Source: Trichosphaerium sp. ATCC 40318 (Eukaryota; Protista; Tubulinea). From it: DNA of 64,000 nucleotides. The translations under genes and the position numbers were made by a program. Below the pieces are notes generated by a model, which saw only the letters and a program-made list of their open reading frames with translations, was not told where the DNA came from and made no database searches. Position 1 is the first letter of the stretch, and each line of letters opens with the position of its first letter. Where the stretch lies: NCBI GenBank assembly GCA_038496445.1, contig JALMLS010000371.1, forward strand, positions 9,456 to 73,455. Direction: 5' to 3'. This document shows positions 1 through 64,000 of the stretch, piece after piece.

Positions 1-415
1 CTCTGTACGAACCACTCAGAAAATGTAGCATTAGGTATAATTAGGTACAATGCATGGTTTCATGGTGGTTTGGGGTTCAGTGCACCATTTTTAGGCAAAA
101 ACGACAGAAAATATGTATTTGGAGTAGTTTAAGATATTATGGCTTAATAGCTCTATTAAACCACTTTTAAAGGCGATTATGGGTTTCAAGCATTTTTCTG
201 AAATAGTGGTTAAGTTGTGGTGGTTAAGTTGCAGTTGTAGGTTGGTAAGGCATGATGATAGAAATATCTCCTGAAACATGGTCGTTTAGTGGTAATGTAT
301 TGTAATGTATTGTAATGTATTGTATGTAGTGTATTGTAATGTATTGTAATGTATATGTAGTTGTAATTACCAATAAACCAATCCATCGTTTTTAGTATTT
401 TTTGTTCAAAACGAG
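1..415. repeat. ~400-bp dispersed repeat, copy A (may be cut by window start); contains a (TGTAA/TGTAT)n tract
   Basis: Aligns in direct orientation with 2088-2495 (ctgtacgaac...cagaaaatgtagcattagg...aaaccaatccatcgttttta). Confidence 0.9.
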
Positions 416-432
416 GCAAAATTCCAACTTTT

Positions 433-712
433 GACACGTACAATATACGTACGTGGCACGTACTTTTCACACGTACAATATACGTACGTGGCACGTACTT
501 TTCGCACGTACAATATACGTACGTGGCACGTACTTTTCGCACGTACAATATACGTACGTGGCACGTACTTTTCACACGTACAATATACGTACGTGCCACG
601 TACTTTTCACACGGATGAAATACGTACGTGGCACGTATTTTGACACGTACAATATACGTACATGCCACGTACTTTTTCACACGTACAATATACGTACTTC
701 ACACGTACTTCC
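433..712. repeat. 35-bp tandem minisatellite, ~8 copies (cacacgtacaatatacgtacgtggcacgtactttt)
   Basis: Units start at 433, 468, 503, 538, 573, 608, ~642, ~678. Confidence 0.95.
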
Positions 713-784
713 GATTTTACTACTGCAACAATACAGAATCCATATGAGTTACATACTGGACAAAAGTGTACAGATTTTGTATTG

Positions 785-862
785 AAAGATACAGGTTAGG
801 TACAGGTCAAAAGTACAGGTTTTGTACAGGTTTAGTATGAGTCAAAATCCTGATTCCAGTAC
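785..862 (-). repeat. Degenerate inverted copy of the 1557-1690 GTAC array
   Basis: Reverse complement gtactggaatcaggattttgactcatactaaacctgtacaaaacctgtacttttgacc matches 1557 onward, with CG replaced by TG/CA. Confidence 0.85.
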
Positions 863-1556
863 CAAGAATACAACACTGGCACTTTTCAAACATGAAAATA
901 GAGCATGTGGGGATTTTTTCACTTTCACATTTCTCTCCTCTAAAGAAAAAAAAAGCTGTGTGAAACAACAAAACATCTTTAATGTCACTTGAAAATGAAG
1001 AAAAACATCTAGTGACCTTATTGCTCCGTGAAAAGATTTACAAGGTACTAGCCATGCAATTTAGGCATTTTTGTAAAAAACAAGACATTATTTGGATGAA
1101 AATGCCTTGTTGAGTTTCAATCCTGAAGATGGGTTATTGTGCTGTGGATGACAATAACCACATGCTTTGTTATGTGTTTGTTTGCATAATGCAAAATAAA
1201 ACTTCATGTACATAATGCATGTTATTTTATAATGCATTGTTTTTCATACAAGATATAGCTTAAGCCTCAAAATTCCAATGGGCTATTAATTGCTAAAATC
1301 CATGATATACTAAGCTTGCAATAGTTACACAAAGTGTGTGAATCATGTCTGTGTTTTTGACAGTCTTTTCAATTTCTCTAAAAGTGTATTATTTTGAAAT
1401 AAACTAAGGGTTTTAACAATTTGAGCTACAAACAATTTTGCTGCAACTTTCAAGTCCATTGCCCTAAATTATGTGCAAAGACACCAAAAAAGCCAGCTTG
1501 CTTTAAGGCTTCACTAGTATTTTTGAGTGTCATCTCTTAGCAAGTTTCTTTTTGCA

Positions 1557-1733
1557 GTACTGGAATTGGGATTTTGACCCGTACTAAACCCGTACGGAAC
1601 CCGTACTTTTGACCCGTACTAAACCCGTACAGAACCTGTACTTTTGACCCGTACTTAACCCGTACAGGTTCCGTATTGTTGACCCGTACTCTACCCGTAC
1701 GGGTTACGTATGGGATCCGTACGGGTAGAGTAC
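1557..1733. repeat. 35-bp tandem array (ttttgacccgtactaaacccgtacggaacccgtac) ending in a hairpin with a perfect 17-bp stem (1686-1733)
   Basis: ~3.5 units visible; gtactctacccgtacgg...ccgtacgggtagagtac inverted repeat. Confidence 0.9.
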
Positions 1734-2087
1734 AATTAAATAATATGAAAAATTGGATACAAAATATACTCCTCTTTTTCATACATTGTATGTGTACACA
1801 TATATCACATGTGTGCCAAAACCACAACCATCAGTATACACTTGCAATCAAAAAAAAAATTTGGCCATCAAATTTTGTTTGGATTTGGCAATCAAAAAAT
1901 CCAAAAAAAATTACTGCAATTAAATGGCAGCTTGTAATCGTAAGGTACAAAACATGTATTATTAATAGATGAGGGTGTTTTAAGGTTATTAGGGCATTTA
2001 CTTAAAAAGTAGAGGAGAAAACTTAATAAAGTGCAAAATGTAGCTTTTTGCTGAATTTTGTTGTTTTATTGAATAACTTTGGTCTGA

Positions 2088-2542
2088 CTGTACGAACTGC
2101 TCAGAAAATGTAGCATTAGGTATATTTAGGTACGATGCATGGTTTCATGATGGTTTGGGGATCAACTCACCATTTTTAGGCAAAAACGACAGAAAATATG
2201 TATTTGGAGTAGTTTAAGGATATTATGGCCTAATAGCTCTATTAAACCACTTTTTAAAGGCGATTATGGGTTTCAAGCATTTTTCTGAAGTAGTCGTTAA
2301 GTTGTGGATATTAAGTTGGGTTTTAGGACAATTAAGGCATGATGTCTAAAATATCTCCTCAAACAGGTCAAAAACATGGTCGTTTAGTGGTAGTGGGGTT
2401 GTAATGTAATGTAATGTATGTATTGTAATGTGTTGTAATGTAAATGTACTTGTAATAGTTAAGAAAACAATAAACCAATCCATCGTTTTTACTATTTTGT
2501 GTACACAATTATAACTGCTGACACATATTTTGACCCGTACCT
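2088..2542. repeat. ~400-bp dispersed repeat, copy A', followed by a ttttgacccgtac stub
   Basis: Direct repeat of 1-415 with scattered substitutions and indels. Confidence 0.9.
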
Positions 2543-2689
2543 GCAAATGAATTGCCTATTGTTTTTTGCTAATTTGCAATAGCAAAACCAGGCATTTGCC
2601 AACAAACAGCAAATACCTACATTTGCCAGCAAATGACAAATATCAAAATTTGCCAACAACTTGCCATAGATATTTTTACATCATCAAAT

Positions 2690-2768
2690 GTCATTTGGTA
2701 AGTGCCAACTCCAGTGACATTTGGTAGGTGCCAACTCCAGTGACATTTGGTAGGTAATGAAACTCCAA
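2690..2768. repeat. 26-bp tandem repeat x3 (gtgacatttggtaggtgccaactcca)
   Basis: Visible directly in sequence. Confidence 0.85.
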
Positions 2769-2966
2769 TTTCAGCCCTGAAAGGATAGTATTGCTATTAA
2801 ACCTGTTATCACCAGTAGAGGGCAAAAGTACATCTGTTGTAACACCCCAAATGGCTTTAATTTTACAGTGTTAAGTGAAATAACCTGTTTTTATTTTCAT
2901 TTTGGGTTTTGCCCAGATAATTAGTTTTGGCAGCCTAAGCCATAGCTTCAACATCTAATCACCAGC

Positions 2967-4945
2967 ATGATAACGTTTTTGTGGCTTGCTCTTGGTGTGA
3001 CATGTGTAGCATGTGTAGTGTTGCAGCTATACAAACGAAGCCAACAGCAAGAACAAACCACCAGCCCTGAATTTCGCACGTTTCAGCGCAACTACCTCCT
3101 GGTTTACTACGTCGTTGTTTGTACGCAATTTGAGCGCTTGTAACGTTAATGAAAAAAAAAACAGGTTCGGATTGGCTTCAAGGACCGTACGTGTATGCGC
3201 TGTACGACCACTATGGTTTTAAAAAGCAACAAATTGCCACGTTGTTTATCGCTGGGTTCGGATCATCAATGGTCTTTGGCACCTTCGTTGGCGCTCTGGC
3301 AGATAAATAGTACGCTCATCGCAAGCACCACATTTACTGACAGGTGGTGACACTTTAGTGGCAGAAAAACAATGGCGTTGGCATTTGGCGTCTTTTACAT
3401 CGTCTCATGCGTCACCAAACTGTTTAACGACTTTAATATGCTCTTGTTGGGTAGAATAACTGGTGGCGTCGCTACATCGCTTTTGTTTTCTACATTCGAA
3501 GCGTGGATGATATGCGAACACAACAAGGTAACCATAACAAACAATAAATGCGACAAACGTGGTTTTTTTTTTTCACCAACAGTTTGGTGACACATACTTC
3601 CATAGCACCAATTTTCAGAGTCGTGGCTGTCTGACACGTTCTCTTGGTCAACATTTGGCAACGGCGTTGTAGCAATCTTGTCAGGAGTGCTCGCTTCCTT
3701 TGTAGCAAGAAGCTATGGTAAGCTACCTGCAACCCACTCATAGATAAAACAAAGTCTCCCCTTGACCTGACATGTTTACGTAGGCTTCGTGGCGCCATTC
3801 ATGACTTCAATCCTGTTCTTGGCCGTTGAAATGATCATAGTCTTCTTCACGTGGACTGAAAACTATGGAGATGCCAAGATTGAGATACAGGGCACATTCA
3901 CAAATGCAATTAATGCGATGCGTAATGGTAAGTGGCAACTGTCTAACAAACTCGATCAGGTTTTTCCTTACACAGACAAAATCTATTCAACGTATGATTA
4001 ACTATTGTCGCTACTAGACCTACGCATACCTCTACTTGGACTCATACAATCGCTGTTTGAGGGCTCAATGTACTTGTTCGTGTTCATGTGGACACCAATG
4101 CTGGAGAACGTTGCAAAGGAGGTACGTATTTCCACACATGACATGACATGTTGCAGATTTATTGACATATAATTTTTTTTGCTTAGGATTTTAAAACTGA
4201 AGGCGGTTTGCATGGCCTCATATTCGCTGCATTCATGATAGCCATGATGGTAGGCAGTTCAGTGTTTTCTCTTGCTGTCGGGACAATGAAGATGTCTATC
4301 GAGTCCCTGATAAAGGTGGTCTTCCTTACAGCTACATGCGCATTGGCTGTACCAGTTTTCATTAAGGTCAGCATCCACCGCGACAACAACACCACATCAC
4401 TCACACTAGTTTTAGCAAGCGAATATAATATTGATCGCGTTCATGGTATTTGAAGCGTGTTGTGGCATGTACTTCCCTTGCATTGGATCTGTACGCACAC
4501 TTTTAAACACGTGTTCAAAAATATTTGATGCAAAAAAACGCGAGATTGTTGACACACTAACCAAACAAACAGTTACGTGGACGAATTATTCCAGAGGATA
4601 ACAGAGCTGCTATTATGAACTTCTTCAGAGTACCATTGAATATTATTGTAGTGTCCACGCTGTACTTTGTACGTCATTGTGCTTTACAACAAGAACGCAA
4701 ATGTTATTAACGCAACTTCTCTCTTCTAGATCGATTCTCTTGGTGACGATACCATCTTCCTCCTTTGTGCATGTGGTCTTGCAGGTGCCCTGGGATTAAC
4801 AATGATCCTCACTTCAGCTACCACGCCAGAATCTAAGATTGGTACGTGGCCTGTAATAATACAGCCGTTATTTTTATGCCATCAAAAAACAATGTGTATG
4901 TCGGCCATAATAATAACTATAGAGCATAGTGAGCAAGGAAACTGA
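2967..4945 (+). CDS. MFSD5: MFS molybdate-anion transporter (MFSD5/MOT2, DUF791 family), multi-exon
   Basis: Spliced peptide FQRNYLLVY...SDWLQGPYVYALYDHYGF...GRITGGVATSLLFSTFEAWMICEH...SLFEGSMYLFVFMWTP...RAAIMNFFRVPLN. Confidence 0.9.
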
Positions 4946-5010
4946 TTGGGTTTCACAAATGGAAGACGATAAAGCAAGCTCTGATGTATAATAGCGTTGT
5001 AACTTGTAAT

Positions 5011-6100
5011 TTAGCTCAAATAATCTAATCTGCCCATCCAATACATACATTTGGGCGGCACATCAATAACATACACGACATTTTCTAGTAGTAAAGCAAA
5101 TGTATATGGTGTGACATGTCTGCGTGAGTTCTTCAGTGAATGGTTAAGTGAACTTTTTCTTTGTCTTTCAGGCACACCCAATTTCGCAGCTTTTACCTTC
5201 CAGGCAGGTAGTAAAAGGTTTTGAACGCAGCGAACAGTAGTTGTAAGGCTTGTGTGCTCACTTTGCAAGCATGGAACGAAAACTTGTGCCTGTCGCCACC
5301 ATTAATACACATAAAGACTACGTTACATGCGTGAGAACGCTTCCTACTGGATCAAATAGTACGTGCTTGTTCATTTCTCGAGAAAGTCTTCATAATTTGC
5401 TTACATCTAAATAAGAGCTTGGTTTCATATCCACCAGCGCCTCTGGTAGCCTAAAATATACAGAAGTTGATATTAGGTACAATGCGCCTTACTCTTGCCG
5501 CTGACCGCGTCAAACAACGCCACTTACTAAAGTAATGCCCACAGTGCAATCAATGGAGACTCAATGGACACCTCAAGTAATGAGTCATCTCCCGAACCGC
5601 TGTACCAACACCAGACACTGTTCAACGCAAAGTTCTCACTTGTTTGCGCTGATGTTATCAACGCGTCAAATGACATGTGCCTGTGCGCCTGTGCTGGCCT
5701 CGACAAGAAGATAGATCTATTCCTCAGGAGTACGTGCTCCCACACACAATCCACTGCACAAGGGCACGACCCACTGATTTAGTATAATAGCGCCTACTTC
5801 GATGAACAGGTTCGTACACGCAATGTCCATACCAACAAAGTGCGGGATAAACACATTGCGCTTGATCAAAAGAGAATTCTCGACAAAGAAGCATGGTTCC
5901 GTATTGTCTGCATACTTATACGCTGGAGGTCACTCGTCTCACTTGTTTCAGCATTACATTGGTTAGTTCTCCACCATCTAGACATACTCATAAACACAAA
6001 AACTGGCTTACTTATTATTGTAGTCCTTGAAATCAAAAAAGATGGCAAAGTAGACGCACGCGTTACAGATAGCATAAGCGTATGGGTACGTGCACATCAT
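5011..6100 (-). CDS. Hypothetical multi-exon protein
   Basis: Chain of minus-strand ORF pieces (5011-5268, 5527-5754, 5866-6075) separated by GT-AG-like segments; no family recognised; start uncertain. Confidence 0.5.
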
Positions 6101-6130
6101 TTTTGCTTCTACATAATTCAAATTGGTGTT

Positions 6131-6996
6131 ATGTCACCCCGCCTCTCTGCCTCATGCTGTGTGTGATTTCTCGTTTGGGTCATATTGGCGATAGCTCATG
6201 CCACACGCTTCCTAATTTGATCAGCGTTCTAAAAACCCTCTCTAGGCGCACAAGGATCACATTAGATCACTGCAAGTCAACCACGATAACACGAGGCTAT
6301 TAACGTATGAACTATCGAATTCCAATATCTGTAAAAGGGTGCTAACGGAGATTGTTTAGCGCATCAGATGATGGATGCCTTCATCAGTGGGGACTACAAC
6401 ATGGCCAAGCTCCTAGTTCTGAAGGTACAATGCAGCGACACGACAACGATGCTCTCACTGTTGATTTTGTGGTACGTACCAGCAAGTCAGTCCGTGCTTA
6501 TTGCCAACTGCAACAAATAAAAACCAACTGACATGTTCTGTTTGCACACACAGGGTAACAACACTGCCGTCAGTGGAGGGAAGGACTTTACAGTTCGTTT
6601 TTGGAGTCTATTGCGCTCCAAAGAGACTACAGAACGCCAGGCAGGTCAGGTTGACGTACCAGCCGTGATTTACAGCCTACACGCAGTAAAAAACGACTTT
6701 TTGTGCGGATGTGGCGACGGCTCGGTACGACTCTTCACGTATGCTAAGAACAACAAATCCAAACTAGTCACCACAAATAAACTGCACAAAGGCGCTGTCA
6801 CTACAACGGTAAGTTCCACACACAGCGAATGTTAGCTACAGAATGGCAATTTCAAAAATTAAGATTAAGACCAACACACAAACACAAAGAGTAATTACTC
6901 ACATATATTTAGGTAATGTTTCGTTTCGGTGATGAAGAGTACAGTTTATCCGGTGGCAAAGATAACAGCATTGTCCTGTGTCGGATAGTTGGATAA
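6131..6996 (+). CDS. WD40-repeat protein, multi-exon
   Basis: AHKDHIRSL...TASDDGCLHQW; SGGKDFTVRFW; GCGDGSVRLF; LHKGAVT...SGGKDNSIVL; start uncertain. Confidence 0.8.
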
Positions 6997-7435
6997 GGGG
7001 TGGATCTTGGACGACGTGCTGCCCCGTCATTAACCCGCCCAACTGGCACTATTCTAAAGCGTCCTCAACGGAAAGCATCTGTAGAAGTGCGCTAACTTGT
7101 ACATACGAGCACTGATACGGATCATTTTGCAACGCAGTGACGTGGCGGCCGTTGACACAATTTTTTTTTTCAGTGATAGGTGTCACAACCCATTCATTGT
7201 CATATGCCAAAGGCAACCCATAGAACTGCTACCAGCCCCCTATCACAAGGCTGACTCGTCAAAAAAATATTTCCTTGTAATAAAAAAGCACAACAGACGT
7301 TGCAACGGCTTTACATGACGTTAGTTTTGTTAAGATGTTTACTATGTCACTGTAGTTCGGGGTAATGTTACCCCAAAATGGGGTAAAGTTCCTGTATTTT
7401 CTACATTTTTTTTGTTCTCGCTTTTTAACCTAGCT

Positions 7436-9064
7436 ATGAGCACTACGCAGACAAAAACGCTCACCACGGAGTATCAAAAGTCGCATGGCGTACCACCTGA
7501 GTACACTGGCGCTGGCCTTCCCTCAAAGTTTATAGAGGTGCCATACAACCAACCTCACTGGAAAAGAAAGGCGCTCATTCAAAAAAAATACCCTGAAGTT
7601 AAAAAGGTAAGAACTTTGGTAACAATGCTCAAACGCGCATACTCACGCGTGAATATAGCTACAAGTGCCAGATCCAGTCTCTGTACTACACATTATGTTC
7701 ATTGTCGTTTCACAACTCGCTATAGCGTATTTTTTGAGAGATTATCCATTATGGTACGGTCGTATGTCGTATGTTGCGTTTTCCTAATGTTCCGAAGGGT
7801 AAATTTTTTGGCTGGATATTGCGTTGGAGGTGCGTAAACCTGATTACAGCGTTCTTTTTTGTATTAAAACTGTCCCAAAGCAATATTTGATCATGCCATG
7901 TGGGTACTCATTCACGACGCAACACACGACACCATATTTGCCTCCAGAACTTGTACGCGCCACAGCAGCTCGCGTATATCATGACACCTTGGTGCTAATT
8001 TTTTTTTCGCAGACAACATGATGTGCCTCTTGCTCGCCAATGTTCCTCTCCTATTTCCTTCCGCCATTCACTTCCGTCACTACCATCTACTACATCACGC
8101 TTACCTCAATGAAGCGTACAACGACCCTGATGTACCAAGCGCATGGTAAGGCTTTGAGCATTTAGGTGACAACATGAACAAACACTCATCCAGGCCCCTT
8201 TTGCCTTCATTGCATCAATCCAACTAACACCAAAATATTTAGGGAAAACGCCCTCCTTGGTGGATCTGCGCTAGGTAAAGCACTATGGCTCTTTCTCTTT
8301 CCAATATGGCAGGGCGTACGTACCGTTTAAATTTTCTTAGACGTCTCGTGTACACCCAGGATCTACACAAAGCACGAAATATGCCTTGACTCACCTCTAT
8401 CTTAGATACGTATCCTGAGATTCTCATCTAAGCCAAAACTGGACGTATGGTTGGTTGGCAACGTCGCCATTCAATTGGCGACTGCTTATCTCGTATACAC
8501 TTACATGGGATTGATGCCTCTGTTCTACCTATTCATTAGCACAATGTTTGCAGTTGGATTACACCCTGTCGGTACGGTTTTTTGCGAATAAAAGGACCCT
8601 GTACCTATTATTACTGCAACCGAATACAAAGCTAATAGCGAACAACAGGCGCACGATGGGTTGCTGAACACTATGCTACTGAACCTAATCAGGAAACATA
8701 TTCATATTATGGAATACTAAACAGAGTTTCATACAATATCGGTATGTTCAGCGGCTAGGCTAATACTTTCTTCTAAACCTAATTTTCACCAGGCTACCAC
8801 AACGAACACCACGATCTACCTTCTGTCCCTTGGGCTAAGCTCCCTGCCGTCAAAAAGATTGCACCGGAATTCTATGATGTACGTACAAACAACCACATGA
8901 TCGTTTTTATTCAAGACCAACGCACCCATCCACCTTACTTACATTGTACATAATAGAATTTGGAAACACACGATTCCTACTTTATGCTACTCTTCAAGTT
9001 TATTTTTACACCACGGTTTTCATTGGAAACGCGAGTGATCAGAAGATCCAAGAAACAAAAGTAG
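7436..9064 (+). CDS. DEGS1: Sphingolipid delta(4)-desaturase (DES1/DEGS family), multi-exon
   Basis: N-terminal [20 protein letters not shown]; histidine boxes HDATH, HLLHH, HNEHHD; QETYSYYG motif. Confidence 0.9.
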
Positions 9065-9256
9065 ATGTAGAGAGTCCTGAAAATAAAATAAAAAATAAAT
9101 TACTTCAACGTACAAACACCCCTTATTCTCAAATACGTGAAGAAGTGATGTGTGACGGCCAGCAATGCAACCACCAAAAATAGCAAAAGAGAGTGGGCCA
9201 AATCGTCATTGTTGCTCGCGTGTACAAAATGAGATTTGGTTTTATTTAAACTTAAA

Positions 9257-12200
9257 TTACTTGTAGCAGCACTGTAATACAATATTTTTCAAAATTCTCC
9301 TGGCGGTAGCGTTGGTTGTGTGTATTTCGGTGTTTGTCGGCGTAAGAATCAGTTTTGCCTCCAAAGATTTTATTATTAAAACGGATCCGCCGCTTTCCGC
9401 CTGCTCTGTGACGCGCACGTCTACTATCCTCGCCTGAGAGATATTTGGTTAGATCGTAATTTAAAAAACCAGAGATTTTGATGTCAAAACCCTGAAAGCG
9501 TCCAAATAAAGCGCAGCCAGAGAAAATATTATGGTCGTCAAATACGTGCCTCAGACAATAATTTTAGAACCTTCTTGAGGCGCGGCGATCCCCACAAATG
9601 TCGTGGTGGCGTGGTATCAGTCGCGTTTTGGCGTGTATCCAATTGGAACCTAAAGAAGGGTTTAAATAAAAGAGCTCTTGTAGTTATTTAAAAGAGGAGA
9701 TTATTTTTTGTTCCTTTTAGGGTAGGGTTGTATGGACCCAACAACAGTTCCGAAAAATGAAAAGCGATTTTCGGCGTACAATCCATCTTGCATTGTTAGC
9801 GTAGCACTGACAGATGCGACTGAGCGACTACCAATATGATTGGGTGAAATTTCCATTGCCAACTATAGGCGTTAGCGCTTTGAAAATAGAGAGAATCACA
9901 TGAAGTCAAAAAATAGATTTGCCGACATTGTGATATTCTGACTATAGCCAATATAGGAAATAATACAAGCTGCGAATAGTATTCTAATACGTACCGCTGG
10001 CGTTATCTGGCAGGAAGCGTACTTTTGGCTGATTGGTATGGACAAAGTAGATAAATGGCCGTATTCGTGCAACGCACCATCATATTGCACTTGCAAGTAG
10101 CCTAATCGCGTAGTGAGATAAAAACAAGTGTAATTTATTTATTGCAATTCTCGGGCTAATGCAGTTTTTTAGAAAACTGGCGCTATTTTCACAGATCATA
10201 GGTATTCCTGCTGCGTGCATTAAATTTAGGGCTTACCTTGTTCTCGTTTTGGGAGAATTACGCGTTTAGGTTTGATATCCTTAAGAATCTGCGCAGATTG
10301 CTGGTAGTTGAGGCGCATATCGATCGGGTAGCGATGGATGTCACAACTTATCGGCTCAAATGGCATCAACGTCTGTACAGGATCGTATTGAGTATCTAGA
10401 GAGAACGAGAAGGTTATTATTAAAAAAAAAGTGTCACAACAAGTCCGGTTTGAGTGCTTATTTTATCCTTCACCAAACCGATGTTGCCTTTTATGCCAAG
10501 CGACAAGTGTCGAGCATGATGGTGTAAAAAGTTTCATGCTTTTTTTTTTTGTGTACGGTTTTTCGGTTTGGGGCCGTCGTCGTAATAATAAAGTGGCCGG
10601 TGGTTTTGACGTACCCGTAAGAATAATACAGTTCCGAGCATCTGACTTGAGGTAGTTAACCAGGTGAACGCCATCTCCAAAGCGCAATGAAGGATGTCCT
10701 GCGAAGACGATGCAAGGAGTTTGTAAAATCGAAAAAAGATTTCCCGCTTTAATCGATCTGTAGCAAAATAGTTTTTTAGTTTGTATCAACTGAGAATGCG
10801 GAAATGGTGGCTCAGGCAAGTAGACCTTCTCTTGTTTCGCATCGTCGACCCTAAAGGAATTTATTCTAAAATTCGAAAAAACCTGCAGCAGTTTCCCAAA
10901 AGGGGAAGAGAAAATTACACAGAGCAAAGGAAGGCAACGTATCTCCAAGAAACGCTCGTAAAACAATAATAACGAGCCATTTCAACAAACTGAGTACGTT
11001 GAAAGTGATTTAAAGAGACAAGAGAAATCAAAAAACAACTTTTAGTTGCAAAAACCCATCATAATGCACCACACTCTTTTTTAAACTGTAGGGAACACAT
11101 ACGTGCACCCTTTTTTGTTTTCAATTGTTGTGTGCTTGGTTTGGGGTTGTTCGAAAAAAATTCTTTCGGTAAACAAAACAATGCCATTTTCGCACAACTG
11201 TCGCTCTTTTGCACGAAAAAACGCTTATATAAGCGAAAATCGTAAGTTCAGGCGACTTTTTGGTTTTTGAAGAAAGCCTAAAAATAAGAAAAAAAAAGGG
11301 TTGTAGCCGATCGTCATGCAATCTCGACCGGCCTACTAAATGAACATGGCGATCTTTTTTGTTTTTTGGTGTTTTTCTTTTTTGTTTTTTTGTTGTGGTT
11401 TCTTTGCTCGGAACAAACTGCCCAAAAAAAACCCGACATAAAATACGCTGTGGCAACCAACATAACGTTTTTTCATAGGCGTACCATTCAGCCACAATCT
11501 CAGAGTAAGCGCATATCGTCTCTGCAACCGGTGAGACCCAATACATACAAGTTTCCTCGAGCCCCACGCCAATCAAGTATTGGTGTATGAAATTGAACAA
11601 ATCGAATATAGTACCCGCAGGCGCGCATGGCAGTAGTACTACGCCATTCCTCTTCAAAGTTACACCTTGACACGTAAGTACTCTTAGACAGCCAGATACA
11701 GGTGTCAAACCAAAACACACCAACTTTTTACAAAAAAACTACAAAATAATTTTAGTAGCGAGAGTGAGAATGGAACCAAAATCTTTGTGCACACAAAAAA
11801 AAATAACTACGATGACGCCATAATTTCCATCAAATAATCTTTTTTCACTAAAATACCACTTGCCCATGTACCAGCCTTTCGGTACAAAACCCAAAAACCC
11901 AAAAAACGTCAAATAGTTTTTTTTTGATCTTGTAAAACAAAACGGCGTTCCACTTTTTTTTGTTAATACGCAATCTACTTGGGTTGTACTACAGTCACTG
12001 CAAAACTGGCTGTTGACATAAAAACCATAAAAAAAAATTAATGTGCACGAGTTCATGCGTAGGCGTGGTTTTTTGTACACCGTCACACATTACAAAATCA
12101 TTTTCTGTTATTTGAACCCGGATCATTTTTCTACAATCAAACTAATAACGAGGCGCGTTCAACACGTGACTTTGTCAAAACATATTATAAACTATTCGGT

Positions 12201-14904
12201 TAGTGAGTCGACTCGGAGAGCATTTCTTAAAACAACATTTGGGGTTTTTTGTGTGCACAAATCATACTTTTTTTTTTTTGTTTTTTTTTCGAGAGACTCA
12301 AAACCACCATGCACCTCGTTAAATCACCTTCGTTGTCTTCGACACAATGCGCATCAGCGTGTCTCCCGCTTCGTACGACAGTAACTAATGCCTATACCAG
12401 ACAGTCGAATCAAGAGTCTTTTATACAACAACTCAGAATGGACCATCAACGTTCCCGAGCGATGGATCTTACCTTTATATGCTCAAACAAACAAGAAAGC
12501 GACCGTAATCAACGCCCCAACAACACAGTGAACGGCAGTGTACAACAGCAACGACGATCGCCCCAAAGCAGCACAAATTGGGTGCCTACGAACTCTACTG
12601 CAGGCACTGCAAGAAGAACAACACAACCGAGTCAGGAAGATCTGAGTCGGTCCGAAGTAGAAACTGCGCAAATACTAGCAGGTTTGGAACACCGTGACAA
12701 GCCAGCCAAACACAAAGAAGCGGTTCCAGCACCAGAGCCAAGAAGAAAGAAAGTGGTGTTGCCGCGAAGCCTTGCTCCTCTTGACAAACTCAAAATCAAA
12801 CAACAGAACCAACACGCAAACGCTAACTTATGGTCGTATCAAGGGGCGCCAACGTACCATCATCAACCGGTTAGAAACTACGGTTATCAAACAAACTTTT
12901 ATCATCCGTATCCACCTGTCAACACAGCGTACGGTAGATTTCCTACTTCTGCCACAAAGCCACAACAGGTCTACCACGCGAACTTGATGTATTATCCTCA
13001 CCAGACAATGGCGACAACAACGAAGAGGATAAAACCGGAACGTTACATTTTCAAGGAGTCAAAAGCGCAGTGCAAGTCAAATGGTAACGTTAAGGAAAAA
13101 CAAAAATTGAAGCAAGTGCCGTCACCATCAAGGAAGCCTTGTCCTAACTGCTCATGTACAACCTCAACCCTTTGGAGATCTTGTGAACTGCGAGGCGGCG
13201 TTAAAGCGTACTTGTGCAACGCTTGCGGATTGCGATACAAGAAGGGCAAATTTTGTAGATATTGTTTTAAGGTATATTATGACGCTGACACCAACAGTTT
13301 GGAATGGTTACGATGTTCAACATGTCAAAATTGGTCTCACAAGACTTGCGTTTTCAACACAACAAAACCTGGTCCTCGGTATGTTCACACATGTCCAACT
13401 TGTAAACAAAAAGGTGGCTCTACGACGGGGACACATTAACAATTCAAAAAAAACCAACACCAACACACAAAACTCACCTCACACACGCACACTTCTTTCT
13501 CAAAAAAAAAAAAAGACATGTGCCTATACACCCACTTTACACGTCACGCACGCTCTTCTTTTGTACATAAAAAAATAAACTAATTTAAAACTATCAACCA
13601 ACAAAAAAAAAGCTGCACACAAGTTCTTCTTCACACTTCTCTCTCTCGCTTTAAAATGGTTTTTTTGTGTTTGTATTTAAATTGTGCGTACCTATGTGAT
13701 TGCACACTTTAGCCAGTTCTTGGTCCGGATGTTGGCAGTCGTGTACTGCAAGTGTGTCCATTATTGCGATATCTGCGTTCATTAAACGGCTGCGGTCGAG
13801 ATCTGACGCGTGTTTCATGTGCGTGTTACTAATTTCTGCGGAGGAAGACATGTAAATGATCTACAAAGGCGGTAGAGCCACGAAATGTTAATACACACAA
13901 ATTGAGCACATTGTTCGGACCTTTTGATATTGCGATTCTATTACCCAGTTCGCTCCTCCGAGACAATAACCAGAGCTCGTTGGTATGATTTTTAACGCGT
14001 CGTAGATCATCTAAAAAGATCGAGCTGTCAGTGATCATGAGAAGGCAGTTGGTTATTAGTAGTTTTCGTCAGAATACTTCAAAAAAAAAATGCTAAGGAG
14101 AGGTAACAAAAAACAACAAATTTAAATTGCTAGGCTCCAAGTACCGCTTCTTGGTTAAAGTTCATTGTTGTAATCTGCGCTAGAGCGTTATCTATCATTT
14201 CTTTTGTGAGTTGAGGCTTCCAGTACGGCAAGTTAGGCAACTGGTTCTGTACTTGCTCTGATAGACTCCTATATCATCAAAACATGTTAACTCTTTTGTT
14301 TTCGATGCTCATAGCTGCAATACATACTCGTATATGGACTGTACTTGTGACGTGGGGACATGCTTTTCATTGCTCATGTCTGATGAACAACAAAATCCAG
14401 ACAACTCGTATAGCAGTTGCCTATAAAAGTGTTAAGAGAGGTGATTGCACGCTAATAGAAATGACATACCTCCCAATAAATACTGTTGGTTCTGTGGCGA
14501 ATATCTTGCCTTGACAGAGCGCACGTGAGCTCAAATGAAACCATTGAATTGACAAGTGTTGTTGCAAACGTACCTTTAAAGTTTGTTGATGATGTTAGAT
14601 AGGGTAAACCCATTATATTTTCGTAGTTTGAAATGAGTACAATGTCTATCGTGCTCAGATCGAGATAGGCTGAGTCGATTGGCACGTGAAATCTATGAAT
14701 AACGTCAACATCACCTATAGGTGTACTCATGGCGCAATGTTGCACGGTGGAGATGAAGTGTATCGGCGGGAAGATTTAAATCAAATGTCATACAAAAAAA
14801 TGAAGAACTTTTAATTTTTGAGCTAAAACGCGGTGGGAAAGCTACCAATGCGCGTATTTAAACGTACCGTGGCTCTCCGAAGTTGTAATACACGTAGTTT
14901 CCAT
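9257..14904 (-). CDS. INTS9: Integrator complex subunit 9 (inactive MBL/beta-CASP), multi-exon with a ~2-kb intron
   Basis: IDIVLISNYENIMGLPYLT, FATEPT, GVVLLPCAPAGTIFDL, YSEIVAEW, KVYLPEPPFPH, PCIVFAGHPSLRFGD motifs. Confidence 0.9.
12309..13439 (+). CDS. Intronless zinc-finger protein: low-complexity N-terminus, GATA-type finger running into a PHD-like finger; nested in an INTS9 intron
   Basis: CPNC-x21-CNACGLRY then CRYC...WLRCSTCQNWSHKTC...CPTC; exact ATG uncertain (12309 or a later Met). Confidence 0.85.
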   Translation: MHLVKSPSLSSTQCASACLPLRTTVTNAYTRQSNQESFIQQLRMDHQRSRAMDLTFICSNKQESDRNQRPNNTVNGSVQQQRRSPQSSTNWVPTNSTAGTARRTTQPSQEDLSRSEVETAQILAGLEHRDKPAKHKEAVPAPEPRRKKVVLPRSLAPLDKLKIKQQNQHANANLWSYQGAPTYHHQPVRNYGYQTNFYHPYPPVNTAYGRFPTSATKPQQVYHANLMYYPHQTMATTTKRIKPERYIFKESKAQCKSNGNVKEKQKLKQVPSPSRKPCPNCSCTTSTLWRSCELRGGVKAYLCNACGLRYKKGKFCRYCFKVYYDADTNSLEWLRCSTCQNWSHKTCVFNTTKPGPRYVHTCPTCKQKGGSTTGTH

Positions 14905-15272
14905 GTTGTAAAAACAAATTTTGATCAGTGTATTGAGATGTGCTGTGAGTACGGTTTGGTATAAGATTTGATAAAGACTTGAACTCTATGCCACAATCGA
15001 GAAGAATAGTTGTATTTTTGAACGTAATGATAGTACAAGCCGCATGTGGATTCTTCCCCAGCGAATGCTACGTAGTTTGAGCGTTTCTGGCGGTTACAAG
15101 CGAAATTTACTAATAACGCACCAATTTCATCTCAACGAGCCAAAATACGCCAAACTAATAGCTAGTGATGCTTTTCGTGTGGTTTTTCTCAAAAAGTCGG
15201 TTAAGCCACCCCCCAAAATGTAAAATACAATACAACACGCAAAACGCAGACTTTAGTTTACTGGCAAGTACA

Positions 15273-16130
15273 TTACAAAGGACAAGCGTATTTTGAATTG
15301 ATTCTAAAGTGGTACTGATCACCAAGTATGACACCTTCAGTTTTTTGGTTAGTTAGACGTCATAGTATGGCTGTCAATCACGCAGGTTAAAAACAATACT
15401 ACAATCGTACCTGGATGAGACGCATCGTTGTAATCTTTGCATGTCCTACAACGGTGAGAAAGGAGATAATGACAGTGTTACTTTGGTACCTGACGTGCTC
15501 CACGTGAAATTTTCCAAATTGAGTGGCATCGCAAATGAAATAAATACGTGCTTGGGATGAGGTTACGTGGTTTATGTAGTCTCCATGGTACAGGCTGTAA
15601 TACCCTTAGCGCCCTGACAATGCGACAAACTCGTACTTGAGCATCACACCATCTTTGAAAGGTGTTTCGTCCCATGCATAGACTGTTGAGTCACCAAGTG
15701 CCTTGACACATATTCAATGACTTGGTTTTGTGTTGTACTTATTGTCATACCTTGCACGTGGTTTTATTGGCGGATACCTGGTTGAGTGGTGATGCTCGCT
15801 TACAGCTGTCGAAAAAGGGTGCTACATCACCACAAGGAGACAACTGAAACCAAAAGTTTTCCACGTGACCTTGTTGAGCCTATTATTCACTAAACGACCG
15901 TCATATATACGTGCCTGTATCATTCAGAGGCTGTTGCCACACGTATGAACCGTTTCTAGGATAGTAAGCAAATGCCAAAGGGTAGTGGCGCCAAGGTGGG
16001 CACCAACGTACGATGGTATTAATGCTGTTAAATCGTAATTTTTTCCAGCCGCTGTAAACTTGCAAGGTATGGTCGTAGCGGTAGCACCAACGATGACGAA
16101 GACTGTCAGAATATAGTAAAATTTATCCAT
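15273..16130 (-). CDS. Secreted protein with a mannose-6-phosphate-receptor-homology (MRH)-like domain, multi-exon
   Basis: Signal peptide; CKFTAAGKNYDLTAL, FWFQLSPCG, C-terminal YHFRINSKYACPL. Confidence 0.7.
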
Positions 16131-16353
16131 AATGATGACCCTTTTGTACGTGAGTTTTTAAGAACGGACCAATTTTTTTTTATTTAAGGCACGCCATTGT
16201 TTCTTGTTTTGAGCGCTATACAACAAAGCGCTATGAGCGCCTCCCAAAAAAGGGTTTTCTGTTATTTAAGTAAGTTTTATTTGGTTTTTTTTGTACATCA
16301 CCGTTATTAGTATCCTTTTTGTTTCTGGAGCGTGAGGACCATTGACGGGCTAG

Positions 16354-16975
16354 TTAGTTAACCCGGGCATTTTGGTTCGAGTTGTACCCAAAAAAGAAAA
16401 GGAGAATCTGCAGGAAGAAGCACAAGAAGTACAACACCGTGAAAGCGGCAAAGCTGGCCCATAATAGTGCGCGATTGAGGTATCGTACGCTATATTCCTC
16501 TTGCTTCTTGAGGAATAAGAACATACCGTGTACCAGTTCACCGAGGAGGTTCATAAAGCAGTAGATAAATATAATTTCGTTGGGTTCAAGTGCAACAATG
16601 AGCGCAGCCGATATGAGCAAATGACCAACTATCTGACATATTACGAAAGCGAGAGCTATGAGTTCGCCTTCGAGAAAGCGAAACACAACCCACGCTATGT
16701 ATAACAGCATGATAAATACAAAGAATCCAATTTGTGCCTACGGTAAACGCATTAGAGAAACCTGGACAACTGTATGGTGTAGAGCGAAAACCACGGGCCG
16801 AATTGCTAAAATAGTATTTTACCCCTCTCATTGGCAACAGCTTGTTATCTATCGTCGTATAGTGCGCGAAGGATGCAAGGGACGCTCCAATTGCTATTGT
16901 TTTGAGTATCATCTCGATCCACCCCAAAGGTACATAGACCCTCCAATCGCAACGCCATCGTGACTCTGAAGACAT
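16354..16975 (-). CDS. Small multi-pass membrane protein of unknown function
   Basis: Two hydrophobic ORF segments joined by one apparent intron. Confidence 0.65.
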
Positions 16976-17325
16976 AGCTACACTGTTGTTATGTTATGCC
17001 GGTTATGAAGCGTAAAAACTTTGACGGGATCGCAAAAGGCGAAAGGGTAAAAAATTTGTAACTAATTTCATGGTTGAAGTGTACAAAACGAACTAATCGG
17101 GCCGCACCTGCGTAATCTGTGCCTGTCTCTCCTTCTGTCATGTTGAAATGAAGCGAAAGGTATATGGAATGGGTGGCTTGGTACAACTATGTGATTCTAT
17201 CGTTGTTGACGTCGTACACGTACTTCAAATTTAAAGAATAAGCCGTTTAAGTCAAAATGCTTTAAAAATAAAACGTCAGAATGCGTCATTTAAGTGCACT
17301 GTACAATCCAAAGGTGTAATACGCG

Positions 17326-18870
17326 ATGGTCCTGATAATTGAGTTGTATCCTATTTAATTTACAATCTTACATTGCCTTTCTATGTTTTGCTTCATTCTA
17401 GTCGCATTCCGCTCCCATTTACGCAAGCAGAGGTGCGTAGCGCAATGTATTATTAATCAACATTTTACATTGTGGGTTAACGCCTCTAGTACGCACGAGG
17501 ACACGTATATATGGTTTCCAGAGCGTCTAAAGAAGAAACTGAAGGGAAAGAAGGCGTAGAGGTTACAACTTCGTCTAGAGGCGCGTAGACCACTAAATAG
17601 CCTCTAGGTAGTAAGCAGGACGCCATTTGAAACCGAAGATGGTACTAAAGGCATTACATCGCATAAAGTTATTCATTTGGACACGTACGCGCCTGTAATC
17701 TCGTCATTTGGATTGACGGTAACTAGGAAATTACCACAGTGGGCAAGAACAATTGCTCGATCCATTGGCTTGGGTAAACACTTTGTAGTTGACGAGCGCT
17801 CCAAGAACATGTTTCCAAAGATAAGAACAGGTACGTTACCACTTGACATTCACGTAATCTTCCTTACATCTACGCACCAACATTGCGCTTACACACCGAG
17901 TAGAGTACACGGTGCGCTGAACACCACAGATATAGGAGCGTTATTGATAGGCTGTTTAGTGCCCGCTTTTGGGTGACCGAGCGCATGTTGTAGTCAAGAC
18001 ATTGCATGCAGAAGATGCTGGAAACACATACAATGTAATATATTCATTGTTTCGACATTGATATCAGCTCACGTCATGCTATTAGATTCATAATTTAGGA
18101 GCGAGAGCTCTTGATAAGCGAGAAATTGTGTACATAGATATAACAAGTGACAACTTCAATCAGGGTGAGTAGTAGTAGATGCACTTCATTATTTTTTTTT
18201 TTCAGTTCAGAAACAATTGAATGGAAAGTAAGTAACATGTGTTAGACTACTACAAGCGAGAAGAGGATCCAAAATTCAAAAAATCATTAAAAGCGAACCG
18301 TGGACCACTAAAGCCCGGCTTTTGGGTGAGTAGCAGTCATCAGCAGTAGCTTTTGACTGTTGTGACTAAATGCCTCATTTTGTTCTAGAAGAATGGATTC
18401 TCACCTGTTGTTTGTGCTTACAAGTTAGTGACTATAGATATCAACTTACCAGGCATACGTAATAGAGCTGAACGTTTAATGCAAGAGGTCCGTCATCTTC
18501 GACTGTACTGTTTCATCCAATTGTTGCTCACTACAATTGCAATAGATAATTCGCGATGTAATATTGCGGATACACAGGTAACGATGACCTCTCGCTTTAT
18601 TGTATGTCTTTAACACGTGATTTTTAGGCAATCCTTTGGTTGGATAGATGAGTGGTATGACATGACACAAGAAGAACTCGATGAGATGGCACAACAAGTT
18701 GCTATTGCTCTGAAAGAAGTGAGTATTCAGTTTGAATTGCACAACTTTAAAATAACATTTCCCGTTAGCATTTTGAAGGAAAGAGATCTTCCAATGGAGG
18801 AGCAATAGTGTCAACGCATTCGACAAACTCTAAACATGTGAGACGCCGGTGGTGGCGCGCAAAACTGTAA
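17326..18870 (+). CDS. Class I/II phosphatidylinositol transfer protein (IP_trans family), C-terminus ...RWWRAKL
   Basis: MVLIIEFRIPLP, EEDPKFKKSLKANRGPL, VCAYKLV, RQSFGWIDEWYDMT motifs. Confidence 0.9.
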
Positions 18871-19116
18871 AATGAACCACGAAGACTTTGTAAACTATAT
18901 TTTTGACAAATTCGCGAAAATTTCGCTTAGTAATTAGCTGACAGGCCCTTAGTCGTTGCGAAGCTACTACTGTATGCCTAGCGTACCAAGTGCGATGAAT
19001 GAAACGGGCGTTGCTCGTATAGAACATTCTAGAAGCCCAAAAAACAGCTCAGAAGTTTCACGTTTGTTGAATGGTATTCGTTCAGAAAATTCAAAAACCA
19101 TTAAAATCAATCAGCA

Positions 19117-20725
19117 ATGCACCACGTCCTCTATCCGCAAATTGTTATTCAGCCACAGCAAGCTACAGTAGTGTTGCCTATGCTGGAAGTGCCAGAAGAC
19201 ACAAAACCCGGTCTGCAAATCGTAAAACAGCTATCTGAAGCTAGGGAAAAATACTCCTTCGATGGCGTGACGCTAAATGGGCATGTAGTTGTTAAAAACT
19301 GTCCTTTTCAAATTACCGCACGCATCTGCAAGAACGTACCCACAGCCGACTTGAATACAGCTAAAATCGAAGCGGTGTTATTCTACGAGGAAAAGAAAGA
19401 CGGTAAAGACTTCCCTGTAGCCTCGTTTAAAAAATCGCCGCTCTTGGTTTCTACAACCGTACACGACGATGGTCGTTCAGTTACATCGGAATTCAAACTC
19501 CAGGTATGTTTTAACTTCGTTACTAACTTTCTAGTTGTTTCGACTTTTTTGGGCTTCGTTGGGCGGTTGGTAAGAGTTCTGGTTTACAAGGCAAGATTTA
19601 CGCGCAACGAATCGCCGCCTCTCGATCCTCACAAGTTCTACCACTCAATTCACGTTGAAAAGATTACGTTGTTCTTCCATGTTGTTGCTAATAAACATGT
19701 TGAACTTTCGACTCTGCTTCTCTGTTAGATTTTTTTTTTTGTGACTCCTTGAAATGACGGCTACACCATTCTTCCCCAATAGTTATATGCCTCATTTCAA
19801 TAGTTGGCGTTATCGACAACGCCCCAAAAAACCTTTTTTTTTTTTTTTCCGCTCTTCAACCCAGTTCCATCGGTTATTCCCCCCAAGTTAGCCAAACAAC
19901 TCTGTTAAAGAAACACCTCTGATGATTTGTAAAGGTTCTATCGTCCCAACACCAAGGGGCTCGATTTCGCATCAGGATACGAATCCTAAATCCTATGACA
20001 GAAGAGTTGATCCATCCCGACCTTGTTACGTTTTCAGAGGCAATGAGAGTCGTATCAAAACGCGACCAGTTGTACAGAAATACAACAGCAAAAAGAGCGC
20101 CAAAACGAAAGAGCGCTGCTGCCTCACAAGTCGATATTCTCTTGAAAATCGAAGAAAGATTGGTCGAACAGGAAAAGAGACAAGCCGAAGAGTGGAAGCA
20201 GAGAACTGCACAATTAGATAAACAAACACAGCAGCTAGCTCAACTTGTACAAACAATCACAACGGCCAACAACATGAAACAAGTACGTCTCGTCACATTT
20301 CCCTCTTTTTTCTTTTTTTTTTTCTGCATGTCTAGTAGGCTAACATAAAGTGTCTCTTAGGAATCTCAAGACGAACAAAAATCAGCACCTGATTTATGCC
20401 AAGCACTTCACAACGTCATAAGAGCATACCACGCTACAGATGAGTGTGACCGACCTAAAAAATTGAGAAAAGTTATGCGAGAAACAGATGGAGAAGTCAT
20501 CGCTGTTGTTGGTACGTCAAATTATCTTTTTTTTCTCTTTTTCGCGCCTCGTAACACCTTGTTCTAACGCTTTCACTAGGAGACATTACACAATCTATGG
20601 GAATGCTCGATGGCCAAACTGCGTCATGCCCTCTCCCACAGTGTCCAAACCGCGATAACATTGCACGTCAAGAACAATTTCACACTGAGATTGACGACTT
20701 CTTCTCAGACTATTTGAAAATCTAA
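19117..20725 (+). CDS. CudA-family (STAT-like DNA-binding) transcription factor, multi-exon
   Basis: HVVVKNCPF...KLQVLSSQHQGLDFRIRI...SEAMRVVSK core, then a coiled coil and a C-terminal CPLPQCP...IDDFF, as in amoebozoan CudA-like proteins. Confidence 0.8.
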
Positions 20726-21067
20726 ACGAAGAACAAACACACCTTTGGCCTCATGATGAAGAAAAAAAAACCAACACAAAAACAATTTTAGAAAACCCTT
20801 GTAAACTTAATAATCAAAAATCCTTGTACTTTTACCCTCTCCACTCGCTTGTCGTTTACTACCCGTCCCAGTAATATTTCACGTCCTAGATGTAGTAGTA
20901 CTATTACTGCGTTATGTGTATTAAAAATACGCCATCAGGTGGCACGTGTCTATCGTTCTACTGATCTTGCAATCGGTTGATTTGTACTGAAAAAAAACCA
21001 ATAAAATAAAGTGATCATTCGTTTTCTACAATCGTCTTTATTGCGCAACAGCGCTCCATTTTCATCA

Positions 21068-21424
21068 TCAACTCTCTGTTGTGCTTACCATATGTTCAAG
21101 CATCAACATTCTGTTTTCGAGGACTGTCAATTTTGTATTGATACGCGCTAACTTGGCACGTGTCCTCACTTCGAACATGTTTAAGAACTCTACAATTTTT
21201 TTAATGCTATCCACATAATGGCCAATCTCTTCGCGTTGGTTATAGTCCTGTTGTATATGAGACGAACCAGAGTCCACTACGAAAGAATTTTAGTCATTTT
21301 TAGAGTCATCACGTGTTAGGAGGTCTACCGGACGATATTAACCGCCTCTAACACTAATAGACGCACATGCAGGCGCAACCCCACCCGCTACGGTATGGGA
21401 ACGTTTGTCCCGTTTGCGCGACAT
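21068..21424 (-). CDS. BRK1: BRICK1/HSPC300 subunit of the SCAR/WAVE complex
   Basis: IQQDYNQREEI...SIKKIVEFLNMFEVRTRAKLARINTKLTVLE; short first exon inferred at 21424. Confidence 0.85.
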
Positions 21425-21625
21425 AGTACAAACGCTAAATGGTTACTTATCTAAATAGTACGTCGAAACACTCTGGTTACCCGACCTGGCAGGATTTTTA
21501 GCGTCACTTAGCTCTACCTTAACATTGGCGTTGGAAACTCTAGAGTTCTACAAGCTTTAACACTAACTATGGGCTTGCATAGTTTTTGAGAGTCTTACAT
21601 TAAAAACAGTGAAAGTGGAGTTGCA

Positions 21626-22137
21626 TTAGTCGAAAGAGGATTTATTTACACATCCGAATAAAATTTGTTTTAGACTTCTTTTTCGTGGTCCCACATGAAG
21701 TGATGTAAGTTTTGTAGATACTCTTGGTAGCCATATATCATTTAATAGTTCTGTAGCTGTAGGTCGTTGACGTGGATGTGGTGTCAAGAGCTTATTTAAA
21801 AATTGTATGTCTTCTGAACTCAAGTAGTTCCAGTATCGCGACCACGATAATCCGCCGCTCGCCCATATTGCAACTTGATCTTTCTCTTCACCTGTGAGTT
21901 GGTGGTGTACGAGTCCAGTTAGCATGCCGAATGTACATACGCCTAGACTCCATATATCAAAGGCAGGATGTATCGCACTTCCTTCTATCCACAGTTCAGG
22001 TGGAAAGTACTCCTTTGTACCAACCCACTCGTAATCGCAAGGTTGTGATTCTGTTGTTGTTATTGTTAGACCAAAGTCAGCTATCTTTATGAAACCGTCG
22101 ACACCGATCAAGATATTTTCTAAAGAGGAAGTTAGTT

Positions 22138-22168
<31 letters not shown>

Positions 22169-22764
22169 GGCGTTGTAAATCATTTCGTTCTACTTACCAG
22201 GTTTGATGTCATGGTGTATTACATTAAAGGTATGTAGGTGTTTAAGTCCAAGCAGTACTTGTCGTACAACATTTGCGACAATGGGCCGTGTGAGCATGTC
22301 TTTGTAGTTTAGAATAATTTCCATCATATCAACTGTAGCACGTTCTAATACGAGCACTGGGTTTCCTACAAAGAAAAATTTAGAACACAAAAAAAATTCC
22401 TATCGTTGAAAAAATCACGTGTGATTTTATGATAAAAGATAAAAAAAATTCCTTTGTTGGGTTGAGAAAATATTAAACCCTTACCTTTTTGGAGAAAACA
22501 ACTGTGTAATCGAAGTATATTCTTGTGTTTAGCGAGCTGCATTACTTGAATTTCTCGTAAAACGAATTCAGCGTTATCAGCGCAAAAAGCCTTGGAAATG
22601 ACCTTAAGCGCCACCTTATCCTTTGATTTCTTGTCTTTAGCGGCAAGGACGTATGCTGTCCCTCCAGTACCAATCTTGCGGGTTACTTTATAGTCCCTGA
22701 GACTAGATTGTTTGTAGCTATTTTGCTTTGCAAGTACATGTTGTAGAAGTGTTGTAACGTCCAT
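21626..22764 (-). CDS. Ser/Thr protein kinase (non-RD), 3 exons
   Basis: GTGGTAYV, VALK, IHHDIKP/ENIL, DFG, GTKEYFPPE, DIWSLG. Confidence 0.92.
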
Positions 22765-23193
22765 GTTGTTTTAAGATAATGATGTGAATCACGCAAAATT
22801 ACTTGTTATCATCAAAAACTGCACGTCTTTCGAGAGCACTCGAGAATCTGTACTACTAGCGCTTGTAATACTATACGAGGCGTTTTTTTGAGAGCTTGGT
22901 ACCGACATTTATCACGCTACACGCTTTACTACCAAAAATTTAAATCACGTGTACCACCCGGATAATTAGTTTGCCACAACAAGGGAACCGCCGGCAGTAC
23001 TGTTTAGAAACGTAAAACCCAGCCAACAACCAAAACTTTAAAAAGGCGCCTGGAGGAAGAAGGAAAACTATATCGCTATCCGTTTAATGGAAATACGACC
23101 GATTTTAGGTGAAAAACCCACAAGAAGGCAGCTAGCGAATTTCGTTTATCTGAAAACTATTCATTCGCCTTTTGTTTAGGCTGTTGGGACAAT

Positions 23194-24607
23194 TTATTGC
23201 GCTACGCGAAGCACAAATACTTGGCGATCTTTAGACGATGTTGTATAACCAGAAACGACTACAACGTCAGCAAACGATTGTCGGACGCATGCGTATTGTA
23301 GTTTTGGCGTAGTGTTTAGCTTTATAAAATGTGGGTAGCCAGAAACCATTTTATAAATGCCGTCTTTGGCGCCCACAAACATATCACCATTGCTACGCAC
23401 TGCCATAGACATGCCACTATAGAAACTACGAAATATTGGCCTGACGTCACCTTTCGTCAGGATTGAGATGCCTTGGAAACACGTTCAGTCACCAAAACCC
23501 GAAAAACTTAAAACTTATAATTTTGGGATTTGCCCAAGGCACGCTTCTTACCTTCTATGGTTGCCACATACGTGTTACCGTTCTCAAGTAGTCGGTCAGC
23601 ACATAAACACAAGGATTTTAAAAAAAAAGAAGTACCCCATCTCGTGCTACATCCGTTGGGTATAGTACGCTGTGTCCTAAAGCAATCAATGGTTATCTCA
23701 TCGTTTTAAAGTGTGCGTTTTCTACGCAGTTACTTGCACAAATCCCGCGTACCTCCCGCTACAGTCGTGACGTGTCCATCTGGAGATACGCTTCGCACCT
23801 ATACGTATAGCATCAGAGACTGTATAACGGTAATCAGAAGCAAATTTCAACTTACTGCATGGTTTTTCCTATCTGCAACTAAGAGATTGGCTTGCGCGTC
23901 TACACATATTCCATAAGGTTTATGAAACAATGCAGTAGCGCCATCAGCGTATCCTAAGAATGGTATTAGCTTACTTTTAGAAATTGTTATTACTTACCAC
24001 TCTGCTTTGGTGTTCCGGCAAAGGGCGTAATAGTTTTAGACTTGACGTGGATTTTTTTGATGCAGTTTGCAGCCGTGTCGGCTACAAGTATATGCTCTCT
24101 GTAACAGAACGATTACGTACATGCAATATCTTAAATCGTACGTACTTATCTAGTACAACTACTCCACCAATCTCGTTGATGGAATTGCACACAAGAACAT
24201 TCTGCGTAGCTGAATCTATTTCGTCTTGAGTAGCCGACTCCGTCAGGAGACACAAAGGTTTCTAGTCGTGTAAGAAATATAACAATAGATGATGCGATCT
24301 TGCGTACGCAGCCAACGGTGATTTGCTTGTGTCGATATAGCGAATGTTGCATATCCGCTTGGTGGAGTGTGTAGGATCTGACTGTTTCCTGGCGTTTGTT
24401 ATGTTTGTAGCGCAAAGTGCTTTTTTTTCGTACTTGCATATAACGTGATGAATCAATCACCCTTTTAATACCTCTGCACGTTATTCGTGTGTTCATCAAG
24501 TACCGTGGTGACATTTCTAAGCAAATACAAGAAAGCAACTCAAAAGGTAGGTCGAGCAATGTCGTTGTGAATGAGTAACGGTGATGAGGTTGCAAGCTGA
24601 GTTTCAT
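23194..24607 (-). CDS. F-box + NHL/beta-propeller protein, multi-exon
   Basis: LLDLPFELLSCICLEM F-box; FHKPYGICVD...LLVADRKNHAV NHL-like repeat. Confidence 0.75.
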
Positions 24608-24702
24608 ATTGCGTGTCAGTGAATGGTTAAGCACAATGGCGCGTAGCTACCTGCGGCACGTACATGCATAAAAGGAGACTTTTTTTGCACGTGTTTTTTA
24701 TT

Positions 24703-26670
24703 TTATTTAAATAGCCTAGAGTGCCATGGACACATCAAGTGTATAGGAACCAGCGTCATTACAAGATAAAAACCGAGTTGTACATAGTTCATTGTAAGAA
24801 AAGAACCTACATTTAATGAGATCAACTTGTTTAGGTATAAAGAAAGGCGTACCGCTGTGTTTCTCAACAATGATGTACAAGAATAAATACTGTATCAAGT
24901 TCACTACACCTACGTGGTGTAAGATTACAGTAGTTCAATGTTATACTCACCAGCAATGAACCCAGCAAGGCCATACAACTTTCCAATATTGGCGTAGCCG
25001 AAAATCTTTACAAGGTACATCGTACACACAGAGTAGAACCTAGATGTAATTATGAAACGCCTATACGCCAGTGTATCATACCACATCCTATGAATGGAGA
25101 AAACAATAAACAAAAAGAACCAAAGTTCATCAACTAGCAACTGTTAGATTACAGCATAAGTTTGATTTGAAGCTCACTTTTAATGAAAATGAGGAATGAC
25201 GCCAATAACCCCATGAAATGTACAATGGCGAAGTTAAAGACATGTGAGTATTTAGATAGATAACCTACGTTGTGTATTTAATAACTGATGTGTTGTAAAT
25301 ACTGTGTTCTTACTGATTAATGGTGCGACGATAAAAGCAGCAGGAACTGTCGCGCTGAACACTTTGACAAGAAATTCTGTCCTGTCCACTTCCAAAAAGT
25401 CGTTCAATCTGGCTTCTATAGTCCCAAAGAAAAAGTTCATCCACAGCGTCTAACTCAATTATTATTGGCGAAGTATGGGTTGAATGATTCATCTCAAATC
25501 CGTACTCCACTAGCGAAATAGAAGATGAAGAAAATGTACTCCAATGTGAAGAGTTGTTTATAAAAAGAGAGGTCCGAGTGAACACTAAACTTCCGCTTTT
25601 GTATCAACGTGTCTGTTATTGTGAACTTTTCTTCTCTGCCATCACTGGTATTGTTTTGTAATCCAGCAAAAGGTTCTTCAGCTGGCCCTGATTGAGGATC
25701 ACCTGCAACATGTCAAACAAAAAATATTTTAAACTCCCATCAAAACCTTTTGCTCCGGTTGGCCAAAAAAACGTGAAGAGCATCCCAACTGCAGGCATGA
25801 TTATCAAGTATTTAAAGAATATAACAGACTCGATCCCAATTGCTTCGTAGACGTACTATAAAATGCATGAAAAGGAAGACTTAATCATGATTGTCTTTTA
25901 ACAAAGTTCATACCCAGTATCCTAGAAATAAGCCTGCACTGGCATCAAACGCACAAACTATGAGTACGAGCACTACTTTATTCCACTTCCCGTATGCTTC
26001 ACTGAGCCTGAATAGAGAAAAGTAAATGAACATACCACTCACACTCATAATCACATAACCAGGTATAAAAGCGTTAAACCCTACACGCAACAATTACAAG
26101 ATGAACAACACAACGTTAAAAATACGCAAAATATGCACCTGAAGGTGTCCGGGCGTCGGAGAAACTGAGAAGAATAAAACTGATTGTGAGTGTCAACCAA
26201 CCAATAGCAATAGAACGACGTGGTCCTATCCAATCGAGAACAAAACCAGCAGGCAACTGGGCAGCTACAAAAAAAAACCCAGAAGTTATTTTTCATTTAA
26301 TCACGTGATTTTAACTTACCAACTAGACAACTGACTGAAATGGTGTAGATTAAATTCAAACCAAGCTCTTGTTCCTCGCACTATTCTATTTTGAGTTTTA
26401 AAAACACTAATATGGTTATTACAGTGTCTGGAGGCGCTATCTCGGCTTTACACCTATGTATGAACTGTCCTTCGTGCTTATACACTATATAACGGATTGG
26501 AAGGCGTAATTAATACAGAACTTACCTAGAAGTATTGCAGGCCATCCATACATTATTCCGGTGCATGTAAACGCTAAAATGATGACAAAGAACAAAGATA
26601 GCATTCTACTGATTGGCTTCTTTGGGTTCATTTGAAACATATAAAACAACTTCCATATTTTCTCAAGCAT
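24703..26670 (-). CDS. MFS transporter, SLC43/LAT3-Fmp42-like, multi-exon
   Basis: TGIMYGWPAIL, CEEQELGLNLIY, PAGFVLDWIGPR, CAFDASA, FGYANIGKLYGL. Confidence 0.8.
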
Positions 26671-26852
26671 TTGCCTTTAAACTCGCACTGAAATCAAAAA
26701 AAAAAGACAGAAAAATCACGTGTCAAAACTTAATTCAAAATTTGTACAAAAAGTTAAGCCTTGTTTTTTTATAGTATAGTATAGTACTTCTAATTACACG
26801 TTACAGGGGTAGAAGCCTATGATGCTAGAATAAGTACCAAAGTTAACGAAAT

Positions 26853-29800
26853 TTAAATAAATCCGTGCATGACACTGGTTGACTTTGATTTTTCAGCTCT
26901 CTGATTTCTCCTAGAGTTGATGGACAGTCTGGATGATCCTCTCAAGAATTTTATACTGGTAAGAGTAAGATTGGAGAGTAAGTCTTGGTTTCTAAGTATA
27001 GACGCACTCCATGTTTTCAACTGCTCTGCGCACTTTCTTGAATGTTGGACGATCAATAGGATCGTATTGCCAACAACGTTGCATCAGGAACTGCCAAAAG
27101 AATGAGCATTTTGGCATCTCTAGCTTAACACCTCCAAGGATACTCTCTTTTATGTCCTCTGTCGACTCCCTAACCAAACCACTTACTAACACAGCTATAT
27201 AAATATACAAAGGACGTACCATGGTCTCTTTCTTGTATGCATCTCCCAAACTACAATACCGAAGCTGTACACATCGACTTTGCTGTTATATCCATGTTTA
27301 CCAAATATCTCAGGAGCACAGTAAGCCAGTGTACCTATTTACAGAGGGTTAGAGGCGCTATAATTACGATAAAGGTTCTGTCGATAGTACCAACTTGAGA
27401 TTTTATTCGGCTATTCTTCTCGATCGCTACAGCCAGTCCTTGGGTTGCCGGTTAGAACAGAATTCATCAGACAGTTTATTATGTATAGTACCAAAGTCTC
27501 CAACTTTAACATTCTGCCAACGGTCGCATACAAACAAGTTATCAGTCTTGAGATCTCTGTGAATAAATCCCTTGCTATGCAGGTACGCTACTGCCTCACT
27601 AGTATCCATGGCAACCTAATATCAGCGTCAGTCTCCACGTCTATGCTGTTCACGTGACCTTTCTTATCCTTGCTTCTGTAATTGCCACCCGTCTATCATC
27701 TCTACACAATTATTTAGCCCTTAATATTGCTAATAGTGTGTACAGAAGATCTCTGAGGGATCCAAAAGGTACTAATTCAGTGACAATACTGAGGTAAGGA
27801 TCTTCTAAACTTTTGATTAGCCATTCAAGAATTGTCGTAAATATATTCTTCACTTGCCGATACAAGCTCCTATCAGCCTCAGAATATTAGGATGGTTCGT
27901 TACTTGACTACATTCGTGAATATATGAGAGCAACAGCTATAAATGTCTAACCTCATCATCAACACCTCTGTAACAAACTGCTCCAAGAAAAGAGTCTCTA
28001 TATATAAAAATTAGCACCAAACAATACGAGAGAGGGGAAGCATACCCATATCAGCAAACTTGATAATTTTGATGGCAACTAATAGGCGGACGAGTTAATC
28101 TTTGATCCAAAATTTTTGGCTTACCTTCTTCTCCGCGGTAGTGGCCACTATAGACTACACCCATCGACCCTTCACCAAGGCGTTTGTCACTTTGGTATAG
28201 ATCAACACGCTATTTAGGTAAAGTTAGATGAGCTTGAAAGACAACCAGTGCAAACCTTTATCAGCTTGTTCATGTTTATTTCAACCTCGTGCAGAAGTTT
28301 ACTTCGTTCGTCGTATTGGTCATCACGGAGGAATTGTTCGGGCTGGAATCTGTATGTCTCTAGAAGTACACACGTTAACGGTTATGGACTAAAGGGCAAG
28401 TGTAGGGGTACCTATCAACTCTATAAAGTCCAAGCGAATAATCTAAGAAAATTATTTGGTAGAACAAACAAAACTAGGAATTGTTGTACCATTACTATTG
28501 GACCAATTTCGTAGATGACATATATAGTGAAAAGAATAACAGCTTCTATAAATTCATCACTATCGAATCCTACGACTGCTCCTTCCAGTCTAAAAAATTT
28601 GAGTTAAACACAAAGCGCTTAATACCCGAGGATTTGTACAGTGCTGCAGCCGGTACAATGTTGAGCACCATGTGACAAACTATTGCGAAAACCCATGTCC
28701 AGAATACTATCGTAAACTAACGTCATAAGGAGTTAAAACCATGTTGCTATTGTAACTAACGCACGTGCAGTCTTTTCATCTTCGCAGTATGACCAAGTTT
28801 GGACTAACACATATTAATGAAAAAAAAAGTAAAAGAGAATCACATACTTTCTCTCCTCTGACAGTACAACGCATGAAAGATATAACAGCAATGGTGAAAA
28901 CAAACCATCCAAACTGTACACTGCCTTCACACTTGTTAATGGGAACATACAAATAGTATCGTACCTAGAATAAGCCTGTAATAGATTGCCATACTAGTGT
29001 CATCCAATACTGCGCTGAAAACAACTAAACAAATCTTCTCAAACAAATCATTATCGATATTGTTAATGATTATAAACATATCTTCAACGTACAATTATTG
29101 CAGTTGATACTGTAGATACGACAATAATTTCAACCCAAGCAAATTTGGTGTTGGTTGATGGGTTACTGAAGAAGAATATGTTTCTCCGTGACATAAAAAT
29201 ATCGGCCCTTATTTGCTTCGTTAGTTCCAACAGTACCTGCCAAAAAAACGCACCAGTAATGAAGTAAACAGACATAAGGCACAAACATGAGGATTTGTGG
29301 TAGACTCCAAAGAGGTATAACTTGCAGAAAAGTTAAAAGAATTCAATTCCAAATTCTCATTTTTTTACTATGCTGATAAAAAACCGCGTATTTTAATTAT
29401 GGATAAACGATTGGTATTGCAATAGGATGCAGCCACGTGCGAATATTCGTTTAAACAACCTTTAGACTTTTTTCAAAAAATAACGTACGATAGTGCAGCT
29501 TATTATGCACAGTAGTGTTGGCGTCCCATTTGTCAGGGCAGAATTTATTAAATAAAGCTGTAACAATGAAGAAAGCTGCCCTTGCTACGATAAAGTTAAC
29601 AATACGTGCGTAATGATAGTATTACCAAGGCAAGCGACGGATATAAAAGCCAATAAAAAGAATACTCTTTTGTTTTCACGTTTTCTGGCAAAAAGCTGCC
29701 AACACGTGTATGCTGATATGACTAGTAATAAAAAGCTGTTTAGAAAACAGAAGCTCGTTGTGAGAGGTGTGTACGGAGAAATATGCCTCCAAGGATTACC

Positions 29801-29880
29801 GACACTGCTGGGGCTGTGTTGAGCGACGCATTACCTTCGATCGTACAAAGAGTGCCATTGGTTTCGCCTGTGTCGTTCAT
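26853..29880 (-). CDS. 7TM (GPR137/TOM1-THH1-like) domain fused to a TKL protein kinase, multi-exon
   Basis: Hydrophobic exons incl. [20 protein letters not shown] and [12 protein letters not shown] splice in frame into [43 protein letters not shown]. Confidence 0.8.
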
Positions 29881-29959
29881 TTTTGAAAACTTTCAGACAC
29901 GACCCGTCGTGTCGTTTCGTTTTTTTTGAAACACGTGTTTTTTTGCGAATTATGGAAAA

Positions 29960-32491
29960 ATGGGGTTTTTAAAGTCTCCGTCTAGTCATTCGAGACATTT
30001 CGTACGGCATTTCCTAAACGTTGCGATGAAGCATAGATCACTTGCGGGACAAGTAATAAAGTACGGGGTTATAGTGCTGGCATTGTCGACGCTTTACTTT
30101 TTGCGTGACATTCAAGACGATGAAGCGCCTCAAAAGCGTATACACAGAGTCTTACTTGAAGAGATGGAAGAAGATGACATTAAAAAAGAATGTGCTCAGT
30201 ACGTATTTTAGATTAAACTATGTTTTTAAGCTTAATTGACGCGTCTAAGCCCTGGAAAACAGACGTGTGGCTTTCTTAAAGAAAATTGCCCACCAGATGG
30301 ATACATTGACTATATTGGGCTTTATTATTGTAGTAGGCCTCCTAAATGGCTCTCATTCATCGTATTCGTATGCTTCTTGACATTTACCTAACCTAAATTT
30401 GTACACATGTATTATGCCTTGCCATTAACAAGCGTAGTTGTGTTGGTTGATAGTCCTTTTTTATATTTTGGGTGTTTCCGCCGATGATTTCTTTTGGTAA
30501 GTGTCACTTTTTGTGTAACTTTTTTCACTTACCTGTTTATAGCCCTACCCTAGAGGTTATCTCAGATGCACTTCATATGGGTCCTGAATTGGCTGTATCC
30601 TTTTTTTTCTATCAAAGTTTTTTTACTGAATATTGCCTTTTGGATTGATAAGAAATTTCCTCCTTGACGAGTTTTCAGGGTTTGACGCTCCTTGCTCTAG
30701 GAAACGGTGCCCCCGATGTATCTACGACTATTATTGCGATTAATGGTGCCACCGACAGTTTTGGTACATCTATTGGCGAGCTTCTAGGTAAGAGGAGCTA
30801 GCTCCTTCAGTATCTTCTTAAATTTAAGTTCCAATCAGGTGCTGGAGTATTTGTTACGACAATGGTTGTTGGTGCTGTGGCTATAGTATCTTTAGCGGAC
30901 TTGGATCGTCTTAATTTTTTACGTGATATTGTCTTCTATGTCATCGGATTGCTTGCGATTATAGCTATCGTATGGGATAGGAAGATATATCTTTATGAAA
31001 GTATTGCATTCTTGTTGTATTACTTTGGGTAAACGTGTTCAACTTTTAGTACTAACGGATGTACATTAACAAGCTTTAGTTATGTTGGATTTGCAGCATC
31101 TATTAATTATTGTACATGTTTCTCAAAGAAGGTAGATGATGAAGAGGCTCCAGAAGGTTATGGTGCCATTCAAAACGATTCTGTAACTGCAGAGCTAGGT
31201 ACTAACCTTGAACATCAATATAGTAATGTCTGTTGACAAAAAACTTGTAGAAGAAATAGAGAAGATGGGAGAAGACAGCGAAGCTGAGGCGTTTTCTTTT
31301 GTTGGATTCGTATGGTTTTTTTTCAAACACCTCACCCGCTCTGTTTTTTTCGCACGTGCGTTTATCTGAACCTTGGTTTTAGAAAAATGATTGGGACAAA
31401 AAAACAGTGTTTGGAAAAGTTGTATTTGCTTTCAGTTTTCCATTTGTAGTATGGTAAGTGGGAAGCTGTCAAACGCGTTTTTTTACCATATTTTGTTGAT
31501 GTTTGTTTTTAGGTTAGTCATCTCTATTCCGAACACTGAGAGGTGGAACCGCTATGCAGCAAGTTTGGTCCCCATGTCTATGCCAATGTTAGTTTTTGTT
31601 GCTATAAATGATTTCAGCGCATCAATACACATGGGTTCTGTTGACTTTCCAGTGTGGGCTCTCTGTCTCAGTACTTTTTTAATTTATTTTTGTTTTTTTG
31701 GATTCGTGTCCTCTAAACTCTCCTTTCAGTTATAGGATCTCTAGTTTCCATAGTTGTATTCCTCACAACAAAGACATACTCAAAACCTATCTACCATCCT
31801 GTACGATACTTGTTGTGCGAGATGACGAAAACTGACATTTTTTTTTAAAGGTGTTTGTATTGTTAGCTTTTGCAAACTGCATTCTTTGGATTTTTGTGGT
31901 TTCTTCAGAGGTAGTTTCGCTTCTGAAGGCATTAGGACATATTCTAAGTATATCAGATATCATTTTAGGCGCAACAGTACTTGCTTGGGGAAATTCAATA
32001 GGCGGCACGTGACATTTTTTTTCAAAAATACAACACTTGAAAACTTACTTCTTTGTAGATTTCGTTGCAGATGTCCTTATGGCCAAACGCGGTTTACCTA
32101 AGATGGCGATAGCTGCGGCATATGGAGGACCTCTTTTCAGTATCCAATACTTTTTAGAAAACCCACAAAAACATGAACAAGTTCATTTGTATTTTTTTTT
32201 CTCCTTAATTTGTTTCCAGATTTGCTTTTCGGATTGGGTGTTGGTATGACTTGGAAGACAGCTACTACTTTCCCTAAGCACTACCATATTAATGTACCAA
32301 GCCTAAACGAGTTTTATTGCTCTGCGTTCTTTCTCGGTGGAAGTCTTGTAGGTAGCTGCGCTGTCATCTCATTTAACAAATTTTTCATTCCTAAAAAATG
32401 GGCAATTGTGTTGGTTGTATGGTACCTACTGTACACTCTTTTTCTTATTCTACTTGAATTTGAAGTTATATTCCCACACCACAAGAAGTAG
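29960..32491 (+). CDS. Cation/Ca2+ exchanger (NCLX/CCX, SLC8B1-like), multi-exon
   Basis: alpha-1 GLTLLALGNGAPDV and alpha-2 GATVLAWGNSIGDFVAD repeats; MAIAAAYGGPLFN. Confidence 0.92.
30595..30678 (+). other. U12-type (minor spliceosome) GT-AG intron
   Basis: 5' GTATCCTTT; branch TCCTTGAC at 30661-30668, ~11 nt before the 3' end; removal restores ELA|GLTLLALGNG. Confidence 0.85.
32005..32058 (+). other. GC-AG intron
   Basis: Removing GCACGT...TGTAG restores the conserved GNSIGDFVAD; no suitable GT at that position. Confidence 0.75.
32140..32219 (+). other. Probable U12-type intron
   Basis: 5' GTATCCAAT; branch TCCTTAAT ~11 nt before the 3' end; removal restores GPLFN-LLFGLG. Confidence 0.7.
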
Positions 32492-33172
32492 ATGGATTTG
32501 GTATTAAGAAGGCTCTGAATGATTCGACAAACGCGATTTTGAAAAAACAACTGTTGGCGTTTTGTACACATTTTATAAATACACTCTTTGTTGTACCTCT
32601 TTGTAATTATATTTCCACTGGCCTTGAGCTTGATTTAACTCTTAAAAAACTCATGTTGACAATTGAGAGTTGTATCCTTAGGATGCATAAAATATAGCAT
32701 ATTCTCCACGACACTTTTGCTTCGGGAATTGATGTGAAAAAAAGTCATTTCGTCTTTCAAGCCTGTGTGCAAGGTCGTTAACTCCCTATGTGGGAAAAAA
32801 CCAGTGTTGACTGCCTCGTAGGCGATCATTCAGAGACGTGTTGAAAGCTACAGCATTGTATGGCTCTAAATGCTTCCGAACCTGTCAGCAGTATTTTGGG
32901 CATTAAGACCCGGATTTATAGTATGTACACGGAGCTGGCTTTATTTTTTATTGTAGATACTTTATCCTACAAGATATTTTCACGTGTTACTGGGTACCTC
33001 AAAGAAACGTAATGATATTGGTGACGGTTGAAGTTGTACAAACCCTTGTGAAAGTTCAAACCATACAAGCTTTACTAGATGAAGCCATAGAACCACTCAG
33101 TAGGGCGCATTCATTAAACCTAGCTGTAGTCTTGACTAGTGGCTAAACTGTTTATTTGGTATACATGAGCAT

Positions 33173-33832
33173 TTACTTGTACAGCATATTAATACCAAAC
33201 ATTGCAGCGCACTCCGTTGTAATGCCAATATGTGAACAATTGATCGATAGTGTTTTAAGAGATTTAAAGTACATCAAGGAGTCATCTGTTAAATCAAGAA
33301 TGGAACAATAAGATAGTTCAAGGTGTTCAAGGTTTACCAAATTCTTTAAACAAGCTTCTGTTATATTCTTGCTATGATTCAGTCTGAGGTGCTTGACATT
33401 AGACAAGGATTTTATGTGTTCATTGGATGTATTGCCAAGATGTACAAAGTATACATCCTTGAGTGCTTTTATACCTTCAGCTGTGATTTTCGAACAGTAA
33501 GCAATAGCAATTGAGTGTACAGTACTCAGTGTATTTAATGAAGCATCTGTTATTAGAGTACGTGTCACATTAATGGTATGAACACCTTTTAGTGCTTTAA
33601 TACCTTCATCAGTTACTTGACTACAACCACTGAGGTCAATGGCGTGAACGCCCTTAAGTGCTTTAATGCCTTCATCTGTTATTTGACTACAACCACTGAG
33701 GTCAATAGAATGAACACCTGCCAGGCAAGCCAAATCATTATCTGAGGATTCCTTATTGCATTTCATCACAGTGTTTTTAAGCAATGGGCTACCTTTTAGA
33801 GCAACACAATCTAATGGTTCTTTCATACGCAA
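33173..33832 (-). CDS. Intronless LRR protein (GVHxIDLSGC repeats), 5'-truncated paralog of 34127-35359, possibly a pseudogene
   Basis: Shares CxxLxxSPLLKN...DxDLAxLxGVH with the neighbour but lacks the F-box; has an internal 75-bp duplication. Confidence 0.75.
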   Translation of the reverse strand: MRMKEPLDCVALKGSPLLKNTVMKCNKESSDNDLACLAGVHSIDLSGCSQITDEGIKALKGVHAIDLSGCSQVTDEGIKALKGVHTINVTRTLITDASLNTLSTVHSIAIAYCSKITAEGIKALKDVYFVHLGNTSNEHIKSLSNVKHLRLNHSKNITEACLKNLVNLEHLELSYCSILDLTDDSLMYFKSLKTLSINCSHIGITTECAAMFGINMLYK

Positions 33833-34126
33833 ATAGACAAATCCAATATTAGTACGTATTGTTAAACATGCGAGAAACAGCAGAAGCTGTTATACGATCG
33901 TTTTTTTGTAAATAAAATAGAATGTGTGTTAATGTCTCTGGTGGAAGATGCTGTGGCGTTTTTTCATTTTTTGGCGATGTTTCGCAATGATTTGCCATAA
34001 TAACAGAGCTGGAAACTTTTTATGTGATTGACTTTCAGCGACTGGCTTGATCGCCTATTTTTTCATCTTTTGTCAATATTAGCGGCCTGGCCAGACCCCT
34101 TGTTACAATCGCGACAATTAGGCTTA

Positions 34127-35359
34127 ATGGCGAGCGTATACAAAGAAACCAAAATGTTTAAGCATTCCACAAGCGACTTGAACTATATTGAGCTTTTGGA
34201 TGTACCAACAGAGATACTGGCTCATTTACTTGCGTTTGTAGACCGTTCTTCTCGATTTCTTGTTTCTCAAAGCTGTAGACGTTTATCAGACATAATTCAC
34301 CATCACGTTGGATACGATGTTATCAAAGTTAACTCTACTGAAAGTTGTGCCCTTCTTTCAAAAAGTCCTCTCCTCAAAAACAGCAAAATAATATTTTGGA
34401 AGAAAGGAACTGACACAGATCTTGCTTTTCTTTCTGGTGTTCATGAAATAGGAATAATGTTAAACAAGAACATAACAGATGCAGGATTAAAGAGTATTTG
34501 TGGTGTACATAGTTTAGTATTGGCAAGATGTCCACAAATTACAGATGCAGGAGTAGTACCACTAGTGAAACATCTCAAACACATTGCTTTGAAGAGAAAC
34601 GCCAAAATGACAGCATCAGGTATCAAAGCACTAGCAGGTATACGAAGTGTCTATATTGCTCACTCAAATGTTACAGATGACATATTGTCCATGTTTTCTG
34701 GAGTACACAATATATCATTACAGGGATGTGCCCTGATAACATGCAAAGGTGTTTCAGCATTAGCTGGAGTACACACAATTGATTTAAGTGGAACTTTTGT
34801 CAACAATGAAAGTGTTTCATCATTGGCTGGTGTACATACCATACTATTGAGCAGAACATCTGTCACAGATGTATCAGTACTGGCTGGTGTACATACAATA
34901 TATTTAAGTGGAACACCAATCACAGATAAAGGTATTTCAGCGTTGGGCGGTGTACACACCATATATTTGAACAGAACATCTATCACAGACGTATCAGCAT
35001 TGGCTGGTGCACACATAATAAGTTTACGTAGTTGTCAACTCATCACAGACAAGAGCTTATCAAAACTAGTTGGTGTTCATACAATTAATTTATCACAATG
35101 TATGAGTATTACTGCGTCGTGTATGAAAAGTCTTGCTGGTGCACATACCATTGATTTGTCATCCACAAATGCAACAGATGATTGGCTTGTTCCTCTCAGT
35201 CGTGTAAAAAAAATACGATTGTATGAATGTCAGCAGATTACAGAGAAGGGTATTGAAGCGCTGTTAAGCGTCCGTGAAATAACTCTATCAAAAAGGTATA
35301 CTTCAAAAGAAACTATAAATACTCTAAAAGAAAAAGGCATAAATGTAAAAGCACTCTAA
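34127..35359 (+). CDS. Intronless F-box/LRR protein
   Basis: LLDVPTEILAHLLAFV F-box; ~12 LAGVHTIxLSxTxITD repeats. Confidence 0.9.
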   Translation: MASVYKETKMFKHSTSDLNYIELLDVPTEILAHLLAFVDRSSRFLVSQSCRRLSDIIHHHVGYDVIKVNSTESCALLSKSPLLKNSKIIFWKKGTDTDLAFLSGVHEIGIMLNKNITDAGLKSICGVHSLVLARCPQITDAGVVPLVKHLKHIALKRNAKMTASGIKALAGIRSVYIAHSNVTDDILSMFSGVHNISLQGCALITCKGVSALAGVHTIDLSGTFVNNESVSSLAGVHTILLSRTSVTDVSVLAGVHTIYLSGTPITDKGISALGGVHTIYLNRTSITDVSALAGAHIISLRSCQLITDKSLSKLVGVHTINLSQCMSITASCMKSLAGAHTIDLSSTNATDDWLVPLSRVKKIRLYECQQITEKGIEALLSVREITLSKRYTSKETINTLKEKGINVKAL

Positions 35360-35469
35360 AGCGTAGATTTCACAAAGTCTGTAGAATGTTGTTGAACTTT
35401 AATTTTATTTAACTGTATCACCCTTAGTGAGCCAATAAATGGATTGCGTTATCAAGGCAGGAGGGTCAT

Positions 35470-38235
35470 ATCTAACGAATACTGTCTCGATTGTTATGTT
35501 GCTAAAAAATATTTGAAAGTCAAACATCTCAAGTCAACTAAACTCCACCAAACGTTGTACTAGAATCAACCTGTCCGTTTGTTGTTATTGCAGAACATAG
35601 CGTTTTCAAAGGACCAAGTACTGGCGAGATTACAGAACTAAGAAAAACAGATGTTAACATTTTTTAGAGAAGTTCAAAAAAAAATTTGTACCTAAAATAG
35701 GATAACATATAGAACGTTCTCGTGAACGGTGTCATTATTGCTGATAAGCTAACATGTGATGGCTTCTGTTGCCTACTGTTCTCTGGGGCCTTTCTACTAA
35801 CAAGAGACAACAAAGAAAATTTCCCAGGAATAGCTACAAACAATAAACAGTTAGTAAAGTCACCTCTTTTTCTCATTCTTTGATTATAGGTTCATTCATC
35901 GTACGTTCAAGTATCACTTTGGCATCTTTTTTGAGACCTAGTAGCTGGCGCACGTGATCTACAGCCGTATCTATACCACCCAAATCATCAACTAAGCCAT
36001 GTTCTTTAGCCTGTAAGCCCGTCCAAACGCGACCTTGAGCCACTACAATTGTACTTGATTAACATTTCATTCCTTTATATTCAAAACGCTTACCTTTTTC
36101 TACATCCTCCACGGACATGTTTCTTCCTTTGGCCACGTTTTCTATGAACTGGTCATAGAAGTCGTCGAGCATTTCCTCTAATTTTTGCTTTTGTGCAGGT
36201 TTAAGGTTGTGAAATGCAGAAAATACAGTTGCAGAGTCGCTTGTCTAGTTATATCAGTTTGAGGGTTTTTTGAAAGAAACACTAGGGTTGATGTTGATGG
36301 GGTACCTTGACATCATCGAAAGTTATGCCAAGTTTTTGGAACATATCTCTCATCACAAATTTAAGAATGACAACACCAATCGATCCAGTGATTGTAAGTG
36401 GTTGGGCTATGATCCTATCTGCATACATAGATATCCAATAGCCACCACTTGCAGCAACATTTCCAAATGACACAACTACCTATGTAGATATCCCGTGAAC
36501 ACGTCAAAAACCTTCAAAAAAAAAGGAAAAAAGAAAGAAAAATTTTATACTGTACTTTTTTTCCTTTCTGCTTTGCTCGAACAATTTCTCTTGCTATAAC
36601 ATCAGAAGCTACTGCACTTCCACCACCCGAATTAACACGCATAATGATAGCTTTAACCCTCTTGTCATTTGCTGCAGTTCTTATTTGAAGAGCAGTTGTA
36701 TCCGATCCAATCGTTGGGTTGTTGCTGTAAACAGGATTGCTCTTACCAGGTAAAATATTACCTTCCGCTATTTCGACCATCAAAAAACAAGCAACAAGAT
36801 GATTCCTTCAATAAGCTTCTACGTACCTGTGATTAAAGCCACTTTGGTAGAACTGAAAATAACAGAGCGCTGAGGACGACCTACTTTTGCCAAGTACGTG
36901 TTCATGTAGAGCATGTTGTATTTCTTTACACCGAGTTTCTTTTTCAGAATCTTATTGTACACCTAAATCACCTTTCAGTTTAATTCATTTAACACGTGGT
37001 ATATAAAATTCACCTCATCTTCATAAGCTAGACCGTCTATGAACTTAGATTCAACCATCGACTGTGTAGTATGTGGTCCCTCTAGTCAAGAGCTGTAAAA
37101 ACAAACTGAAATGCGAATGAGTGTTTACCTTTGAATAGAGTTAACACCTCCTCTTCTGTAACACCACGGTCTTCGGCAATTTCTCTAGAGTATACACCCT
37201 GAACATCCTTTATTATAGCTTCCACCACTTCACGGTGTTCCTCTGTGAACTTGTCTTCACAAAACAAGTTTTTCGCATTCTAAAATTTTTTATGTTAGTC
37301 AACAAGAACCTTGTAGGTGTTTTTTGTAAAACGTACCTTGTATGCCTTTCTTGCACCTCCTTCTGTCTGAATACCAAGCTTTTCAAGCATTTGTTTCAAG
37401 AAGGGGTGTAAAACCATAAAGCCAGTGACCAAAGCATAACCGATTTTAGGCATATAAATCTCGTCAAAAGAGCATGCTAAATAGTACCTAAAAAAAAGTT
37501 ACACTATTGGGTTTACATTATTTCTCTTTCTAGCGAAGCGTACATAGCCATTGCGTTACCCGAGAAGGATTCTGCGAAAGCAACAGCTTTCTTTCCTGCT
37601 TTGCGGAAGCGTTTAATAGCAGCTCGAAGTTCCTTTTGGTCGTTAACACAAAAGATGATTGCAGGGAAACGTGATTTCACAAATTCTTGCTTAATACACT
37701 GGTAATGTACCTGAACACTTGCATTGCCTATTTTAAGAGACCCTAACTTTGCTACTAGACCTGTAATTCTAGAATCCTGTGAAATCGGTGAACTCAAAAG
37801 ATGTTTTGATTTTTTTTTTTTTGGGTTCTGTAGATGTACCTTTGCCGCTATATCGATTGTATCGACCAGGTCACGCAAGGATATTTTATTTGAAGTCAAT
37901 TTAGCTATAGTTGGATCCAGTGGAGTGTCAATCACCTTAAAAACGAATAAATTAGACACAATGACACGTGACAGGCTTATTTTTGTACCAAGTCGGCGTC
38001 AAGCCTCATTTCTAGTACAGTGTTGTTAGAAACCCACTTTTTAGCCATTCTTTTGTAAAAGAAACGCGCTACTAGGAGAGCTATACTGTATTAGAGGTTT
38101 TAAACGATACTACACCGTACGCGGTATTATCCACCACTTAAATCGGTGTGCGATGTCTCCCGCATGTTTACAATAGCTAAAAAGCGCTTGAGGCTGTATA
38201 TGGTGTAAAAAATCGTAAGCACAAACTGCTGTCAT
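35470..38235 (-). CDS. sppA: Signal peptide peptidase SppA (protease IV, peptidase S49, two-domain type), multi-exon; 3' end approximate
   Basis: [74 protein letters not shown]. Confidence 0.9.
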
Positions 38236-38616
38236 GGACTTGCACTTTTTCTTTTATTTTCACGTGGAAATTTCGGCAATTTTCCTCATTTTTTGCAGTT
38301 GTCAATTTCTACGAAATATCAAGCTGTGACAACTAATGTTATATTAGAGACTGTGCGTAATGTAAGACGGTTTATTATGTAATACAAACAATTAGGTAAC
38401 TGGTACAAGATGGTTTTTGAATGTGGGATTGTCCATGTAAGTGCAAGTCCTTTTATTTGGAATTTTATTTAGTTAAGGTGGGACTAGTTAAGTGATCTCA
38501 GTGACCATTAGTTCTACGAACTATAGCTACATCTAAACCAAGCGTAGTGATTGTTGATTATCGGGAAGTGCAAGGTCTGCGTAGTTTTTTGTTAAGTAAG
38601 GATTGGATTGGAGTGA

Positions 38617-40039
38617 TCATGTGTTGATGTCTTTTAAGAACAAGTCGAGCTCTTGGTCGATTATATCTGGTAGTAGCTTATTCACGCGTGTATGCATGTG
38701 AGTATAAACTTGTGGTTTTTCTTTCATTCTTTGTCTATACGGGCTATTAGGATCATCAACGAGTTTGGCGTTTTCTGCAAGAAGCTTAAAAAAACCGCAT
38801 TAGTTTAAGAGTGCTTCAAGCTTTCATAGTCAAGTACGTTAAATGCAAGCCCTGTAAATCTTTTGAGTGCAAAATTGAGTAGCCATGTAGGTAAGTAGTC
38901 AAGCTTGGGATCCCCATTTGCCATCAAAGACACCTTTGTTTTGTTTGGCCCAATAGGCGTTAATAAAAATCTTGTGCAATATTATGAGAAACGTGGCTAC
39001 TGGTGTCTACAACGCACCCTCCAATTTCAATATCCATACGCACTCTTCCTTTCTTTAGCGTAGGTATATCTTCTTCTACTATGTCGTTTGGAGATAAAAC
39101 TATGGATTAGGAGTCAGACCATGTTTAAGTAGATTAATCTTACAAGGGTTGTCTGGAGATTCGATTGATTTTACAACACATAGCAATTGACCACTTGACT
39201 CTACGATGTCCACTCCAAATCCACACACTACCAGGGTGTTAGTACATATGCAATAATAATTTAGAGGCAGGTACCGACAATATCACGTGGCGCAAAGGGC
39301 CATGGAAGGTTAATGACAAACTGAGCCATTTTTTTAAAAAGGCTTATGTGCTTCAACTCGTAACAATGCTACCACCATTATCACTCTTTATTGTTAAAAA
39401 TAGGGCAAGTACCGTAAGCCCAACGCCATTTATACAGGGTATCCACTGATCGTACATATCAACCTCCATGAGTAGAGCTGCAACATTAAACATGTTTGTG
39501 TTCATCACGCCTTAATTAAACAAAGGTAATTAAGCCATGCGAAATAAAAAAATTCCAAATTTCTCATCAGGCATACCATCGCAACGAACAGTAATCAGGG
39601 AGGAACCTTCTTTTTGCTTGTACATGGTCTTCATGTCATGTTTATCGTTTTCAAAGACACCTTGCCAACCGTCTTGGTCAGATAGCTCCAAAAGTAGTTT
39701 CTGGACTGCTTTCGCTTCTCTTTTTACGCTTTTAAGCGTAGATTTTACTGTTGATGCGAGTTTGGTGAGTTTTGTTGTTGACAGCCCATCCGCTACTGTA
39801 TTTTAGAACAAAACGCGTCGCGAAGCTTATTTAGTACCTCGACGTTGCGTAATAGCATTTTTTACAGATTTCTTTAACGCACGTAATGGTTCAGGCGCCT
39901 AATAGTGTGTTTGAAGTGCTGATATTATCATACATACGTCTAGAACCCTGCCTTCTGCTTTTAATTTGTTTATACGCTCTAATTCACTAACAAGCGCTTT
40001 TCTCTTTAATTCTGGCGTTTTTTCTCCACTATCACCCAT
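38617..40039 (-). CDS. START/SRPBCC lipid-binding domain protein, multi-exon
   Basis: EVDMYDQWIP, LPWPFAPRDIV, VRMDIEIGGF, NGDPKLDYLPTWLLNF. Confidence 0.85.
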
Positions 40040-40307
40040 TGACAGGGCCCTGTTAATTTCGCGAAATTGCACAGTCCGAGAAGATAGTTGACTTTTTCTG
40101 TGAAGCGGACAACGAACCTGGCGGCTTTCTAACTTACAAACGCACTGCTAAAGCTGGTATGCTTTTTGATTGAAACGCCAAGCTATGTAGACGGTAAAGG
40201 TCGTAGTGGTATCGTCAAGTCGTTGTTCTTTGAAGCAATAACACAAATGGCTGTTTGGGAAGATAAGTCGAGTTGACAGTTTCTTTATTGTACTGATATT
40301 ACAGCAT

Positions 40308-41741
40308 TTAGACGCCAATGTTCTTAGCCTCAAGAGTTTTTTTGCAAACTTTAAAGTCAGTAGACTTTATGTTGCCAACAATCGCCGCAGTCTTTGCGCT
40401 TGAAGCGCCATACCACTAAAGAAAAAAAGTAAATATAAAAAAACCTTCAACTTATTTTTGTTTCATACGTATTTTGTGCCCCTAGGTAGTCCAGTTGGGG
40501 TACATGCAAATAAAGCTTGTTTAACAGATTTACCGCGACTGTCTTTGAAATTTGTGCTAGGGTTGATACAATGGTTGGTTAGTTCAAGTAATTTGTTGGT
40601 GATTGCGACATTGCTGTTCACTTTTGAAATTCGCCATTGAAAAGTTTTTTCATCTGATTTATCACAAGCAGCAACAACAATTCCAGCATTAACAGAGTTA
40701 AGATAATCGGCTATAAGAAAAAAATAAGCACGTGATAATACAAGAAATAAACTGGAAAAAAAAGAGAAAAAAACCGCATTCGTACCGAGGAGTTCTACAA
40801 ATGATTGAGTTGCTGTCTTTTGATGTTTGAATAGTAAAGTGATAAGGTTTACCAATTGTCCATACGCTGCAGAGTTTACATTCTTTAGTCCTGATTTTGG
40901 AATGTTGTGCTTTGCGTAGAATTTGTCGAGGTAATTCAACAGTCCATCCTCTAAAGCGGACATTTGTGTTACTACAGTGAGTGATCTCGCAACAACAAAC
41001 TGTTTCCAGGCTATATCGTAATTATGAGCGTTCGATGGATATTCCGTGGATCCTTGAACTTCAGCATAGCTTCTTGACCAGTTCAAAAGAAGCTCAATTT
41101 TACCTGATGAGGTAAAAATTAGCAAAATAATTTGTTTGGTAAAAGAAAGAATTATCACAGGTCGTACCACCAACGTCTGGAAGCATTTTAAGAAGATCAG
41201 TGAAGATACCAAAGAAAAAGTCCGCAAAATCCGAGTTCGATGGAGGTGGAGGGTCATCTTGTGACATGAGTGCTTGGAAGCCAACAAGATTTATTCTGTC
41301 GTAATCATAAGCCTTCTTAAAAGGCTCCATGAGAATATTTGACAAGAACCAATTGAAACTGATGCCTTTGTCTCCAGCTTCATTCTTCATGAGCTTTTTT
41401 AAAGAATCCAGACTATACTGTAGGTTGTCTAACTCTCGTTTGTGTGATGACGCATACGAACATTGATGGTTTGAGAAAGGATTATACGCCGATACTGTTA
41501 AATCACAAACGCAGTTTGCAGAGGTAGAGCAGCTCTTCGAACAAGAGTTTTTTGTTCCAAGACTTCCAGGGCAGCATCTTTCTCCTTGGCCTGATTTCTT
41601 GTTCCATGAAGGCCCGCAGGAAGTTTTACATCTCAATTTACCGCAGTACGAAACTTGAGGGTCTGTAGTATTTTCGTTTGAAGGTAGGTTGAACGCAAGT
41701 ATAGCTGATATCGCGAGAACACAGAGTAAGAAGGTGCGCAT
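40308..41741 (-). CDS. Secreted protein with a Cys-rich N-terminal module and a helical body, unknown function
   Basis: Signal peptide MRTFLLCVLAISAILA; ~10 Cys in first 95 aa; three apparent introns. Confidence 0.75.
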
Positions 41742-42599
41742 CGTGTTTGAAGGTTAGAATTATGAACTAACTGTTTTTTTTTCACATTTACAATCATTCA
41801 CATTATTGCTAGCGTTTACTACTACAACGATATTACAAATAGGTCTGTCTTTTTAATCACGTGCTTGTGGTCAATCCAGACTATTACTTCTGATCTTCAC
41901 AAGGTTCCCACTTTTTGAGCAAATAGATGTTAGAGCCACGTGATCTCGTAATCTTTTAGGAAATTTAATGTGGTACCGTTGACTGCTTCATTTAATTTCA
42001 ATTAAATGTCCCGCGGGTTTTTTCTTTCCGGTGAGATCTGAGGTGTAAGAATAGCCATGATAATTGACTATAGAATAATGGTGTTAACGTTCAAACTTTT
42101 CGTTTTTTATTTGGTAAACCACCGTGCCCCAAACTTGTCAAAAACACCAAATAGGTATATTTCCACGTCAATTAGTGCACGGTAGGCATGTATCCAGCCG
42201 TACTAAATGAATACGAGCTGCGGAAAAGGCAACAAAAAATCGGAAAAATCCACGTTCTTAATAGCTTTAGTACTGTTTCGTTCATTCTCGCATAGTGAAC
42301 GTTGTATTGGTACACGATAAAAATTGTAAGGGTGCACATTTTAATAAAACCATGTCGTAGACACGTTGTTCCTAGCGCTGTTCGTGGTATTTTACCAGGC
42401 AAGTGAACGGGTATTGCCGTAATATTAAAAAACCAACAGCTTTGAAAGCGCAGCTCAATATTCGCTATTGTACTCACATAATTGTGGAGGTACATTATAG
42501 GAGTTACAATTCTGCTCAAACAATTCTGTCTAACGGTTGACACATGTGATTTTTTTCCTTACAATTTTTGAGTGAATGCTGTATTTGTATCTTAGTACA

Positions 42600-43100
42600 T
42601 GGTATCTTGACAATAAAGGGACAACATTGCGGCGCCTGAGATGTGTATCACTTCATCTTACACTAACGCTCTTCCGTTATGATTATAAGCAATATTCATA
42701 TTCATAGCACCAAACGGCATATTCATGAGTATTCATTCATGAATTGTGGTGAGTCAGGATTTTGAGGAGATTTTGATTTGTAGCACCTAGCGATGTTCCA
42801 AATGGATAGATTCAACAAGTTGTATTTGAAAAACAAATTTCTCAGTTTTCTCTAGCTTTTATGGTGAGACAAAACGGCATCAACAAATTGCATCGCAGCA
42901 AATTGTAAAACCGTCACTCACAACATATTCATGTGGATGTAAAAGTTTGGCTAGCGCCATGTTCTTGTAATGTAACAGAAGAAGGTTTCAAGGCTTTAGC
43001 TGGTGTACAATTACTTTACAACGCGTTACAATTACTGATTAGGATCTGAATGCGTTGGATGATGCTCATGAGATTGACATATCAGTCATTAATTCTGACA
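42600..43100 (+). pseudogene. Decayed fragment of the GVHxIDLS-type LRR family
   Basis: VTEEGFKALAGVQ and ITD*DLNALDDAHEIDIS, with an in-frame stop and no continuous ORF. Confidence 0.55.
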
Positions 43101-43230
43101 CTAAATCACTTAATACCTTGCAACTTAACTGCGCATTTGTTCTTTTTTTTTCAAGTTTCTAGAAGGTTCTAAACGGAACATGCGATGAAAAAGCTTATCT
43201 TCCCAATAACTACTTAAAAACTAATCTCAC

Positions 43231-43917
43231 ATGCTGAGCCTACCAGTAGAGATGCGTTTCATGATATTTAGCGCTGATGAGTACGTTTTTAACATGTGGC
43301 CAATTTTGAGCAAGGAAACAGCATACACAAGTCGGTATAACGATAAGCTTGAGAAGCACGGTAAATTCAGACGTAAAGAGATTGTTTTTAACCAAATACG
43401 TAAAATTGAATGTTGGTACAGAGATGATAAGCTTGATGGCTTGTACTCTGAGTGGTATGCATGGGGTCAACTTTGCTCAGAAACTATGTACAAAAACGGA
43501 GTAAAACATGGCAGTAGCCACATATTTCATTCAAATGGCAATCTTCTTTCAGAGAGCTCATTCAAGGAAGGCAGACAACATGGTAAGCAGATGATATTTA
43601 ATGAGAGAGGAGATTTAAGAGAGGAACGTACTTTTGTTGAAGGTCGTATTGATGGCATGAGAAGAGAGTTGTTTGTTTGTAATCCAGGGACAATTGGGTC
43701 CAATACTCAGTTATGTGAAAGGAAGTGCTTTTACAAGATGGGCAAAAAAGAAGGGATGTGTGTCACACGTTTTGAGAAAGGAAACACGTTTGAAGAGTGT
43801 TTTTATTTGAATGGAAAGTTGCATGGTACATACAGGAAGTGGAATACTAATGGAGTATTGGAATATCACCTCGTATACAACGAAGGAGTTCTGGTTGAAA
43901 TAATAAAAAAAAAATAG
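43231..43917 (+). CDS. Intronless MORN-variant (MORN_2) repeat protein with an F-box-like N-terminus
   Basis: MLSLPVEMRFMIF; repeats YKNGVKHG, FKEGRQHG, YLNGKLHGTYRKWNTNG. Confidence 0.88.
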   Translation: MLSLPVEMRFMIFSADEYVFNMWPILSKETAYTSRYNDKLEKHGKFRRKEIVFNQIRKIECWYRDDKLDGLYSEWYAWGQLCSETMYKNGVKHGSSHIFHSNGNLLSESSFKEGRQHGKQMIFNERGDLREERTFVEGRIDGMRRELFVCNPGTIGSNTQLCERKCFYKMGKKEGMCVTRFEKGNTFEECFYLNGKLHGTYRKWNTNGVLEYHLVYNEGVLVEIIKKK

Positions 43918-43949
43918 GAAAACTAAATCACGTGTTTGATAACAAACTC

Positions 43950-46900
43950 TTATCTCAGGACGAAAAGTATTAATGTGGCCGTAATGAGTATATTCAATGT
44001 TACTTTTGACTTGTAGCAGAAACGTAGACAATAAAATCGAATACTTTGACAGCTTCCTTCTCGAATAGCATTGCTTTTGATATGGGGTTTAAACATTGAG
44101 AAAAAAAACAGATTTGGGTAAAAACAATCACACTTATTCCCGACACAACACAGGTTACCATGATCATCGATAAACGGATTAAGGATAATACTGTTTTTGA
44201 GCTTGTTTTTGTTCATCAGTGTGAGCATAAGTACATTGTATTAAACTTTATTAGCATTTGGGCCAATAGTAGCCCATAGCTCTTTGCATGCATTTTTGGA
44301 CGCTGAAGCAAGTAAAGATGTGTCTTCAACCTCCAAGCATATCGTATGTCCTTTTTGCTTTGTAAATACAGCAGCTCGGCTCCACAAATGCTATATAACT
44401 TATCATTAACAAACACAAAATACAAACAACTAAAAACGTGCCGTTGCTGTCCAGCCTTTATCAAGGAGGAACACTGTCAATGAATCCTTCATTGAAGCTT
44501 CCAAAGAAGTAACTTGAGTCATATCGCTACAAGCCCTGTAAATATCCATACAGGCATATTATTAAAAAAACACGTGCTCTGGGAGTGCTGATGCTAGCTC
44601 TTTCTTGGACGTTTCACCTAGAAGTGCAGGAAAAAAGATTTGTTTGTTGTTCTACAACACGTGTAAGAATGAAAGAGTAGTTATTTCTGTTGTTGTATAC
44701 CTCAATAGTTGGTGCTACACCTTGAACACATGCGCGTGGATTTACGATATATAAGACGCTGTGAAGTGCCAGTAAATTTGTAAAGTAAGACAAAATGCCA
44801 ATGTCAAAATTCTCTAAAATGTATGCAAGCTACAGTCAAAGTCAGCATACGTAAAAACAGGTACAGATAAATAGTAAAAAAAATTAGTACACGTGTTGTC
44901 AAGAACCCTTTGTTGAATGCTGTTGCTTTTGAAGTAATTAAAACTCCAACTACGTCCATAATAACGTTAGGGTCCAAAACCACATAATTCGCAACATTGG
45001 GTGCATCATAGTATCTCTTGGTGAACCATATTAGAAAAAAAACTTACGAAAATCCAACGAAAAGTTAGCTGTTCGTACAATGTATCCCATGTCACTTAAA
45101 TATTTTGTTATAGAAAATAACTCATTATCATCATCTATACCACCATATCCTTTTGCATATCTTCTCCATTCCTTGAAGGTGTTAAATGGATATGGAATGT
45201 TAGGGCTATATTTTTTTTTAACGTACTTGAAATTTTAGTATTTGAAAGTCACGTTTGAGACATGTTGCTAAGTATTGCATTCTCCAATGATTCATTCCTA
45301 TTTTTTTCACCAATCCCATCGTTTTTCGTAAAGGCAGTTCACTTGATACCTTGGATAATTGATTCGCAAGCTCTAAATTTATCAAGGGTTAACTCTCCAT
45401 GTTCCAACATTTTCTACAAAAAAAAATACCTGGAATGCCTTTGCCAGTCATATTAGACACGAAACAAACACCCATGAAAGGAAATGAATCAACGTTATAT
45501 CTTAAAACAAGTGCGCTATGTAGTTTACTAACATAGACCTTATTAGCAACATCTAGATGAGTTCCTGAAGGGCGTAAGACAAAACGTATAAACATTGAGA
45601 TTAAAAAGTTTTTTGGTACCAACAATGAATATTGGAATTGAGCCAGAAGTGTCTAGTACGGACTGTATCCAAAAGTCCAGCCGATTTAGATCGGCATTAC
45701 CTACATTGAAGCAAATGACAGCGGCACAATGTTCATGTGACAACATCATCTTATAAGCAAGGTGGTAAACGGTTTGACCTGTCGTCAGTCACAACTTGTT
45801 TAAGAAAAAAAAAAATCTTAATCATTTCCGCACCTGCAAAGTCCCACGTTATATGTTCAACTCTGTCCTCTTTTGGACCTTTTTGAGGTAGTTCTAGTAA
45901 TCCTGTATCGACCCCATATGTAGTTAGAATTAAAAGTGGTTGATACGAATGAGTGATCTGTTTACTGCTCAAAGAGTTTAAAGTTGTCGTCTTGCCAACA
46001 TTGTTGTCGCCCAAAAATACCAAACGTGACCGATTTCCAACTTCAGCCGTAGCGCATACTGAGCGACAATAGTTCAATAGCGCTTTATCAGATTGACTAG
46101 CAAGTGCACTTCGTATACCACGAGGAATTGGAAAAGGTAACAAGTCCAAAGGGCATTCTGTGACAGCGAGGTTTGAAAGAGTCGGATGGACGAATAGAGA
46201 CATTGGCAAGTCTTTCAAGTTCCTGTTGTAGCTTAAATTAATTGTTTCGAGTGCTGGAAGACATGAGAACATATCTGCTACAGTCGTAATATCGTTGTAG
46301 GAGGCATTCAGTGATTTTAATTGCGATAGATGTCTCAGAGATATCGGTAGTTCAATAAGCCCACACTCCCTCAATGTCAAGTGCGTTAAAGTGATCAGAG
46401 CTGATATTGCAGGGTAAGGTACATAAGTGAAAGTTGACTCTTCTATCACAAGCTCTTTAACACCACCGCCCTATAGTCCAAGTCAGTTCAGACTATAACC
46501 AACGGGACGAAAAAAAAAGATTGAACAAAATCAAACCCTAAGTGCCTACCTTGAGTGCTATGAGTACATTGTCTATTGCGTTTAATTCAATATCATGACG
46601 CTTTAATAAATGAGCCTTAGTCACTAACCCTCTCGCACACTAGTGATCGATTAATTTGGAAACAAAGTAACACGTGACTTTTTTCTCTTTTACCTTTATA
46701 ACCTGCCTATTTCCGCCTAGAACTTGCTTCAAGGTCCGTACTGCGAGTTGAGCTTTTGCTGTTTTTTTACTCATATACATAGACTCCTTCCTTGATCTAC
46801 TAGATGATAGAGATCCTGATACCATAATAACTGTTCCTTTTTTTGGATGAACTTCCTCTATAAGTACTTGTTGTAGCGTGAAATTCTTTCCAGATATATA

Positions 46901-47283
46901 CTCCGCAAAGGCAAGTAATGAAGGAGGTTTAATATCATTCCTTGATAAGTCTATAAGTTTTAATCTTTTGTTAAACGCCAAGCACTCTGAACCAAGCGTC
47001 ATTAGTAGTTTTGGACCTAATCCATACGAAGGCAAGTGTAGCTCCTTTATAAAGTTATCTTCGCCTAATTTCTTGAAAAACAGAATAACATCATCAACGT
47101 TTACGCCACCACTACTTTTTTTAAGTAAAACAGTCGCTGGTGGTTTTAATTCGATTGATAGGCTTCGTTCCGCTTTAAACTTCTTTAACCATCTAGGCCT
47201 ATAATAATAGCGTAAAATACTGTATTTTATCACGTGTTACGAACGGACAAAACTAACCATTTCGGTTTTTCTACTTTTTCCAT
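43950..47283 (-). CDS. Roco protein (LRR-Roc-COR) without kinase, multi-exon; 3' end approximate
   Basis: RI-type and typical LRRs; LVFLGDNNVGKTT, TTYGVD, TWDFAGQ, IFIVGTHLD; COR-like YLSDMGYI...VVLDPNVI. Confidence 0.85.
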
Positions 47284-48859
47284 CGTTTCTTCGTCTATAC
47301 ACTCCAGACGCTAATGACGCTCGATATAATACCCTGAGAACGCGCGGATATCCAAAAAAGATACCGCTAACCACCTGAACTGTAAAGTGAACAAGAAAGA
47401 CGTTCGGTTACAGTTTTGGTGTATTCGTTTGTTGTAACCAGTTTAGTCATCGCTTTAAGTCACAGTTTATTTGCACGTGTTCTAAAACACGCTCACAACC
47501 GAATTCCAGCATTTTAGATCTCTACATACCAACACATTCGCTTATAACCTAATTTGTAACAAAGCCACTTATCGACGAGGCCGAAGGCGCTTTATGCTTT
47601 AAAACCTTTGTGTATCACTCCACTCCCGAGACTTGTAACGCATAAAACTTTATGCTCTTATCATCACTTTACTCTAATGTACTGTTCGTCTTTACGATTA
47701 AGACAAAGTTGTATTCTACAAGTCATGTTTTCTATTTGTACCAAGCAAAGGCTAAGTGGTTTTTTTATTTGTGTATACATTTCGTATTACATACTCTTCG
47801 CTTTGATATGTTTACATTACGATAGCTTGATTGTGTGTACACTGGACAGATTAAATCCAATTATATGTTGAATTTGGCATGGTAAGTTTAATGGCATTAC
47901 ACTTGCAAGACTGTTCGTACCTCCATTAATCGCAAGTTACTCAAAAATATATATGAAACCTAACAATTCTACAAGATTCTTTACAACTCATACTTACGCA
48001 ACCACGCAAAGGTTGTTACTTCACTTTACACTCTCAATTTTATGTGCTGGTTCTGTATGCGAAACAAAGCCAAGATAACTTTAGACCATTGTTTTATTAG
48101 GCATTAAGCTTTGTAAGAAACCATGCAAAACAATAAAAAAGGAATACTGATGCATTCTTTTTTGCTAAATGAAAGAAAAAAAAAAGGAAAACTTGTGAAA
48201 TGTTAATTAATAGAAGAAAAAGGATTTTATTAATTACAACAACCCCCTTGTGTGAACCAGCGAAACCCTATGTATAGAATAGAAAGTAAGTTATTAAAGG
48301 ACACTACATATGTACCGTTCTGCAAGCCATCATCCCTTATCACCCAAAGCCAATCTGTGAATCCTACCTAATGATTACATCTACTGCACCCATCCTGTGC
48401 ATCCACATCCCATTGTACCTAACCTATTGTGAGTTACACCTACTGCGCCTGTAATCTGTTCCTTTGTCATCTCAACACGTGTTAAACTCGGTCAACCAGT
48501 GAAAACTGACCCAGCTGGCATGTGCTAAGAGGATGAAGAACAGACTACAGTACAGATACCACCACAGTCGTATAATGAGCAGTAGGTGTAACAATCCCAA
48601 TACCCCCATCCTGTGAATCCTGCCTAACGCACCATCCTATGAATCTATACCCACCTTGTACCTACCTATTGTAAGCCAAGTTGCGAAGGTAGAACAGTTA
48701 GTCAATACACTTTTAAACATCCAATAAACACGTACTTATGCTAAGCCACCACTTGCACCCAAATCTGTATCCCTTTGCCAACATCTCTTAGCCAACCTGC
48801 ACAGAAGTTACCATCAATTACACCACAACTTACCCTCATGTTTATAGTTAATGCCAATA

Positions 48860-49570
48860 ATAGAACCACCTGACATATACATCTGCTCATAAGATGAGCA
48901 CCTAAAACTGCATATCCCTGGATCAATTGGCTATACACACCTTCATCATTAGTGTGTATAGCGCAGTTAGTTAGCAAATGAACTTGTACCTCCTCATTGA
49001 ACACCTCATCTTGTGCTAGTACCTAAGTTAGCACCTATTGCACCACAACCTACCCATATGTAGTTAGCGCCAATAATAGAACCACCTGACATCTACATCT
49101 GCTCATAAGATGAGCACCTAAAACTGCATAACCCTGGATCAATTGGCTATACACACCTTCATCAATAGTGTGTATAGCGCAGTTAAGTTAGCAAATGAAC
49201 TAACTCCGACATCTTGTGTGCTAGTACCTAAAACTGCATATCCCTGGATCAATTGGCTATACACACCTTCATCATTAGTGTGTATAGCGCAGTTAGTTAG
49301 CAAATGAACTTGCACCTCCTCATTGAACTCCGACATCTTGTGTGCTAGTACCTAAAACTGCATTCCCTGGATCAATTGGCTATACACACCTTCATCAGTA
49401 GTGTGTATAGCGCAGCTAAGTTAGCAAATGAACTAACTCCGACATCTTGTGTGCTAGTACCTAAAACTGCATTCCCTGGATCAATTGGCTATACACACCT
49501 TCATCATTAGTGTGTATAGCGCAGTTAGTTAGCAAATGAACTTGTACCTCCTCATAGAACTCCTACATCT
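48860..49570. repeat. Five-copy repeat (core ~110-124 bp), each with the stem gctatacacac-11nt-gtgtgtatagc
   Basis: cctaaaactgca starts at 48901, 49117, 49227, 49351, 49460; long and short variants alternate. Confidence 0.95.
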
Positions 49571-50183
49571 TGTATTTGACCTAAACGTCAGTCAGCAGGC
49601 TGTACCTTTGTCCAAGTGCGATCCTCCCATCCTTTAAGTGCGCTACTATGGTATAAAATAAAGGTTAGTCATACATCCACAAGGGCTTCACTACATACCT
49701 TTTGTAATGCCCAACCATTTCCGTCTTGTTTTGCTAGATGAGTTAGAAGGTGTACCACTACCTAAACGTACTTGGGTTGACTGCCTTTTCCTTTAATCTG
49801 CCATTGCCATTCAGACCATCCACATCTATTACCCACCCAAGTAATAGAACTTGTCTTTCCTTTAGGTGTTACCTAGATGTGTTACACAGCGTATGAATTA
49901 CCTTTCCTCTCAAGTACTTGGCTGGTCCCTTTCCTTGTCGAGGTTGAAGTTGTAACACTTGCATGCTCATGTTGATGTACTTGGCTTGAGTGCCTTTCCG
50001 TCAATTGAGTCAATGCATCACATCTGTTCCCACCCAAGTACTAGAACTTGTCTTTCCTTTAGGTGTTCCCTAGATGTGTCATACAGTTGCTTGAATTACT
50101 TAGTTGGAATCATTGATTCCCTTCATCCACCCAGGCATGTTACATTTGTACATGCTTAGGACTGTAATGATGTGTTACAATAT

Positions 50184-50879
50184 CTCGATTAGTATTTCTA
50201 CACCTCCTTGATGGGAAGTGTTATAATACTAGAAGAGATAATAACTTTCATACACAGGTAGTTTAGTTGTTGCCCACTGAGGACTTCAATACATACCTTG
50301 TGTAAATGCTTACCTGGCTTAGCACCCGATTAGCATTTCTACACCTCCTTGAAGAAGTGTTATAATGCTAGAAGAAGTGATGCAAGTTAGCGCCACGCTG
50401 TGTATTAGCTCTAGAACTCGATTAACATTTCTACACCTGCTGTAGGTGTTATAATGTTAGAAGAGAACAAAGGTCAGTTATACGTTCATATGGTTTGTTG
50501 TAGCCCATTAAGGACTTTAACACATACCTTGTGTAATGTTAACCATGTGACTTGCACATTGGTGTAACATTGCTCAGAACTCGATTAGCATTTCTACACT
50601 TTTCCTTTTTTGGATGTGTGTTATAATGCTAGAAGAGAACAAGAGCATTGGTGCTTTCAAATGTTGCCTACTAAGGGCATCACTCTTGACACATTGGAGT
50701 CTTTCCTCCCATAAGTACTTGGACAAGTGCCGTTCCTTGTGGGTAAAAGTTGTAGCACCCCTACATCATAAAAGATGTTGAGGCAACTGATGACATGTAC
50801 TTGTTAGGGTACTATGTCTGTAACCCAGAACTCGATTAACATTTCTACACCTGCGGTGGGTGTTATAATGATAGAAGAG
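50184..50879 (+). ncRNA. Array of five conserved stem-loops (CTCGAT-TAGCATT-TCT-ACAC-loop-GTGT-TAT-AATGCTA-GAAGAG); candidate structured RNA or ssDNA element
   Basis: Copies at 50184, 50325, 50417, 50580, 50831 with compensatory stem substitutions; transcription not shown. Confidence 0.45.
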
Positions 50880-51866
50880 AACAGTTACAACACAACCAAA
50901 TATTTGGTTGTGGTAAAGTGTGTAGAGTACAGTGTGCTCATCCCCACCAAGGTACTTAAGACATGTCTTGTTCCCAAGGAGGCTAAATGCATTGAATGTA
51001 GTCTCTGCAGGTTGATGGTCCTGCAACGTCAAATATGAACCATTTATTCACCATACTGCAGTATGCAGCTGTGGTGTACAGAACAGAAGTATTTGACAAT
51101 GCATGATGTAGTTACATCATCACATCTTTCAAGCTGCAGATCGATTAACACTGCCTATGCTATGTTTTTTACGCATTTTTCATAGGGGTTACGTGATAGA
51201 AGACCTGACAAGGGGTAAGAGAAGCGACTTCTAGGGCACATCACACAAAAATTCTTTGTACCTGCCTTTTTTGGCAGAATTTTAGTTTTTTTGGATTGGT
51301 GCCTCAAAGTACTTTCTTCTTTTATGCTATATTAGGCTACACGGTTGTAAGACTGGAGGTCTATAGCGAAAATATTCAGTTTTCAAGGCACCTAGAACAC
51401 TGTTGTAACAATCGTAGCTATCTACATACCCGTTGTGTACTGAGGTTGTCGGTTTGAAAAAAAAACCTCCAACACGATTATTGGTTTGTTGTTTCTGTGC
51501 TTTGGGCTGCTTTTTCGTTGTTGAAAGTGCACGAATAACTACTCGTTGGACCTAATACGCTCTTGAAAGACCCGTCACAGTATTTTATTGCGTCCACGCG
51601 TATTGAATATAAATAGAAATAGTATCAAAAATCCAACCGTTTTTTTTTACCAAAACTGCCTTTATTTATCTGTATCGCGTTTATAACCGCTAAGGCGTTG
51701 TTTTCCGAGACCTATTCGGCGTTTTCAGCGTTCCCCTCCACGACGAATTTCCATGACCTTCGAAAGAAAAAAAAATCCACAGATCCAATCTCGTTTCTTT
51801 TTTTGGAAATGGTTTTTTTATTGTTTAAACACAAACAAGCTGGCTAAAGTTGAGAGAATCTTGGGT

Positions 51867-54800
51867 TTAGTGAGGCTCAGAATGAGCAGCATTTAGTTGC
51901 TTTGCAAACGATTTTCCTCTGTATCCTCTTATAATGGTCCTACCATTCGCATTTCCACCGGTGTATCTGTACTGTATACCTGTTCCGTCCTTGTTTAACA
52001 GAACATAACGAACTCCATCTCCTGTAGGTATCTTCTCCCCAAAGCGCTTATTCTGGTATCCATTCTCAAGAATAGTAGTAGATTTCGCTGCATAAGGTTG
52101 GTAAGAACCGTTATCTTCAAGCCAAAACCATGAACCACGTGCTACGACAAAAAATAAGCAAAAGACTTCAAAAACCATTTCCTCGTTTTTTAAATAGAAA
52201 GTGTTTTTTACCTATTTGTCTTGTGAACCCTGTACTCTTCCTCTGTTGTGTCATTGTCTTTAAATTTGCAGTATAACGTCCTCCAACAACCTATGTGAGA
52301 TTATTAAGAAGAAATTATACTTACAAAACGTACAGTGATAACTACTTTGCCTTCTTTGTATCCATCTTCCAACTAAGAAAAAATCAGTTACGACGAAAAA
52401 AAAGTTAACGAAGTTGTACCGCTTTGTTGTCAGCTGGTCCATACTCATTCCATTGGGAGTCATCCTTGTAGAACCAATGAGGTTCAGGAACGTTAATACC
52501 TCCTTGAGAAGCGGAACCTTCTTCTTCATCATCGTATTCCTCAGCGTTAAGGAACTCAATTTTAAAAGCTATTCTGTCCTTATGGATAGCATAACGATTG
52601 ACGTGCTGCATAATGAGCGCTTCGTAGCTACCAGTAGCAGCAAAGTACTGTAACGCAAGAGTAGAATCCAAAGGATCGTCAACGTCTGGGTTAAGAAGCA
52701 ATCCATAAACACAATTCAACACGGTAGTCATAGCAGTGTCGGCTGTCCAATTTCTATGAAAAAAAGTTAGATAAAAAAACGAGCGAATTTGCTTACCTTG
52801 TGAAAATAGAGTGACATATTTTACCTAAAAGTAGGAGGTTAGAGTAATCGCTCGTGTATATATTATCGCACCGTATTGGTTGACGTTACAATGACGTATT
52901 GGTGTAATGAACCTCATTTCAGGAGCAGACATTGGGTAGTCTTCAGGGAACTGACAGTACAACAAGTACGTTCCATTCTTATATGGTGATGCCTCTGGCG
53001 CTTCCATAATAACTCTCCAGAAACCAATATCCTCTTGACAAGGATATATATCGAAAGCAGGATGCTTCGCTAAAACAACACGTCAAAACATGATCCAAAA
53101 ACTGCAAAGCAAAAAAAAAAAAAAAGTGTTTTCTTGTTCTTACCTTTCATGAGTTTTGTCAACTCCTTCATTAATCGACGAATACGATTAGTCTCTACTG
53201 GCGCATCTTTCTCGGAAGCATTCTTTAAAGTAGTCTCAAGAGTTTGAACTGGTTTTTTCAAGTTCGTAGGTTGCTTCCTTGCAGGAACACGTGTGTCACT
53301 GCACTCATCGAGAGGGAATCTCCAGTTATTTCCGAATTTTAGTAAATCTCCTCTATTAGATACAAAATTCTTGATTGCCTCCTAAATAACAAGTGTAAGG
53401 CTTTCAGAAAAGGCAGTAAAATGAAAAAATTACCTGATCTGGTCTCTCATATGAAGTCAATAGAGTTTCAAGCTCATTCAACCTAAGAGCTTGTTTTAAG
53501 TTCTCAGGAGCAAAAGCGTAACCGTTACTCGCTTTAGCTATTGCACGCAACTATAAAATTCTGTAAGCTCTTTTATTTTGAAGTGGAAGGCAAACTGAAA
53601 TGTGGAGAAAAAAAAGTCAAAACAATTTGCGTACCTTGACGTTTTTAGCGCCTTCACCAATCATAATCGCATCCAAAGTAATACGGTTGACCTAAGCAAT
53701 AGCATGTCAATCAAGAAATTTACAGCTAAAAGTGTACCTGTAAGTATTGCGCAACCTTCCATGGAATAGATGAAGACTTTGTGTCTTCACCATCAGTAAG
53801 ACACATAACACGTAACCTAGCGTTCTTGTGCTTTTTCTTATATGCAACAAGCTCTTCTCCAGCTTTTTGAATAGCATCCCAAAGCTTGGTTTCACCCTCA
53901 GCATCAGCGGAATCAACTTGATCTCTGAATATTTCGTATCTATTCGGCGAAGGAAAAAAGTCAACAAACATCTTTTGCGATGTAATTTGGTTGGGAAAAA
54001 AAAAAGTGTAATTGCACGTACAGAGGTGTTAATTTACACGAGTAATCAACATCATTTCCAAAAAGAATTAATCCAATATGATTAGGGTAATCATAAGCTT
54101 GAGACCTGTTGATGAAGGCATGGAACAGTTGTTTTACAGTCTCCATACGTGTCAAGCGCGCCTCGTTCCTAAAAAATTAAATCAGCCCGCAAACCAGACA
54201 ACCTGTTGTCTAGTACTCATCGTGTGGTGCTTTCATCTCAATTACACCACCAAGAGGGTATCTACTGATTTTTTGGTTGTCATGGAAGAGAGTACCAGTG
54301 TACCATCCATCTCCAATTTTTCTAAGTAAGGGTAAGTTCAAGTGCATGTAGGCACTGTGTACCTCATATTGGTCCATAGTGAAAACGATTTTGGTTGGAT
54401 GAGACCGAGTTTGTGCCAAATTAGTAACTTCAATTCGTATGTCTTAAAAACAACTAGAGTTAGCTTAACAACCACACTAAGTCACGTACGGTTAAGCTTG
54501 TTGATACTGTGACATCAAACATTGTACCATGCATGCTCTTAATCTTGAGTTTCTTTTTGGATTGGCTGAAGCCACCAAAGCTCATGAGATGGTGAATGGT
54601 TGCGTTCCTTGAGATATTATAATCCGTCAATACATTTTCGTCAATCATTTGACGACCAGCGTATATTAAACGCATAGGCATATTAGGCATTGAGCTCATT
54701 TTTTTGTTTACCAAAGATTTCAGCTACGCGTTCTTTAGTATTTCTCATTTATTTTGAGATTGGCTACGTACCTGTGCAACTGTCCAACTCAAATCTACTT

Positions 54801-57732
54801 CAACAGTTATTGTTTTACCTGTTAGGGTTCTTATGAAGATTTGAATAGGATTTTCTGGTACAAGATCTTCTCCAGCGTCTTCTTGTTCTTCCTCTTCATC
54901 TACAAAACGAATAAGCTACACGTTATTTGTGACGTGATGATACTTACCATCTTCTTGAAGGAATTTAATAGTTTTGGTTGGATCTTCTTTAATTATCTCT
55001 AACACACGCGTTCTATATGTTTTAACCAAGTGTGCAAGGAAAACAGAGCGAGAAGCGATTTCGCTTAATATTTTGCTAGAACTCCACTAATACGAACGTA
55101 AGCAACCCTATCACAATGTAACAAAGGGTAACGTACTTGGCGTTTAGCTATTATTCTCCAATGGTCAATGTATTCATGGCTTCTAAGACGAGCAATCTCA
55201 GTCTCGATCTCATCCTTAGCAAACGTTATACCAGAATCAACTTCATCTTGATCCCAAGCTTTTCCGTTCATTGAAGAGCTGATATCAAGGCACACAAGAA
55301 TAGCTTCCTTTACTTCACGGTCATCAATAAATTCCATATCATCAACATTAGAGTTCGTTAGCTTCTAAAGAAACCAGCTTAACAAGATTCAAAAAAAACT
55401 AGCGATATCATACCTTGGCGATCATATTAGCATTTGCGCCAGTGCTGTCTCCAGTCTCAGGATCGAAAAGAAGGATTGTACCAACACTGCACGGCTCAGG
55501 GCCAGTGTAGACCTGAAAAAAACTGTTAATGTAAAAAGCTCGAGACCTGTCTACTCACGTTCACATAGCCTTCCTTGTTTCGTGACAAACAAGGTGGCCT
55601 CGCACGTTTAAGTGATAGAGGAGGTATTATACGCATGGTTGTGACCTCTTTGTTTACACGACGCTGTAATTTTCCCCAATCGTACTGAAGACCGGTAGGA
55701 ATGTCTTCGTCCATGTCATCTTTATCATCGCCCTCTTTTTCCTCTGAATTAAAGCATAAGTCAGGTTATGATTCAGTTAATCAAAAAACAGATTCCATAC
55801 CAACTTCAGGAGGAGATAAAACAAAAATATCATCGCCAAGAGGATGGCATAGTAGTAATGTGCAGTAGTATGTGTCAGGAATAAGATCTTCTTTCGCGAG
55901 TTTGGAATAAGGAGACCTGAAAAAAATCGTCAGAAAAAAAAAGGGTATCGAAAAAAAATTACTAACCCGCTTATGAACATGCTACCACCTTCCATACGTT
56001 CTAGTAAACTTGGTCTATTGTACAACTTGTTTTTAGTTGATTCCTTAATTCGGACAGGATCTGTCATTCTGGCGTAGGTTATGCTATCAGCAAGAGACAC
56101 TAGTACCCAAATTTCAGCAAGGAAAAAAATTATACTCCACTTTTACCTTGCGTAAATTTACTGCATCTCTTCTTGTCATTTGACTCAGCGTAAGTGTCAA
56201 AGAAACCCCAAAGTGTAGCACTTCTTTCAAAGAGTTTTTCATCAGAAACTAAATGCGAGTGTAAGTAGAAACATAAAAAAGAGAAAGGAAGGAACTAACA
56301 AATAGGAACTAGAATTGAAAATAGAGTAAAAAACAAAAATAGAAACGAAGCCACGTGCTCTTGGATGGAACTAATTTTCTTGCAAAATTATAAAAAGCAG
56401 AAGCAAGGGCAGCCTTTTGCTCAGCGTATAGCTTTTTCTTTTGGATGAGATACCTAGGAAATAGACGTTAAAACAAACGGAAAAAGTAGCAACTTTTTTT
56501 TTTTATATTCACTTACTTTAAGGCAAGGATGGCTGGAGGGAACTGAATTCTCCTAGCAAAGTGGCCCAAAAACGATTTTGCACCATCAAGATGAGCTGTA
56601 AGTACATAGAGAGAAGATAGGAAACAAATCATTCCAGATTTTGATTGCTCAACAAGAGCTGGTTGCCAAGCTACATCAGCTTGGAATCTATGACCTTGAG
56701 GAGTTTGTACATGTCTGAAATTATCCGCGCTCTCGCCAGTGTATCTAAAACGAAGTATAAGCCCAAAACAAGTAAGCTTGTGGTCTTTTTACCGTACCTT
56801 CGGAAAGATACAAAAAGTATACTTGGGTCATCCCAAGGAGCAGCTGGGTTTAATTCTTCCTTGCTTTGAAGCAAACGCGCAAATCCGAACTGACCCAAAG
56901 TCATCTGTTCAGTTTTATCGGTTACAAGTATAGGATGTGCAGCGAGGTGCAAGTCAACAACTAAATCAGTTCCCTTTCGTAAAAAAGTGAGTACAAAAAA
57001 AGACTACTGTTCGCGTGTACTTCGAATCTAGCCTGTTCAGCTGTTTGGATTGCATCTTTCAGAGCTCGTAGTGTATGGCCCAAGGTTACAGTTATCTCTT
57101 GGACAGTCTCATGGTATGAACAACGATATTTGATGGTAATGGGTTCGTTGGATGGCTGGGAAGCAAGAATTTGCAATTCTGTGAAAAGGTTAATGATAAA
57201 TTGCTCCAATGGTGATGTTGTAATGTTGTTTGTACCTGGTTCTAGTTCGGGCGCGTTTGGGTCAACTTCACATGAGGTCTGTTCCTCTTTTTTAGGCTCT
57301 GCGGTTGCGCCTGGTGTGATTAGTTTCCGTTTTGACGTAACAGAAATGTAAGTTGGTTTGTTTTATTTGTACCTTCGTCGAAAACTGCTACAACCTCGTC
57401 AGCCTCCATAATAGCGTCTTCCAAGATATCTTCGTTGAAAAGAAAGGCGTCATCAGCTTTTAACTTCAGTTCTGTAATTTTCACGTTTAATCCGGCGTCT
57501 GTAGCAAGTCTACGCGCCACGTAAACGGTTGAGTTCAAAGAAATTTTTGCTTTTTTTTTGGTTACTGACAGCGTTCACGTACTTTTGAATGGAGGTCTCC
57601 AAATCTCCAATGGTTGACTCAGGAGACAAATCACACGAAAATTTTGACGACCCAACCTAGAAAAGTTACAAACTTGTATTTACACGCGTATTTCAATACC
57701 TCGACTGTGTAAGTAGTTGTTGTGTTGGCCAT
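51867..57732 (-). CDS. Giant Ubl / vWA (split by Ubl insert) / E2 UBC / WWE-WWE protein, multi-exon
   Basis: IQIFIRTLTGKTITVEV...RLIYAGRQM (Ubl); VCLDISSSM and CLTDGED (vWA MIDAS); SPYKNGTY...FPEDYPMSAPEMRFITPIRHCNVN...KICHSIF (UBC); WFYKDDSQWNEY and WFWLEDNGSYQPY (WWE). Confidence 0.88.
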
Positions 57733-57902
57733 GGTATTCTGCGTGCCGTTTAGACAGATTTACGCTTGGAAACCAACTTAAACATAGCTCTTAAGGCATT
57801 AACGCACGTAAACAATGAACAGCTATTTGCTAGAGCGACCACAAGAAGGTTGAATTCAATTGTACGTCAAATCGCGCAACATAAACAAAACCAGCCTGTC
57901 AA
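57733..57902. promoter_or_regulatory. Putative bidirectional promoter (~170 bp between divergent ATGs)
   Basis: ATG at 57732 (-) and 57903 (+), each followed by a short exon and a GT donor; promoter function inferred. Confidence 0.55.
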
Positions 57903-60900
57903 ATGACAGAAGCTTCTAACGGTACGCTTGTTAACAATACCACCGCCTATAACGTTCAAACGGCACGTTAAATGAGTTGGTGTCGGCCAAACTACAAATG
58001 GCGTTTCGACGAGAATCATATCCTATCTAGAGACTTACCACAGCACTTTAGGTGACCCGTTGGAGTACAAGATTGTTTGCGTAGGCCAAACATTTTTAAA
58101 AACGTCATTGGTCAGCTCTTTCGTAACGGAGACGCAACAAGTACAGGTCAGCCGCGTCGTTTCGTTTCAAAACAAAAATATTATTTCGGCGCTTTTTTTC
58201 AAAAAAACTAACTTGACGAGCAGTATGACCCTATAATAGAAGAAAACTATACCAAATCTATAAAAGTAGATGATAAACTTTGTAATTTGATAATAACGGA
58301 CACAGCCGAACAGGTATGAACCAAGTTTTTTAGTGTAAAACAAGAAAAGTTATTTTTGGAACAACCCTTTTTTTCTTTTTTTATGTTCAGCTAATTCTGA
58401 CTTTTCTTTCATTTCAGGATGAATTCTCGTACGTCTGAGTATCTTTTATATCTTTAATATGAAAGATTATGATATATTTCTTACTCACAGCGAAAGGTCA
58501 ATGCGAGAAATGTGGTTTAAGAACGGTGAAGGTTTTATTTTTTTCTACAATGTGAGGTCAAGGACAAGCCTTGAAGGACTTAAGTTTCAGTTGAACATGA
58601 TGTTTAATTGTAAAGACAGTAGGGATATACCAGTTGTACGTTATAACGCTTACGTGACCTACAAGTGTTTTTATTTCTCTTGAACAACACGCCGTAAAAA
58701 CCCGATATTTTATTAATTTAATTAGACTCTTTCGTTGATTTTTACGTAGGTCATTGTCGGTTGCTGTTACTCTCGTAGTGAAGTAGGCGACAGAGAAGTA
58801 TCAAAGCAAGAAGGTAAAGCATTTGCTGCAGGTGTTTGCGATAGAGGTATTCCGTATTTTGAGGCTGACGGCGACACTTGGGTACTTTTTTCTTTCGAAT
58901 ATTATTCATTTTGTTCACTTCTTTTGATCTTTAGACTAATGTGGAAGAACCTTTCGAGGCTATTGTCAAACAAATAAACTCTATAAGAAGTCAACCAACG
59001 ATAAAGAAGATAGAGAACCCAAAACTACGGTTAAAGATATCAAAGAGAAATCTTCTGAGGATGGAAATCACAGACAAAGCTCAGAAACAAGGGCTGAAGC
59101 GTCTTCCAAAACCACTGATTCCTTACGAAAACAGCGTGGCTCATCGTATTTTGAAGCACTTGCGAGGACGTACGTGTGACCTTCCAAAATATCGTTGCGA
59201 ACTGACAATTGTTTTCTGTAGCGTTGGCGGAAGAAACGTCGTTGCCGCCAAAGGTCAACGAAAAGATAATGACAGATGCTATGGCTCAGGTGTTTGTATT
59301 CACAGACAAGCCTACCAAGATTGCTGACCTGTGTTATCATGCTGAGAGCGAGTTCAAGAGCCTTAGGTTTCCATTCGGAAACAATAACAATCGGCCTCAG
59401 AGTCATGTTCGTGTTATAAATTTGAACTCTGGAACAGCAAAGTTTCAATATTCTAAAGCTGATGTTGTCATTCTTCATATATCATCTGTAGAGTATCAGT
59501 GGGTATATGGTTATGTACAACATACGTTTTCATCGTCCTCTCCAATATTTATTATGCTACGGGAACCTAATAGCAAGATTCCTATTTTACAAGGTAAGCC
59601 AAAAGATATTTTTCAGTTCTGAAGCCCATTCTTTATTTAGAGATATCTATGGCGCGTTGGTTGTCTGGCCATATTATCGATTGGCCTAATAAGTCAATAA
59701 AGTCTGTGAGAACTCAGATAATAGGCGTTATTCTGTATGAATCCAATTTGAAGCACGAGGCAGACTTCCTTGATTATTACAGAAATTGGGTTGAATCTAA
59801 ACCGAAATTATATCCTCCATTGACTACAACAAGGCATCATACGCTCAAATTACTTGGTACTACACTTCTAGATGTTTTTTTTTAAGTCTACAGTGATAAA
59901 TGGCTGACATGAATCATTTTAGTTCTTGGTCATGGCGGTTGCGGTAAAACCTCACTCATCAACTTTTTGAAAAAAAAAAAGAATACAATTACACAGTCTA
60001 CTATTGGTTTTGATAGTAGTTTTCTAAGGTAAACGTTGTTTTGACTTTTTGATGAACTAAATCTGTTCTTTGCCTGTCTGCATGTTCGGTTAGATTAATG
60101 GTTTGTTGTAGCATACGATCCAATAAATTCACTGTTTATGACTTTGCTGGACAGCTTGAGTATTTATCTGTCCATAAGCACTTTATATCCGCAGAGTACT
60201 CAATCTACATCATAGTGGTACGCATAGAAACTCTAGCATCTATTGTCACGTGCTTGATCAAGAGTGGATCGCATTTTTATCCAAAATCTGTTTTGTTCAT
60301 CATTTTCTCTCTTCGCCAACTCATGGTATTCTTAGTTCGATTCATCACAACAATTTGAGGTTGCTATGAAACAAATTAAGCATTGGCTTGCTTTACTACG
60401 TGGTAAACTACCTAGCACAACACTCAATGCTATTTTTTTTGTTGGAACAAAGATAGACGAAGTCAATAATCGTAATACAATCGATACCCTCCGCACTGAT
60501 CTAAAAGCATTCTTGAGTCAGGAAACAGAATTTACAAACCATACAATTTCGTTCGTCTCTTCAATAACTGGTACTGCGCTTCACCTTTTGGTAACGTCCT
60601 TGATTAACATGCTGTAGGTGAGGGAGTTACACAAATGAAGGGACACATAGCTGAAGTGTATAAAAGTATGAAGCCATTTCCGAAGGTATGTAAAAATGTT
60701 ATTTTTTTGGAATGGAAAAAACTGAAAATCACTCACTCCTCAACTAGGTTGCAAATTTATGTCAAGTCATTGCAGATACTGCTTCACAAGGAAATCATTG
60801 TAGAGTATTTACGAGTGTGTACGTGTTTGGCAAGACCGGTTGTAGTTCGCCTCAGCGTCTTGTTGTTTTGATTGCTTTTCTAAGTTCTCTTTTTAGCTCC

Positions 60901-63900
60901 GACTTTAAAGACATCTGCAAGAAAGAGTTCAAAAAGAGCCATACTGATTGGAACAGGTTAACTAAACTTGAGTTTGCGACATACCTTGAGTACTTGCATA
61001 ACACTGGAGTGCTAATGCTAGATACTGTACGGATTAACTGTTTTGTTTTTGGTTCATCCCTCCTTCTCATTTTTTTGGTTTTAGACGACTGCTATAATTT
61101 GTACAAAGCCAGCTATCATGTCTAAAATCTTGAGCAGTTTTATTGGACCTGATACACATATCAATCGACTTCAGGAGCAGAAAGGAGGCTGTGGTGGTAT
61201 GAGGAATCCAATAGTATCTTTAGAGGATGCTGTAAAACGTTTGCAACGTGTTCCTACTACTGATGGAGAACCATACAGCCGGCTCATTTGCTTATCGATT
61301 CTCAACTTTATGGAGCAGCTCAAGATCTGTTATATGCTGTCACCGCAAGAGGAGGTACGCTTGAAGTGATAAGAGTGGAATCGTGTACTTATTGATCGAT
61401 AGATATGTTACGGAAGACCTGGATACATGTTTCCAATGCTCCGACCAAAAGCTGAAATGGCCTATCTACCTCCTGTAGTAGGTGATCGTGAGGGGTTACG
61501 TCTTTGGACGGCTAGACTTAAGTCCAGCGAAGATGTTAGTATTACCAGCGATTTTTTTAACTCGATGCAAGTTGAACTGAGAGGTAAGCAAAAGGATTGA
61601 AAGCGTTTTTTGCAGAGATTTACTTTTTTTCCTCGCAGATTTTCACGACTTCAAGTACAAGCTTTTCTTGAACTCTATGGTCCTCGCAGATAAACAAGGT
61701 AATATGGTGTTATTATACCACTCAGTAGATTCCATCATTATGATGGTGCGGGGTACTGATCCAACAACTTGGGTACTTCCTATTTTTCTCATTTTCGTAC
61801 TCTTTTTTATTGTTCTTTTTTATTCTTAACTTTGGTTTTGTTTTAGCTTTCTACGCTATATGCATTTATTCCTCAATTGAAGAGAGCATCTTTTGATGTA
61901 CTTTGTCCTTCGTGTACGGTATCAGGGACGTTCCAGTCATTCGATAGAAGCCATGTTTGTAAATCTTCTACAACAACGCTTACAGAACAGACTGTTGATC
62001 AAGGTGTTCCTATTGAAACTCTTGAAGGAGTTGTACCTAAATTATGGAGTCCAAAAGGAGGTATTACATTGTTTTCTTTTCAAACAGACTGTAGTTTAAG
62101 TCATTAATGTCATTTCAATTAAGGCGTCTCTTTCTTTGAAAAAGGAGTATGGCAACAACAGCCTCAGTTGAAGTATACTGTTCTAGAGCAGTGTGAAGCT
62201 ATAAAAGAGAGAAAAAGCGAGTACCTACGTGCTCGAGATATGTTCTACCAGTTTGTTGGTGTTGACAATGCATCATTCTTTAAGCTTGATAAGGTTGTGT
62301 TCTTTCACAATCCTATGCTTGAAAATAAGTTTCATGCTTTTTATCAACGTGTTATATCACGTGTTGTTGACCAACATGATCCAAATGATATTGAGGATTC
62401 GACAGATGATGGTATGTACTAGCTAACAAGGTGTGACGATGCTAAGCAAAGTTTAGGTGCAAAGAAGGCTTGGAAACAATGGTTCTTAGACAACTTTCTA
62501 ACAACGCCATATTCAAATTTTTTTTATTTAGGATACTTGAAAAGTTAGATAGTTACGCTATGCGTGGGTCTGGGAATGAACAAGTGAATTTATTGCCAGG
62601 GTGCGTACCTTTTTCGGTCTTTTTGACTTTTTTTCTTAGTTTTTTCTTTGTGTAGGTTTCATGGCACCACAGAGGTATTTTTACGCATATTCTAAGTCTA
62701 AGAAGGCTTTACTAATAAAGAGGTTATAGGAATCATCGTTTAAAATCGCTGAGAATAATTTTTTGGAGCCTCGAGAGCTCAATAATCAGACAGATCCTGG
62801 TTATTTTGGTACTTATTAATTGGCAGAATGTCAAACATGTCACTGATAGTCTTTGGTAGGTAAAGGCATATACTTTACGCAATCGCCAACGTATGGTATG
62901 GTTATATTCTTTCAAGTTATTCTAAGCCCTAAATCACGTGTAGGATCCAAATACGCTGAACTAAAGCAAAAGACAGGTCAACACTGTCTCCTCATATCTG
63001 TACGACGACTTTTATCGAAAAACAAAAAAAGACACCCTCCCTCCCTTTCTTAGCTAATGCTGTTCTTTAGTGGTTGATTATGGGTAAACCGTATCCTGTC
63101 ATTGAGACACCGGATCCTAATGATCCAAATACGTTACTTGGAAAGCCATGCAAGGCTGGCTATGACTCTCATTATGTTGTTGTTAAAAAGGCTGGTAATG
63201 ATATGATGTATATGCCATGTCGTCCTGCTGAAGAACCTGACGCAGATGAAGTTGTAGTATTCAACAAAGACCAAGTAAGAAATAGTTAAACGCACACCTT
63301 CTTGGAATTAATGGCTATTTAGATACTGCCGCGATACTTGGTGTACTACACTAGGAGTGGCACCAATACGTTTGATACATTCGAACTTAGCTGGCGAGAT
63401 TGTAGAAACTTGGTTTTGTGGGTACGTACAGCAAGAAGAGATGGTCTTGATCGAATACTGGCCACACTTTTTGCCACGACTTTGTGTTGAACTGCTTTTT
63501 TAGGTGGATGATAATCTAGCTGATGAGAATAAGTTCACTGTAAAAATGTTGGAGAAGGATCCTAAAGCGAGTGTCAAGGTGAGCCCTGATATGAACATAA
63601 GTTGATTAGTAATGTATTTGTATGTAGGTCATACCCATGACGTCAATCACGGAATTGATAGCATTTTTGAAGCAGTATGCTGCCAGTAATATTAAAAAAA
63701 TAAAGGTCATTACAAATCAGTACAGAGCGAATGATGGAAAGCAAGATGCTGCCAATAATCTTGTCAAGTACGTTTACCCATCAATTTTTATATGCGTTCT
63801 TGATTCAAAAAAAGCGCACAAAGAGCTGGTTGCTTATTTTCCGTTTTTTAGAGTTGTCAGGGAGAAAAAGAAGTGGAAGAAAATTCCAATATTGATATAC

Positions 63901-63999
63901 GGCAACAATGTTGACAGCGCTGGTTTTCTTGTCAAGAAATATTCAAAGGTTAAGGCCACTACTAAAGCAGTTGACTTGCTTCACTTTTGTTCAAAGTAA
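57903..63999 (+). CDS. Pseudo-Ras + Roc-COR + PARP-like ADP-ribosyltransferase + receiver-like domain protein, multi-exon
   Basis: EYKIVCVG, YDPIIEENY, DTAEQ (Ras-like); VLGHGGCGKTS, STIGFD, YDFAGQLEY, VGTKID (Roc); FHGTTE, DPGYFGKGIYFT, GYDSHY, DEVVVFNKDQILPRYLVYY (ART); LVLWVDD (REC); TAA at 63997-63999. Confidence 0.85.
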
Positions 64000-64000
64000 T

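Follow-up and report, generated by a model that had tools for sequence, protein, structure and literature searches.

In vertebrates, the PARP-family gene PARP9 and the ubiquitin-system gene DTX3L are arranged head to head, share a bidirectional promoter and connect ADP-ribosylation with ubiquitination in immunity (PMC11251020, PMC4070648). Their products, a macrodomain PARP and a RING-DTC E3 that lacks a WWE domain, assemble into a heterodimer, and interferon induces the two together. ADP-ribose reading and ubiquitin transfer can also reside in one polypeptide: in the RNF146 (Iduna)/tankyrase system, RNF146, a small RING E3 dependent on a separate E2, combines a WWE domain for the reading of ADP-ribose chains with a ubiquitin-transfer domain (PMC11269756). 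The Deltex proteins DTX1, DTX2 and DTX4 likewise join tandem WWE domains to a ubiquitin enzyme, the WWE domains being N-terminal and accompanied by RING and DTC domains (PMC11269756, PMC10810221). A third kind of connection is found in the Clade 6 PARP6/8 homologues that carry a UBCc domain, where PARP and E2 catalytic domains have been linked by evolution in a single-protein fusion without WWE or Roc-COR (PMC2964712, PMC4245714). Roco proteins (LRRK2, the Dictyostelium Roco kinases and the bacterial Roco proteins) are defined here by the succession of a Roc and a COR domain (PMC6337361).

The locus described below can be compared with these systems. It lies in a stretch of 64,000 nucleotides from Trichosphaerium sp. 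ATCC 40318 (hereafter the window; positions are counted from its first letter) and consists of two divergent genes, called gene A (51867–57732, minus strand) and gene B (57903–63999, plus strand).

Two divergent genes and their transcript support

Genes A and B are real, spliced and transcribed. The shared 5' region between their start codons (57733–57902) measures 170 bp from ATG to ATG, which confirms the earlier note's description of two large genes diverging from a gap of about 170 bp. The first introns of both genes are backed by spliced RNA contigs, which end at 57734 on the gene A side and at 57838 on the gene B side, so that at most 103 bp is without transcript. In the curated model, gene A runs from an ATG at 57732 to a TAA stop at 51867–51869 and comprises 29 exons encoding 1,439 aa, separated by introns of 41–86 nt that are all GT-AG. 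A contig of RNA run X3 confirms introns 1 and 2 together with the beginning of exon 3, and the spliced relative P0001 confirms the two small introns within the E2 domain. The curated model of gene B, from an ATG at 57903 to a stop at 63997–63999, comprises 31 exons encoding 1,363 aa, of which the introns at 57922–58051, 58147–58223 and 61027–61084 are backed by contigs of run X5.

The exons seen directly in RNA are exons 1 to 3 of gene A and four of those of gene B, and the exon 4/exon 5 junction of gene A is ambiguous. Both observations could be taken to mean that the models are in part artefactual, gene A being two genes or one of the pair a pseudogene, in which case the E2-WWE part would be unjoined or never made. 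This is very improbable: the reading frames are unbroken across 29 exons in gene A and 31 exons in gene B, with short canonical introns, the share of locus words found in run X1 (about 0.28) is by estimate close to that of a full gene A transcript, and gene B can be matched to its relatives from one end to the other.

Domain organization of gene A

As the earlier note had it, gene A ends in an E2 domain and two WWE domains. The UBC (E2) core (52573–53189, minus strand) is matched by Pfam UQ_con on two successive exons (1e-16 and 1.3e-3), its best solved structures being Ubc13/UBE2N (1.4e-13) and UBE2D. The catalytic Cys is kept in the sequence YGKICHSIF (GKICHS at 52808–52872). The HPN motif reads HCN (52879–52896), with His and Asn kept and Pro replaced by Cys, a variant also present in the relative P0001. 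Judged by these motifs, the E2 looks catalytically intact.

WWE domain 1 (52137–52482, minus strand) is spread over four exons; its Pfam WWE match (4.7e-3) covers the first 20 residues, the rest being taken from the spliced model. WWE domain 2 (51921–52136, minus strand) is contained in a single exon and matches Pfam WWE at 5.1e-5, with 24 bits against a cut-off of 21.1. An aromatic/Tyr, Gln, Arg pattern can be recognized by eye in both domains, as GGRYTA, TQQRK and TRQIAR in the first and as VRYVL, GIQYR and GRTIIR in the second; Tyr, Gln and Arg positions of this kind are described as touching the adenine and the phosphates of the ligand (PMC11269756). It is nevertheless conceivable that the WWE domains of gene A are divergent versions used for another ligand or for protein contacts. 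The protein would then have nothing to do with PARP chemistry and would be a scaffold of a ubiquitin or ubiquitin-like pathway, organized by its vWA and ubiquitin-like domains. WWE2 had no match by sequence among solved structures and a protein search with it gave no relatives, and human WWE domains vary widely in ligand and affinity, those of DTX1 and DTX2 being very weak (PMC11269756). An AlphaFold model (pLDDT 42) is too poor to be of use here. Conversely, the Pfam WWE score exceeds the cut-off, and the Tyr, Gln and Arg positions are kept in both domains, although their placement by eye makes them a lead only. That gene A does not read ADP-ribose is quite unlikely.

Further domains of gene A, beyond those described earlier, are an N-terminal beta-grasp, two ubiquitin-like domains and a probable vWA domain. 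The beta-grasp (PB1/ubiquitin-like; 57309–57711, minus strand) matches Pfam Par3_HAL_N_term at 1.5e-4, with 22.4 bits against a cut-off of 21. The first part of the probable vWA domain (55137–55307, minus strand) has a sub-threshold match to Pfam VWA_CoxE (0.073) and contains a DISSS sequence that reads as the DxSxS metal-site motif; the probable second part (53506–54149, minus strand) matches the C-terminal end of the Pfam VWA_2 profile at 0.16. Ubiquitin-like domain 1 (54571–54846, minus strand; Pfam ubiquitin 2.4e-9 and 2.2e-5 on two exons) lies inside the probable vWA domain and ends in Gly-Gly. Ubiquitin-like domain 2 (54231–54552, minus strand) was recognized by eye from the sequence pattern of the curated model and is without a Pfam match. 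The probable vWA domain is split by the two ubiquitin-like domains.

Domain organization of gene B

Two proteins with Roc and PARP domains, P0027 and P0014, align end to end with gene B (tblastn 4e-137 and 6.5e-108, respectively), and the family further includes P0005, P0006, P0026, P0018 and P0019. By sequence comparison, gene B belongs to a multi-copy family in which the predicted order is Roc, COR, PARP, pseudo-receiver.

A degenerate Ras/Rap-like domain (58066–58979, plus strand) is signalled by a 48-aa exon that matches Rap1A at 2.9e-4; in the model it reads GQTFLKTS, DTAEQ and, in place of NKxD, CCYS. The Roc GTPase (59844–60625, plus strand) has one exon that matches Pfam Roc (4.1e-4) and keeps in the alignment the G1, G3 and G4 motifs (GHGGCGKT, DFAGQ and TKID); the corresponding domain of the homologue P0014 matches Pfam Roc at 1.5e-12 as well as LRRK2 Roc structures. 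The COR region (60626–61760, plus strand), for which the evidence is weaker than for Roc, scores 0.18 with Pfam COR-A on one exon, is conserved with P0027 and P0014, and is matched by COR-B at 6e-4 in the family member P0004.

The PARP-type ADP-ribosyltransferase domain and its conserved lead-in (62171–63349, plus strand) are represented in family profile A2, which includes window exons and matches PARP4 (1.3e-8), PARP2 (5e-6) and PARP12 (7e-4). No single window exon of gene B reaches significance with Pfam PARP, which is found in its homologues at 1e-12 to 6e-14. The residues of the H-Y-E triad are located at 62657–62668 (His), 62808–62876 (Tyr) and 63239–63262 (Glu), in the sequences FHGT, GKGIYF and DEVVVF, which fall in the columns of HGS, GIYF and DEFVVY of PARP4. 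On this alignment, the PARP domain looks catalytically intact.

According to the earlier note, gene B ended in an ADP-ribosyltransferase domain behind Roc-COR. The PARP domain and its position behind Roc-COR hold; the terminal position does not, as a receiver-fold domain follows (63407–63996, plus strand). This domain was identified from an AlphaFold prediction for the family, with P0014 as its first sequence (pLDDT 88.9), with which Foldseek retrieved receiver domains at TM 0.6–0.7. The position of the phospho-accepting Asp after strand 3 is occupied in gene B by Asn, in a conserved VITN motif; the modelled fold is therefore that of a CheY-like pseudo-receiver.

Expression and genomic linkage

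The earlier note proposed that genes A and B form a dedicated, co-regulated writer-reader module, in which the transferase of gene B, gated by its GTPase, would mark targets for ubiquitination by the WWE-E2 protein of gene A, perhaps without a separate E3 and perhaps in cell-autonomous defence. The head-to-head arrangement, with start codons 170 bp and transcript ends no more than 103 bp apart, speaks for this proposal, as do the H-Y-E triad of gene B and the intact E2 and WWE motifs of gene A. The precedents of the PARP9-DTX3L pair with its bidirectional promoter (PMC11251020, PMC4070648) and of the PARP6/8 homologues fused to UBCc in fungi, moss and green algae (PMC2964712, PMC4245714) point the same way. 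Moreover, so specific an adjacency is improbable by chance: the probability that a PARP gene adjoins a non-PARP WWE gene somewhere in the genome is roughly estimated at 1–2%, assuming about 70 PARP genes, about 3 non-PARP WWE genes and 27,369 gene models (PMC10521059), and this low value favours a real link between genes A and B.

The RNA data argue against the co-regulation part of the proposal. In runs X1 and X2, fractions of 0.28 and 0.23 of the words of 52000–61999 were present and no contig fell on 57500–63499; these are small transcriptomes available as contigs only, in which a zero can be a false negative. Both appear to contain gene A without gene B. At the contig level, gene A had a depth of 18.7 in X3, where gene B was almost at zero. 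Gene B was seen in X5 alone, at a depth of 2–9, and X5 is the only run that shows both genes, a point in favour of the module. Expression of the two genes in assembled contigs looks uncoupled: in this weak, contig-level test, three runs (X1, X2 and X3) show gene A with essentially no gene B. Some shared regulation is likely, because the transcript ends are only about 100 bp apart.

Linkage gave a similar picture. No E2/WWE homologue was found beside relatives of gene B in the flanks of L002 (14.5 kb), L003 (19 kb), L004 (8 kb) and L005 (5.9 kb), so that the linkage is missing in all four relatives with flanking DNA. This is a weak comparison, the relatives being only about 30% identical and possibly paralogues, and L004 possibly an RNA contig. 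A further point against the module comes from the chemistry. The nearest solved PARP to gene B is PARP4, a mono-ADP-ribosyltransferase according to its PDB entries, and WWE domains of the RNF146 type read the iso-ADP-ribose unit, which is present only in polymers (PMC11269756); the writer encoded by gene B and the reader encoded by gene A may therefore be mismatched.

Taken as a whole, a dedicated, co-regulated module is rather unlikely. Its fuller form, an independently evolved and genomically linked amoeba defence module with gene B as the dedicated GTP-gated writer and gene A as the reader and E3-free ubiquitinator, I hold to be unlikely. The idea of a dedicated module is plausible but unsupported, and, given the low identity of the relatives (about 30%) and RNA runs available only as contigs, it is weakened rather than refuted.

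Discussion

The explanation that I favour, with moderate confidence, is that genes A and B, both real multidomain genes, are regulated separately, and that the short divergent 5' region between them is shared by happenstance. Gene A would most likely encode a ubiquitin-conjugating enzyme of the E2/E3-hybrid type. The tandem WWE domains would recruit this enzyme to ADP-ribosylated proteins, probably poly- or oligo-ADP-ribosylated ones, and its UBC core would then pass ubiquitin to the recruited proteins, following the logic of RNF146 with an E2 in place of the RING, while the vWA and ubiquitin-like parts would serve as a scaffold. In the family of gene B, a GTP switch would gate the H-Y-E ADP-ribosyltransferase. 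Four points of this scheme are inferred: that the WWE domains bind ADP-ribose, that ubiquitin transfer is independent of an E3, that GTP gates the transferase, and that gene A has a vWA domain. The two proteins may contribute to a common, general ADP-ribose-ubiquitin signalling. Gene B is probably not a dedicated writer for gene A, and the adjacency of the two genes would be lineage-specific or incidental.

In the literature searched, both the E2-WWE fusion of gene A and the Roco-PARP-receiver family of gene B appear to be undescribed; for the latter, the search found no paper on a combination of Roc-COR, PARP and pseudo-receiver.

Large E2s that choose their own substrates exist, such as UBE2O and BIRC6. 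As proposed for gene A, these very large proteins combine a UBC core with substrate-binding domains, and they need no separate E3; neither is known to have a WWE domain or to read ADP-ribose. The other systems also differ from the locus. Compared with PARP9-DTX3L, the locus pairs a Roco-type PARP with an E2 that carries WWE domains, and there was no sign of co-induction (in contig-level RNA) or of conserved linkage (in four relatives). Gene A resembles RNF146 in uniting a WWE domain with a ubiquitin-transfer domain, but it has its own E2, is 1,439 aa long and contains vWA and ubiquitin-like domains. Its tandem WWE domains recall Deltex, although they are C-terminal and come after a UBC core. 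In contrast to the Clade 6 fusions, the E2 and PARP domains of the locus are encoded by separate, divergent genes, and the PARP is more like PARP4 and PARP2 than like PARP6/8. Gene B shares the succession of Roc and COR with Roco proteins, the nearest solved structure for the Roc of its family being LRRK2 Roc; its output is a PARP-type transferase with a pseudo-receiver instead of a kinase. The pairing is unproven, and the architecture is a new variant of the known crosstalk between ADP-ribose and ubiquitin.

Structure of the divergent gene pair

The two genes lie in intron-rich eukaryotic DNA of about 38% G+C, in which introns measure 41-130 nt and follow the consensus GTA[AC]G ... CTNAC ... 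YAG. Introns of this size are in line with the published assembly, in which the mean intron length is given as 75 bp and the gene models number 27,369 (PMC10521059). Gene models were built by splice-aware prediction and then curated manually, with RNA contigs and homologues as guides. Gene A, the E2-WWE gene, occupies the minus strand from an ATG at 57732 to a TAA at 51867-51869 (29 exons, 1,439 aa). Gene B, the Roco-PARP gene, occupies the plus strand from an ATG at 57903 to a stop codon at 63997-63999 (31 exons, 1,363 aa). All introns of both curated models are GT-AG. The start codons are separated by 170 bp, in agreement with the earlier note, which had described two genes diverging from a gap of about that size. 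A search for paralogues inside the 64-kb window found none. The window also holds coding segments with leucine-rich and MORN repeats (45754-47236, 33176-35356 and 43225-43914), protein-kinase-like frames (21629-22770) and, just past the 3' end of gene A, repeated units (48700-51100), among them a frame of about 30 residues found twice near 48744-49351.

A 727-nt contig assembled from RNA run X3 begins at 57734, lacks the intron 57657-57699 and reaches exon 3 of gene A. On the other side, a contig from run X5 begins at 57838 and lacks the gene B introns 57922-58051 and 58147-58223, and another X5 contig lacks the gene B intron 61027-61084. Since introns are removed in these contigs, both genes are transcribed and spliced, from observed transcript ends that have at most 103 bp between them. 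RNA directly covers exons 1-3 of gene A and four exons of gene B.

A Roco-PARP protein with a receiver-type C-terminus

An all-library protein search with the exon immediately ahead of the PARP core of gene B returned 24 proteins, a set that does not include the window's own protein, and several of these relatives carry Pfam PARP, Roc or COR-B. The curated gene B protein aligned with two relatives, P0027 and P0014, from Roc to the C-terminus (tblastn, 4e-137 and 6.5e-108, respectively), and the Roc motifs GHGGCGKT, DFAGQ and TKID are kept. The N-terminal domain is Ras/Rap-like, with degenerate motifs (Rap1A, 2.9e-4, from one 48-aa exon). A family profile including window exons matched PARP4 (1.3e-8), PARP2 and PARP12, and in the window the H, Y and E columns are filled by FHGT, GKGIYF and DEVVVF. 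A viral scan with P0014 found nothing.

The earlier note had gene B ending in a PARP domain behind Roc-COR. The Roc-COR-PARP order stands, but the C-terminal end is a different domain: in a family model whose first sequence is P0014 (pLDDT 88.9), the final 125 residues adopt a receiver-type fold, which compares with receiver domains at Foldseek TM 0.6-0.7. The site of the phospho-accepting Asp is occupied by a conserved VITN, within the motif VITN(R/Q)xRxxDG shared by gene B and its relatives. This makes the C-terminus of gene B (63407-63996), like that of its relatives, a CheY-like pseudo-receiver on a Roco-PARP protein. Between COR and PARP, a Cys-Pro-x-Cys motif (LCPSC, 61901-61915), possibly a site for metal binding or redox chemistry, is kept in P0027 and P0014.

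An E2 domain with two WWE domains

Gene A had been described as ending in an E2 domain plus two WWE domains. Pfam bears this out, with UQ_con at 1e-16 and 1.3e-3 and WWE at 5.1e-5, above cut-off, and 4.7e-3; ubiquitin was matched at 2.4e-9 and 2.2e-5, all these scores coming from single exons rather than full spliced domains. Profile checks for UQ_con, WWE, PARP and Roc/COR gave matches in window exons or in gene B homologues. Among solved structures, Ubc13/UBE2N and UBE2D are nearest to the E2 core. The catalytic Cys is kept, in GKICHS, and HCN stands in place of the HPN motif, as it also does in P0001. This 100-aa protein was the one relative found with the E2/WWE exon in a word-indexed protein search, whose length window hides long proteins; its spliced sequence confirms both small introns inside the E2 domain.

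When placed by eye, the Tyr, Gln and Arg residues described as ligand contacts of WWE domains (PMC11269756) appear to be retained in both WWE domains of gene A. Compared by sequence with solved structures, WWE2 gave only a chance WRKY match, and a single-sequence AlphaFold model of WWE2 reached a pLDDT of just 42, too low for interpretation. The WWE2 exon gave no candidates in the word-indexed search, and with the E2-WWE exon neither of two metagenome scans nor a viral scan found relatives.

The N-terminus of gene A matches the beta-grasp Par3 N-terminal family (Pfam, 1.5e-4), and residues 82-575 matched nothing (Pfam on eight exons; protein atlas). Two exons gave sub-threshold vWA matches in the correct order (Pfam, 0.073 and 0.16) and are accompanied by a DISSS motif, which points to a probable vWA domain; the two ubiquitin-like domains sit between these exons. 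The first of them (54571-54846), placed inside the probable vWA domain, terminates in ...LMSFGG, resembling the Gly-Gly end of ubiquitin.

Linkage and expression of the pair

Both genes are present with the domains claimed for them, subject to two corrections of their description. The earlier note had gone further and read the pair as a co-regulated writer-reader module. Linkage speaks against this: flanking DNA of four gene B relatives (L002, 14.5 kb; L003, 19 kb; L004, 8 kb; L005, 5.9 kb) holds a called E2 or WWE gene beside the Roco-PARP gene in 0/4 cases, and the gene A model found no tblastn match in these flanks. In L002 (10201-11706) and L005 (3060-4484) the Roco-PARP gene is followed directly, on its own strand, by a gene with Pfam DG1062_N, which is, in contrast to the E2-WWE gene, a conserved neighbour in two relatives. 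The PARP frame of L002 is directly preceded, again on its own strand, by an ankyrin-repeat ORF and a Roc-bearing ORF (2472-6906), which together with it may be one ankyrin-Roc-COR-PARP gene called in pieces.

Expression points the same way. Sampled words of 52000-61999 were present at fractions of 0.28 in RNA run X1 and 0.23 in X2, and because no X1 or X2 contig matches 57500-63499, these words come from gene A. In X3, gene A has a depth of 18.7 and gene B almost nothing; gene B was seen only in X5, at depth 2-9. Three runs thus show gene A with little or no gene B, which speaks, weakly, against tight co-expression, the comparison being drawn from assembled contigs in which zero counts can be false.

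By chance alone a PARP gene would be expected beside a ubiquitin-system gene of some kind, but for a PARP gene beside one of the rare WWE genes that are not PARPs the chance is, on a rough estimate, 1-2% genome-wide, and these low odds keep the writer-reader idea alive. As to chemistry, the H-Y-E triad of gene B would permit ADP-ribose chain formation without proving it; PARP4, the nearest solved relative, is labelled a mono-ADP-ribosyltransferase in PDB entries. WWE domains of the RNF146 type read iso-ADP-ribose, which is present only in chains, whereas the affinity of other WWE domains for ADP-ribose is weak (PMC11269756). With linkage and expression against it and the chance estimate in its favour, a dedicated module of gene B writer and gene A reader is possible, but I regard it as rather unlikely.

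Relation to known systems

In the literature searched, which leaves most subscription journals outside, neither an E2 fused to WWE domains nor a Roco protein that has PARP as its output domain is described. A UBCc domain is fused to PARP6/8 homologues in fungi, moss and green algae (PMC2964712, PMC4245714), and WWE domains are joined to RING ligases in RNF146 and Deltex proteins (PMC11269756). The architectures of genes A and B appear to be new variants inside known systems, and they, not the pairing, are the present value of the locus. PARP9 and DTX3L are transcribed from a common bidirectional promoter (PMC11251020, PMC4070648); if genes A and B do cooperate, they would form, after that pair, a second, independent genomically linked ADP-ribose-ubiquitin unit. 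In gene B the Roco GTPase has a PARP in place of a kinase as its output, which broadens the known reach of this GTPase switch family. In animals, ADP-ribose/ubiquitin crosstalk runs through E3 ligases with WWE, macro or DTC domains, whereas in gene A it is an E2 that carries the WWE domains, and an E2 with its own ADP-ribose readers would shorten the path from mark to ubiquitin.

Follow-up and report, generated by a model that had tools for sequence, protein, structure and literature searches.

A Trichosphaerium gene in which a Roc-COR tandem is joined to a PARP-type ART and a receiver-like domain

The question raised by this stretch of Trichosphaerium sp. DNA (a window of 64,000 nucleotides) is whether a Roco protein here carries a PARP-type ART in the place of a kinase, as an earlier note had proposed, and what such a protein might do. 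The open frame, the full-length relatives, the predicted fold of the close relative P0001 and the alignment of the catalytic triad all bear the proposal out. The range originally given, 59840-63350, is too short: positions 57903-63999 of the plus strand hold one intact gene of 31 exons with a product of about 1354 amino acids. Its domains follow one another in the order degenerate Ras-like, unassigned middle, Roc, divergent COR, CPSC linker, PARP-type ART and CheY/receiver-like, as listed here.

57903..57921, plus strand: proposed first exon with an ATG start, 19 nt; tentative, from the ATG, a GTACGC donor and a phase that fits the next exon
58031..58881, plus strand: degenerate Ras-like domain in five exons (58031-58140, 58221-58313, 58418-58428, 58491-58635, 58750-58881), from weak Pfam Ras matches, motifs read in the sequence and frame
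58935..59856, plus strand: end of the Ras-like domain and middle region (exons 58935-59169, 59222-59593, 59641-59856)
59923..60685, plus strand: Roc GTPase domain in four exons (59923-60028, 60112-60217, 60336-60570, 60618-60685)
60748..61772, plus strand: divergent COR region in five exons (60748-60818, 60897-61026, 61085-61354, 61403-61583, 61639-61772)
61847..62060, plus strand: fast-evolving linker exon with a CPSC motif, 71 amino acids, present in three near-identical genomic copies
62145..63421, plus strand: PARP-type ART in nine exons (62145-62411, 62457-62481, 62532-62600, 62656-62674, 62730-62808, 62860-62895, 62944-62999, 63071-63274, 63323-63421)
62656..62674, plus strand: 19-nt micro-exon of the ART with the catalytic His (FHGTTE), from its AG/GT flanks, phase and profile positions 52-57
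62860..62895, plus strand: ART exon with GKGIYF and the catalytic Tyr, profile positions 85-95, aligned to FGKGIYF of PARP2
63071..63274, plus strand: largest ART exon, with the catalytic Glu (DEVVVF), 109 bits to the family profile
63410..63999, plus strand: receiver (CheY)-like domain (end of 63323-63421, then 63504-63578, 63628-63767, 63852-63999)

A codon-by-codon walk along the exon coordinates gives a coding sequence of 4065 nt that lacks internal stops and closes with TAA at 63997-63999; the contig ends one base past this codon. Each of the 30 introns has GT-AG boundaries, with lengths from 45 to 118 nt, and the exons include micro-exons of 11 nt (58418-58428), 25 nt (62457-62481) and 19 nt (62656-62674). 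The exons running from Roc through COR to the ART form one open frame with fitting phases, in agreement with the in-frame splicing claimed before, and the motifs on which that claim was built (those of Roc, CPSC, FHGTTE, GIYF and DEVVVF) all lie in a single reading frame once spliced, which exceeds by far what chance would give. Pfam searches were run exon by exon, with full-length database relatives serving as proxies for the spliced protein.

The N-terminal region opens with a Ras-like domain whose P-loop, DxxG and NKxD motifs, as read from the sequence, are each altered. Two of its exons give weak Pfam Ras matches, the first to positions 27-58 of the profile and the next to 62-96, and the frame closes solely when the 11-nt exon is included. 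The middle region that follows has no Pfam match in any of its exons; in tblastn it gives a single weak match, with the Roc portion of a relative, P0006, and it is possibly a second degenerate G-like domain.

In the Roc domain, G1 (GHGGCGKT, in 59923-60028), G3 (DFAGQ, in 60112-60217) and G4 (TKID, in 60336-60570) are intact. Pfam Roc finds two exons, which cover 5-35 and 55-85 of its profile and score 17.4 and 18.9 bits, each singly under the 27-bit cut-off; a Roc profile made from relatives maps its positions 5-30, 57-91 and 90-140 in order onto three exons, and in tblastn the Roc exons match the corresponding domains in P0006, P0045 and P0111. In the COR region, the Pfam scan of the gene's exons (E up to 1) found neither COR-A nor COR-B, the six-frame genome search with Pfam COR-A matched canonical Roco genes and neither this locus nor its paralogues, and a COR-region profile of six relatives had no match among PDB sequences. 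A profile of the region between Roc and the ART in P0006, P0045 and P0111 is nevertheless matched in order by exons 60897-61772, and hhalign aligns it (probability 94.5%, E 8e-8) with the COR-A that Pfam verifies in P0062 and P0090. We hence regard the region as COR-like and divergent, on the strength of relatives and profiles. For the Roc-COR tandem we predict binding and hydrolysis of GTP, along with dimerization through COR.

Direct searches with Pfam PARP, like those with COR-A, miss the locus, and the identity of the ART therefore also rests on relatives and profiles. None of the window's ART exons singly reaches Pfam PARP (PF00644, cut-off 26.7 bits), the domain being spread over nine of them, and a six-frame genome search with this family did not match the 57903-63999 locus; a phmmer search of PDB sequences with the largest ART exon returned nothing meaningful. 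With the same exon, 133 database relatives were found at E < 0.001, and those scanned exceed the Pfam PARP cut-off (50.7 bits for P0008, 45.5 for P0024, 40.4 for P0019, 38.0 for P0001 and 35.2 for P0006), except P0062. The ART exons correspond to successive stretches of the family profile (29-50, 52-57, 59-83, 85-95, 98-116, 117-182 and 183-199). Searched against the PDB, this profile matches PARP2 (E 2.6e-9); its positions 53, 88 and 174 carry H, Y and E and align with the same residues of PARP2, which confirms the H-Y-E triad previously read from the motifs; the Glu of DEVVVF falls on that of the PARP2 NEYIVY motif, and the counterpart of the His-bearing micro-exon is the WHGS motif, with FHGTTQ at exactly the same junction in P0001. 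A splice from 62145-62415 straight to 62532 was rejected in favor of the 25-nt micro-exon at 62457-62481, which is preferred because relatives have a matching WKQ-type stretch. P0001, a relative that shares 58% identity across the largest of the ART exons, gives an AlphaFold model (pLDDT 88.6) with the fold of a PARP-type ART; Foldseek matches this model to PARP2, PARP4, PARP3 and PARP1 at probability 1.0, with about 15-22% identity over the structurally aligned residues.

The earlier likening to PARP1 stands as far as the triad goes and is not to be read as implying polymer synthesis: the ART is directly preceded by COR and the 71-residue linker, and no Pfam family for the regulatory helical domain of the PARP1-3 type turned up in the upstream exons or in the relatives. 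Some PARPs with the H-Y-E triad add single units only. The predicted activity of the ART is NAD+-dependent ADP-ribosylation, and both single units and chains are possible products.

C-terminal to the ART we found a receiver-like domain that the earlier note did not include. Its exons map to domain-profile positions 8-29, 29-77 and 80-125. Residues 176-302 of P0001, modeled with 19 relatives, adopt a five-stranded alternating beta-alpha fold (pLDDT 90.6), for which the best Foldseek matches are the receivers Rcp1, RcpA and CheY (TM 0.6-0.67, E from 6e-5). Pfam Response_reg (PF00072) matched 0 of the 19 members, and no other Pfam family did so. The phospho-acceptor Asp appears to be replaced by Asn (in ITN at the end of strand 3, placed by motif reading).

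Several relatives also combine Roc with PARP in a single polypeptide. P0006 (Pfam Roc 61 bits, with a weak COR-B match at E 0.009), P0045 and P0111 do so; in P0062, which was itself found via the ART exon, Roc, COR-A and COR-B are accompanied by a PARP match below the threshold (17.2 bits). In tblastn these proteins are collinear with the gene from Roc to the C terminus. Roc, in some cases with COR, and PARP are found together in Trinity transcripts of Clydonella, a gene model of Mastigamoeba balamuthi and metagenome proteins. Within the genome itself, the gene belongs to a lineage-specific expansion with at least 17 further loci in which Roc, COR, ART and the receiver-like domain occur in this order. 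The front module varies among the copies (MORN repeats lie upstream of many paralogous loci, a pseudo-Ras domain is found here), and the switch and the enzyme are constant. A functional tie to the head-to-head Ubl-E2-WWE neighbor gained no support, no WWE match being found beside any of the other paralogous loci.

These comparisons bear on whether the locus is really one gene. It could be that Roc-COR and ART-REC are two adjacent genes, their in-frame join over the linker being an artifact of the model. The linker exon is indeed poorly conserved: a genome search with it finds its three near-identical copies and no paralogue beyond them, and of the CPSC "knuckle" noted earlier, the motif itself is present in exon 61847-62060, amounting to a CxxC common to two distant relatives, P0111 and P0090, which have CPxC just past COR-B. 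We considered a zinc-binding element here and set it aside, its support being solely that shared CPxC. P0001, moreover, is a transcript-derived Trichosphaerium protein of 302 amino acids comprising just the ART and the receiver-like domain, with a Met just before the ART core, and a paralogue on contig C47 has ART-REC with neither Roc nor COR detected within 5 kb upstream. Nonetheless, the frame is open through the linker with fitting phases, no exon from COR to the ART has an in-frame start with an upstream stop, and the Mastigamoeba protein P0111 aligns across the linker region (61862-62368 in tblastn). The full-length relatives, Trinity transcripts included, unite Roc and PARP on one polypeptide, and the four domains stand in order, with the same spacing, at 17 of the 18 paralogous loci examined. 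We therefore consider two separate genes very improbable; an internal promoter may give rise to a separate ART-REC product. P0001 is itself gaplessly collinear with the exons of the ART, the 25-nt and 19-nt micro-exons among them, and agrees with every junction from exon 62532 onward, the 19-nt micro-exon included. A reading as a decaying copy within a family undergoing turnover, for which the size of the family and a contig that stops right after the gene speak, fares worse still. Besides its 4065 nt free of stops and frameshifts, the gene can be compared with a second copy on contig C248 that is 97.5% identical to it and has AATAAA about 80 nt beyond the stop. Indels between the two number 0 in 4065 exon bases and 17 in 2032 intron bases (P about 8e-9), substitutions amount to 1.1% in exons and 3.1% in introns, and 32 codon changes are synonymous as against 9 non-synonymous (19 and 5 in the middle region). 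The indel-free exons, the synonymous excess and the canonical splice sites all count against a pseudogene, a reading to which we give barely any weight.

Another alternative is that the ART is catalytically dead and serves, like PARP13, as a scaffold or a module binding NAD+ or ADP-ribose, with signaling by binding only. The family profile does match the inactive ZAP/PARP13 domain as well, and triad residues are lost in P0111 (His to Arg, Glu to Gln) and in two of the paralogues, which have Ser or Asn for the His. The window's copy, however, keeps H, Y and E together with the flanking NAD+-site motifs; among the paralogues the Glu is retained in 18 of 18, the Tyr in all 16 that could be read at its position, and the His in 16 of 18. 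Of the codon changes that separate the ART from that of the second copy, 5 are synonymous and 1 is non-synonymous. An inactive ART is accordingly an unlikely reading of this gene.

Taking these findings together, we give a probability of about 0.8 to the explanation that this is an intact, spliced and selectively maintained Roc-COR-ART-REC gene of an expanded family, with a switch that would gate the ART. The domain order, the intactness of the gene, the PARP-type character of its ART and the conservation of the triad are established; its mode of action is our proposal. Roc-COR would be a nucleotide-dependent switch, probably a dimerizing one, as in other Roco proteins, and it would gate the ART, which would in turn move ADP-ribose from NAD+ onto a target; the receiver-like domain, with its Asp apparently replaced, might be a regulatory or docking module. 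Control of ADP-ribosylation by GTP or by dimerization is hence plausible, the link between Roc-COR and the ART being drawn by analogy with kinase-bearing Roco proteins. A more speculative idea, to which we give low odds, is that the family is an amoebozoan counterpart of the NLR-type immune receptors. The variable front (MORN repeats, pseudo-GTPases) might then sense an invader or a cellular disturbance, Roc-COR might oligomerize, and the ART might modify targets of the host or of the invader with ADP-ribose, or use up NAD+, with defense or cell death as the outcome. If so, a eukaryotic immune receptor built on a GTPase would have ADP-ribosylation as a primary effector. A variable front joined to a constant switch and enzyme, in many copies, is also the pattern of immune and conflict systems, which makes this large, H-Y-E-conserving expansion in an amoeba-type protist a candidate for testing in protist innate immunity. 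Roco proteins have been studied mainly for LRRK2, and the control that Roc-COR exerts over an attached enzyme is still debated; the same switch on a different and easily assayed enzyme would offer an independent test of this coupling.

Our literature search found no paper on a combination of a Roco GTPase, a PARP-like ART and a receiver-like domain, and several known systems offer partial parallels. In the Roco kinases, Roc is followed by COR and then by the catalytic output, with interaction domains on the flanks (PMC6337361). LRRK2, LRRK1 and Dictyostelium proteins such as GbpC and Roco2 share with this gene the Roc-COR-output order and intact G motifs. Here, however, the output is a PARP-type ART with a receiver-like domain instead of a protein kinase, a degenerate Ras-like domain (or MORN repeats, in paralogues) stands in front in place of LRRs, and the COR region is too divergent for exon-level detection by Pfam COR-A. 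PARP catalytic domains, those of PARP2, PARP4, PARP3 and PARP1 being closest by profile and fold, have in common with this ART the fold, the H-Y-E triad and, at aligned positions, the HG, GxGxYF and E-x-hydrophobic motifs; unlike them, the present gene has neither a helical regulatory domain nor WGR, zinc-finger, macro or WWE domains, and its ART is joined to Roc-COR and to a receiver-like domain. Two surveys of the PARP family name no GTPase fusion (PMC2964712, PMC4245714), and the field thus gains a GTPase-linked architecture absent from both.

Kinase-less Roco expansions that are likewise eukaryotic, lineage specific and equipped with variable sensor or adaptor modules are seen in the candidate immune receptors of the brown-algal ROCO family and in the TIR-ROCO proteins of mollusks; the parts of these accounts considered here describe LRR or TPR repeats and TIR or Death-type adaptors, and do not mention an enzymatic ART output (PMC11378527, PMC3341825, PMC9334734). 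The bacterial conflict systems built on an AP-GTPase (Roc) and COR deploy TIR, DRHyd, caspase, trypsin, FGS and GT4 effectors, a PARP-type ART not being named among them (Kaur et al. 2021, PMC8195603). Although the present gene differs from these systems in its eukaryotic host, its many introns and its eukaryotic PARP-type effector, it shares their design, in which sensor repeats vary, Roc-COR is the switch and the effector can be exchanged, and like them it has many paralogues per genome.

The forward strand of the window carries a gene (57903-63999) whose product combines an intact Roc domain and a COR-type linker domain with a PARP-type ART domain, in which the catalytic triad is conserved, and a receiver-like tail. 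The source genome is 70 Mb in size, eukaryotic and intron-rich, and the three forward frames were read as 31 exons joined via GT-AG introns of 45-118 nt (mean, 68 nt). From the ATG at 57903 to the TAA at 63997-63999 they give a coding sequence of 4,065 nt (about 1,354 aa) with no internal stops; the last base of the window (C234:9456-73455) is also the end of the contig, one base past this stop codon. The parts of the gene are as follows.

58031-58881, + strand, extending into exon 58935-59169: Ras-like domain
58418-58428, + strand: micro-exon of 11 nt
59923-60685, + strand: Roc exons
60748-61772, + strand: COR exons
61847-62060, + strand: linker exon
62457-62481, + strand: micro-exon of 25 nt
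62656-62674, + strand: micro-exon of 19 nt
63071-63274, + strand: largest ART exon (68 aa)
63768-63851, + strand: intron of 84 nt

This model is least certain at its first exon and at the 11-nt exon. A single long last exon was considered and rejected, as the 84-nt intron lies within it, and the frame-breaking indels of a second copy of the gene fall exactly there. The donors show a strong preference for GTAC, which begins 17 of 30; this consensus is unusual and might be mishandled by gene finders.

Further copies of the gene, with approximately 97.5 to 98% identity, are borne by two other contigs, C248 (positions 1-8437) and C504 (loci L021, L010, and L011), as the counterpart of window positions 55560-64000; they represent haplotypes or else duplications of very recent date. 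The C248 copy has an AATAAA about 80 nt past the stop codon. When aligned over the whole gene, the window and C248 copies differ by no indels and 44 substitutions in the exons (4,065 nt), versus 17 indels and 62 substitutions in the introns (2,032 nt). The probability that all 17 indels would fall in introns by chance is about 8e-9, and substitutions also differ between exons and introns (Fisher test, P = 1e-7). The codon changes comprise 32 synonymous and 9 nonsynonymous ones, with 5 and 1, respectively, in the ART part. The confinement of indels to introns, along with the mostly synonymous codon changes, shows that the reading frame is under purifying selection in both copies, the ART part included.

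The ART domain is spread across nine exons, and because of this split no single ART exon of the window reaches the Pfam PARP cutoff. Searches were run with single exons or with database relatives as queries. The largest ART exon, searched against 1.84 billion representative proteins, recovered 133 matches at E < 0.001 (best, 58% identity), and most of the relatives scanned match Pfam PARP above the cutoff. A family profile built from 17 relatives retrieved PARP2 as its top match in the PDB (E = 2.6e-9), followed by PARP13, PARP12, PARP4, PARP1, PARP10, and the tankyrases. In this alignment, the HG, GxGIYF, and D-E-I-V motifs of the family fall on WHGS, FGKGIYF, and NEYIVY of PARP2, i.e., the H-Y-E triad. 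The window exons cover profile positions 29-50, 52-57, 59-83, 85-95, 98-116, 117-182, and 183-199 contiguously and without overlap. Further, P0001, a transcript-derived relative from Trichosphaerium, fits every junction without gaps from exon 62532 to the stop, with its FHGTTQ opposite the 19-nt micro-exon. The AlphaFold model of P0001 (pLDDT, 88.6) matches PARP2, PARP4, PARP3, and PARP1 with a Foldseek probability of 1.0. Thus, the ART fold and H-Y-E triad proposed in the earlier note are borne out by both the motif alignment and the model of this relative. The triad is compatible with chain synthesis, of which it is no proof; some H-Y-E PARPs add only single units. No regulatory helical domain of PARP was found in the protein.

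The Roc exons hold GHGGCGKT, DFAGQ, and TKID and match Pfam Roc at consecutive profile positions. The Ras-like domain upstream of them is degenerate, with all three nucleotide-binding motifs altered; after it comes a stretch that has no domain assignment. The COR exons follow directly after Roc; they have no match to Pfam COR-A and do match, in order, a profile built from the closest relatives over their Roc-to-ART region. Two other relatives have a Pfam-verified COR-A, with which this profile aligns in turn (hhalign probability, 94.5%). The linker exon is fast-evolving, and the CPSC “knuckle” that had been placed here is only in part upheld: the motif is present, and CPxC is all that is shared with two distant relatives. 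The earlier note overlooked a further domain formed by the last ~125 residues, which matches no Pfam family; at least 25 relatives keep this domain after their ART. In the model of P0001 it adopts a CheY-like receiver fold (pLDDT, 90.6), with TM scores of 0.6 to 0.67 to Rcp1, RcpA, and CheY. By motif reading, an Asn appears to replace the phospho-acceptor Asp.

That Roc, COR, and ART belong to one protein, as originally suggested, is supported by the open spliced frame and by several full-length relatives in which GTPase and ART share one polypeptide. These include P0006, from an uninterrupted 2.9-kb metagenome contig (Roc, weak COR-B, and PARP); P0045 and two isoforms, from Clydonella Trinity transcripts (Ankyrin, Roc, and PARP); P0062, from a metagenome (Roc, COR-A, and COR-B, with PARP subthreshold at 17.2 bits); and P0111, a Mastigamoeba balamuthi gene model named hypothetical (Roc, with PARP just below the cutoff at 21.2 bits). 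In tblastn searches this group and the window align collinearly over the whole stretch between Roc and the C terminus, and the P0111 alignment spans the linker region. This ART also occurs in other fusions among public metagenome and transcriptome proteins (P0049, P0076, P0106, P0099, and P0090), some with and some lacking the receiver-like domain; the partners are LRR, TPR, WD40, ankyrin plus SH3, or PDZ modules. These architectures suggest that this type of ART may be a widely shuffled effector module.

Within the genome, about 20 loci pair ART exons with COR-like exons that lie on the same strand, ~2.1 kb upstream. The order Roc, COR, ART, and receiver-like domain recurs with equal spacing in 17 of the 18 paralogous loci fetched, and in these 18 the triad Glu is present in all, the Tyr in 16 of the 16 where it was read, and the His in 16. 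In L032 (C186:33000-39500) and L034 (C111:106300-112500) the catalytic His is replaced by Ser or Asn, with Tyr and Glu retained; these may be inactive or altered members. The closest paralogue by ART exon, L048 (C47:184300-190600; 57% identity), has the ART and receiver-like domains, with neither Roc nor COR detected in the 5 kb scanned upstream. Many paralogues bear MORN repeats at the front, where the window copy instead has the pseudo-Ras domain. At least 10 ART-exon matches lie between ~170 and 1,005 kb of the 1-Mb contig C3, several with MORN repeats upstream, so that the family seems to be concentrated in this region.

The head-to-head neighbor of the gene (51870-57700, minus strand) was characterized by Pfam matches of single ORF pieces: its product has ubiquitin-like domains, an E2 (ubiquitin-conjugating) core, and two WWE domains, and a vWA domain may lie further upstream. 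WWE matches elsewhere in the genome adjoin none of the other Roc-COR-ART paralogues; therefore, the family as a whole does not conserve this pairing.

The Roco family has been divided into LRR-RocCOR, LRR-RocCOR-kinase, and DAPK types (PMC6337361). By analogy with these proteins, we propose that the nucleotide state and dimerization of Roc-COR might gate the attached ART, which would move ADP-ribose from NAD+ onto a target, with the input coming from the variable front module. Two PARP family surveys (PMC2964712 and PMC4245714) nowhere mention a GTPase partner, and no account of the fusion turned up in full-text literature searches that paired Roco or Roc-COR with PARP or ADP-ribosyl terms. 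The Roc-COR-PARP fusion exists unnamed in public sequence data, with no describing paper found. The nearest concept, differing in that a PARP-type ART is not named among their effectors in PMC8195603, is that of the bacterial Roc-COR conflict systems, which possess at least 24 exchangeable C-terminal effectors.
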